A stretch of 64,000 nucleotides of DNA from Eledone cirrhosa (lineage: Eukaryota): positions 395,188,001-395,252,000 of the forward strand of contig OZ024740.1 in NCBI GenBank assembly GCA_964016885.1, read 5' to 3'. The notes beneath the pieces were generated by a model. It searched no databases. It saw only the letters and a list, made by a program, of their open reading frames with translations, and was not told the origin of the DNA. A program made the position numbers and the translations under genes. Below, in pieces: positions 1 to 64,000 of this stretch. Position 1 is the stretch's first letter, and each line of letters starts with the position of its first letter.

Positions 1-578
1 GATTCTGCTGAGGAGGTCTTCCGTGCTGTCACATACATCTGGGGACATTTCAATGATGGGGCGTATGATCAGGGAGAGGAAGTAGGACAGTCTGTAGTTA
101 CTAGCAATGTTAGCTCCACAGACTGGCTGTGTTGGTAGTCCTGTGACAGGGTCATTGCTCGTTTTATGGTCTTTTCGAAGCCCATACAACGCTGGCACAT
201 CATTGTTCCAGGCCTGGAAGTTGTTGGCAGTCCTTTTGTTGGGCTGCATTATATTTGTCCACATCATCATATGGGCATTGAGGGCTTTTTCTCCATCCTC
301 CTGCTCTTGTGTTGTTACTTCTCTTGTGTTAGTGATGTGGGGTTGCATTACCTGGATGTAGTTTGGCAGACTGTCAACCGACATTCTGCCAGACTTATCT
401 GTTGGAAAGCATGCTATCTCTCCATTACGCGAGCGCTGCATGAGCTTACGCAAGCCATTTGCAGATTTTTCTCCCAGTTGCTGGGCCTCCATTCTATTAT
501 GCTTCTTGCTATACTGTTCTATAATATTTCTAAGTTTAGATCTAGCTATACTAAATTGTGCTTCTGTTTGTTCATCAA
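1..578 (-). mobile_element. Penelope-like element (family A), N-terminal part of the reverse transcriptase ORF; runs off the window start
   Basis: Manual translation of the minus strand is open from about 578 to 1: ...GLRKLMQRSRNGEIACFPTDKSGRMSV...VPALYGLRKDHK...TQPVCGA...LSYFLSLIIRPII...STEDLLSRI. This contains the PLE DKG-like motif, P.LYGL.K.HK and the RP.V-equivalent. It is absent from the supplied ORF track. Confidence 0.85.
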
Positions 579-1074
579 TAGAAAACATGAGTGGAACAGC
601 AACATCACAACTTACAATTAAGGACAAAATGAAAACACACACGCACATAGAACAAAAAACCAACCAGTAACATGTAAATAAATAAATAAATAAACGAATA
701 TAAACGCACACAGACACCCGGATGTAACACATGCGCAAACTAAGCACACAACACACACACAAAAACAAGATGGCGTAGGACAGAACAAAGGAGAGGCACA
801 AAAAACAAAGAAAAGAATCCCCAGTCACTGAAGAGGTCACAGAATGTGTGACGAAAGAACTTTGACAATATATAAACAACCATCTGGTTGTGGAACCAAC
901 CAACCAACCGGAAATTTATAAATTCCTAAATTTATAAATTTATTATAATAAATTGAAGTGAAAGCATTTGGTGCATGTGTTTCTTATTAGCAACATGACC
1001 CTCCCAAAGTATAACAATATCGGTTTCAACACACGTTTTTAGATAAAGAATCCTGCTAAATAAATTCAGAAACG

Positions 1075-1080
<6 letters not shown>
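575..1080 (+). mobile_element. Inverted pseudo-LTR (ORF end plus 3' UTR) of PLE family A
   Basis: The plus strand reads NRKHEWNSNITTYN*, resembling a PLE ORF terminus, followed by a UTR with a hammerhead motif that ends at (AT)n. The same UTR recurs at 42826-43188 and 45284-45765. Confidence 0.75.
824..866 (+). ncRNA. Minimal type I hammerhead ribozyme motif (family A)
   Basis: gtca-CTGAAGA-g-gtcaca/gaatg/tgtgac-GAAA-gaac-tt-tgac; stem I gtca/tgac, 6-bp stem II, very short stem III. Confidence 0.7.
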
Positions 1081-1130
<50 letters not shown>

Positions 1131-1134
<4 letters not shown>

Positions 1135-2800
1135 TCATCATCATCATCATCATCTTCGTTTAACGTCCATTTTCCACACTAGCATGGGTTAGACGGGAGT
1201 TGTTCCACTTGAGGCAAGGCTGGTTGTGTGACCGTGTCTCGCTCATATAGGACTATCTGGCAGGTGTTCTATGGCTGGATGCCCTTCCTAACACCAACCA
1301 CATTTACAGTGTGGAACTGGGAACTTTTTACCATGTTACCTACACGGCCACATTACAGCGTGGACTGCGTGTTTTTTTTTTGTTGTGACACCTACACGAA
1401 CTCGATCTCATTTTCTCGTGCTGTTGGTGGGAATGGGAGGATAGGGTAGGGGTAGTAGATTGGGGTGCATATTTGGTTAAGAGGTGCCTACTGACTGTAG
1501 GTTTCGCTTTGTACATAGGCAAGGCGGGTCTTCTGTATTACTGCATAGCGCCAAAGATCTTGGTCCAGAGACATTGTCTTGGAGAGATGTAAGTGTGTGA
1601 GGTCGGAATTTATCAGATCATCCCAGGTTTTTCTGGGTCTACCTACTCCGTAACTACCATCAATTTTGATCGCCCTGTACTTTTTTATGCAGCTGTCGTC
1701 TTTCATGCACATCACGTGACCATACCAACGTAGTCTTCTCTCAAGTAAACAGCATCTGATCCCTCTTATTCCTAATTTCTCACTTAGTCATTTATGTTTT
1801 GCCGTTCACGTATATTACTATTACACATCCAACGGATCATGCATGCTTCGTTCCTTTCCAGTCTACGCAGGTCCTCTGCACGTAATGCCCATGTCTCACT
1901 GCCATGTAGCATTGCTGTTCGTATAGAGGCATCATACAATCTGCCTTTCATTTTTAGAGAGAAACCTTTTGTGGCCAACAGCGGTATAAGCTCTCTGAAC
2001 TTTTTCCATCCAGTTCTGACTCTGGCTACTGTACTTTCAGAACACCCTCCACCACTGCTGATTTTGTCACCCAGGTAATGGAAAGTGTCTACTATTTCTA
2101 TAGAAGCATCTGGGCAATGGAAGGAGCTAGTATCCTTTGGACACTTGCTACTTATTGCACCTGAGCATTGGCCACATATAAAGTCTACGTTCTTAGATAG
2201 TTTACCTGTGATCCCACTACATCTTTTATGTACCCATACTTTGCATTTGGGACATAAAATGGAATTTCTGCCTACTCCTTTCCTGCACACTGAGCATTGC
2301 CATTTCCCTGAGGGCAGCTGTGCCCTATTTTCCTTTCTACAAACTAGAACTCTATCTTAGACAAGTTAACTTTAAGGCCTCTTGATTCTAGGCCATGCTT
2401 TCATGTTTCGAATTTCTTCTCTAGTTCAGCCATTGATTCAGCTATGAGCGTTAGATGATCTGCGTATAGGAGTTCCCATGGACAGCCAGTCTTGAACTCC
2501 TCTGTTATAGCCTGAAGGGCAATAATAAATAAGAGGGAGCTAAGGACAGAGCCCTGATGAACGCCAACTTTTACACTAAATTCTTCACAATATTCATTGT
2601 TAATTCTAACCTTACTGGCTGTTTCATTATACATAGCTTGTATAGCTCTCACAAGCCATTCATCTACACCTAGTTTTCTAAGAGCCCACCAGATAATGGA
2701 GTAGGGGACTCTGTCAAAAGCTTTCTCCAGGTCTACAAAAGCTAAGTAGAGGGGTTTACTTTTAGCTAGGTACTTCTCTTGTAGTTGTCGTACAAGGAAT
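1131..2800 (-). mobile_element. 5'-truncated RTE-clade LINE (disrupted RT plus 3' UTR with (ATG)n tail)
   Basis: VGVHQGSVLS, LLYADH(D)L, FHYLGD, LHGSETW and GRPRKTW motifs, with a stop and frameshifts between fragments. (CAT)n tail at 1131; (AT)n on both sides. Confidence 0.93.
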
Positions 2801-3504
2801 TAAAATATATATATAAGCATTGGCATAACTTGGCATCAAGAACTTTATTCAATTGAAATTATTCATATTCTAAGATGGCTATGTGGCTATATAAGACTCA
2901 TTTTGAGATAAACATGAAGTTCAACAACAAGAATATGAGAATTGAGGAGAAGTGGGGTCCATGTGTTCTTGCTGGTGGCCTATTCATGCTGCATATATGT
3001 TCTACCAGTTTCCTTTTTATGGTTAGTTTTAACAAAGTCACACCAGCATGCTATTTTCTCAGGAGTTTTGCAGAAATTGTATCTTTCAGCACATCCTAGT
3101 CCCTCTTTGCTCACTGCTCCTATTTCTCTTATGCTCAAAGCTTCATTCTCTTACTTCATGCTAAAGTCATCTCTGATTAAAATCTACAGAAGGAGAGTCT
3201 GCATCACAGACCTCAATGAATCTGGAGGGATGATCTTCAATAATAATTATAATTTAATCTTAAACAGCACTTTTCCGGAAAGTGACAGAGGAAGGCAGTA
3301 CTTAGTGGATGAGAACTTTATCAAGGAGCTCCCAATCAATGCTATACGTTTTTTTTAAATTAATTTTTCAAGTCTTCCACATCAATACCCAAAGCCAGTC
3401 ATTTCTACCTTCCTCAAGCCGTATGTAGAATGCAAGCATTGTTTTTTGGCCACTAATCACATTGTCCAGCTAGTAAAGTGCCCCAACCACCTGGCAGCAT
3501 TCTG

Positions 3505-3709
3505 AATAATAATAATAATAATTGTTTCTACTTTTTGGCACAAGGCTAGCAATTACCCAGTGCATTACTGGTACTTTATTTTATCGACCCTGTAAGGATG
3601 AAAGGCAAAGTTAACCTCGGCGGGATTTGAACTCAGATCATAAAGGGACGTAACTCTATGCTTCAAAGCATGGTGTCCGACTCTCTACCGATACTGCCAA
3701 TCCACCACC
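3505..3709 (-). mobile_element. tRNA-derived SINE, family 1
   Basis: A/B-box head (ggtggattggcagtatcggtagag...gagttcaaatccc), central ctttcatccttac.gggtcgataaaataaagtaccag domain, (ATT)n tail; many copies in the window. Confidence 0.85.
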
Positions 3710-3764
3710 CCTCAATAATAATAAAAACAATAATAATAATAATGTGGTTTAATCTTAGCCATGC

Positions 3765-4335
3765 AGGTTCAAGCAATCAGAGTGGGATACACCAGAAATA
3801 ATATAGATAAGGAAGACATCTCAGCTGCACATAGAATGTAGGGTGAAATGCATGTGGTCTCTGATTGTAAAATACTTATTCAAAAGATTATTAGAAGTGG
3901 AAACATGAAAGAATGGCTACCATTTTACACTGGCAAATTCATAAAAGAATTTGAATTCTCACATGAGAATAATGATAATTCAGAATATATCCTTGAAATC
4001 GACCATTTAAAAGTATTATGTGATAGGAATATTTGAATGGAAAGACAGGTGGAATGTTTACAAATTAAAAGCAAAAAGTGTGTTAGTTAATCGATGGTGC
4101 ATGATCATTTGATACGAGAGATGTTGACAAAGAATAAGAGAAAATAGAAAATCAGCAAGGCCTGAAATATGAAAGGTAGTAAGTGTGAAATTGCCACAAA
4201 GTTATCACAGAGCCTATTAGACAGTGATGAGAACTTGAAATGGTTAGATGAAAATACTGGATACTGAGATGAATTTCTTGATGCTACAGAAAGCTTGTTT
4301 ACACAGCAAGAACCATAAGAATGGTGCAAGATAAG
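3765..4335 (+). pseudogene. Degenerate C-terminus of an RLE-bearing (R4/Dong-like) non-LTR retrotransposon
   Basis: Broken frames read QAIRVGYTRNNIDKED..HVVSDCKIL and LQKAC..ARTIRMV, typical of the zinc-knuckle/RLE region. Confidence 0.55.
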
Positions 4336-4388
4336 ACTACAGAATGCTGACTGAAAAAAGAAATACTAGTAATGATTATATAAAGAAC

Positions 4389-4617
4389 TTGGCAATATCA
4401 GTAAAGCATCAGACACCATGATTGGCAGCATAGAGTTATGTCCCTTTACGTTCTGAGTTCAAATTCCACCGAGGTTAGCTTTGCCTTTCATCCTTACAGG
4501 GACGATAAAATAAAACACCAGTAAGTACTGAGGTTGATTTAATCAACTTTCTCCTCCCCTTCAAAGTGTTTGCCTTGTGCCTATAGTAGAAATTATTATT
4601 ATTATTATTATTATTAT
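4389..4617 (+). mobile_element. tRNA-derived SINE, family 1
   Basis: Same head, central domain and (ATT)n tail as 3505-3709. Confidence 0.8.
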
Positions 4618-5195
4618 CTATCTCAAATCCCCAAATAGAAAAAGTTCAGAAAATATTACTCATGGGAACTGTTCGTATCCTACAAAAAATAATGTCTATG
4701 TAACTCCAAAACAATCTTTTTTCACAAATTATCAAAAGCACTTTTAAAAGTACATAATAACAACTATCTTTTATTGTTATTTTATTGTCTTACTATCATT
4801 TTAGCACCACACAACTACTTTTAAACAAGCTTATAATTTTCTTATGTTTTGACTGACATTTTCTTGAGTAATTAAAACACAAATCCATATCACTGAACTA
4901 CATTCTTCTCTCAAAACATGGCAGTTATCAAATATCTTAGCCATAATGCCCTCTTGATCTTATAACTTGCTGTCACTAGAAGTCTCTGGGTGAGATTGAG
5001 AGTTAGCTCATACAAACACAAAGCAAAATCCAAACACCAAAATAATAATAATAATAAAATTTTAAAAAATAGCACTATTAGGCACTGCACACATATTATG
5101 AAAAGTACTATCAATACAATAGAAACAACACCAGCAAAAACTACACTGCTCATACCCAAGGTGCACAGAGCTGTGTTCGGTAAAGCAATAAGGGT

Positions 5196-5455
5196 CATCA
5201 TCATCATCATCATCATTGTTTAACGTCTATTTTCCACGCTAGCATAGGTTAGATGGGATTGTCCCACTTGAGGCAAGATTGGTTGGGAGACCATGTCTTG
5301 CTCGTATAGAACTGTATCTGGCAGGTTTTCTACAGCTGGATGCCCTTCCTAATGCCAACCACATTTACAGTGTGGACTCGGAGCCTTTTTACTGTGTCTC
5401 CTACACGACCACTTTACAGCGTGGACTGGGTGCTTTTCGTCGTGACACCTACACC
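5196..5455 (-). mobile_element. RTE 3' tail fragment with two 48-bp-like units
   Basis: (CAT)n plus tttaacgtc...gctggatgcccttcctaa, homologous to 1131-1400. Confidence 0.8.
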
Positions 5456-7384
5456 TAAGGATGCACAATAAAAAAACAATAATAATAATATGTTTATTAG
5501 CAAGATGGGTTTGCACATAGAAATACAGTGAACATTGCAAACATACATGTGAGGCTAGACAGATAAAGTTAGATAAAAATGAGGGTGGGCATAAAGATGT
5601 TATAAAATAGATTAATTTAATAAAACATGAAATTGTTATAATACATTCAACATTTAACACAAGAAATTGGATAAAACATAAAAACATCCATACATGTGGG
5701 ATTCCATTGGTTAAGTCTAGTCAGAAGATCCCACATTCCTCCTCATCCACCACATATTATATACATTATATTATATATCTAAATCCTCTATAAGTATTTC
5801 TTTGGTGGGTTCATCAACAAAAACATCCACTGAATATATTTTTATTTGAATCACAAACTTTACACAGATGTATATGTATTTCATCTTGGATTGAAAAAAT
5901 AATGGATCAGGAAATACCTGAGCTGAGAAACAAGTTTGAGGCTAAACCAAATATGGATAAATTATCTGATCATATATAGAATGGTAGTTAGACTAAGAAG
6001 GAAAAAAATCAAGAGAAGATGGCAAGTGAAAGAGGAAGAAAAGTGAAGAAAGAAAAACAAACTTATAACTAGAACTATTTTGACTTTAAAGGAAAGAAAA
6101 TGTTGAATGAAAGAAATTCAGATAGCAAATTCTATAGTATTTATAGTTTGGTTAAAAAGCTAACTAAAATACCTTAAAAAAGTAACTAAAACTAAATTGA
6201 TTCAAGATTGTAAAGTTCGGTTTCAAGCAAATGGATACACTTTTCCAATTACAAAAACCAAATGGTTTCCAATTGTTTTCAGTATGGGGTGAAGTATTTG
6301 AAAGAAGCAGTAAAGCAGTACTTTTAGATCTAACCAGAATGGCAGGGAAATCAGTTATAGGTTTTGTTGTTATTTTTTATCGTTGTTGTTAATGTTACAG
6401 TTGTTGTTGTAAAAGGTGCTTAAATAGTGATGCAATGATATTGGCAGTGGTGGTGATGGTGGAAGTGGTGCTGTTTCTGATGATGGTGGTGTTGGTAGTA
6501 ATGTTGGTGCATATTGAATTGGTTGCCATGGTTCCTGGTAATACAAGTAGTTGAAGTAATAATTGTGGAAACTATTTAGTCCAAGGTTAGCTCTGGTCAA
6601 GCAGAACTATAATCAAAGGCATTCCACCTATGACCATCCAACCTCAGATATAATGTATTTATAATCCCACTACATGGAAGCTCCTTTGTTAGCTCATTGA
6701 TTGTCTGTAAATAGTATAGATGTTGCTGATCATGTCCCTACTCTAGGCACTGTTGTTATTTTCATTTATCACTTGGTCAGGCCCAGATCAAACAGATTCA
6801 TAATACATATGTAATCTGGGAAATAATTAGATTCAATACACAGATCCATCTTATTAGATATATCATAGCTCTATCTCATTCAGAACCATATTTTGTAATC
6901 TGACATGCCATGGTTTGTTGAATAAAGTGCAAAGTGAAACTCCAACAATTTGGCTTTTTTTCCTCTATCTTGTCTGCTTTTGTGGGTCTGTTGCTATAGT
7001 ATAGCCCAAGTAAAGGGGATCTATGATGGAAACAATTCCAACTCTTTGCTCCTTTAGATTAATCCTGGCTGAACAAACTTATCAAAAACACATTGCCTAT
7101 CTAGGACTTTATTATTGACCTCTCTCCCTTTTTAAGATTTGAAGGTGTAATTTTAGGAAGATTTGGCTGCTCTTTCCAGCAAGTTGTGTAATCATGTAGA
7201 AGCTCCCTTGTTAACACGTATTTCTATTGTTGTTGTTTAGTCTCAGATCATCACAGATCAAGCAGACCCATAATGACAATTTTAATGACCATGACCATCC
7301 TATCTTTCTGTTTATTGTGGATTCATTATCCAAAGTATGCTTCATCATTTTCATCACCATTTTATATTCATTTTTACATTTGAT

Positions 7385-8080
7385 GGGTCTTTTTCAGCAG
7401 ACATTAAGAACTTCAGAAAATCTAAAAATCTATTAGTATTTTCAGATAAAACTAAAATTCTTTATGGGGTAGATTATAGTTTACATAAACAATTGCTCAG
7501 TAATAACATAACTGAACATTATATGAGAGCTAGTTCACATGTGTATATTAACACTAATAGAGAAACAAAGGTCATAACGGTAAGCATAATATTGATAATA
7601 AACTAAACATATTAGCTAAATTTCAAGAGTTAATAACTCGTAACAATTACTTTGAAAATTTGAAATCTAACCTTATATGCAGATTATTTAAGCTTGCTAA
7701 ACCTGAAATTGGTTTTGTAAGGAAAAACCCTCTTAGCAAATTTAACTGTAATATTAGAAAAGCTACTAACCTCCAGCAATGGAACAATATTAAAACTGTA
7801 ATTGTTTGGATTAATGATATTAATAAATGATGCCAATTTTATCCAGTTCCACCAAAGTGGACTTCTGCCTCTCTCTTCAAATCCTTACTATGTAATATAT
7901 TATATTTGGCCAAGTTATTAAACAATATAGATATTAATGATACATAAATACTGCACACTAGGAAAATGTTGTTCTTTGACAGAAATTCTACCTCAGTTGA
8001 GCAGTTTGACCAAGTTGGTTCTTTCAATGCAAACATGGGTTCATTCAACAACTATGAGAGTTATAACCTCATTGGATTAT
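7385..8080 (+). pseudogene. Old degraded Naiad-type PLE RT fragment
   Basis: Reads DIKNFRKSKNLLVFSDKTK, CRLFKLAKPEIG, NLQQWNNIKTVIVWI and FNANMGSFNN..LIGL; the last two align with LKQWGNTGEVIEWF and FDITMGS..LVGL in 35916-37722. Confidence 0.7.
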
Positions 8081-8288
8081 TAGCATTTAAACCAGCCGTA
8101 TCTGGCCAGAATTCTCTCACCTTTTCTTGTTCAAACTGGCTGTAACCAGCCACTCATACTGATGTTAAGATATTGTTCTCAAAATAAATAATATTATAAT
8201 CTCATAGATTTGATATTATGTGAGATAATTACATGAGGTAAAGTCTTTACCATGAAAATATAATAGCAAATATAGAGTAAAGGGTTAA
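8080..8288. mobile_element. piggyBac-like MITE (same family as 29422-29642)
   Basis: Ends tagcatttaa... and ...aaagggTTAA; the interior is the reverse complement of the 29.5-kb copy. Confidence 0.6.
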
Positions 8289-9569
8289 AGTTATATCACT
8301 ATATGTTGGTTTATATAGTGCCTATGTATGTGTGTACACAGAATTGTCTTTGTGAGGGACAGTCAGGTCATTCTTTTTAAGAATGTCCCAATCTCCTTTG
8401 ATAAAATAACCATGCAATAGAGACATATATACATGTGTAATATTTTGGTTGCAGTGAAACTTGATCTACTGATTCCTATTTTTTTAAATATTTTATACAG
8501 AAAGACATAGTCATATGTTTTGCAAATTAATCCAAGCAAAAAATTACAAGATTTGCCTTAAGCTCAATAATTTATCTATTCTTATGCAAAAGCATGTGTT
8601 TTCTATTTTTGCTACACAATATATAACTAAATTATCTTATATTTATGTATATTTTCTGCAACTGCATATTTAAAATATTTCTACCCTTTTATATTCAAAG
8701 GTTTCTAAATTATAATCATCTACCAAGGAAATATTTTTATTCATACCCAAACTACCTCAATATAGGTTAATATAATATAATTATTTGTATACCCAGTGTT
8801 TTACACTCATCCAGCAGTCAGTTGCCCATGTATATATACATATATGCTCAATCACAAGACATTATAAGAAAGGAGTTCAGCTAATACAGCCCATTATTAT
8901 CAAATGCCTCCCATCAAAAACACCTCTTTGGCCTCAGGAAATTCGAGAGGAGTTCCCTGTCCCAGGATCCCAAAAGCATTCTTGTTTCATCTCCCAAAAT
9001 TTCCCTCAGTGACCCTGGTCAGCCACATGCATGGTTGCACAGTAGAGATTTCTTGCAGAGGAACACACAGAGTCAGTGCGAATTTGTTAGGGGGTTTCAC
9101 AGTAATTTCTTGAATAATAAGTATTGATGTCGGAATAATAATTCTGGTTATATTCTGCTGATTTGATGAAATTTGGCAACTGAAGATAATATTGCACGAT
9201 AATTTTCAGACACTTTCAGTTTAAACAGCAATAAATGTGAAGTGGTTGTTAAAAATAGTGCATAAATTTGGTGTTAAATAGTTTAGTGACTTATCTCATG
9301 CATATGCAGTGAAGATAAATGTTTTGCACAAATATAATTTTCTACAATCAGATTACACTCTATTTAGATCCCCAGTGAAGTGTCAAATTGTTGCAAAAAT
9401 CAATAAGTCAAATCATAATAGACAAAACCCAAGTAGTGTGAATGAAAGAGGTGTTACTCAGCTTGAGCTTACACCAAGTCCACTTTCAAAAACAATACCA
9501 AAACAACAAGATAAACAAAGTAAAAATAAGAAAAGAAAATGTGAACTTTTATTGTTTATAATTTGACCC

Positions 9570-11222
9570 AGATTGGTGATAAAACTGAATCGAGAAGGTC
9601 GTGTGTTGAATGTAGAAAGGTTTCTAGTAATTGCAGCTTAAATCCAGTTGAACAAAAGCCACATTTAACTGTTAAAGAAATGTGAGTAATGATTTTAAAA
9701 CAAAATGTTTGAAATTTAATCAAAAGAAAGCAACACTTTTGGCTTTTATGTAAAAAGAATGTCCTTTACTTGCTTCATATTGAATTTGCTATCAACGAGC
9801 AAAAATCACATGAAGCACATACCATATATACCCAAATATAAGTTAACCCCCTTATTTTATGTCTGAGAAATAGGTCAAAATCCAAACCCCATTTATAATC
9901 CAAGTTAGCTAATCAACACATTGTTTAGTTGGCATATATAAGCCAACCTCCCATTTTACTATCGAATTTTTGGTCACATACTCTTCGGCTTATATTTGAG
10001 TATATATGGTAATTGCACAAAATTGAATAAAGCCTTGCTAGTTAAGTCGTTTTGCTTGGGTTTGTATTCTACATTTAATAAGACAGAATTGTAGAAGATT
10101 TGTTAACATACAAAAGATCGGCAATAGTACTGATCTGGTACTTTATTTATTGAGTTCAAATGATGAAAGGGAAAGTGGACCATAGTAGAATGTGAACTCA
10201 GAACCCAGTAAGCTAGAACAAATATTAAAACATTTAATCCAATACCATAACAACTCTGTTAATTTGCCACCTTCATACTACAAAGGAAACAGTATTTAAT
10301 TCAATTCATTCATTTATGGAAAAAAATGAAATTCCATGGAAAATTTATTCAAATATTTGCATTGATGAAGCTGCAGCTATGACAGAGAAATGTTGGGATC
10401 TGTTACAAAAATAAAAAATAAAAATAAAAATGCTGAAAGTATCAACTTTGTCTTAATTGCCAAGTGCTAGCAGCTAAACTTAATGCTTCAGGTCTGAAAT
10501 TATTAGTAATGATGTAGTAAAACTGGCTAATTTTATTAAATCAAAAACACTAAATGCAACAACCTTCAGTTTATTCTACAGAATCAAAGTGGTTTTCATA
10601 AATAAATTGAGTTATTTCTATCAAAATGGTCTTCTGAAATTTCAGCCAAAGTAAAAAATCGGTGTTGGGTGGAAAAAGTAGCCTGCATTCTTATATATTC
10701 ATTTAGTTGAATAAGATTAATCTTACACTACAGGGTACTAATGTAAAATGAAGGCACTTGTCAAATGTAAAATGGAGGAACTTTGCACTCAAAGATGAGG
10801 TTGATTGCTTTGAAAACTTTAATTGTTTTTGTGAAGTATTAAACAAAATTTCCCTAATTCATCATACAGAAGATTTAATTTGAAACCCAGATTAATAACA
10901 AGTTATTTTCAAGAGTATATTGAAAGCCAACTTTAGGTTGAAAATCTATTTGTAAATTCATGAAAATTAAGCAGTCTTTCACAAGAAGAAAAGGAACAGC
11001 AAATTGACTTTACAATGGCTTCAAATCAAAATCCCAACAAGTGGAACTGACAAAATGTTGGATTGCATTATTAATGGAGTATCCCATTATAAATATAAAA
11101 ACTGAGTATCCCATTATAAATATAAAAACTACAGTTACATAGTGATTTCTGAGAAATAATTTTTCAGAGTATTTAATAACAAAAACTAGTTTAGAAGTAA
11201 ACTGAATATAGAAATTGACTTA
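9570..11222 (+). pseudogene. Degenerate hAT (Buster/Charlie-like) transposase, interrupted by a MITE and a SINE
   Basis: Fragments CVECRKV.SN, LLASY, FMEKNEIPW..ICIDEAAAMT (CTDGAAAM-like), NDVVKLANFIKSKTLNA and C-terminal RSKLNIEIDL. Confidence 0.7.
9820..10011. mobile_element. pogo/Tigger-like MITE
   Basis: Imperfect TIRs taccatatatacccaaatataag / cttatatttgagtatatatggta with TA ends. Confidence 0.65.
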
Positions 11223-12645
11223 AATAACAGCCACCCCTGTACAGGATAACCTCCAGTTTGATGAGTTTCTGGGCTTGGGATAGACTTGAATATCTAACTA
11301 ACAGCCACTCTTGTACAGGATAACCTCCAGAATCTAACCTTGCCTAGGGTGCCAGATAGTCTGGCACTGGCCCTGAGCACAGTCTAGGCAGTTTGAATGT
11401 AAGTTCATCTATCTGCTAGACTCCCAGAGGACGATTGTTTATGACAAGCTTTAAGTATTGCTCTGAAGATATTTTGTAACACTGCATTAGTCATTTCCAA
11501 TCTGAAAGGTTTTCAGAAATGTAAAAAAAACTCACAGTAGTGTCCTGAAAGAATCACTGCAATTCCTTCTGTCTTATATAATCTAGATATTGGTAACTTT
11601 GCAATTATTTGTGATGAAGACAAAAAGCTCATTCTAAGGTGTCTAACATTTCATGACAAAAATTATAACAACATTAGCTGCCTCCATGCCAACAAAAATG
11701 ACGGCTAATTGTAATATCTATACATAATATAAAAAAAGAGATGTTTATTTGTTGGTTGTTTGGTTGGTTCTTTCCTTCACACCCACTCACACAATTGATA
11801 CAAACACACAGCTGTGACGAATCTTAGAATGCTGGACTTCTATAGTTTCTCGCACCTCTTTCATCAGTCATCACATAGATTTATGTATAAGTAATCATTA
11901 TTTTTTTTTAAGTGCGCCTGTTTATATATATGTATGTGTAGATTCATGTGTGTTTATAATTCTATTGTCTATGTATCTTTCTAAATAAACACACATACAC
12001 ACACACATACACTCACAAATATTATATATAAATATAATTTACACAAACATACATATATACACACACACACAAACACTCACATAATCATAACAGCCAATGT
12101 TTGTAGCCAATTCGCTATACATATACACACACTGGTGTAGCGAATGTTAGAGACACTGCCACCCCTTCCTTATTCAGTCAACGAAATCACCCCTTCCTTC
12201 CTCAGTCATCTCTAGTATGTGATGGACAAATACACAAGGCTTTTATATGAGTAGATCGTTTTTATGAGAAAATGAGTGGAACCAAAATGTGATTATAACA
12301 TCAGCAAACAAGGAATTCTAAATTCTTTTGCCCTATCAGTTTGAAATAGCAGCCAAATCTCCTTTAAATCACACACTACCACAGGACAAACACCATTATA
12401 TTGGACAATAGGCCCAGGTTGCACACTGTCTAAAAGAAAATGTACATGATGCTCATGGCTGAGACATCTTTGATCACAAATCTTATCTCTCAGAAGTTAG
12501 CTAGGGCTAAACAACAGGAAGAACAATTGTAAAACATTCTTCCAGAAAATATTCTCACAGCAATCAAACTCTGCAATAGGTACAACCAAAGTAATAAAAC
12601 AGTAATATTTTATTGAAATGTCACTGTTTCTTTATATTTCAAAAG

Positions 12646-12798
12646 ACCAGTTGGCAGTATCTTATTGAGAGGTTGATTTTCACCAATTCACGACATACAA
12701 ATGACCTAAATTCAGTTTGCACTTCAGTGCACCAAGGAGTTAGCTTCTACAAAGAACAAGTATCATCCATACTTAGCATTGCTAAGATATTTATGAAG
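12646..12798 (+). other. Possible isolated host coding exon (153 bp, phase 0/0)
   Basis: Pyrimidine tract and AG before, AAG|GTAAGT after, open frame TSWQYLIERLIF...AKIFMK, non-repetitive; no recognised homology. Confidence 0.25.
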
Positions 12799-13800
12799 GT
12801 AAGTTCAAATACAAAAAAAAAAAATCCAATGAGCCAATATGGGAGCCAGAGATAGTTATATTGTCCTAAATCACATGCCCAGATGTAATTATAAAGATGA
12901 TGATCAGAGTGGATGATGATAAAGATGTTTATGACAATGAGGAGGATAAGGAAGAAAGAAAGTAAAGATCACTGATAATAATTAAACAATGTTTATCATG
13001 GTGACGGTGGTGGTGGTGATGATGACCATGGTGGGGGTGATGAGGATGACAATAAGGATGATGATAATGAGGAGGATGATGCTGATGATAGTGAAATGAG
13101 TGGTATTGATGCTAGTGGGGATGGTGAAAATGAATTAGTAATGAAATTAGTCTACAAATGAAAAATATAATCCATGAATATGTGTGTGTGGTGTTTGAAT
13201 GCTAGTCAGGTGATATTAAGGAATGTATTATTGCCATTGGTTCATTCTTATTTTAGTAAAGATAGATTATTAACAACCTTACTACTGTGATATTGTTATT
13301 AATATTATTATTATTATTACTTTCGATCAATTTGTTTTTGTATTTTTTCTTCATAATATTACATATACTTGACAGATGTTTCCATATCTCTTGCCAATTT
13401 TTTGTTTTCTTGATATATATATATATATACTTTGATAATGGTATCTATATCAACTGTTGGTTGTGATCATCATTGTCAGCTGGTAAGTTCTTGAAAAACC
13501 AAAGATAAAGTCTTAGCAAATTAGTTTTAAATCCATGTTGATACCCCTTCACTTCATCTAATATCATTATATCTAGAGATCAATGAGGAAGCTTCTATGT
13601 GGTTGGTTTTCCTGCTTGAAATAGAAGCTATACCCATTTCAAATCTCAACAATTCTTTCTTGTTGGTTTAGGACTTTCTCTGAAGCTTTTTAGCAGTTGC
13701 ACAAATTATGCAATTAGTCATTATATAAATGTTCTTATGATGATGATGCATATGTGCATGCATGTATGCTTATATGTATATGCACACACACATACATATA

Positions 13801-14060
13801 TACAAGGTGCTCTCAAAAACAATTTTGTACATTTCACAAATTTGATTTAATTACCTTCAAAATACTCTCTTCTCACTGTGGTTCTGCCACTGCAGGTAAC
13901 ACCTCCAGATCCACTGTTGCTTTTCTCATAATTTCCTCTTGCAACTCAAATCGCTTCCTTTTCAGTGTGGTTTTCAGATTGGGGAAGAGCTGGAAGCCAC
14001 ACAAATCCAAGTCAGGAGAGTAGGTAGCTTGTCAAACAAGTGGTGTGTTGATCTTCCCCA
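13801..14060 (-). pseudogene. mariner transposase C-terminal remnant with terminal repeat
   Basis: The minus strand reads YSPDLDLCGFQLFPNLKTTLKRKRFELQEEI (YSPDLAP.DF motif); tacaaggtgctctcaaaa terminus at TA. Confidence 0.75.
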
Positions 14061-14216
14061 GGAAGAATGTTCTCCACTCTTGATAAAATAAGTGCATATC
14101 CCTTACTTCATTCAGTATAGATTGGAGAATTTTCTTGCCTTGTGTTCGACTGTATCGAGTTCTTTCTTCAACATACACGCATATGTATATGTGAGTATAT
14201 ATATATATATATATAT

Positions 14217-14326
14217 ATCATCATCATCTTCATTTAACGTCCATTTTCCACGCTAGCATGGGTTAGACGGAAGTTGTCCTGCTTGAGGCAAGGCTGGTCG
14301 GGCGGGACAACTCCCGTCTAACCCAT
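14217..14326 (-). mobile_element. Tiny RTE 3' tail with inverted duplication
   Basis: atgggttagacggaagttgtcctgc...gcgggacaactcccgtctaacccat between (AT)n runs. Confidence 0.75.
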
Positions 14327-14413
14327 CTAATATATACATATATATATATATACATATATTTATATATACATATATTTATATATATATATACATATATACA
14401 TATATAAATATAT

Positions 14414-14520
14414 ATATTTATTGAAATAACAGATTAAAGTTTAAGCAAAGAATCGCTACTTTCACCCTTTGAATGCAGCGATTCTTTGCTTAAACTTTGA
14501 TCTGTTATTTTAATAAATAT
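14414..14520. repeat. 44-bp inverted repeat with 19-nt spacer, probably a retroelement 3' end
   Basis: atatttattgaaataacagattaaagtttaagcaaagaatcgct and its near-perfect reverse complement; the arm end recurs alone at 45243-45272. Confidence 0.8.
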
Positions 14521-14607
14521 TTGGTCTACGTTTTTATATATATTTATATACATATTATCCTTATCAAGCCCTCTTTGGATTTTAGTCTTCACATTTATTA
14601 TTATTAC

Positions 14608-14651
<44 letters not shown>

Positions 14652-16070
14652 AAAGGGCTTTCCTGGTGATTTCTATATTAAACATGATGTTTACACTCTA
14701 CTAATATATTGAGTACTTTACTTACTGTGGTTACCTTCGATTGAACCCATTACTGACATATATGTGTGTGTGTGTGTGTGTCTGTGTCTGTGTGTGTGTG
14801 CAATGTATAATGTATGTAGACATACATCATATTTACTCTGTATTGACTCATATATTCTGTTGGCACCATTTTAAGTCAATATCTACTAATTGTTTCATTT
14901 CTTTCTTTTCCTTTTTTACTCCGATCATCTTTTACATCATATGCAGAAATACATGCATGTGCCTTATACTACCATACATAATAAACTAGAGGAATAACAT
15001 CTGGTTTCAGTGGCAAATAATATATTATATAAAGTAATCCTATAAATTGAACATATAATATCTTTAAATAACATTATCATGACAGTTAATATCATCATAT
15101 GGGGGCTTAGCTTCCTTCAAAACTAACTTATTTTGTCTGCAGCATGTAGATCTATTACATCAAAGAAAACATATTGATTCCATCTCATCGTAGAAGTTGT
15201 ATTGATGACATATCATCAAAGTATAAACATATTGATTTATTATTTCATATATATAAAAAAGTGAGAGAAGAAAGAGAGAGAAATCCAAGATTTTCTAGTC
15301 ATGCTGTTTCTTTAAATCTAAAAGTCAGAATGACTATGTTTCTATTGAACAGATTATATAACCAACAAGTAGCTTATCTATCTATTAAATAGACATTTGA
15401 TATATATAGTCTAATGTCAATAAAGGGTTTTAAACTGTTTTACATCCAATTATTTATGACTGTCTAGAAGCAAGGGTTGTATATTCTGGTACATCTTTTT
15501 TAAAAATAGTAATTCTGTTTTTTCAGTACTATGACATAATCTGGCTACAATTTGTTTTCAAATATAATAATAGACACTCAGAAACAACAATTGAGTCAGG
15601 ATGAAGTTGTATTATGTATAGAAATAGCTTCAGGTTGGTATGTTTATCTATATTTCTATATTTATCCTGCAGTGGTAATCTATCACTGGGGAGGAATGAT
15701 TTATCTGTTATTTAGTACAGTTATGGCAACATGGTCCATATCAAACAGTAATATATTTTTGTCCAGCCGTGTTGCATAATGCAATTAAAAGTAAATTTAT
15801 ATTTGGTGGTCTACAAAATTTTCCTTGTGAGTTTTATGGACCACCTTCTAAAAAAGGTTGTTCAATAATTTAGAGCAATTGATTTTACAGGTGAGTGACC
15901 TTCTTACCACAAACTTCTCAACTATGGCAGTAAGGTGTAGCTGTCTTTTCTCTTTTTTTTTTTCATTAACAGAGAGACAAATTGAATAGGAGTTATGTAC
16001 CATACTGTGCAGCACAGCATCACAATAGAATGGCAATAATAAAACTGATAATCTTACAATCATTGTGTGT

Positions 16071-16449
16071 ATCATCATCATCATCATTTTTACGTCCGCT
16101 TTTCCCTGCTTGCAAGAGTGGGACGGGAATTGATTCTGGCTTGATTTCTACAGCTGGATGCCCTTCCTAAAACCAACCTTATTTACAGTGAGTGGTGGGT
16201 GCTTTTTTGCTGTGGCGCCTACATGTCCACTTTACAGTGTGGGCTGGGTGCCTTTTTGCCATGGCACCTCCACGACCACTTTGCAGTGGAATGATAGGGG
16301 TCCCTATCATTCCACAGCTGAATGAACTGTAGCAATTTGAAATAAAGTGTCTCGCTCAAAGAAACAACACACCACTCGGTCTGAGAATTGAACTCACAAC
16401 CTTTCGATTGCAAAGCCAATGCTCTAACCACTAAGCCATATGCCTCCAC
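16071..16449 (-). mobile_element. tRNA-derived CORE-like SINE, family 2, with RTE-like tail
   Basis: Head tggcttagtggttagagc...gagttcaattctc, core cttgagc.agacactttatttca, tail aggaagggcatccagctgtagaaa...(ATG)n; contains 48-bp-like units. Confidence 0.85.
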
Positions 16450-16504
16450 ATATATATATATATGTATGTATGTATGTATGTATATATGTATGTATGTATG
16501 TATG

Positions 16505-17104
16505 TTCTTCTGGTTTTATAATTTCACAAAGTTTTACCAATAGAGAGAGAGTCGGTTTCTAACATAGACACAAGACTCTCTCATTGGAATTTACACAACA
16601 TCAACTAGGTAGGTATGTATGTCTGCATGCATGTGTAGCTATGGATGTTATTGTATGTGTGGATGTGTGTCTTTTGAGTTGTATCTGTACATGTGTATAT
16701 GCAGTTATTAGATGCACAATTTTTGGAATGTTTTACATATTTTTACTGTTCCATTAATGGATTGTACTTGTAATTTCCTAACTAGTTGTGTTCTTTCTGT
16801 TCCTGTGAAGCCTAGCTTCTCAAGATTTGTATTGAGGCAGTTACTAACATACCCCAGTACCCCAATAATCACAGGCATAAATCTGAAGGTGTAATCAGGG
16901 TGGAGTATCTGCAGATTTCTCATCAGTTCTGCATAAATATTATCCTTTTCACTAATCTTGGATATTATATTGGCATCTGCTGGGCAGCTAATTTCCACTA
17001 CTGTGCATGTTTTCTTCTCCCTATCATAATATCTGGTCTGTTATGCCTGCATTTTATTGGGGTTTTTACTGGAACATTCCACCAGTACTCTTTCATATTA
17101 TGTA
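16505..17104 (-). mobile_element. 5'-truncated RLE-type non-LTR retrotransposon (R4/Dong-like), endonuclease region plus 3' UTR
   Basis: HNRPDI...VEISCPAD....SEKDNIY...PVIIGVLG; lies in (TATG)n; homologous to 63221-63856. Confidence 0.85.
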
Positions 17105-17152
17105 CATGTCTGTCTGTCTGTCTGTCTGTCTGTATGTATGTATGTATGTATA

Positions 17153-17207
<55 letters not shown>

Positions 17208-17321
17208 GTGAGGTTTTTTTTTTTACAGAATGAAAAATAACCGAGGTGTCCTACACGAAGATGAAATCGAAAATGCAACTGGAGTCTTATTTTTTTTTAA
17301 ATATATATATTTATTTGGTTC

Positions 17322-17357
17322 CTTTACCGGTTTCGCAGTTCTTCTGCTTTTCAAAAG
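17322..17357 (-). ncRNA. Minimal HHR motif, U3-A8 variant (family B)
   Basis: ctt-TTGAAAA-gcag/aagaa/ctgc-GAAA-ccgg-TA-aag; palindromic stem III accggt. Confidence 0.6.
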
Positions 17358-18017
17358 TAGAATTGAGATGGAGGGTCTGTGGTTTTTCTCACATCTGGTT
17401 GGTCTTTGAATGTTACTTGTTTTATATGAAAAAAAGTGGCTCTAAAAGCCAGGTTTTTAGAGAAGTAATTTGATTGGTTGGTCAATAATTTTAATAATTT
17501 TCGCGCCAGTTCGCATTACAAAGTTCTTCAAACAAGTGGGGAGGGGCTTAGGTTGTTTTTTCATATATGAGTGTTTGAATTTCTTTTTACTTAAAACAAA
17601 GGGGCTCAAGAAGGCTTTTTTTTAATAAACGTAATTTGATTGGTTATAAATGAAATTATGGCTGTCACTTGAACAAGTTTTCATTAAATTTCGCGCCCTT
17701 ATTTGGAAATCTATTCTGTAGCCTTTTTAGAGAATTTTATGACAAGCAAAAGATAGTGGTCAAGAGAAATGGGATGGGAGAATTGTTCTGGTTCAGAATT
17801 CAGATTTTCTATTGAAATAAAGAAAGTAAAGATATGTATGTTTATTTGTGTGCTTGTGTGTTGTGTGTGTGTTTGTGTGCTTGTGTGTGTGTGTATTGGA
17901 AGATGATTCTATGAGTAGAAATGGGGGAGGGAGTTGTGTGTGTGTGGGGGTGGGGGTTGTTATGTGTGTGTGGGAGTATGGTTAGCATGTTAAGATGAAG
18001 AGAATATATATATATAT

Positions 18018-18050
<33 letters not shown>

Positions 18051-18625
18051 GAAAATGATTCCTTTAGTAGGAATATTTTTGAATGAACATATTTTCCTTA
18101 CTTATTCGTATTATTCGTATTTGTTCTGTTGTATTGTCAGCGCAAACGTATGTTAAGTTTTATTTAGTTCGAGTTTTTATTTTCTAAAGTAGCAGGTGTT
18201 ATGTGTGTGTGTATGTGTCTGTTTGGATGGTTAGCATGTTATGGTGTTGACATAATGAATATTAAACCATATTTAATGCTGGTCTATATTTTTGAATAAA
18301 CATATTTTCCTTATTTATTCGTATTTGTTCTGTTGTATTGTTAGCGCAAAGGTAAAATGGGAAGACTTGGAATTTGGGTGTCTTATTACTTGCGCATATG
18401 TCTAGATGTGCGCTTAGTGGTATCTGTCTCATGGTTGGATCTCGTAATTGTTTGAAGAACTTTGTAACGTGAACTGGCGTGAAATTTATTATAAATATTG
18501 ACCAACCAATCAAATTACTTTTCTAAAAACCTAGCTTTTCGAGCCACTTTTTTTCCATATAAAACAAGTAACATTCAAAGACCAACCAGATGTGAGAAAA
18601 ACCACAGACCCTCCATCTCAAATCT

Positions 18626-18665
18626 ACTTTTGAAAAGGCAAAAGAACTGCGAAACCGGTAAAGGA
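18626..18665 (+). ncRNA. Minimal HHR motif, U3-A8 variant (family B, inverted arm)
   Basis: Mirror copy of 17322-17357 with a slightly decayed stem II. Confidence 0.5.
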
Positions 18666-18732
18666 ACCAAATAAATATATATATATTTTTTTAAATAAGA
18701 CTCCAGTTGCATTTTCGATTTCATCTTTTTTT

Positions 18733-18794
<62 letters not shown>

Positions 18795-18800
<6 letters not shown>

Positions 18801-18993
18801 ATGGAATTGTGGTAAGGAACTAGATGGACTATAACGCACCAGAGTACTCAATACTTAGGGTAGTAGAGGGGGAAATAGGAAAAAGTATGACCCCGACGGC
18901 AGAGCTCAAGCCGTTTCGACGGCTATTTTTGGACTCCAGATATAGCCGGCGAAACGTCTTGAGCTCTGCCGTCGAGGTCATACTTTTTCCTAT
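18795..18993. mobile_element. Short fold-back element, probably a PLE 3' end; 52-bp arms 18875-18926 / 18942-18993
   Basis: Inverted arms containing ggcGAAAcGTC (3' half of an HHR-like motif); flanked by (AT)n. Confidence 0.6.
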
Positions 18994-19000
18994 ATATATG

Positions 19001-19032
<32 letters not shown>

Positions 19033-19033
<1 letters not shown>

Positions 19034-19970
19034 TAGAATTAAAGCCCGGCGTTGCTCGGGGTCAGTAAGTTACCAAAGTTAGTTTGCACCACCCATTTTA
19101 TGGCAGCACTTTTTTGTCTGCCAGGCACTGGGTGAATGAATTGCAGACCTGGACTGCCGAAGCAGGAGCTGCGCCAGCAGTGACAATTGTAGTTTCGCCT
19201 ATGGATATTATCTCCGTGCAAAGAAGTGTTGAAATTTATTGTTTCACAGTACTTGCGCAACACACACGTAGACGATGCCAGCCGAACAACAGAGTTGCGA
19301 TGGAGTAGTTCTGCATGGTTGTCTAATGTGTATTTTCTAAATTTAAGACAGTAGGGAGGGGTGTGATATGGGGGAGAGTTAGCTGCTGTTTCTAGCAGGT
19401 TTAGTGACCTCATAGAGGATATCATTGTGTATAGTAAATAAACTGATACTTCTTTCTCCCTCGTTCGTTGAGAGATGTTTTAAAAAAGATTTATCGCTAT
19501 TTGTTTTGTTGTTGAATAAATTTATCTGTTGCTTTTGAATAATTGTTGCTTCGTATGAAATATAATAAGTTCTCTTTGTCATTGAAGTAAATAAATGTTT
19601 GACCGTTCCACACTCAAAAACAAACGTTCTCTCTCTCCCTCACTCTCTTCTCTCTCTCTCAGCTTCATTACTTTCTCTTTTCTTTCCTAAAGGAAGTTTG
19701 TAAGTTTAAGCGTATATAAGAGAAAGTTGCAGCATGTATGTAGGAGTAGAGAGAGGAAATCAGACTGTATTAGAGTGATAAAGCGTCATGTATTTAGTTT
19801 TATCGATTATTTCCGTAATTATGGATGAGTTTTAAATAAATAAATAGTTGGTGATCTAAGTTAGACCATTTATAATATTCTTACAGACTTTGAGTCGAAT
19901 CGGTTTGAAATTCTGCAAATGTATAAACATGGAACATGCACACACACGACAACAATCTGCCTTTTATAGA
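19033..19970 (-). mobile_element. Non-autonomous Helitron
   Basis: The minus strand starts A|TC and ends with the GC hairpin cccgagcaacgccggg followed by CTAG|T. Confidence 0.75.
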
Positions 19971-19971
19971 T

Positions 19972-20158
19972 AATTGTTTCTACTTTAGGCACAAGGCCAG
20001 CAATTACTCAGTACATTACTGGTACTTTATTTTATCGACCACGTAAGGATGAATGGCAAAGTTAACCGCGGCGGGATTTGAACTCAGACCGTAAAGGGAC
20101 GTAACTATGCTGGAAAGCATGGCGTCTGACTCTCTACCGATACTGCTAATCCACTGCC
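19972..20158 (-). mobile_element. tRNA-derived SINE, family 1, with target-site duplication
   Basis: Full head and tail; ttttatagataat occurs on both sides. Confidence 0.88.
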
Positions 20159-20181
20159 TTTTATAGATAATGATATATATA

Positions 20182-20585
20182 TAATTAAGAAAACGCATAT
20201 AACGATATGTGCTTTTACGATTCTCCAGAAAGGCCGGTAGATAGGTAAATATTGCTGATGAGTTGTAACAACAACGAAACTAGTTCAATATTCCTTGTCT
20301 GGCTTTCTGGAGAATAGAGGAAAGGTGTTTCCTCAAAAACCAGTATGACTCTAAAAACCGGTTTGTCTGTGTGTTTACATACAGAATAGCTGGATACTCA
20401 CAGTAAAGTGACCAGTGAAAGACTTGGTACATCTACATATGTATACGTGTGTGTATTCATATGCATACTAGTATTTCAGTATACATATGTGGATGTACAT
20501 TTTTAACTTAATTGTTTAAGCGTCAGTCATACAAAAGTGAGTTACAAACGAAACGAAATTTAATTTCGTTTCGTTATTTGTTTTG

Positions 20586-20586
<1 letters not shown>
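20182..20586 (+). mobile_element. Retrozyme-like structured non-coding element
   Basis: About 400 nt, no ORF, a chain of hairpins plus a canonical HHR, between (AT)n runs. Confidence 0.6.
20220..20315 (+). ncRNA. Canonical type I hammerhead ribozyme
   Basis: aatattg-CTGATGA-gttgt/aaca/acaac-GAAA-ctag-TT-caatatt; stem I is extended by attctccagaaag/ctttctggagaat; predicted cut after 20285. Confidence 0.88.
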
Positions 20587-21420
<834 letters not shown>

Positions 21421-21529
21421 TGGGTTCAAATTTCAAAGAAATCAAAATCCAAAGAGGACTCAATACAAGTTATATAAAAAGTCCCGTCAAGGATTTGATA
21501 TAACATATTTTTTTGTTGAAATATATGGC

Positions 21530-21862
21530 AGTCTCACCTCTCTATGCCATGGATGTTGTCCAAGGGAAAGGCAAAGGTTGATACAACTTGACATCATTGA
21601 CAACGCAACAAATTTCTCCAGTTGAGTGAACAGAAGTAACATGAAATAAAGTGTCTTGCTCAAGGGCACAATGCACTGTCTAGTCTAAGAATTGAACTCA
21701 CAACCTGAAACCGCCACAGAAAAAAAGCACCCAGCACTCACTGTAAATGAGATTGGTGCTAGGAAGGGCATCCAGCTGTAGAAATCAAGCCAGAATCAGT
21801 TCCCGTCCCACCCTTGCAAGCAGGGAAAAGCGGATGTAAAATGAAATGATGATGATGATGAT
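21530..21862. mobile_element. CORE-like SINE fragment (-) abutting a family 2 SINE tail (+)
   Basis: aaataaagtgtcttgctcaagg...ttgaactcacaacc, then gcacccagcactcactgtaa...(ATG)n. Confidence 0.7.
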
Positions 21863-22180
21863 ATATAACATCAGAACAAATACTTATTACATATTGCAGA
21901 GTTTTAGAGAAGAAACTAGTCTTTCACCTTTGCAGGGGTCTTCAGAAACACTAAAGAAATTTATAATCTAGAGCTACAGATGTAATTATTTCAAATATAT
22001 GTGGCAAATACCAATATTTGCCTCATAGTCAAAATAATGTTATTGTTAACTTTAGAAAGACAGAACAAATGAATGAATAAACAAGAGAGAGAAATATATT
22101 ATTCCAAACAGAAAGGAAAACTGCATCATTTGACAAAGACAGATATTACTTGAGAGACAAATTTACAGTTGTATACAAAT

Positions 22181-22316
22181 GTATGTGTAAATATACACAA
22201 ATATACTTAAAGTTGTAAGTGTAAATATATACAAATATACTTAAAGTTGTATGTGTAACTGTACACAAATATACTTAAAGTTGTATGTGTAAATATACAC
22301 AAATATACTTAAAGTT
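22181..22316. repeat. 34-bp minisatellite x4
   Basis: gtatgtgtaaatatacacaaatatacttaaagtt repeated. Confidence 0.9.
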
Positions 22317-22407
22317 GGAATATAAATGAATGATCAAAAGACCCAAATATTTAAATAAATAAAAAAATAGATAAAGCATCTAATGATTAACAATTGAATA
22401 GATAAAG

Positions 22408-22870
22408 TTCTTCTCCCACTTATTCCTGAGAGGGTCATGGGGGCAGAGTCCTCAGACACTCCTTCCAGTGGATCCTGTCAGAAGCAACCATCTCCAACTG
22501 ATCCGGGTGGATCCCCAAGTGAGACCAGCCAAGCTCATGAATGTTATCCAACAATCTTGCTCAAGGTCTACCTATGGGTGCCAGTTTGTTTTGCCCATAA
22601 AATCTGTCTAGCGATTCTTTCTTGAGACATTCTAACCACTTGTCCATAGTATTGGAGCTGTGATCTCTCATTTCGGTGAAGTAGCAGCTCTACCTGGAGT
22701 GATTTCTGAGCTATGCACTCTATTGAGTAATATTACTCCTATGACTTTTTGGAGGGAACCCATTTCAGCCACTTGTGTCCACAAATGTATACTTTTACTC
22801 ATTACTCAAGATTCATGACCATAGGTAAGGGTTGGCATGAATACCGAATTGAAGATAGTGAGTTTGGCCT
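22408..22870 (-). pseudogene. Old RTE LINE 3' fragment
   Basis: Minus strand PTLTYGHES, QVAEMG and SQLQYYGQVVRMSQERIARQI. Confidence 0.75.
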
Positions 22871-23099
22871 TTGCACATACCTCCCTTCTTCTAATTACCA
22901 AATGCTGAAGCTGGTGCATTACTGCACCATCTCCTGTAATTCTTGCATAAGAAAACAGCCTTTATTGCTCCAAATTAAGAAACAACAGTAATTCAAGAAA
23001 GCTATCAAACTTGTTAATTAAGCTAGACCAAACCATAGTAGTGAGAAACCAGTATTTAATGGAGATCAATCCATTTTATATGATCCAGGTAATAACAGA

Positions 23100-23760
23100 A
23101 ACAATGGATGAAATGCCTCAAGCAAAAATCCCAAAGAAAAAGGAAACAACCAAAATGAAAGGCTAAACTTGAGAATGAGATTAAGAGTTCATATGGAGAT
23201 TTATCTGAGTGAAACAGAAAAAAGGACAAATTTCAAAAATAGAAAGCAAACCAACTAGAAAGAAGGCCCAGCATAAAAAAGTCAACTGATACATCATTAG
23301 CTAAAGAAATACTAACACAAAAGATCCAAGAAAAAGCACGAAGAAGAGATATGAGAAAAGAAATAACTCTCTAGAAAAGATGCAAAGAAGTTCTACAAAG
23401 ATATGGGGGAAAATAATATCGAAATCAACAAACCACTTAAAATTGAAGAAGTTGAAGATTTCTGGAACAAAATCTGGGAAAGTGACAAACACCACAAAGA
23501 GGAAGCACTTTGTATTCAAAAAACAGTAGAATCAAAATAAAAACATATAGATGCCCCAGCATGGACTCAGCTGGATGACTGGAACAGGTATCATCAGGAA
23601 TGATATCAAAATCACTGAGACTATGAATACCATCAAGAAGACCAACAGCTGAAAGTCACCTTGACTGGATGGGATTGCAAACTTCTGGTTAAAAATTACC
23701 CAGTATCTATCAAGACCTAACTAATGTATACAACCATATAGTAAAATTCCAGATGATTCT
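23100..23760 (+). pseudogene. Degenerate R4/Dong-like LINE, region upstream of and entering the RT
   Basis: KDAKKFYKDMG, EEVEDFWNKIWE and KKTNS*KSP*LDGIANFWLK. Confidence 0.7.
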
Positions 23761-24423
23761 GCAAGGTATGTGTACATATGTAGTTAGTATTAGAAGCACA
23801 TGTATGTTTGATGGGTATTTCTTATCTGTTTATGTATGTGTGTATCAGCACTGTTGCTTTATTGAATCAGTGATTGTTGTCTATTGTTAGTATATTTCAG
23901 TAGTTGTCGGCATATATGTGTGTGTATGAATGTGTGTGTGTGTGCGCGCGCGCGTGTGTGTGTGTGCGTGCATGTGTGTGTGTGTATGTGTGCATCTATT
24001 CTTTAAAAATTCCAAAAGAAGGATATTGGGTAATTAAAATGAGAATAACAGTTACAGCAGCAGTAACAGCAGCATCAACAACAATAACAAAAAAACAATG
24101 AATTAATAACCAAAAACTTTCAATAAACCCCATTGAAGTTTTACCTTTTAATTAATAACCAGGGAAATCAAAGGAAGGATGTAAAATACAAGAATAAATT
24201 TTAGATAGATAAAAGAACAAAAACCAATAAAATTAAGATTATAGATCTTAGTTGGGATTAAATGAACTTGGATTTTTAGTTCATAAAAGGAAGATAGTAT
24301 TTCATTTTTAGATTTTTTTAAATATTCAATTTTTGCAATTTTTTTCTCTCTTTAATTTCTTTCTTTATTTTATTCTACAAATTTTGATCCATATTCTTAG
24401 TTTGCTGCTGTTGTTATTGTTAT

Positions 24424-24847
24424 TGGCAGAGTCGCTAGAGAATAGGACAAAATATTTAGCAGCATGTTGTTCTAGCCTTTTGAATCCTGAGTTCAAATTT
24501 CTTCACAATCAACTTTGCCATTCATCCTTTAGAAGTTGGTAAATAAAGTACCAGTGAGGCACTGGGCTCGATTTAATCAACTTCTGCCCTACTAAATTGT
24601 TGCCCTTGTGCTAAAATTAGAAATTTTTGTTGTGGATTGGCAGTATCGGTAGAGGGCGGTGGATTGGCAGTATCGGTAGAGGGTCAGACACCATGCTTTC
24701 CAGCATAGTTACGTCCCTTTACAATCTGAGTTCAAATCCCGCCGAGGTTGACTTTGCCTTGCATCCTTACGGGGTCGATAAAATAAAGTACCAGTAATGC
24801 ACTGGATAATTGCTGGCCTTGTGCCTAAAGTAGAAACAATTATTATT
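24424..24847 (+). mobile_element. Two tandem family 1 SINEs (old, then young with duplicated 5' head)
   Basis: Central domain occurs twice; gtggattggcagtatcggtagaggg is duplicated at 24632 and 24659. Confidence 0.8.
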
Positions 24848-25580
24848 GTTGTTGTTGTTCTATTTTAGCTCCGGGTAGACCCTGAATTGAAAGAGCTACT
24901 AGGACATCAAATAGAATGGGCTCACAGTATTTGTTCTGGCTCTCTGTGTTCTGAGTTCAAATCCTGCTAAAGTCAACTTGGTTTTTATCCCTTTATTTGA
25001 TAAATAATGCACCAGTTAAGTACTAGGGTTGATTCTTCTTTTTTCACATTTTTACTCTTTCTCTCTTTCATTTTTTTCTCTCTCTCTCTCTTGGTCTGTC
25101 AGATTTTGGTACACTACATAGTGAGGAAGTCATAGAAAACTACTGACACACTCTCAGATGTTAGCAGGCCACACTAACATAATTAAAATTTTCAGGGAGC
25201 TTAAAAGAGCAATTCACATTCCAAGAGTTGTCTGTTACAGAAGATGAAGATGTCCTAATTAAGTAGATCTATGAAAAAATGCATTCCTGTCAAGGTTGAG
25301 TGGGTATTATATTGGACTACCTTCTTATTAGTTAATATTCAGCCCAAACCCACTGCAAACATTTCATTGTGCATTTGAAAAAATAATTTTGTATGAAAGT
25401 AGGTACTAGACCATCAGGGAATACTTTTCAAGGATAATAGATGGGCTTCCTATCCAGAATAAAGAATATTTCTTTTGTTTCTCATTGTGGTGGATTGGCA
25501 GAATCATTAAGGTGTTCATCATTCAATAGGGTAGATAGAATACAATACCAGTCAATTACCAAGGCTGGTTTATATTCTTA

Positions 25581-25735
25581 TAATTGTTTCTACTTTTGGC
25601 ACAAGGTCAGCAATTATCCCAGTGCATTACTGGTACTTTATTTTATCGACCCTGTAAGAATGAAAGGCAAAGTTAACCTCGGCAGGATTTGAACTCAGAT
25701 CAGAAAGGGGCATAACTCTGTGCTGCAAAGCATGT
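25581..25735 (-). mobile_element. Family 1 SINE, 5'-truncated
   Basis: Central domain and tail; tttatattcttataat on both sides, consistent with a TSD. Confidence 0.8.
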
Positions 25736-26275
25736 TTATATTCTTATAATGCAGTGATGCACACCTTCTCCCGGTTTGACTCTCCTGGTAGTCAATCAAT
25801 TGTCCAGGTAGACCAGCATTCACCCAGAGGAAGCATCTGATGTCCATAACAAAGTTTAAGTATTCACAGTGAGTTTTACAATACCATAGAAACCACTAAT
25901 TGTTTTTAGATAAAACAATCTAAAATTGAATCAATTAAAACTAAATTTTTATCTCTTTTTTTGTAATTATAACCTCAATTAAAAATATTCATCTCCAACT
26001 GTGTTGCATAATACAACCAAAAGTACATTTATGTTTGATGCTCCATGTTTTTCACAGGAATTTTGTGGACCAATTTCTGAAAAAAGGCTGTTCCTTACTT
26101 CTATAATGCATCCTTAATGTGAATGGAATTTTAATAGAAGGCAAAAATGAAGACTTTAATATCAAGAACTATAACTAAGCTGTGATCCTTACAACTTCAA
26201 AGAGAAAGCTTTATATGTCTATTGAAATATAATTATTTCTTCCATTTGAGAATAATAATGATTTCCATGAAGAAT

Positions 26276-26423
26276 AATTGTTTCTACTTTAGGCACAAGG
26301 CCAGCAATTTGAAAGGGAGGGGAAAATCGATTAAATCGACCCCAGTGCAGTACTGGTACTTTATTTTATCGACCGTGTAAGGATGAAAGGCAAAGCTAAC
26401 CTCGGCGGGATTTGAACTCAGAA
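26276..26423 (-). mobile_element. Family 1 SINE, 5'-truncated
   Basis: Central domain and B box. Confidence 0.78.
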
Positions 26424-29421
26424 CGCTATTTTTTTCCTAGAATAAGTCTAAAAAATTGACCATGCGTCTTGGAGGCCGAAGGTTGTTTATTATTTTTTTC
26501 AAATTTTTGGGTGTCCTCAAGGATGAAGTATCTTCAAACCAGATACATTGGCTGAATGCTTGTAGCAGACTGAAGTCTACGAAAGGCACCTAAGGGCCAG
26601 GTGGTGGACCCAAACTGGTTGATGAATTAAGTATACCATCCATGTGTATCACAATGGAATTTGAACTCAGAATGTAGAGAGGCAGAACAGACACTACATA
26701 TCATCCAATGCCCTAACAATTCTATCAATTCACTTCTCTAAACTCATATTGTATTTTATGAACCTTGGAAAGAGGAAAGGCAAAGTTGACTTCAATAGGA
26801 TTTGAACTCAGAACACAAGGAGCCAGAATAAATACCACAAGGCATTTTATTTGTTGCTTCAGTGATTCCATCAGTGCGACAAAACATCTCTGCAGTGGAT
26901 TTGAGCAGAATACCAATGAACTGGCAGTCAATTACCTTACACTTACACTTACCCACTTCGATTCCACTTAGACAGCATCTGTATAGCTTCAGTGATGGCA
27001 CATATAGATATAAATATATATATATACCATCTAGCATTCAGTTGGCCAGCTGGCAGAGTGACATCCAAATATTGCAGTCAGTTTTCAGCATTTGCCAATT
27101 TCGGGCAGTAAAGATATTTTGATAAAAACAGAAAAGTAACCCGATATTCAGATGCAAAATAGAAATCATACCTAATTTTTGGAATTTTCTTTGTATTTTT
27201 ATATTTTTTGTTTTGTAGAAATCCATGGTGGTCACTATTAATATTACCCTATAAATCTGGAACTTTCTGTCGATATAAGACATTCCAGAATTCATTTAAT
27301 CAATTCGCATATGTTTCTCAGCAGTAGCCTGATCATCATTATCAACATTGCATTTATCGGTTATCTTCATTCTCATCATAGTCATCATCAACATAATCAA
27401 CAACTTTGTTTCCAATCATCATCATCACCATCATTTATAACAGCATTATCCTTCCAATCATTAGTATCATTACCTCTACCATTATCCCTACCACTGTCTG
27501 TCTCCTCCTCCTCCTCAAACACTGCCATCATGACCACCATCACCTCACTACATTATTTGAATGACAAGCCAGCAAAGTGGCTGGACCCTTTCCCAATTCA
27601 TGTTAATCCTGGCCATTTTCCATAATTATTCTCATTCATTTTTTTCTTTCCTTCTCTCATTCCTTATTTGCTTTTCATTCTTCCAATGCCTTTTTTTCTG
27701 ATTCTCTCCACAAGTTGGAAAGAAAGTCTTAGAAGAATGCTGCATATTAAATTGTATATATCTTCATCATCATCATCTTTATCAGTTTTCCATGCTGGTA
27801 TAGGTTGTCATGTTTCTTATCAGTTTTTGCTTGAAATTACTCCCTTTTAGACAGGTTAATGGACCATATTTTGAGGAAATGTTCCATTTTTAGCATGGTT
27901 TTAATGGCCAGTTCCCCTTTCTAAAACTAAATATTTCACAGACAGTACTGGGTACATTTTATATTGGCACCAGCACTACAGAGGTTATAATTTCTTTGAC
28001 AAAACTAATCACAAGAATGATATGCAAACGTCCAAAGCATTAACATATTCAATACAGTAAACATTAAATATCTAACTGGAAATTATGTTGTGAGGAAATG
28101 ACAACATTAACCCAATGACCAATATTATTTCAATCATTACAGTAAGTATGAGAAACAACTCCAGATATGTTTCCCCAGCAAATCATAGACTTCAATGTAA
28201 TTAAAGTAATTCTGAGAGAATCTTTATTTAAATGTACAATATTGTAGGCAGTTAGGTATGAAAAATTAGTGTGTGCTAAAAAAGAAATAAATCACAGTTA
28301 TTAATTATTCAAAAATGGTATCTGCATGATAAACAAGTTAGTGTTGAGATACATATATAATAGTGAGCATCAGAAAAATCTCAGAAATAGTTGGTCTATA
28401 GCCTGAGGAAAATGTGTTGTAAACTAGTGAATAAAAAGAGAAAAATAAACATTCTAAAAGCTCTGCTGACATTTTAAAATAAAGTATTTTCCGAAGAAAT
28501 CACTTAATTTAGATTAATTACCTACATTCAACTCATTTTTTTGCAGCTCTAGCAACTAATTTAGTTGTAAATAATTCATACAATTTTTGGAGCTTATTAC
28601 TCTATGAGCTGGTCAATTCTTTACATACATTTTTAACTCTCTCTTAAATAGGCATAAATATAATCAGAACTTCTGCTGGAAGAAAGGAATCAACACAGAG
28701 AAATTGGTATAGATGGTGATGGAGATATTGGGTGGCAGCAGTAGTGGTTGTAACTCAGCCTCAGGTCAGTCCTGACCATTCCATTCACCTATGACCAACC
28801 CATTATTTTCTCTGTGCAGGGAACCCAGAATATGTCTCTTTGTTTTTTGTTTTTTGTTTTTTTTTAATGAATGTAATTTAAATGAAATTTATCTGTTATT
28901 CCTAGCATGTCAAGCAACCACCTAACAATTTCCTTGTTATTGCTGTTGTGGTTTAGCCCCAGGTTAGTCCTGATTGAGTAAATCTATAATCAAAGGTATT
29001 CAGGACTTTTATTTTTCACAGACATAATGTATCCAGGACTGTGTTCTTCTTTCACTTTTTTAAAATAAGATTGTGGGGTGTGGTTTAATGAAAAATCTAC
29101 TTACAATTTCTAGCAGACTGAGCAACTATACAGATCTTCCCTCAACAGTAGTGTAAAGCCACTTCTTCTTGCCTACCCCACCCCCACCCCCTGCTGATTT
29201 AATAAACGTTTTGTTACCATATTTCTAATAAAAAACAGTACCTATGATTTTCAAATAATATTTTTTTTTAAGTTTGGAGAAATTTAGCAAAATAATTTTC
29301 ACAAAGTTCTGAAATAAAATTGTGTTGGTAGGTTATAATATAAATATGAGCACTTTAGAATGGACAGATTTGAATCATAAAACCAGGGCAGTTTTCGGCA
29401 GGCTGGTATCAAAAGGGTTAA

Positions 29422-29642
29422 CCCTTTAGCATTTACATTACTTTATATATACTGCTGTATTTTTGTGGTAAAGGCATTATCTTACATAATAATCTCACAT
29501 AATATCGAATCTTTGAGATTTTGATGTTATTTATTTTGAGAACAATACCTTAATATCAGTATGAGTGGCCAGTTATGGCCAGTTTGAAAATAAAGAGTTG
29601 AGAGAATTCTAGCCTGATACAGCCAGATTAAATGCTAAAGGC
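29422..29642. mobile_element. piggyBac-like MITE
   Basis: TTAA|ccctttagcattta ... taaatgctaaaggc|TTAA; shares its left TTAA with a second MITE ending aaaaggg. Confidence 0.7.
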
Positions 29643-32600
29643 TTAAAGCAGATATATGCCAACAATGGAGTATTTAATTCCTCATCACCCTAGACATCTT
29701 ACAATTATTGCTTGTCTATGTTAGAAATAATTACATTTGACATTTACTAATATCTTTGAAAAAGGTATGAAGATCATAATTTCACTCTCATTTCTTTCTT
29801 CTGTATGTCTAATCTTACAATGTCCTGGACACTCTATTTACTTGATCCTCTGTTATCTACTTATTCAATTATATATTTTTATTTTATATTTATTTGTATA
29901 CTTTTGTTTACTATTTTTCTGATTATTTTTTTCTTTATTAACATTGATATCTATTTTTATTATTATTTATTAAATCTTATTTTTTCTTTTCTCTTCTTCC
30001 CCTCTCCCTCAATCTGGTTAATCTCCCTATCCAATTATCTAGTTAAAATAAGTGATTCTGTATGTATTATTGACTGAATAACGGACTCAATGCATGTGTA
30101 GAATCTAATATTTATCATAATTCAATTGAAAGTTACTTGTCCAGCAAAACATTGATGTCACTCTCAATTATATGATTAATTGCACTACAGAGTATATGGT
30201 GCTAATTTATCTGGTAGCCACCTCTCAACAGGGTGTTTATGGCTTGACAAACATTGTTTTCTTTGTACCAGTTTAGGGAATTGGTTTAAATATTAATTTC
30301 ACTTTATGTAGAATGGCTGGGTCTTGTTGACCAAATGATCCACCTTCTGCCAACACATGTCAGAAGATAAACCACTGAAATAAATTACATTCTGCCGTAT
30401 TAGCAAAATGATATAACAGACAATGTAGTCCTTTATATATAACAGACAATGTAGTCCTTTATATATAAAATAGTATGATGGTTATGACAGGAACATCTTT
30501 AATCTGTTGACTGCCGCACATATTTTACACAGCTACAGTTGCTGTGCTGGGGGGGGGGGGTTTCAGTAAAATAGCTCTTTTTTTAAACAAACATTTATTG
30601 AAAACATATATCTGAATGATTGACAAATGTCACATCAATAAACTAGTAACCCCATCTAGCTTTGAAGTTACGAACTGTTTGAGACGAGTTCATAACTTTA
30701 AAGTTATGACTGTTGGAAAAAAAAGTCCAAACATGTTAGGACTAGTTATCTTGTCCGTGGCACTGGAATGCAAACATGTTAGGATGAGTTATCTCATCTA
30801 CAGCACTGAAGAGGTTAATCATATGTTGGCTCTATCAGATTTGATCTGATATTAAACAGCAATAATTTATATATGGAGGTTTTAAGGGTTCATGGCTGAT
30901 GATGTGCAACCATGCTCTAAGGTTACAATAAACCCAGGTTGTTTATTCGACTCATCTTTTTATACCTAACATCTTTGACTAAGTCTCAGTTTTAGGTGAG
31001 GCATAAATTAAGATTCTGCATCTAGTATCAAGATTATTGCCAGTGTCTTTTCTAGTATTGTAGTTACTTGTAATTTATAAAAGGATCCTAGCATATATAA
31101 ATAACAGTGTCCTAGGGGATATTTTAGACATTAAATAAAATAAACCCAGTGCTTTCCTTAAGAAAACTTTCAAGTTGAAGATTATGGATAGCTTCCAAAA
31201 AAAATACTTGGCCTAGCATTGCTACCAGACAACATTGTCAGTTTGCAATGCCATAAGTTGAAATGCACAAACAAAATTTTCTATGCACCAGTATAGTGTT
31301 TGAATGTTGCTGACTTGTGGAGGAATGTCAAATAACTGATACTGTGTGTAGGATGGATCACATTGTCAGTTAAGTCTATCATGAATTACAACTATAAGAA
31401 TACATTAGATGATATAGAGTCAGATACACTCTACTTGAAAAAAAAAACAAGATTATGGTTGGAATGCATTTACCACAAGTCTGTTCAATTGGGTAAATCT
31501 CACAGTTAAACAACTATAGTCATTACTATTGACATTATTGGAAGACCAAAGACTGGAGTTTGAAATTCATTTATATTACATCTCTGGCAATGAGATTAAT
31601 TAATACTCGGGCTCTGTTAATCCTAATATATTTCTCTGCTTAAAAATATCTAAAATATTCCAATGATGGCTTGAGAGGAAAAAATAAAATGTTTACTGCT
31701 AGAAATATGCCAAGAATCAGTCCAACCACTACAAAGATCTTTCTTAACTTGATATTTAGTTAGGAATTCTAGGAATCAGTGGGAAAAAAGGACATTTGGA
31801 ATACACAGATCAATAGATCAATAAGTGTTGCAGTTATTGAATATTGGAGAACTTACAGAAGACATGTTTTGTACCTGAAATGAAATGAAGTAGATATATA
31901 ATAAAGAGATATTGATCTGGAATATAGCTGTAGGAAATTATTGCAGTAGAAGATAAAAGAAAGTTTATACTATACCTTTTCTATGAGTTAAATAGTGGTT
32001 TATGATTAGATATGCTACAGCCTATAAATGTTGTTATTTTCATATTGATTTCTACCCTGAGATTTAGGAGGAGATTCTTTGAAAGGATTAATATCATTCC
32101 TTCCAGTCAGTAATTATATTACTTAGCTATAAAATATTGCAGGAACACCATCATCCATCACTCATTCATTCATTTACAGTTTTTAGTCATTAGACATATA
32201 TACTATATGTACTCATGTATAAGTTGCATCAACAGATAAGTTATACCTCCATTTTAAGTACACTTATAATGTACCATATATTTTGATTTGAGGTTTTTTA
32301 GGTCCAGTAGATGTTGTAGTTGTTTTTTTCTATTTTTTTTTGGTGGGGGAGTTGTTTTAGTTTTTTTCTATATTATATTTTCATGGAAAAAGGTGTGACT
32401 TATGCATAAGTTTATAAAGAAAATTGAAAACAAATTTTTCCAGCCAACCATCTCTCCACACCACTAACTATTACTAAATCCATGATAGTATCTGCCACAT
32501 AACTTGATATTCTGATGTGTAGTAACATTTTGTGTAGTCTGTAAATGTTGATGTTTTATAATTACACCTTCAAACAAGATTACACCTTCAAAGTAGATAT

Positions 32601-32731
32601 AGTTTGTATTGAGTACTTTATATTCGACAGTGGCTAATTCTGGGTTCACCAACATATTTCATCAATCTATATATATATAGATAGAGAGAGAGAGAGATTA
32701 CAGTAATCAAAGTTCAGTTTAAGTCATTTAT

Positions 32732-32780
32732 TTGCTTACAATTGTTTCCTCCAAACCGAGGTTTGGATTCTTCGGAGCAA
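32732..32780 (-). ncRNA. Minimal type I HHR of the Naiad element (left arm)
   Basis: Exact reverse complement of 39253-39301. Confidence 0.75.
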
Positions 32781-34310
32781 CTATTTACTGATCTATATCA
32801 TACTTGACCTCCTTTTCAACCCAAGAGACACATAAAACATATGCGCATATTGATCAACAGTGGGGTGACATTCATCAAATGATATAGCATGGCAATTTAC
32901 ATATAAAGGTTACAGGATAAAAATAAAATAAAAACAAGAGTGAAAATAAAGATAAACATGAAGCGTTGGCAGTCTATGAAGATAAAGCAAGAGGAAAGCT
33001 TAGAGTAGTCAGTGTATGAAACAATCTCCCGTGTAGCATGCACGCGTGTCTTATTTATACATGATTAGAGTGCGTCAGAATGATATTTGCAGGATCAGGC
33101 AGTTGAAGCAGGCAATCGATCTTATTATGTAGGCTGAATTATTAAGTCATTTATTCTCATACATCTGTATGATATACAGTCTCGGATGCGGGGAAACACC
33201 AAAATATCAAAAACTTTCAACATACTATAAACCTTATTGTATCGTAGGCAAGGCCGTACCACTGTCCTTGCTCACACCACCACTCACATAATCCATGAGA
33301 CGCAATATATATAGAGAACACGCGTCTATCGTATAATTCGCGGTGGTTCAGCATATAGTCAAGCTATAAACCGTATCCAGTCGGTTCTTAATTAATATAT
33401 CATGCTGTCCAGATTCCGGAAGTGCCTGAATGACTAAGGGGAATTAATGCGTAAGGGGAGGTAACTAGCTAGTTATCTTAGTTACATTACTATCCTAAAC
33501 TACATTAATGGTGATTCAAATACGTGCCTATCATGTGAAGTTATAACTAATATCTAGAGTATGTTACCCATTTATAGGTTAGAGAGTTGTCCATTAAGAA
33601 GTACAAGGGTGTATATATTAGGATGATTACCATCCATTAATTAAGGGGTGTCATATCTGAACGTTCTATAAGAGGAGTCAGACTCTCAAGTCACTGCTCC
33701 ATGCAAATGTAATATAACAGTAGGACCTGGTATGGTCCCACTATTATATATGCTACCCGGTAGGCTCCGGGTCATTGCATGCCTGCATCTCCAGTAAATC
33801 TTCGGTATGGTCCGGAGATCCAATCTCTCATATAAATGCACTAGTCTGGCCATCAAGCAATAGACAACCCCCGTCTCAAATATAAATCAATTATGTATCA
33901 CATCTACAAGCTAGAGTGGAGTCTATTAATAGGTACTAAAGGAGTTCACATCAAGATGATTACGTGCATAATTCATTGAACTGATCGCTTACAGTGTATA
34001 TTCACATAACAATACGATTATCTATCTAATCATCAATCTATCTCTTGGTGGTAATCCATGCACAGGACTATGCTATCGCAACCAGTACCGTGTCCCCAAT
34101 TTATACTAATCTTATATTTGTGCAATGCAGAATAAGTAGTCCACGGTCGAGATATCAGTATTAGAGGTACAAGGGGGTATTCCCAGGGTAGGTGGTACTA
34201 AAATGCTGTCAGTATTATCTTTAGAGTATAGAGATGGGTGTGGATGTGAGGTGTAAGGTGTGCTACTGATGTTAATTGCTAGGGGTGGTGCCGATTCCAG
34301 TCTGACATTA

Positions 34311-35915
34311 TTATATATAGGGTTTAAAGTTTTGGAACGAGTGTCGGAAGCGGTGTTGGCAATTTGCGAACACTTCTGATTTTTTATTAAGGAGATTATG
34401 TTTAGAGAAGATGATAGTATGGGTCTCTAGTAGACAGAGGTTACAAAATTTATCAGGTGGTTTGTACGATGTTGCACTACCTACCACTTCCCATTTAAGT
34501 GTATATATTTTATTTTTAGTTTTTAGATAGTGTATGTAGCTAGATAGTGAAGTGGAGTTGGCTAGACTGTGTTTTTTGAAAGAGTGGAGGTGCGAATTGT
34601 ATCTAGTTTTGAAGCAGTTAGAAGTGGAGCCTATGTAGGTTTCAGAAGAGCTGTTAGTTGTGACTGTACATGAGTATATGATATCCTTGGTTAAGCATTT
34701 TTTATCTAAAGGGCAGGTTCTACTTGATCTACAGTTACAATTACTCTGGGTGCTAGTCTGCCGGTTACTATGCTGTGTAGAAGTTTGGATGTTAGCTATA
34801 GGGTTATGGTTATGCGGGTTGTGGTGCGCAGCGTTAATGTTTATACTAGTGCTATTACTATTATTTCCATTGATATTCCGGTTATTTGTTATAATGTTAC
34901 TTTGACTGTTATTTTGAATGTTATTTTGAAGGTTTATCGACCGTTGTGATTTAGTTTGTTGGAAGTAAGAATTAATTTTTCTTTTATTTGTACTAGCTAT
35001 GTGGTATGCTAAGTTAGGCGTAGTAGAGTATGAGATCTTAATAGTGTTTTTGTTTAAAAGGCCGTGGTACCTGTGGCCGGATGGGAAGTGTTTATCTAGT
35101 AGTGAGAAGAAAGCCCTAGGAAGGTTGGTAGAGACGTTTAAATTGAAAGGAGGGTTGAAAAATGTATTATTTCTTCTTCTATTTCTGTTTTTTATGTCTG
35201 GTGATTTGTTTCCTTTAATGTTCCTATGGTCATTTCTGTGGTGCGGGTTACTCTTGTTGTTACAATCCCTATTAGTGTGTGTGCAGTTGCTATTCCTATT
35301 ATTAAATTTTCCCATGGACATGTTGTGTGAAATTATGTTGTAGCTATGTGTTTTTGTAGGTAGGAACTCTATCCCTGTATTATGGCCTGATCTAGCTAAT
35401 GCCTGATTATAATACTGCGAGTTATTGTTAAATGTGTTTATGTCATAGGATAGATTAGAGATTCTATTAGATACTCCCTTAGAGATAGAGTTCAATATAG
35501 ATTTAGGGTGGTTAGACTTGGTATCTACGTAGATGAGTTTTTCATTAGGTTTGTAGAAAGGTGCATATATCATTGAGTCTAAGTAGAGTGTGGCGTCTAG
35601 GAAGTTGACGTTTTTTGTGTTTTTGTCCATGGTAATACTAAGGTTAAAGTTTTTGAATGTTTTGTGCAATAGTTTTCTAGTCCTTTCTATATTGAATTTT
35701 TTATAGTCTATAAGTAGAAGTGCATCGTCGCGATACAAACCACCGCTGAGGTACGGAAGTTCCCTGTGGATTAGGTTAAGTAAGTATAGGCCAACCAAAT
35801 CAGTGACCTGCGCCGAGTCACTAGACCCCATAGTAATGTCGAAGTTGTTTTGCGTATCCTTGCGGGTCCATAATTGGTCCTCAAAGGTGATTATTGTTTT
35901 ACGGGCCGCAAGTAT
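34311..35915 (-). CDS. 5'-truncated PLE RT plus GIY-YIG endonuclease (left arm)
   Basis: Open frame FDITMGS, GLYRDD, FLDATL, SNHP, FFNPP, CNC..CPL, IIY..YIG, CNLC; lacks the RT N-terminus. Confidence 0.85.
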   Translation of the reverse strand: MLAARKTIITFEDQLWTRKDTQNNFDITMGSSDSAQVTDLVGLYLLNLIHRELPYLSGGLYRDDALLLIDYKKFNIERTRKLLHKTFKNFNLSITMDKNTKNVNFLDATLYLDSMIYAPFYKPNEKLIYVDTKSNHPKSILNSISKGVSNRISNLSYDINTFNNNSQYYNQALARSGHNTGIEFLPTKTHSYNIISHNMSMGKFNNRNSNCTHTNRDCNNKSNPHHRNDHRNIKGNKSPDIKNRNRRRNNTFFNPPFNLNVSTNLPRAFFSLLDKHFPSGHRYHGLLNKNTIKISYSTTPNLAYHIASTNKRKINSYFQQTKSQRSINLQNNIQNNSQSNIITNNRNINGNNSNSTSININAAHHNPHNHNPIANIQTSTQHSNRQTSTQSNCNCRSSRTCPLDKKCLTKDIIYSCTVTTNSSSETYIGSTSNCFKTRYNSHLHSFKKHSLANSTSLSSYIHYLKTKNKIYTLKWEVVGSATSYKPPDKFCNLCLLETHTIIFSKHNLLNKKSEVFANCQHRFRHSFQNFKPYI

Positions 35916-37722
35916 TAAACACAAGATTTACCTTAAGCAATGGGGAAATACGGGTGAAGTGATTGAATGGTTCAAAAATATCATAGATAACAAGGATAAA
36001 AAATTTATTCAATTTGATATCAACTCTTACTACACCTCTATTTCCCCTATCCTACTAAATAAGGCACTTATAATGGCCATGGACAATAGTGACTTGACTA
36101 GACCCCAGATTGATGTCATACTTGCGGCCCGTAAAACAATAATCACCTTTGAGGACCAATTATGGACCCGCAAGGATACGCAAAACAACTTCGACATTAC
36201 TATGGGGTCTAGTGACTCGGCGCAGGTCACTGATTTGGTTGGCCTATACTTACTTAACCTAATCCACAGGGAACTTCCGTACCTCAGCGGTGGTTTGTAT
36301 CGCGACGATGCACTTCTACTTATAGACTATAAAAAATTCAATATAGAAAGGACTAGAAAACTATTGCACAAAACATTCAAAAACTTTAACCTTAGTATTA
36401 CCATGGACAAAAACACCAAAAACGTCAACTTCCTAGACGCCACACTCTACTTAGACTCAATGATATATGCACCTTTCCACAAACCTAATGAAAAACTCAT
36501 CTACGTAGATACCAAGTCTAACCACCCTAAATCTATATTGAACTCTATCTCTAAGGGAGTATCTAATAGAATCTCTAATCTATCCTATGACATAAACACA
36601 TTTAACAATAACTCGCAGTATTATAATCAGGCATTAGCTAGATCAGGCCATAATACAGGGATAGAGTTCCTACCTACAAAAACACATAGCTACAACATAA
36701 TTTCACACAACATGTCCATGGGAAAATTTAATAATAGGAATAGCAACTGCACACACACTAATAGGGATTGTAACAACAAGAGTAACCCGCACCACAGAAA
36801 TGACCATAGGAACATTAAAGGAAACAAATCACCAGACATAAAAAACAGAAATAGAAGAAGAAATAATACATTTTTCAACCCTCCTTTCAATTTAAACGTC
36901 TCTACCAACCTTCCTAGGGCTTTCTTCTCACTACTAGATAAACACTTCCCATCCGGCCACAGGTACCACGGCCTTTTAAACAAAAACACTATTAAGATCT
37001 CATACTCTACTACGCCTAACTTAGCATACCACATAGCTAGTACAAATAAAAGAAAAATTAATTCTTACTTCCAACAAACTAAATCACAACGGTCGATAAA
37101 CCTTCAAAATAACATTCAAAATAACAGTCAAAGTAACATTATAACAAATAACCGGAATATCAATGGAAATAATAGTAATAGCACTAGTATAAACATTAAC
37201 GCTGCGCACCACAACCCGCATAACCATAACCCTATAGCTAACATCCAAACTTCTACACAGCATAGTAACCGGCAGACTAGCACCCAGAGTAATTGTAATT
37301 GTAGATCAAGTAGAACCTGCCCTTTAGATAAAAAATGCTTAACCAAGGATATCATATACTCATGTACAGTCACAACTAACAGCTCTTCTGAAACCTACAT
37401 AGGCTCCACTTCTAACTGCTTCAAAACTAGATACAATTCGCACCTCCACTCTTTCAAAAAACACAGTCTAGCCAACTCCACTTCACTATCTAGCTACATA
37501 CACTATCTAAAAACTAAAAATAAAATATATACACTTAAATGGGAAGTGGTAGGTAGTGCAACATCGTACAAACCACCTGATAAATTTTGTAACCTCTGTC
37601 TACTAGAGACCCATACTATCATCTTCTCTAAACATAATCTCCTTAATAAAAAATCAGAAGTGTTCGCAAATTGCCAACACCGCTTCCGACACTCGTTCCA
37701 AAACTTTAAACCCTATATATAA
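35916..37722 (+). CDS. 5'-truncated Naiad-type PLE RT plus GIY-YIG endonuclease (right arm)
   Basis: QW.NT..VIEWF, FIQFDI..Y.SI, FDITMGS, GLYRDD, SNHP, HFP..H, CNCR...CPL..KCL, DIIY...YIG, CNLCL.E; no internal stops. The first 37 aa of the track ORF are antisense read-through from the left arm. Confidence 0.9.
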
Positions 37723-39252
37723 TAATGTCAGACTGGAATCGGCACCACCCCTAGCAATTAACATCAGTAGCACACCTTACACCTCACATCCACACCCATC
37801 TCTATACTCTAAAGATAATACTGACAGCATTTTAGTACCACCTACCCTGGGAATACCCCCTTGTACCTCTAATACTGATATCTCGACCGTGGACTACTTA
37901 TTCTGCATTGCACAAATATAAGATTAGTATAAATTGGGGACACGGTACTGGTTGCGATAGCATAGTCCTGTGCATGGATTACCACCAAGAGATAGATTGA
38001 TGATTAGATAGATAATCGTATTGTTATGTGAATATACACTGTAAGCGATCAGTTCAATGAATTATGCACGTAATCATCTTGATGTGAACTCCTTTAGTAC
38101 CTATTAATAGACTCCACTCTAGCTTGTAGATGTGATACATAATTGATTTATATTTGAGACGGGGGTTGTCTATTGCTTGATGGCCAGACTAGTGCATTTA
38201 TATGAGAGATTGGATCTCCGGACCATACCGAAGATTTACTGGAGATGCAGGCATGCAATGACCCGGAGCCTACCGGGTAGCATATATAATAGTGGGACCA
38301 TACCAGGTCCTACTGTTATATTACATTTGCATGGAGCAGTGACTTGAGAGTCTGACTCCTCTTATAGAACGTTCAGATATGACACCCCTTAATTAATGGA
38401 TGGTAATCATCCTAATATATACACCCTTGTACTTCTTAATGGACAACTCTCTAACCTATAAATGGGTAACATACTCTAGATATTAGTTATAACTTCACAT
38501 GATAGGCACGTATTTGAATCACCATTAATGTAGTTTAGGATAGTAATGTAACTAAGATAACTAGCTAGTTACCTCCCCTTACGCATTAATTCCCCTTAGT
38601 CATTCAGGCACTTCCGGAATCTGGACAGCATGATATATTAATTAAGAACCGACTGGATACGGTTTATAGCTTGACTATATGCTGAACCACCGCGAATTAT
38701 ACGATAGACGCGTGTTCTCTATATATATTGCGTCTCATGGATTATGTGAGTGGTGGTGTGAGCAAGGACAGTGGTACGGCCTTGCCTACGATACAATAAG
38801 GTTTATAGTATGTTGAAAGTTTTTGATATTTTGGTGTTTCCCCGCATCCGAGACTGTATATCATACAGATGTATGAGAATAAATGACTTAATAATTCAGC
38901 CTACATAATAAGATCGATTGCCTGCTTCAACTGCCTGACCCTGCAAATATCATTCTGACGCACTCTAATCATGTATAAATAAGACACGCGTGCATGCTAC
39001 ACGGGAGATTGTTTCATACACTGACTACTCTAAGCTTTCCTCTTGCTTTATCTTCATAGACTGCCAACGCTTCATGTTTATCTTTATTTTCACTCTTGTT
39101 TTTATTTTATTTTTATCCTGTAACCTTTATATGTAAATTGCCATGCTATATCATTTGATGAATGTCACCCCACTGTTGATCAATATGCGCATATGTTTTA
39201 TGTGTCTCTTGGGTTGAAAAGGAGGTCAAGTATGTTATAGATCAGTAAATAG

Positions 39253-39301
39253 TTGCTCCGAAGAATCCAAACCTCGGTTTGGAGGAAACAATTGTAAGCA
39301 A
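39253..39301 (+). ncRNA. Minimal type I HHR of the Naiad element (right arm)
   Basis: ttgct-CCGAAGA-a-tccaaacc/tc/ggtttgga-g-GAAA-caattg-TA-agcaa; palindromic stem III; AATAAA follows immediately. Confidence 0.75.
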
Positions 39302-39504
39302 ATAAATGACTTAAACTGAACTTTGATTACTGTAATCTCTATATAACTGCTCTGTAAAACAACTGATGTTATTACATTGAGCTATTTATCTTACTGGTAA
39401 TAGGATAGTAATTAATGACTATCTCTCACTATTTAGGGTTTGTATATATAATATATTACCATTAAAGGTTTTATTGCATACATAACCATAAATAGTACCC
39501 TTAA

Positions 39505-39555
<51 letters not shown>

Positions 39556-39584
39556 TATATTACATAATCATAAATCTGAATGGA

Positions 39585-40040
39585 AATGCTGTAAAGACAG
39601 TAAAGTTTGTTTACTTGGGATCCACAATATCTAGCATGCTATCTTTTGATGAAAATCTGAACAGAAGAATTGGTAAAGCTATAGCAGCCATTAGGAAACT
39701 TGGCAAAAGGGCATGGGAAAATGATGAGCTCAAATCAAAGACTTGTGTTCTTTCAACTCCTCTTTATGGGTGTAAGACTTGGACAATGTATTCATGTTAA
39801 AAAAGAAGACTGAACTGCTTTCACATGCACTGTTTGGAGAAGATACTCAACATCAAATAGCAAGATAAAATACTTGATACAGAAGTGTTCCAAAGAGCAG
39901 ATGTTTCATCAATCCACCCCATTCTTAGACACAGATGACTAAGATGGCTTTGTCATGTCTCTTGAATGGATGAATCTCGAATCTCGAAGCAAGTGCTGTG
40001 TGGAGAACTAGCAGATGGAAGAAGGAACATAGGACATCCT
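39585..40040 (+). pseudogene. RTE (BovB-like) LINE RT C-terminal fragment
   Basis: FVYLGSTIS, RRIGKA, LYGCKTWT, FHMHCL, LRWLCHV.*MDESRISKQVL.GEL. Confidence 0.85.
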
Positions 40041-40439
40041 AATATATATAGACATATATACTATATGTACCCATGTATAAGTTGCATCAATAGATAAGTT
40101 GTACCTCCATTTTATATACACTTATAATGTATTATATATTTTGATTTGAGGTTTTTTAGGTCCAGTAGATAAGTCACATGCTGTTGTAGTCTTTTCTTTT
40201 TTTTTTGCTGTTGTAGTCTTTTTTTTTTTTGTGCTTCAAGGACCTATTTAAAAGTACACTGAAATAGTTCTGTATTGATGAAGAGAAATGGCAATTGGAG
40301 ATCAGTTGTATATAGAGGAACCAAACCATTTGAAAATCAACACATCCAATATGCTGTTGATACAAGATAAATACAGAAGTTTCCCATCTTAGTAGACACT
40401 ATTGCCATAACATTGTTCTATTGAGGGTAGTGTAAAAAA

Positions 40440-40670
40440 TAATGTCAACTACACATAGGACTAATCAGCCATGAAAGATGCTGTTCAGAGAGAAATCAGA
40501 TGTGGGGATTGTCCGGCTGCTTCTTTGCACCGGTTGCTGTCAAGACCTTAGGCATACTTCGACCCTGTACTGCCGAGCTCCTCTATAACATTGGCAGCCT
40601 GTTTGAGGAAGCAGCCCTGAGAGGTGGGGTAGCTGTTGCATTAAGAAATTGCCATCTCTGCAAGTCCATT
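40440..40670 (+). pseudogene. Possible CRE-like LINE endonuclease C-terminal remnant
   Basis: FAPVAVKTLGI...AELLYNIGS resembles F.P.AVETLG. Confidence 0.4.
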
Positions 40671-41543
40671 GATCACACACAAAAAGAAACAAAAGCACAT
40701 GCACACACACACACACACACACACATACACACACATACACACACACATGCGCACACACACACACACACAATACACATGCACACATATCTACACACATGCA
40801 CTCACACACACACATACACACACACATCCCCACACATGCACATACATATTCAGTACTGTTTCCCTCTACTGCTATCCATCATTCTTTTTATCTTTCTATT
40901 ATCATTGAGACTCTTAGCTGTCATCCACCACTCTCACCATTCCACTTCTCTGTTGCTATCTATATCTATCTTTCTCCTACCATAACACAACCTATCCTTA
41001 TTGCTCTACCTCACACCAAGAACCAAAAGGTAGATGCTACTTCCAATATCCCACACCTACTATTCTATCATCCTGTTTCCCTCACTATTCATTTAGCATG
41101 ATGATGATGATGCTGATGATGATTAAATCTATCTAAACAAGTTTTATTTCTGCACTGGTATCCTTTCAATTACCAATAGCTGTTATGAAAGCAAAGGTAA
41201 ATTAAAGGGAACATATATTGTTTACACAAGCGAAACTCTATTCAATGTAGAATGTGGAGTGTTCTGCCAAGATCAGTTTTTTTTTTACATTACTTTCACT
41301 TTCAACATCTGCCACTTCATCCTTGAAATGAACTTTGGAGGAAATATATCCGGATACATAAGGATTGTCTTCTGTTTGTCTGGTTCTGATATGCAGCACA
41401 TGATTGGGAGTATGAGGGTGGTAGTTGCACTAGGAAAATAAACACTGACACATGCATGCATAAATATTTATGTGTGTATATATGTGTGCATCCATGTGTG
41501 TATGTATGTCTGTAGGTATATATACAAGTTCCTCCGTATATAT

Positions 41544-42395
41544 ATCATCATCATCATCATCATCATCATCGATAAACGTCCGTGTTCCACACTTGCATGG
41601 GTTTGGACGGGAGTTTTCCCACTTGAGGCAAGAGTGATTGTCTTGCTCGCATAGGACTGTCTGGCGGGTTTTCTACAGCTCGATGCCCTTCCTAACACCA
41701 ACTACATTTACAGTGTGGGGCTGGGAGGTTTTTACCGTGTTGCCTACACGGCCACATTACAGCGTGGACTGTGTGTTTTTTTGTCGTGACACCTACACGA
41801 TCTCATTTGTTTCGGCCTGGATGGTGTGGCACCAACATAACTTTACAGTGAAAGGGGCGGTGTGGAGGGGTGGGGGTGGTGGGACGGGGGTGTGTTTTGA
41901 TAGAGATGCCTACTGACTGTAGTAGGTTTTACTTTGTATTTAGGTAAGGCGGGTCTTCTCTATTACTGAGTACCACCAAATTGTCTTGGAGAGGTGTAAG
42001 TGTGTGAAGTCTGAATTTATCAGCTCATCCCAGGTTTTTCTGGGTCTGCCTACTCCGTAGCTACCGTCTATCTTTATTGCCCTGCACTTTGTTATACAGC
42101 TGTCGTCTTTCATGCGCATCACGTGACCATACCAACGTAGCCTTCTCTCGAGTAAACAACATCTGATCCCTCTTATTTCTAATTTTTTCCTTAGTTCGCT
42201 TATGCTTTGCCGTTCACGTATATTACTATTACACATCCAGCGGAGCATGCAAGCTTCGTTCCTCTCTAGTCTGCGTATATCCTCTGCACACAATGCCCAG
42301 GTCTCACTGCCATGCAACATTGCTGTTCGTATGCAGGCATCATACAACCTGCCTTTCATTTTTAGGGAGAACCCTTTAACGGCTAATAGTGGTAT
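41544..42395 (-). mobile_element. 5'-truncated RTE LINE, same family as 1131-2800
   Basis: LHGSETW, LRWYGHVMRM, GRPRKTW and (ATG)n tail; (AT)n flanks. Confidence 0.92.
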
Positions 42396-42420
42396 AATAT
42401 ATATATATATATATATATAT

Positions 42421-42810
42421 ATCACCTTGATCACCTTGTCGACCAGTCTGTCGGGCGGCATTCGGCGCCTCTGGTCACAGCATGTGCTGTTTTAGCCATA
42501 CGATGACGCCATCCCACTGGCTGGGTGGGCAGGCCGTAAGTCTAAAGTCTGTCTTAAGCCAGAAGGCTCACTTGGCAGATGCTTATCCCGGTTTCATGGC
42601 GTGAAGTGACTGAGAGTACAAGACTCCCACCTGGACAGGATGCCAGTCCATCGCAGGATTAAACCTCCAGCTATTCCTGGTACTCATTTTCAACTGAGTA
42701 AACTGGAGCAACGTGATATAAAGTGTCTTGCTCAAGGAAACAACACATCACCCGGTCCGAAAATTGAACTCACAACCTTTCGATTGCAAGCCTACTGCTC
42801 TAACCACTAA
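42421..42810 (-). mobile_element. tRNA-derived CORE-like SINE, family 3 (long tail)
   Basis: Head tagtggttagagc...gagttcaatt, core as in family 2, different 3' part. Confidence 0.75.
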
Positions 42811-42825
42811 TATATATATATATAT

Positions 42826-43188
42826 ATTTTGTTTCTGAATTTGTTTAGCAAGATTCTTTATCTGAAAATGTGTGTTGAAACCGATATTGCTATACTTTGG
42901 GAGGGTCATGTTGCCAATAAGAAACACACGCACCAGTTGCTTTCACTCCAATTTATTATAAATAAAATTTATAAATTTAAGAATTTATAAATTTCCGTTT
43001 GGTTGGTCACTGAAGAGGTCACAGAATGTGTGACGAAAGAACTTTGACAAAATATGAACAACCGTCCGGCTGTGGTACCAACCAACCAACCAACCGGAAA
43101 TTTATAAATTTAATTTATAATAAATTGGTGTGAAAGCGACTGGTGCGTGTGTTTCTTATTGGCAACATGACCCTCCCAAAGTATAACA
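42826..43188. mobile_element. PLE family A mini-insertion, two inverted 3' ends
   Basis: Minus arm 42826-43005; plus arm 43006-43188 begins at the HHR (43006-43048); (AT)n flanks. Confidence 0.85.
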
Positions 43189-43200
43189 TATATATATATA

Positions 43201-43527
43201 GTTAGAGCATTGGCCTTGCAGTCAAAAATTGTGAGTTCAATTCTCAGACCGGGTGATGTGTTGTTTCCTTGAGCAAGACACTTTATTTCACATTGCTCCA
43301 GTTTACTCAGCTGTAGAAATGAGATGATAGGGACTGGGGTCCCTATCATTCCAGTGCAAAGTGGTCATGGAGGTGCCACGGCAAAAAGCACCCAGCACTC
43401 ACTGTAAATGAGGTTGGTGTTAGGAAGGGCATCCAGCTGTAGAAATCAAGCCAGAATCAGTTCCCGTCCCACCCTTGCAAGCAGGGAGAAAGCGGACATA
43501 AAATGAAATGAAAATGAAATGAAATGA
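43201..43527 (+). mobile_element. Family 2 SINE
   Basis: Homologous to 16071-16449. Confidence 0.85.
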
Positions 43528-43539
43528 TATATATATATA

Positions 43540-44035
43540 TGAATGTATATATAGTATATTTTCAATACACTGTATGCTTAATTAAAAGCATTTCGAAGAC
43601 CTTACGCTATTATTTTAGAGTAGTGACAGTCTCACTTACTTTAATTTTCAGCAAACAGGGGAGATAAAGCTGACAGAGCCCTGTTTCGCACTTTTTGGTG
43701 CTTATCAAAGCACCAATTCTAATTTTCAATTTCTGCCTGACCGGCAACCGCTCTGTATAATCAGTTCCTGATTATTACTAGAATTCTATAAGAATCAAAC
43801 ATTCATGATTTTCAGCAAACAGGTGGAGTAGTTAGCTTTGATAAGCACCAAGAAGTGCGAAACAGAGCCCTGTCAGCTTTATCTCCCCTGTTTGCTGAAA
43901 ATTAAAGTAAGTGAGACTGTCACTACTCTAAAACAATAGCGTAAGGTCTTCGAAATGCTTTTAATTAAGCATACAGTGTATTGCAAAATACACTGTATAT
44001 ACATTCATATATATATTGCTATTTCAGAGCACCAA

Positions 44036-44042
<7 letters not shown>
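43540..44042 (+). mobile_element. Retrozyme-like 319-nt HHR unit with an inverted partial copy
   Basis: Arms 43540-43711 / 43835-44008; agcaccaattctaat at 43709 and 44028; (AT)n flanks. Confidence 0.65.
43808..43902 (+). ncRNA. Type I hammerhead ribozyme, U3-A8 variant, long stem I
   Basis: agct-TTGATAA-gcac/caagaa/gtgc-GAAA-cag/agcc/ctg-TC-agct; stem I is extended by ttttcagcaaacagg/cctgtttgctgaaaa; GUC cut predicted after 43874. A second core lies at 43668-43711 (-). Confidence 0.82.
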
Positions 44043-44077
<35 letters not shown>

Positions 44078-44339
44078 CAGAAGAACTCATGAGAGTCAAT
44101 GGCCATTCGATAGAGTGTACATATATAAATATATATATATTGTATGTGCGTAAATATATATATGTGGGTGTGTGGGGGGTTGTTTGCATTCACTTGTGTG
44201 TATGCAATTTTTTTTTAACTATTAAACTCTAAACTTTTAAATAATCTTTTTATATTTCATTTTATCTTATTTATTTATTTAACCAATTTATTATTCATCT
44301 GGAAAACATATGACTAGTACAGCTGCCAATAATATAAGC

Positions 44340-44912
44340 CAGGATCCTAATTAGTTCCCCTCTCCGTGTCTTTTGGCTGCACAGACACTACTTATGTACA
44401 ACAGTGGCCATGCCTTGGGCAATGGATTTGACTGACTATGTGGACAAACCCAGAGGCTAAGTCTGAGCATGGGAATGTCTTTCCCAAGTACACTGAAATC
44501 ATGGCAGGCAAGTGACAGAGTAAATGGTGGGCAGCTGAAAGATTTTAGTCATTCTTTTATTGTGTCAAGCAGAGGATATGACAAGTGTGGTACAATGGCT
44601 GAGACAATGCACCCAGTACTGCCATTGTTCTCATAGAAAGCAATTGAAACTACTATGAGTATCTTGCTTATTCTAATGATGGGTTGAGAACCTAAGATGA
44701 AGTCAGTGAATGGCATGAACCTAAGATAAAGTCAGTGAATCCAGAAATCCATCATTCAGTAGGGACTGTCATGTGTGACAAGTAACAGCAAACCTTTATC
44801 AAGTGACTGTGAGCAACACAAAACTAACAACCATCAGAACATGGAATGTCCTTACATTGTTTCGGAAAGGAAATTTTGACAATGTCAGACAACAAATGAA
44901 AAGAATGAGCAT
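44340..44912 (+). pseudogene. 5' region of an RTE-like LINE with the start of the AP endonuclease
   Basis: TIRTWNVLTL..GNFDNVRQQMKRMSI matches the TWNVRTL APE motif I; the upstream boundary is uncertain. Confidence 0.6.
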
Positions 44913-45283
44913 CAGGTCAAATGACTTGCTCATACAGAACTTATTCTGGCTTGGTTACAACAGCTGGATGTCTTTCCTAATGCCAACCTCATTTACAATG
45001 AGTACTGGATGCCTTTTGTTGTGATGCATACATAACCACTTTACAGTGTGGACTGGGTGCTTTTTCTCATGACATCTACACAACCACTTTACAGTGTGGG
45101 CTGGGAGCTTCAATGGACGCATTTAATTCGGCCTGTCCTGTTGCAGGTGTATGGGAGGGCGGGCTGGGGCATAATGTATATATGCTTCAGCTTGTGCCCG
45201 TGGGAAGTTGGGTCTTCTGTATTCATCATCATCATATATATATAAACTTTAATCTGTTATTTTAATAAATATATATATATATA

Positions 45284-45759
45284 TTTCGTTTCTGAATTTG
45301 TTTAGCAAGATTCTTTATCTGAAAACATGTGTTGAAACCGATATTGTTATACTTTGGGAGGGTCATGTTGCCAATAAGAAACACACGCACCAGTTGCTTT
45401 CACTTCAATTTATTATAATAAATTAAATTTATAAATTTAGGAATTTATAAATTTCCGGTTGGTTGGTTGGTACCACAACCAGATGATTGTTTATATATTG
45501 TCAAAGTTCTTTCGTCACACATTCTGTGACCTCTTCAGTGACTGGGGATTCTTTTCTTTGTTTTTGTGCCTCTTCTTTGTTCTGTCCTACGCCATCTTTT
45601 TTTTGTGTGTGTTGTGTGCTTAGTTTGCACATGTGTTCCAACCAACCAACCGGAAATTTATAAATTCCTAAATTTATAAATTTAATTTATTATAATAAAT
45701 TGAAGTGAAAGCAACTGGTGCGTGTGTTTCTTATTGGCAACATGACCCTCCCAAAGTAT

Positions 45760-45765
<6 letters not shown>
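45284..45765. mobile_element. PLE family A mini-insertion, two inverted 3' ends
   Basis: Minus arm 45284-45637 with HHR at 45500-45542; plus arm 45638-45765; (AT)n flanks. Confidence 0.85.
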
Positions 45766-45792
<27 letters not shown>

Positions 45793-46461
45793 CGAACTAA
45801 GGGAAAAATTAGAAATAAGAGGGATCAGATGTTGTTTAATCGAGAGAAGGCTACATTGGTATGGTCACGTGATGCGCATGAAAGACGACAGCTGTATAAA
45901 AAAGTGCAGGGCAATAAAGATAGACGGTAGCCACGGAGTAGGCAGACCTAGAAAAACCTGGGACGACCTGATAAATTCCGACCTCACACACTTACACCTC
46001 TCCAAAACAATGTCACTGGACCGAGATCTTTGGCGGTACTCAGTAATAGAGAAGACCCGCCTTACCTGAAATACAAAGTAAAACCTACTACAGTCAGTAG
46101 GCATCTCTAACAAAACACACCCCCGTCCCACCACCCCCACCCCATCCACACCACCCCTTTCAATGTAAAGTTATGTTGGTGCCACAACATCCAGGCTGAA
46201 ACAAATGAGATCATGTAGGTGTCACGACAAAAAAACACACAGTCCACGCTGTAAATGTGGCCGTGTAGGTAACACGGTAAAAACCTCCCAGTCCCACACT
46301 GTAAATGTGGTTGGTGTTAGGAAGGGCATCCAGCCGTAGAAAACCCGCCAGACAGTCCTATGCGAGCAAGACAACCACTCTTGCCTCAAGTGGGAAAACT
46401 CCCGTCCAAACCCATGCAAGCGTGGAACATGGACGTTAAACGATGATGATGATGATGATGA

Positions 46462-46465
<4 letters not shown>
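45793..46465 (+). mobile_element. 5'-truncated RTE LINE, same subfamily as 41544-42395
   Basis: WYGHVMRMKDD, GRPRKTW, shared 3' UTR and (GAT)n tail. Confidence 0.92.
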
Positions 46466-46498
<33 letters not shown>

Positions 46499-47440
46499 CA
46501 TACATGCATATATATATATATATGAGAATATCATTAAGAATGATGCTTTGTTTACATAAAGCATTTATCCCTTATAATCATTTCTATGGTGACCCGTAAA
46601 TAAATAAGATAAAAGGAAATATAAATAATCATTTTTATATTTCTTTGACATGACTGAAGAGTCCTTGTAACCCTTTGTTTGGTAATCTTACTATGACTAG
46701 ATGTCCTTCCTATCACTAACCACAGCATGTACTGTGTGTGCTTATCATGTAGATCACCAATATTCTCTATCTAGCTGTAGAAACTAAGTCAAAAATTGAA
46801 ACATATACGTGAGATTTGTCTGAAAGTAACTAACTCTAAATAAGAACTAAACCAGACAGTAACAACACATGCCAGCATGGAATGTAGATGTAAAATTATG
46901 ATCACGATGATGACTATATTTCAGTCTTTCTAGTTTCTCATCATAATTATTCTCATCTTAATTATTCTTGAATCATTAAAAAATCCAATCTTAGGCCATC
47001 TACATATCTAGAAATAAAACAGTCAATGAGGATTAGAGATCTAATCAATGAAAATGTAGTCAAGACATAAATATTTTAAACATATTTAGGTACAGATTTG
47101 GTTAATCTTCTAGAAAATTTATTATTATCTGAAATATATTTATGCTTAAAACTTATAAATATACCTAGATTTTATAGTATTTCTAAGGAAGACCTGCCAA
47201 AGATGAATATTTGTCCCAAAATAACACAAATAGTTATAAAATAAATTAAGATAGGAAAAATATTGAAATACCACAGGAATTGCCTAACAGACAGGAAAAT
47301 TAAATGATAGATGACAAGAGAAATACAAAAATTGTTTCTGAAAATATTGAAATAAATAATTATTGTGTATTTGCTCTGAGATTTGTACAATATGAAAGCT
47401 CATGGAAATGTATGTAAGTGTAAATATGATATATATTACC

Positions 47441-47606
47441 ATCATCATCATCATTTAATAACCATTTTTCCACCCAAACATGGGTTAGACAAGTTGTCCT
47501 GTTGTGAGACAAGCCAGAGCAGAGGACTATGTCTGGCTCATACAGGACTGATTTTCACTTGGTTTCTACGGCTGGATCCCCTTGCTAATGTCAACTGGGT
47601 GGTTTT
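47441..47606 (-). mobile_element. Diverged RTE 3' tail leading into the satellite
   Basis: (CAT)n, catgggttagac and ttctacggctggatcccctt, homologous to 1131-1300. Confidence 0.8.
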
Positions 47607-50600
47607 GTGTACTGGGTGGTTTTTGTTGTGACACCTACATGACCACTTTACAGTGTAGGCTGGACACCTTTTGTTGTGACACCTACATGACCACTTTACA
47701 GTGTGGGCTGGGCACTTTTTGTTGTGACACCTACATGACCACTTTACAGCATGGGCTGGGCACTTTTTGTTGTGACACCTACATGACCACTTTACAGTGT
47801 ATGCTGGACACTTTTTGTTGTGACACCTACATGACCACCTTACAGTGTGGGCTGGACACTTTTTGTTGTGACACCTACATGACCACTTTACAGTGTGGAC
47901 TGGGCACTTTTTCTTGTGACACCTACATGACCACTTTACAGTGTAGGCTGGACACTTTTTGTTGTGACACCTACATGACCACTTTACAGTGTGGGCTGGG
48001 CACTTTTTGTTGTGACACCTACATGACCACTTTACAGTGTGGGCTGGGCCCTTTTTGTTGTGACACCTACATGACCACTTTACAGCGTGGGCTGGGCACT
48101 TTTTGTTGACACCTACATGACCACTTTACAGTGTGGGCTGGGCACTTTTTGTTGTGACACCTACATGACCACTTTACAGTGTAGGCTGGACACTTTTTGT
48201 TGTGACACCTACATGACCACTTTACAGTGTAGGCTGGACACTTTTTGTTGTGACACCTACATGACCACTTTACAGCGTGGGCTGGGCATTTTTTGTTGTG
48301 ACACCTACATGACCACTTTACAGTGTGGGCTGGGCACTTTTTGTTGTGACACCTACATGACCACTTTACAGCGTGGGCTGGACACTTTTTGTTGTGACAC
48401 CTTCATGACCACTTTACAGTGTGGGCTGGACACTTTTTGTTGTGACACCTACATGGCCACTTTACAGTGTGGGCTGGACACTTTTTGTTGTGACACCTAC
48501 ATGACCACTTTACAGTGTGGGCTGGTCACTTTTGGTTGTGACACCTACATGACCACTTTACAGTGTGGGCTGGACACTTTTTGTTGTGACACCTACATGG
48601 CCACTTTACAGTGTGGGCTGGACACTTTTTGTTGTGACACCTACATGACCACTTTATAGTGTGGGCTGGGCACTTTTTGTTGTGACACCTACATGACCAC
48701 TTTACAATGTGGGCAGGACACTTTTTGTTGTGACACCTACATGACCCCTTTATAGTGTGGGCTGGGCACTTTTTGTTGTGACACCTACATGACCACTTTA
48801 CAGTGTGGGCAGGACAATTTTTGTTGTGACACCTACATGACCACTTTACAGTGTGGGCTGAGCACGTTGTGTTGTGACACCTACATGACCACTTTACAGT
48901 GTGGGCTGGGCACTTTTTGTTGTGACACCTACATGACCACTTTATAGTGTGGGCTGGGCACTTTTTGTTGTGACACCTACATGACCACTTTACAGTGTGG
49001 GCAGGACAATTTTTGTTGTGACACCTACATGACCACTTTACAGTGTGGGCTGAGCACGTTGTGTTGTGACACCTACATGACCACTTTACAGTGTGGGCTG
49101 GACACTTTTTGTTGTGACACCTACATGACCACTTTACAGTGTGGGCTGGGCGTTTTTGTTGTGACACCTACATGACCACTTTACAGTGTGGGCTGGGTGC
49201 TTTTTGTTGTGACACCTACATGACCACTTTACAGTGTGGGCTGGGCACTTTTTGTTGTGACACCTACATGACCACTTTACAGTGTGGGCTGGGCACTTTT
49301 TGTTGTGAAACCTACATGACCACTTTACAGTGTGGGCTGGGCACTTTTTGTTGTGACACCTACATGACCACTTTACAGTGTAGGCTGGACACTTTTTGTT
49401 GTGACACCTACATGACCACTTTACAGTGTGGGCTGGGCACTTTTTGTTGTGACACCTACATGACCACTTTACAGTGTGGGCTGGGCACTTTTTGTTGTGA
49501 CACCTACATGACCACTTTACAGCGTGGGCTGGGCACTTTTTGTTGACACCTACATGACCACTTTACAGCGTGGGCTGGGCACTTTTTGTTGTGACACCTA
49601 CATGACCACTTTGCAATGTAGGCTGGACACTTTTTGTTGTGACACCTACATGACCACTTTACAGTGTAGGCTGGACACTTTTTGTTGTGACACCTACATG
49701 ACCACTTTGCAGTGTGGGCTGGACACTTTTTGTTGTGACACCATCATGACCACTTTACAGTGTGGGCTGGTCACTTTTTGTTGTGACACCTACATGACCA
49801 CTTTACAGTGTGGGCTGGGCACTTTTTGTTGTGAAACCTACATGAACACTTTACAGTGTGGGCTGGACACTTTTTGTTGTGACACCTACATGACCACTTT
49901 ACAGTGTAGGCTGGACACTTTTTGTTGTGACACCTACATGACCACTTTACAGCATGGGCTGGGCACTTTTTGTTGTGACACCTACATGACCACTTTACAG
50001 TGTATGCTGGACACTTTTTGTTGTGACACCTACATGACCACCTTACAGTGTGGGCTGGACACTTTTTGTTGTGACACCTACATGACCACTTTACAGTGTG
50101 GACTGGGCACTTTTTCTTGTGACACCTACATGACCACTTTACAGTGTAGGCTGGACACTTTTTGTTGTGACACCTACATGACCACTTTACAGTGTGGGCT
50201 GGGCACTTTTTGTTGTGACACCTACATGACCACTTTACAGTGTAGGCTGGAACTTTTTGTTGTGACACCTACATGACCACTGTACAGTGTGGGCTGGGCA
50301 CTTTTTGTTGTGACACCTACATGACCACTTTACAGCGTGGGCTGGGCACTTTTTGTTGTGGCACCTACATGACCACTTTACAATGTAGGCTGGACACTTT
50401 TTGTTGTGACACCTACATGACCACTTTGCAGCGTGGGCTGGGCACTTTTTGTTGTGACACCTACATGACCACTTTACAATGTAGGCTGGACACTTTTTGT
50501 TGTGACACCTACATGACCACTTTACAGTGTAGGCTGGACACTTTTTGTTGTGACACCTACATGACCACTTTGCAGTGTGGGCTGGACACTTTTTGTTGTG

Positions 50601-53600
50601 ACACCTTCATGACCACTTTACAGTGTGGGCTGGTCACTTTTTGTTGTGACACCTACATGACCACTTTACAGTGTGGGCTGGGCACTTTTTGTTGTGACAC
50701 CTTCATGACCACTTTACAGTGTGGGCTGGTCACTTTTTGTTGTGACACCTACATGACCACTTTACAGTGTGGGCTGGTCTCTTTTTGTTGTGACACCTAC
50801 ATGACCACTTTACAGTGTGGGCTGGTCACTTTTTGTTGTGACACCTACATGACCACTTTACAGTGTGGGCTGGGCACTTTTTGTTGTGAAACCTACATGA
50901 CCACTTTGCAGTGTGGGCTGGACACTTTTTGTTGTGACACCATCATGACCACTTTACAGTGTGGGCTGGTCACTTTTTGTTGTGACACCTACATGACCAC
51001 TTTACAGTGTGGGCTGGGCACTTTTTGTTGTGAAACCTACATGAACACTTTACAGTGTGGGCTGGACACTTTTTGTTGTGACACCTACATGACCACTTTA
51101 CAGTGTAGGCTGGACACTTTTTGTTGTGACACCTACATGACCACTGTACAGTGTGGGCTGGGCACTTTTTGTTGTGACACCTACATGACCACTTTACAGC
51201 GTGGGCTGGGCACTTTTTGTTGTGACACCTACATGACCACTTTACAATGTAGGCTGGACACTTTTTGTTGTGACACCTACATGACCACTTTGCAGCGTGG
51301 GCTGGGCACTTTTTGTTGTGACACCTACATGACCACTTTACAATGTAGGCTGGACACTTTTTGTTGTGACACCTACATGACCACTTTACAGTGTAGGCTG
51401 GACACTTTTTGTTGTGACACCTACATGACCACTTTGCAGTGTGGGCTGGACACTTTTTGTTGTGACACCTTCATGACCACTTTACAGTGTGGGCTGGTCA
51501 CTTTTTGTTGTGACACCTACATGACCACTTTACAGTGTGGGCTGGGCACTTTTTGTTGTGACACCTTCATGACCACTTTACAGTGTGGGCTGGTCACTTT
51601 TTGTTGTGACACCTACATGACCACTTTACAGTGTAGGCTGGTCACTTTTTGTTGTGACACCTACATGACCACTTTACAGTGTGGGCTGGTCACTTTTTGT
51701 TGTGACACCTACATGACCACTTTACAGTGTGGGCTGGGCACTTTTTGTTGTGAAACCTACATGAACACTTTACAGTGTGGGCTGGACACTTTTTGTTGTG
51801 ACACCTACATGACCACTTTACAGTGTAGGCTGGACACTTTTTGTTGTGACACCTACATGACCACTGTACAGTGTGGGCTGGGCACTTTTTGTTGTGACAC
51901 CTACATGACCACTTTACAGCGTGGGCTGGGCACTTTTTGTTGTGACACCTACATGACCACTTTACAATGTAGGCAGGACACTTTTTGTTGTGACACCTAC
52001 ATGACCACTTTGCAGTGTGGGCTGGACACTTTTTGTTGTGACACCTACATGACCACTTTACAGTGTGGACTGGGCACTTTTTGTTGTGACACCTACATGA
52101 CCACTTTACAGTGTAGGCTGGACACTTTTTGTTGTTACACCTACATGACCACTTTACAGTGTGGGCTGGGCACTTTTTGTTGTGACACCTAAATGACCAC
52201 TTTACAGTGTGGGCTGGGCACTTTTTGTTGTGACACCTACATAACCACTTTACAGTGTGGGCTGGGCACTTTTTGTTGACACCTACATGACCATTTTACA
52301 GCGTAGGCTGGACACTTTTTGTTGTGACACCTACATGAGCACTTTACAGTGTGGGCTGGACATTTTTTGTTGTGACACCTACATGGCCACTTTACAGTGT
52401 GGGCTGGACACTTTTTGTTGTGACACCTACACGACCACTTTACAGTGTGGGCTGAGTACGATTTGTTGTGACACCTACATGGCCACTTTACAGTGTGGGC
52501 TGGGAATTTTTTGTTGTGACACCTACATGACCACTTTGCAGTGTGGGCTGGATACTTTTTGTTGTGACACCTTCATGACCACTTTACAGTGTGGGCTGGT
52601 CACTTTTTGTTGTGACACCTACATGACCACATTACAGTATGGGCTGGACACTTTTTGTTGTGACACTTACATGACCACTTTACAGTGTGGGCTGGGCATT
52701 TTTGTTGTGACACTTACATGACCACTTTACAGTGTAGGCTGGACACCTTTTGTTGTGACACCTACATGACCACTTTACAGTGTGGGCTGGGCACTTTTTG
52801 TTGTGACACCTACATGACCACTTTACAGCATGGGCTGGGCACTTTTTGTTGTGACACCTACATGACCACTTTACAGTGTGGGCTGGACACTTTTTGTTGT
52901 GAAACCTACATGACCACTTTACAGTGTCGGCTGGGCACTTTTTGTTGTGAAACCTACATGACCACTTTACAGTGTGGGCTGGGCACTTTTTGTTGTGACA
53001 CCTACATGACCACTTTACAGTGTAGGCTGGACACTTTTTGTTGTGACACCTACATGACCACTTTACAGTGTGGGCTGGACACTTTTTGTTGTGACACCTA
53101 CATGACCACTTTACAGTGTGGGCTGGGCACTTTTTGTTGTGAAACCTACATGACCACTTTACAGTGTGGGCTGGGCACTTTTTTTTGTGACACCTACATG
53201 ACCACTTTACAGTGTAGGCTGGACACTTTTTGTTGTGACACCTACATGACCACTTTACAGTGTGGGCTGGACACTTTTTGTTGTGACACCTACATGACCA
53301 CTTTACAGTGTGGGCTGGGCACTTTTTGTTGTGAAACCTACATGACCACTTTACAGTGTGGGCTGGGCACATTTTGTTGTGACACCTACATGACCACTTT
53401 ACAGTGTAGGCTGGACACTTTTTGTTGTGACACCTACATGACCACTTTACAGTGTGGGCTGGGCACTTTTTGTTGTGACACCTACATGACCACTTTACAG
53501 TGTGGGCTGGGCACTTTTCGTTGACACCTACATGACCACTTTACAGTGTAGGCTGGACACTTTTTGTTGTGACACCTACATGACCACTTTACAGTGTGGG

Positions 53601-56600
53601 CTGGACACTTTTTGTTGTGACACCTACATGGCCACTTTACAGTGTGGGCTGGACACTTTTTGTTGTGACACCTACACGACCACTTTACAGTGTGGGCTGA
53701 GTACGTTTTGTAGTGACACCTACATGGCCACTTTACAGTGTGGGCTGGGAATTTTTTGTTGTGACACCTACATAACCACTTTGCAGTGTGGGCTGGATAT
53801 TTTTGTTGTGACACCTTCATGACCACTTTACAGTGTGGGCTGGTCACTTTTTGTTGTGACACCTACATGACCACATTACAGTATGGGCTGGACACTTTTT
53901 GTTGTGACACTTACATGACCACTTTACAGTGTGGGCTGGGCATTTTTGTTGTGACACTTACATGACCACTTTACAGTGTAGGCTGGACACCTTTTGTTGT
54001 GACACCTACATGACCACTTTACAGTGTGGGCTGGGCACTTTTTGTTGTGACACCTACATGATCACTTTACAGCATGGGCTGGGCACTTTTTGTTGTGACA
54101 CCTACATGACCACTTTACAGTGTATGCTGGACACTTTTTGTTGTGACACCTACATGACCACCTTACAGTGTGGGCTGGACACTTTTTGTTGTGACACCTA
54201 CATGACCACTTTACAGTGTGGACTGGGCACTTTTTGTTGTGACACCTACATGACCACTTTACAGTGTAGGCTGGACACTTTTTGTTGTGACACCTACATG
54301 ACCACTTTACAGTGTGGGCTGGGCACTTTTTGTTGTGACACCTACATGACCACTTTACAGTGTGGGCTGGGCACTTTTTGTTGTGACACCTACATGACCA
54401 CTTTACAGTGTAGGCTGGACACTTTTTGTTGTGACACCTACATGACCACTTTACAGTGTGGGCTGGGCACTTTTTGTTGTGACACCTACATGACCACTTT
54501 ACAGTGTGGGCTGGACACCTTTTGTTGTGACACCTACATGGCCACTTTACAGTGTGGGCTGGACACTTTTTGTTGTGACACCTACATGACCACTTTACAG
54601 TGTGGGCTGGTCACTTTTTATTGTGACACCTACATGACCACTTTACAGTGTGGGCTGGACACTTTTTGTTGTGACACCTACATGGCCACTTTACAGTGTG
54701 GGCTGGACACTGTAATGACCACCTTACAGTGTGGGCTAGACACTTTTTGTTGTGACACCTACATGATCACTTTACAGTGTGGACTGGGCACTTTTTGTTG
54801 TGACACCTACATGGGCTGGGCACTTTTTGTTGTGACACCTACATGACCACTTTACAGTGTATGCTGGACACTTTTTGTTGTGACACCTACATGACCACCT
54901 TACAGTGTGGGCTGGACACTTTTTGTTGTGACACCTACATGACCACTTTACAGTGTAGGCTGGACACTTTTTGTTGTGACACCTACATGACCACTTTACA
55001 GTGTGGGCTGGGCACTTTTTGTTGTGACACCTACATGACCACTTTACAGTGTGGCACTTTTTGTTGACACCTACATGACCACTTTACAGTGTGGGCTGGG
55101 CACTTTTTGTTGTGACACCTACATGACCACTTTACAGCATGGGCTGGGCACTTTTTGTTGTGACACCTACATGACCACTTTACAGTGTATGCTGGACATT
55201 TTTGTTGTGACACCTACATGACCACCTTACAGTGTGGGCTGGACACTTTTTGTTGTGACACCTACATGACCACTTTACAGTGTGGACTGGGCACTTTTTG
55301 TTGTGACACCTACATGACCACTTTACAGCGTGGGCTGGGCACTTTTTGTTGTGACACCTACATGACCACTTTACAGTGTAGGCTGGACACTTTTTGTTGT
55401 GACACCTACATGACCACTTTGCAGTGTGGGCTGGACACTTTTTGTTGTGACACCTACATGACCACTTTACAGTGTGGGCAGGACACTTTTTGTTGTGACA
55501 CCTACATGACCACTTTTCAGTGTGGGCTGAGCACGTTGTGTTGTGACACCTACATGACCACTTTACAGTGTGGGCTGGACACTTTTTGTTGTAACACCTA
55601 CATGACCACTTTACAGCGTGGGCTGGGCAATTTTTGTTGTGACACCTACATGACCACTTTACAGTGTAGGCTGGACACTTTTTGTTGTGACACCTACATG
55701 ACCACTTTACAGTGTAGGCTGGACACTTTTTGTTGTGACACCTACATGACCACTTTGCAGTGTGGGCTGGACACTTTTTGTTGTGACACCTTCATGACCA
55801 CTTTACAGTGTGGGCTGGTCACTTTTTGTTGTGACACCTACATGACCACTGTACAGTGTGGGCAGGACACTTTTTGTTGTGACACCTACATCACCACTTT
55901 ACAGTGTAGGCTGGACACTTTTTGTTGTGACACCTACATGACCACTTTACAGCGTGGGCTGAGCACGTTGTGTTGTGACACCTACATGACCACTTTACAG
56001 TGTGGGCTGGACACTTTTTGTTGTGACACCTACATGACCACTTTACAGCGTGGGCTGAGCACGTTGTGTTGTGACACCTTCATGACCACTTTACAGTGTG
56101 GGCTGGTCACTTTTTGTTGTGACACCTACATGACCACTGTACAGTGTGGGCAGGACACTTTTTGTTGTGACACCTACATGACCACTTTACAGTGTAGGCT
56201 GGACACTTTTTGTTGTGACACCTACATGACCACTTTACAGCGTGGGCTGAGCACGTTGTGTTGTGACACCTACATGGCCACTTTACAGTGTGGGCTGGGA
56301 ATTTTTTGTTGTGACACCTACATGACCACTTTGCAGTGTGGGCTGGATATTTTTGTTGTGACACCTTCATGACCACTTTACAGTGTGGGCTGGTCACTTT
56401 TTGTTGTGACACCTACATGACCACATTACAGTATGGGCTGGACACTTTTTGTTGTGACACTTACATGACCACTTTACAGTGTGGGCTGGGCATTTTTGTT
56501 GTGACACTTACATGACCACTTTACAGTGTAGGCTGGACACCTTTTGTTGTGACACCTACATGACCACTTTACAGTGTGGGCTGGGAACTTTTTGTTGTGA

Positions 56601-59600
56601 CACCTACATGACCACTTTACAGCATGGGCTGGGCACTTTTTGTTGTGACACCTACATGACCACTTTACAGTGTATGCTGGACACTTTTTGTTGTGACACC
56701 TACATGACCACCTTACAGTGTGGGCTGGACACTTTTTGTTGTGACACCTACATGACCACTTTACAGTGTGGACTGGGCACTTTTTGTTGTGACACCTACA
56801 TGACCACTTTACAGTGTAGGCTGGACACTTTTTGTTGTGACACCTACATGACCACTTTACAGTGTGGGCTGGGCACTTTTTGTTGTGACACCTACATGAC
56901 CACTTTACAGTGTGGGCTGGGCACTTTTTGTTGTGACACCTACATGACCACTTTACAGTGTAGGCTGGACACTTTTTGTTGTGACACCTACATGACCACT
57001 TTACAGTGTGGGCTGGGCACTTTTTGTTGTGACACCTACATGACCACTTTACAGTGTGGGCTGGACACCTTTTGTTGTGACACCTACATGGCCACTTTAC
57101 AGTGTGGGCTGGACACTTTTTGTTGTGACACCTACATGACCACTTTACAGTGTGGGCTGGTCACTTTTTATTGTGACACCTACATGACCACTTTACAGTG
57201 TGGGCTGGACACTTTTTGTTGTGACACCTACATGGCCACTTTACAGTGTGGGCTGGACACTGTAATGACCACCTTACAGTGTGGGCTAGACACTTTTTGT
57301 TGTGACACCTACATGATCACTTTACAGTGTGGACTGGGCACTTTTTGTTGTGACACCTACATGGGCTGGGCACTTTTTGTTGTGACACCTACATGACCAC
57401 TTTACAGTGTATGCTGGACACTTTTTGTTGTGACACCTACATGACCACCTTACAGTGTGGGCTGGACACTTTTTGTTGTGACACCTACATGACCACTTTA
57501 CAGTGTAGGCTGGACACTTTTTGTTGTGACACCTACATGACCACTTTACAGTGTGGGCTGGGCACTTTTTGTTGTGACACCTACATGACCACTTTACAGT
57601 GTGGCACTTTTTGTTGACACCTACATGACCACTTTACAGTGTGGGCTGGGCACTTTTTGTTGTGACACCTACATGACCACTTTACAGCATGGGCTGGGCA
57701 CTTTTTGTTGTGACACCTACATGACCACTTTACAGTGTATGCTGGACATTTTTGTTGTGACACCTACATGACCACCTTACAGTGTGGGCTGGACACTTTT
57801 TGTTGTGACACCTACATGACCACTTTACAGTGTGGACTGGGCACTTTTTGTTGTGACACCTACATGACCACTTTACAGCGTGGGCTGGGCACTTTTTGTT
57901 GACACCTACATGATCACTTTACAGCGTGGGCTGGGCACTTTTTGTTGTGACACCTACATGACCACTTTACAGTGTAGGCTGGACACTTTTTGTTGTGACA
58001 CCTACATGACCACTTTGCAGTGTGGGCTGGACACTTTTTGTTGTGACACCTACATGACCACTTTACAGTGTGGGCAGGACACTTTTTGTTGTGACACCTA
58101 CATGACCACTTTACAGTGTGGGCTGAGCACGTTGTGTTGTGACACCTACATGACCACTTTACAGTGTGGGCTGGACACTTTTTGTTGTAACACCTACATG
58201 ACCACTTTACAGCGTGGGCTGGGCAATTTTTGTTGTGACACCTACATGACCACTTTACAGTGTAGGCTGGACACTTTTTGTTGTGACACCTACATAACCA
58301 CTTTACAGTGTAGGCTGGACAATTTTTGTTGTGACACCTACATGACCACTTTGCAGTGTGGGCTGGACACTTTTTGTTGTGACACCTTCATGACCACTTT
58401 ACAGTGTGGGCTGGTCACTTTTTGTTGTGACACCTACATGACCACTGTACAGTGTGGGCAGGACACTTTTTGTTGTGACACCTACATGACCACTTTACAG
58501 TGTAGGCTGGACACTTTTTGTTGTGACACCTACATGACCACTTTACAGCGTGGGCTGAGCACGTTGTGTTGTGACACCTACATGACCACTTTACAGTGTG
58601 GGCTGGACACTTTTTGTTGTGACACCTACATGACCACTTTACAGCGTGGGCTGAGCACGTTGTGTTGTGACACCTTCATGACCACTTTACAGTGTGGCTG
58701 GTCACTTTTTGTTGTGACACCTACATGACCACTGTACAGTGTGGGCAGGACACTTTTTGTTGTGACACCTACATGACCACTTTACAGTGTAGGCTGGACA
58801 CTTTTTGTTGTGACACCTACATGACCACTTTACAGCGTGGGCTGAGCACGTTGTGTTGTGACACCTACATGGCCACTTTACAGTGTGGGCTGGGAATTTT
58901 TTGTTGTGACACCTACATGACCACTTTGCAGTGTGGGCTGGATATTTTTGTTGTGACACCTTCATGACCACTTTACAGTGTGGGCTGGTCACTTTTTGTT
59001 GTGACACCTACATGACCACATTACAGTATGGGCTGGACACTTTTTGTTGTGACACTTACATGACCACTTTACAGTGTGGGCTGGGCATTTTTGTTGTGAC
59101 ACTTACATGACCACTTTACAGTGTAGGCTGGACACCTTTTGTTGTGACACCTACATGACCACTTTACAGTGTGGGCTGGGCACTTTTTGTTGTGACACCT
59201 ACATGACCACTTTACAGCATGGGCTGGGCACTTTTTGTTGTGACACCTACATGACCACTTTACAGTGTATGCTGGACACTTTTTGTTGTGACACCTACAT
59301 GACCACCTTACAGTGTGGGCTGGACACTTTTTGTTGTGACACCTACATGACCACTTTACAGTGTGGACTGGGCACTTTTTGTTGTGACACCTACATGACC
59401 ACTTTACAGTGTAGGCTGGACACTTTTTGTTGTGACACCTACATGACCACTTTACAGTGTGGGCTGGGCACTTTTTGTTGTGACACCTACATGACCACTT
59501 TACAGTGTGGGCTGGGCACTTTTTGTTGTGACACCTACATGACCACTTTACAGTGTAGGCTGGACACTTTTTGTTGTGACACCTACATGACCACTTTACA

Positions 59601-62600
59601 GTGTGGGCTGGGCACTTTTTGTTGTGACACCTACATGACCACTTTACAGTGTGGGCTGGACACCTTTTGTTGTGACACCTACATGGCCACTTTACAGTGT
59701 GGGCTGGACACTTTTTGTTGTGACACCTACATGACCACTTTACAGTGTGGGCTGGTCACTTTTTATTGTGACACCTACATGACCACTTTACAGTGTGGGC
59801 TGGACACTTTTTGTTGTGACACCTACATGGCCACTTTACAGTGTGGGCTGGACACTGTAATGACCACCTTACAGTGTGGGCTAGACACTTTTTGTTGTGA
59901 CACCTACATGATCACTTTACAGTGTGGACTGGGCACTTTTTGTTGTGACACCTACATGGGCTGGGCACTTTTTGTTGTGACACCTACATGACCACTTTAC
60001 AGTGTATGCTGGACACTTTTTGTTGTGACACCTACATGACCACCTTACAGTGTGGGCTGGACACTTTTTGTTGTGACACCTACATGACCACTTTACAGTG
60101 TAGGCTGGACACTTTTTGTTGTGACACCTACATGACCACTTTACAGTGTGGGCTGGGCACTTTTTGTTGTGACACCTACATGACCACTTTACAGTGTGGC
60201 ACTTTTTGTTGACACCTACATGACCACTTTACAGTGTGGGCTGGGCACTTTTTGTTGTGACACCTACATGACCACTTTACAGCATGGGCTGGGCACTTTT
60301 TGTTGTGACACCTACATGACCACTTTACAGTGTATGCTGGACATTTTTGTTGTGACACCTACATGACCACCTTACAGTGTGGGCTGGACACTTTTTGTTG
60401 TGACACCTACATGACCACTTTACAGTGTGGACTGGGCACCTTTTGTTGTGACACCTACATGACCACTTTACAGCGTGGGCTGGGCACTTTTTGTTGACAC
60501 CTACATGATCACTTTACAGCGTGGGCTGGGCACTTTTTGTTGTGACACCTACATGACCACTTTACAGTGTAGGCTGGACACTTTTTGTTGTGACACCTAC
60601 ATGACCACTTTGCAGTGTGGGCTGGACACTTTTTGTTGTGACACCTACATGACCACTTTACAGTGTGGGCAGGACACTTTTTGTTGTGACACCTACATGA
60701 CCACTTTACAGTGTGGGCTGAGCACGTTGTGTTGTGACACCTACATGACCACTTTACAGTGTGGGCTGGACACTTTTTGTTGTAACACCTACATGACCAC
60801 TTTACAGCGTGGGCTGGGCAATTTTTGTTGTGACACCTACATGACCACTTTACAGTGTAGGCTGGACACTTTTTGTTGTGACACCTACATAACCACTTTA
60901 CAGTGTAGGCTGGACAATTTTTGTTGTGACACCTACATGACCACTTTGCAGTGTGGGCTGGACACTTTTTGTTGTGACACCTTCATGACCACTTTACAGT
61001 GTGGGCTGGTCACTTTTTGTTGTGACACCTACATGACCACTGTACAGTGTGGGCAGGACACTTTTTGTTGTGACACCTACATGACCACTTTACAGTGTAG
61101 GCTGGACACTTTTTGTTGTGACACCTACATGACCACTTTACAGCGTGGGCTGAGCACGTTGTGTTGTGACACCTACATGACCACTTTACAGTGTGGGCTG
61201 GACACTTTTTGTTGTGACACCTACATGACCACTTTACAGCGTGGGCTGAGCACGTTGTGTTGTGACACCTTCATGACCACTTTACAGTGTGGCTGGTCAC
61301 TTTTTGTTGTGACACCTACATGACCACTGTACAGTGTGGGCAGGACACTTTTTGTTGTGACACCTACATGACCACTTTACAGTGTAGGCTGGACACTTTT
61401 TGTTGTGACACCTACATGACCACTTTACAGCGTGGGCTGAGCACGTTGTGTTGTGACACCTACATGACAACTTTACAGTGTGGGCTGGACACTTTTTGTT
61501 GTGACACATACATGACCACTTTACAGCGTGGGCTGAGCACGTTGTGTTGTGACACCTTCATGACCACTTTACAGTGTGGGCTGGTCACTTTTTGTTGTGA
61601 CACCTACATGACCACTGTACAGTGTGGGCAGGACACTTTTTGTTGTGACACCTATATGACCACTTTACAGTGTAGGCTGGACACTTTTTGTTGTGACACC
61701 TACATGACCACTTTACAGTGTGGGCTGAGCACGTTGTGTTGTGACACCTACATGACCACTTTACAGTGTGGGCTGGACACTTTTTGTTGTGACACCTACA
61801 TGACCACTTTACAGCGTGGGCTGGTCACTTTTTGTTGTCACACCTTCATGACCACTTTACAGTGTGGGCTGGTCACTTTTTGTTGTGACACCTACATGAC
61901 CACTTTACAGTGTGGGCTGGATACTTTTTGTTGTGACACCCTCATGACCACTTTACAGTGTGGGCTTGGCACTTTTTGTTGACACCTACATGACCACTTT
62001 ACAGTGTGGGCTGGGCACTTTTTGTTGTGACACTTACATGACCACTTTACAGTGTGGGCTGGATAGTTTTTGTTGTGACACCTACATGAACATTTTACAG
62101 TGTGGGCAGGACACTTTTTGTTGTGACACCTACATAATCACGTTACAGTGTGGGCTGAGCACGTTTCGTTGTGACACCTACATGGCCACTTTACAGTGTG
62201 GGCTGGGAATTTTTTGTTGTGACATCTACATGACCACTTTACAGTGTTGGCTGGATACTTTTTGTTGTGACACCCTCATGACCACTTTACAGTGTGAGCT
62301 TGGCACTTTTTGTTGACACCTACATGACCACTTTACAGTGTGGGATGGGCACTTTTTGTTGTGACACTTACATGACCACTTTACAGTGTGGGCTGGATAG
62401 TTTTTGTTGTGACACATACATGAACATTTTACAGTGTGGGCTTGGCACTTTTTGTTGACACCTACATGACCACTTTACAGTGTGGGCTGGGCACTTTTTG
62501 TTGTGACACTTACATGACCACTTTACAGTGTGGGCTGGATAGTTTTTGTTGTGACACCTACATGAACATTTTACAGTGTGGGCAGGACACTTTTTGTTGT

Positions 62601-63085
62601 GACACCTACATAATCACGTTACAGTGTGGGCTGAGCACGTTTCGTTGTGACACCTACATGACCACTTTACAGTGTGGGCTGGACACTTTTTGTTGTGACA
62701 CCTACATGACCACTTTGCAGTGTGGGCTGGATACTTTTTGTTGTGACACCTTCATGACCACTTTACAGTGTGGGCTGGTCACTTTTTGTTGTGACACCTA
62801 CATGACCACATTACAGTATGGGCTGGACACTTTTTGTTGTGACACTTACATGACCACTTTACAGTGTGGGCTGGGCATTTTTGTTGTGACACTTACATGA
62901 CCACTTTACAGTATTGGCTGGGTGCTTTTTGTTGAGACACCTACATGACCACTTTACAGTGTGGGCTGGACACTTTTTTTTGTGACACTTACATGACCAC
63001 TTTACAGTGTGGGCAGGACACTTTTTGTTGTGATACCTACATGACCACTTTACAGTGTGGGCTGGGCACTTTTTGTTGTGAAACC
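47607..63085. repeat. 48-bp tandem satellite, about 320 monomers, with higher-order repeats
   Basis: Consensus atgaccactttacagtgtgggctgg(g/a)cactttttgttgtgacacctac; diagnostic variants recur at 2550- and 2595-bp spacing. Confidence 0.98.
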
Positions 63086-63220
63086 AACTGATTTTCAGTA
63101 ACTTCTTTTCTTGTTGCTTAATAGGTATTTCTGTGGCCAATCAATTACATCATCAGATGGTATGAACATAATAGATATAGTTAAGTAATCCATACTGAGG
63201 CACAGATACATACATACACG

Positions 63221-63856
63221 TACATAACATGAAAGATTACTGGTGGAATGTTCCAGTAAAACCCCAATAAAATGCAGGCATAACAGACCAGATATTATGA
63301 TATGGGACATTGAGAAGAAAGCATGCACAGTAGTGGAAATTAGCTGCCCAGTAGATGCCAATATAATATCAAAGATTAGCGAAAAGGAGAATATTTATGC
63401 AGAACTGGTGAGAAATCTGCAGATACTCCACCCTGATTACACCTTCAGATTTATGCCTGTGGGCACTGGGGCTCTGGGATATGTTAGTAACTGCCTCAAT
63501 ACAAATCTTGAGAAGCTAGGTTTCACAGGAACAGAAAGAACACAACTAGTTAGGAAATTACAAGTACAATCCATTAATGGAACAGTTAAAATATGTAAAA
63601 CATTCCAAACATTGTGCATCTAATAACTGCATATACACATGTACAGATACAAAGCATATACACATGCACACATACAACTCAAAACATCCACATCCACACA
63701 TACAATAACATCCATATCTACACATGCATGCAGACATACATACATATCTACCTAGTTGATGTTGTGTAAATTCCAATGAGAGAGTCTTGTGTCTATGTTA
63801 GAAACTGGCTCTCTCTCTATTGGGAAAAAATTAGGGAAATTATAAAACCAGAAGAA
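63221..63856 (+). mobile_element. 5'-truncated RLE-type non-LTR retrotransposon (same family as 16505-17104)
   Basis: HNRPDIMIWD...VEISCPVD....EKENIY...GALG; flanked by (TACA)n. Confidence 0.87.
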
Positions 63857-63933
63857 CATACACACGTACATACAAGCATACATGCATGCATATACACACA
63901 TGCATACATACATACATACGTACATGCATTTAC

Positions 63934-64000
63934 AGTATTGGTAGAGCGTCAGACACCATGCTTTGCAGCATAGAGTTATGGCCCTTTACGTTCTGAGTTC
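63934..64000 (+). mobile_element. Family 1 SINE head, cut by the window end
   Basis: cagtattggtagagcgtcagacaccatgc...ctgagttc. Confidence 0.7.

Follow-up and report, generated by a model that had tools for sequence, protein, structure and literature searches.

A 466-nt retrozyme family of Eledone cirrhosa, probably propagated by a borrowed Penelope-type enzyme that reverse-transcribes its RNA circles

The metazoan non-LTR retrozymes are non-coding, low-GC, self-paired tandem units of 150-450 nt, each with one type I hammerhead ribozyme, which occur as dimers to multimers with target duplications longer than 4 bp in genomes that also hold autonomous Penelope-like elements (PLEs), and whose RNA circles have been proven by northern blot (Cervera & de la Pena, 2020; PMC7229834). 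The axolotl HHR_Amex1, with a 1-bp stem III and a palindromic tetraloop, requires dimers, ribozymes of this build cutting weakly as monomers and well as dimers (PMC7229834). It has been hypothesized in print that animal retrozymes move by way of a circle which a PLE enzyme copies (PMC7229834; PMC7761336). More recently, retrozymes with units of 51-972 nt and local tandem expansion have been described as non-autonomous PLE derivatives from co-occurrence and homology to pseudo-LTRs (pLTRs); in that work the mechanism of movement is called open, and eight of nine frog retrozyme dimers failed to cleave in vitro (Li, Clavereau & Pollet, 2026; 10.64898/2026.07.22.740005). As for PLEs themselves, insertions of the Hydra and Neptune clades pair a 5'-truncated inverted copy with a tail at one end and are biased to (TA)n (Craig et al., 2021; PMC8557442), and the purified Poseidon PLE of the green anole starts cDNA in vitro at two internal sites bounding a tail of 30-40 nt, extends both strands of an AT-rich target, ends downstream of its ribozyme and begins at an AC-rich start that lacks homology to the target (Frangieh et al., 2024; PMC11167929).

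The family analyzed here is represented by one copy in a 64,000-nt stretch of the Eledone cirrhosa genome (assembly GCA_964016885.1, contig OZ024740.1, positions 395,188,001 to 395,252,000, forward strand), hereafter the window. It agrees with the metazoan retrozymes in each of the features of unit, layout, target and accompanying PLEs listed above, and with HHR_Amex1 in its stem III, and its unit of 466 nt lies just above their size range and within that of Li et al. (2026). Paired inverted arms, fixed priming sites and an editing footprint, all present here, are not described in the accessible text of Cervera and de la Pena (2020), whereas the circles proven there by blotting are here predicted from genomic copies. 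The partner class concluded by Li et al. (2026) is the same as ours, reached here via insertion anatomy. Like Poseidon, the family has two putative internal starts bounding a tail, an AT-rich target, extension of both strands and ends downstream of the ribozyme; unlike that autonomous element, its tail is ~70 nt, its starts are U/A-rich with short AT microhomology, and each arm may repeat the whole unit. It shares the inverted copy, single tail and target bias of the Hydra and Neptune insertions, from which it differs in having no ORF and arms made only of a short repeated unit. Based on sequence, we class the family as a non-LTR retrozyme new to that known group, whose likely mode of spread is the copying of an RNA circle by a reverse transcriptase borrowed from a Penelope-type element.

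The family, its unit and its ribozyme

The window copy (Table 1) is 99% identical to the family unit, shows 0 differences over 374 compared columns from the locus at C1:361.85 Mb, and amounts to 0.86 of a tandem unit with one type I hammerhead, unit positions 303-368 being absent (position 1 is the first base past the ribozyme cut, window 20286). The inverted remnant overlaps the start of the main arm by 2 nt. A preliminary description, made from the letters alone, had proposed an all-hairpin retrozyme of ~400 nt, which fits the window copy, but the real unit is larger. Its statement that no ORF is present stands (longest stop-free stretch, 60 codons), every hairpin that it listed was recovered in a fold far more stable than shuffles (z = -10.0), and of the (AT)n that it placed on both sides the right-hand run was borne out, whereas the left-hand run is short, with 20183-20189 being left over, inverted, from the second end of the element. 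Because it has only one ribozyme, and so falls short of the two or more consecutive complete ribozymes by which Li et al. (2026) recognize active retrozymes, the window copy cannot, judging from its structure, release a monomer circle; it is a recent dead end. The copy starts 11 nt past a SINE-like repeat (19970-20172) lying between 18-nt direct repeats (19958-19975 and 20155-20172), and a 48-nt satellite elsewhere in the window (47620-63085, 322 copies) has a unit resembling part of a SINE of the window. The SINEs of this genome appear to be of cephalopod type.

Table 1. Features of the retrozyme copy in the window
Feature	Position	Strand	Detail or basis
5'-truncated retrozyme copy	20188..20587	+	unit 369-466 then 1-302; 400/466 nt
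Inverted 7-nt second-arm remnant, ends at site B (unit 222-228)	20183..20189	-	sequence
Hammerhead, type I: stem I bulged, loop II of 6 nt, stem III of 1 bp with a palindromic loop	20237..20308	+	Rfam HH9; covariation
Hairpin chain (20317-20334, 20366-20385, long hairpin 20427-20498)	20286..20512	+	folds
Site B (unit 228-233), where inverted arms of the family end	20513..20518	+	locus anatomy
Tail of ~70 nt separating sites B and A, with hairpin 20547-20577	20519..20587	+	
Site A (unit 299-302), 3' end of the window copy	20584..20587	+	genome-wide exact matches
(AT)n target microsatellite	20586..20840	.	sequence

Across the 3.0 Gb searched, the 405-nt query gave 130 matches at 96-100% identity, many of them 466 bp apart (39 scored of 691 candidate places). 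Exact patterns, whose counts are lower bounds, found at least 5,145 intact junctions of the ribozyme and, from site A directly adjoining (AT), no fewer than 2,114 insertions, with 0 matches for either control, and site B followed by ATATAT occurs 766 times on the forward strand. The dispersed, tandem and circularly permuted copies that the preliminary description had proposed to look for thus number in the thousands, in support of its retrozyme reading. The 119 regions examined in detail were the 56 best BLAST matches (biased to the window copy's subfamily), 23 junction-pattern loci, consecutive within the initial 57 Mb of C1, and 40 site-A loci (20 selected for two ends separated by at least ~1 kb, 20 as they came in the list); 118 were retained, ~6% of the insertions, and one (L231) was dropped as having no arm of at least 45 nt. 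No LTR-type layout was seen in family loci. The full unit has a GC content of 35% and no reading frame longer than 60 codons, repeats with a period of 465-473 depending on locus, and, when folded as a circle as had been proposed, reaches -158 kcal/mol (z = -12, 67% paired).

In the ribozyme, stem I (20249-20254/20286-20291), the core CUGAUGA (20255-20261), stem II (20262-65/20272-75) and GAAA (20276-79) place the predicted cut at GUU^C, 20285/20286. Stem III consists of just one A-U pair, closed by a CUAG loop within the palindrome AACUAGUU, and because of this the hammerhead, which is present where the preliminary description had put it, is not the fully canonical one claimed there when taken as a monomer; pairing of two ribozyme copies at the palindrome was computed at -8.0 kcal/mol. 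Rfam HH9 matches the region at 38.6 bits (E 2.7e-8), below its gathering score of 52, and at gathering level the whole window gave no match. Across the 43 ribozyme variants seen at least twice in this and a sister family, stems I and II covary, the pairs of stem I holding in 40-43 variants and three of the four pairs of stem II in 42-43, each with changes on both sides, while one stem II pair is often mismatched in the sister family and the core, the loop II UAAYAA and the stem I bulge are constant. Within the main family, changes that break pairs are fewer among inherited (15/54) than private ones (88/172; p = 0.003), but in the ribozyme domain itself the inherited changes show no significant shortage (3/54 vs 13/172, p = 0.77). 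By itself, a loose hammerhead core pattern has 8 matches in the window against 2.2 expected. Other hammerhead cores, at window 828-856, 43010-43038, 45510-45538 and 21922-21945, lie in short inverted-arm repeats ending in (AT)n, which we read from their sequence as further PLE-type end families.

A second ribozyme pattern has 2,119 genome matches, and nearly all of the 100 listed belong to the sister family (L149-L178, L206-L210), whose unit of 427-442 nt is 67% alike over ~240 nt. The sister family has the same two-arm layout, with sites near 221 and 272 and a tail of ~50 nt, and in some of its units GUU and GUA cut triplets alternate. A third repeat of ~457 nt, in (AT)n at L105 (3030-3490, minus strand), shares part of its unit with both families and has a GC-rich middle; no hammerhead core and no ARAGORN tRNA was found in it, and its fold is not unusual (z = -1.3).

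Insertion anatomy and the copied template

At 77 of the 118 loci, two back-to-back arms are present, one ending at site A (unit 299-302) and the other at site B (227-233), about 70 nt apart, and both ending in (AT)n. One-armed loci number 28, of which nine retain, like the window copy, a short inverted piece of the missing arm's end, and the remaining layouts are rare (A+A, 1; B+B, 2; other, 10, some clipped by region limits). The two-armed loci are flanked by (AT)n on both sides in 48 cases, and target duplications were scored at 10 of the 77 (~6 of them in unique sequence, 12-13 nt), with 19 loci unresolved. Where the arms meet, the junctions are variable and mostly share 0-5 nt; no inverted junction was found twice among the loci displayed. 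Contigs of four sequencing runs provide cover and show loose (AT) ends at sites A and B only. This arrangement matches the inverted copy plus tail of PLE insertions (PMC8557442) and the paired starts on both target strands seen in vitro (PMC11167929). From it, we infer that site A is the first and site B the second start of reverse transcription, and that the site A end joins the target through AT microhomology.

The arms also bear on the template. At least one ribozyme junction is crossed by 121 of 138 arms and two or more by 51, so that the family, in contrast to the window copy, does contain the consecutive complete ribozymes of active retrozymes in the sense of Li et al. (2026). Median arm length is 1.2-1.4 units, 277 of 280 junctions are exact, and the arms end 230-300 nt beyond the ribozyme. 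Arms that cross junctions, junctions that are exact and ends that lie far past the ribozyme argue together for a circle, a nicked circle or an uncut multimer as template, and exclude, on this anatomy, a linear monomer copied from its cut end. Only two genome matches end at the cut site, both at one locus, compared with the 5,145 intact junctions; this locus (L091/L179-L180, C4:325.77 Mb), the only one with an arm end at the ribozyme cut, is duplicated in inverted orientation around a short (AT)n, and as a single case the end was rejected as a footprint of cleavage.

A nicked circle, that is, a cleaved monomer held closed by stem I whose nick the enzyme jumps on every turn, has some appeal, given that in the fold the linear monomer has its two ends paired with each other by stem I and the extension of that stem, that two of the 280 junctions carry a 1-nt indel, and that it predicts a uniform haplotype equally well. 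Yet the near-universal exactness of the junctions, the lack of any accumulation of arm 5' ends at the cut (of 138, 18 fall within the unit's first tenth vs 13.8 expected) and the predominance of covalent circles in studied retrozymes (PMC7229834) make it a decidedly unlikely template. A circle of a single monomer is the probable template.

Uniform units and A>G changes

In 79 loci, with two satellite-like arrays excluded, units of one arm diverge by 0.29%, those of opposite arms by 0.28% and those of different loci by 2.6%, and at C1:30.83 Mb, where the arms measure 6.9 and 13 units, all 18 full units are identical. One haplotype per locus fits repeated copying of one monomer. Long identical arms are nevertheless no proof of a rolling circle, because units also duplicate in DNA. 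Among the first 56 loci, two (C1:95.94 and C1:375.63 Mb) have higher-order repeats; short periodic patterns occur at several other loci, a variant of period 3 is seen at C1:56.38 Mb, and the partial variants, present in some units of a locus and 123 in number, include some common to both arms. Duplication at the DNA level is therefore real. Array length did not correlate significantly with age (rho -0.11, p = 0.28), and the two arm lengths correlate weakly (rho 0.26, p = 0.07; 0.31, p = 0.03 without the two arrays). The insertion at C1:95.94-95.97 Mb (L063-L067) has grown to a satellite-like array of ~50 units and that at C1:375.63 Mb (L061-L062) to one of ~19 units.

A distinct signal emerges from the mutation spectrum, counted on the RNA (ribozyme) strand with terminal-branch changes classed by the units that they cover. 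Among changes shared by all covering units of a locus, A>G accounts for 42 of 82 and T>C for 8 (24 and 7 of 47 where both arms cover), as against A>G in 52/493 of the changes confined to single units and 12/123 of the partial ones. Without two loci with clusters of A>G, the share is 25/62. In the sister family, the excess is weaker (10/38 vs 47/417, p = 0.017). The base 5' of the locus-wide sites is T in 24, A in 12, C in 4 and G in 2, an upstream G being rarer than at single-unit A>G sites (2/42 vs 15/52, p = 0.003); this matches an ADAR-like 5' neighbour bias, ADAR editing being depleted at sites with an upstream G (PMC5625713). In the two cluster loci, A>G makes up 12 of 14 and 5 of 6 changes (p = 1e-10 and 7e-5): at L248, 12 A>G changes are repeated in consecutive units of one arm, and at L247, A233G and a cluster at 340-357 are present on both arms. 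Genome-wide, the motifs tested for these two clusters have no matches outside the loci concerned (2 and 4 matches there). A further A>G cluster, at C1:30.83 Mb, was rejected as locus-specific since it occurs in a lineage of seven loci; edited variants can therefore also propagate. As a separate observation, single-unit variants of the 118 loci, read on the RNA strand, comprise 103 G>A changes but 56 C>T (p = 0.001), the G>A recurring at unit 24-27, a surplus that may reflect cytosine deamination or first-strand cDNA errors.

The excess of A>G is attributed with good confidence, on these spectra, to RNA editing, which could take place on the circle or on a long duplex of both arms in a precursor. 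Selection for G-U pairs likewise favours A>G in stems, and the circle could be real with the excess arising from such selection, or from polarisation error, and not from ADAR. Such an origin would be in keeping with inherited changes that preserve pairs, with internal tree branches that lack an A>G excess (23 A>G and 20 T>C of 99; midpoint root, polarity uncertain) and with sites that show no 3'-neighbour preference. It is nonetheless improbable when set against an excess that stays in loops alone (locus-wide 11/20 vs single-unit 19/196), the dense clusters, the depletion of upstream G, and recurrence on separate branches (A5G six times, A345G six and A411G five).

Taken as editing, the same changes also weigh on a second rival, in which a non-autonomous PLE parasite is copied from an uncut, linear multi-unit transcript and later homogenised by duplication or gene conversion, the ribozyme being incidental. 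In vitro, uncut RNA is the main PLE substrate, and ribozyme cleavage is unneeded for PLE insertion (PMC11167929); the weakness of stem III, the DNA-level duplication and the partial variants found across arms point the same way. Editing of a linear multimer should, however, be patchy between units, yet the partial variants are not rich in A>G (12/123), and L247 presents a conflict of register: in arm A, the change at 233 comes from the starting unit and those at 340-357 from the unit before, whereas in arm B both come from one unit. To yield this, a linear template would have to carry the same edits in two of its units, or its donor would have to be missing from the assembly, and a circle would need neither, the argument with a cluster checked as unique resting on one locus in one haploid assembly. 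Considering also that no inverted junction recurs among the loci displayed and that the ribozyme stems covary between families only 67% alike, copying from a linear multimer is an unlikely account, and the single-monomer circle is retained.

Penelope-like elements and the proposed cycle

Very young autonomous PLEs are, by their sequences, present in the genome. The window itself holds a young Hydra-type PLE (32693-39340, its right arm running on to about 39509) with 3.2-kb perfect inverted arms, an ORF for reverse transcriptase and GIY-YIG endonuclease, a tail of ~170 nt, the motifs DKT and CxCX5C of Hydra-type elements (PMC8557442) and a hammerhead-like motif in which CCGAAGA replaces CUGANGA; a Pfam search of its ORF gave no match. 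Intact 830-aa copies of this type occur elsewhere in the genome, together with an 832-aa relative, and a Neptune-type family has a 777-aa ORF with a Neptune-type linker (L237 2452-4794; L251-L280), all 150 of 150 scored copies being identical over the endonuclease query. Besides long microsatellites, the 3' UTR of this Neptune family includes a stretch that resembles a hammerhead but has an altered core.

None of these elements was seen joined to the retrozyme. Units joined to a PLE ORF or other coding sequence were found at 0 of 118 loci, and no contiguous ORF for reverse transcriptase and GIY-YIG lies at family units in these loci; the case in which the preliminary description would have been wrong, a mere 3' UTR of an ORF-bearing PLE, did not materialize. 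Comparison of the unit with Hydra-830, Hydra-832 and Neptune-777, three families among tens of thousands of reverse transcriptase-like candidates, gave low-complexity matches only and no homologous pLTR, and a profile of both retrozyme families matched no PLE end within 1.28 Mb of genome DNA. A retrozyme-Neptune chimera at L254 was rejected, (AT)n and other DNA lying between the two. That the family is a pseudo-LTR, or the 3' end of an autonomous PLE whose ORF-bearing copies went unsampled, would accord with its PLE-type ends, with the relation of frog retrozymes to pLTRs (10.64898/2026.07.22.740005) and with a sample of 118 of at least 2,114 loci. This reading is highly improbable in view of what lies upstream of any unit position (more unit, the inverted arm or unique flank), of the lack of any direct junction to PLE sequence, and of the copy in a Neptune 3' UTR at L237, which sits inside an internal (AT)n and is missing in 30 further Neptune copies. 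The insertion anatomy being of PLE type, the earlier suggestion of a PLE parasite is upheld, and we hold with high confidence, on this anatomy, that the family is a retrozyme moved by PLE machinery.

In the cycle that we infer from sequence, structural conservation, insertion anatomy and mutational spectra, multi-unit loci would be transcribed, and adjacent hammerheads would pair via the palindromic stem III and excise 466-nt monomers, to be closed by a host ligase into circles that would cut themselves poorly when alone. ADAR would edit some adenosines in the paired circle or the precursor. A PLE protein, probably a dimer, would then nick both (AT)n strands ~12 nt apart and prime cDNA at site A from one strand and at site B from the other, whereupon both enzymes would circle the same template for a fraction of a turn to many turns and the two cDNAs would be joined at short microhomology; some arrays would later gain units through DNA-level duplication. 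As a whole, this route from dimer-assisted cutting to a twin-primed rolling circle is considered the best explanation, and a reasonably probable one. A stronger version, to which we lean slightly, has a single ADAR-edited circle on which two Penelope-type enzymes roll at once, with A-to-I edits carried into the germline, in every repeat, as a main source of the family's evolution.

A literature search, with subscription papers and supplements outside its scope, found no earlier account of the family or of genomic editing footprints in retrozymes; within the literature searched and the accessible text of the sources, neither paired arms with fixed priming sites nor editing marks fixed in the genome had been described. 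The young family supplies specifics in the form of exact priming sites, a 12-13-nt staggered cut and a two-arm product, its editing marks act as a barcode of the template molecule, and a 466-nt RNA together with three active candidate enzymes makes the model open to testing in vitro. For RNA-templated insertion tools, a PLE enzyme able to turn a small non-coding circle into tandem copies would also be of interest. If the edited-circle reading is true, these loci would provide the first genomic evidence of rolling-circle reverse transcription of animal retrozymes, would point to RNA editing that feeds back into genome sequence, and would mean that the family records its own life cycle in the genome.
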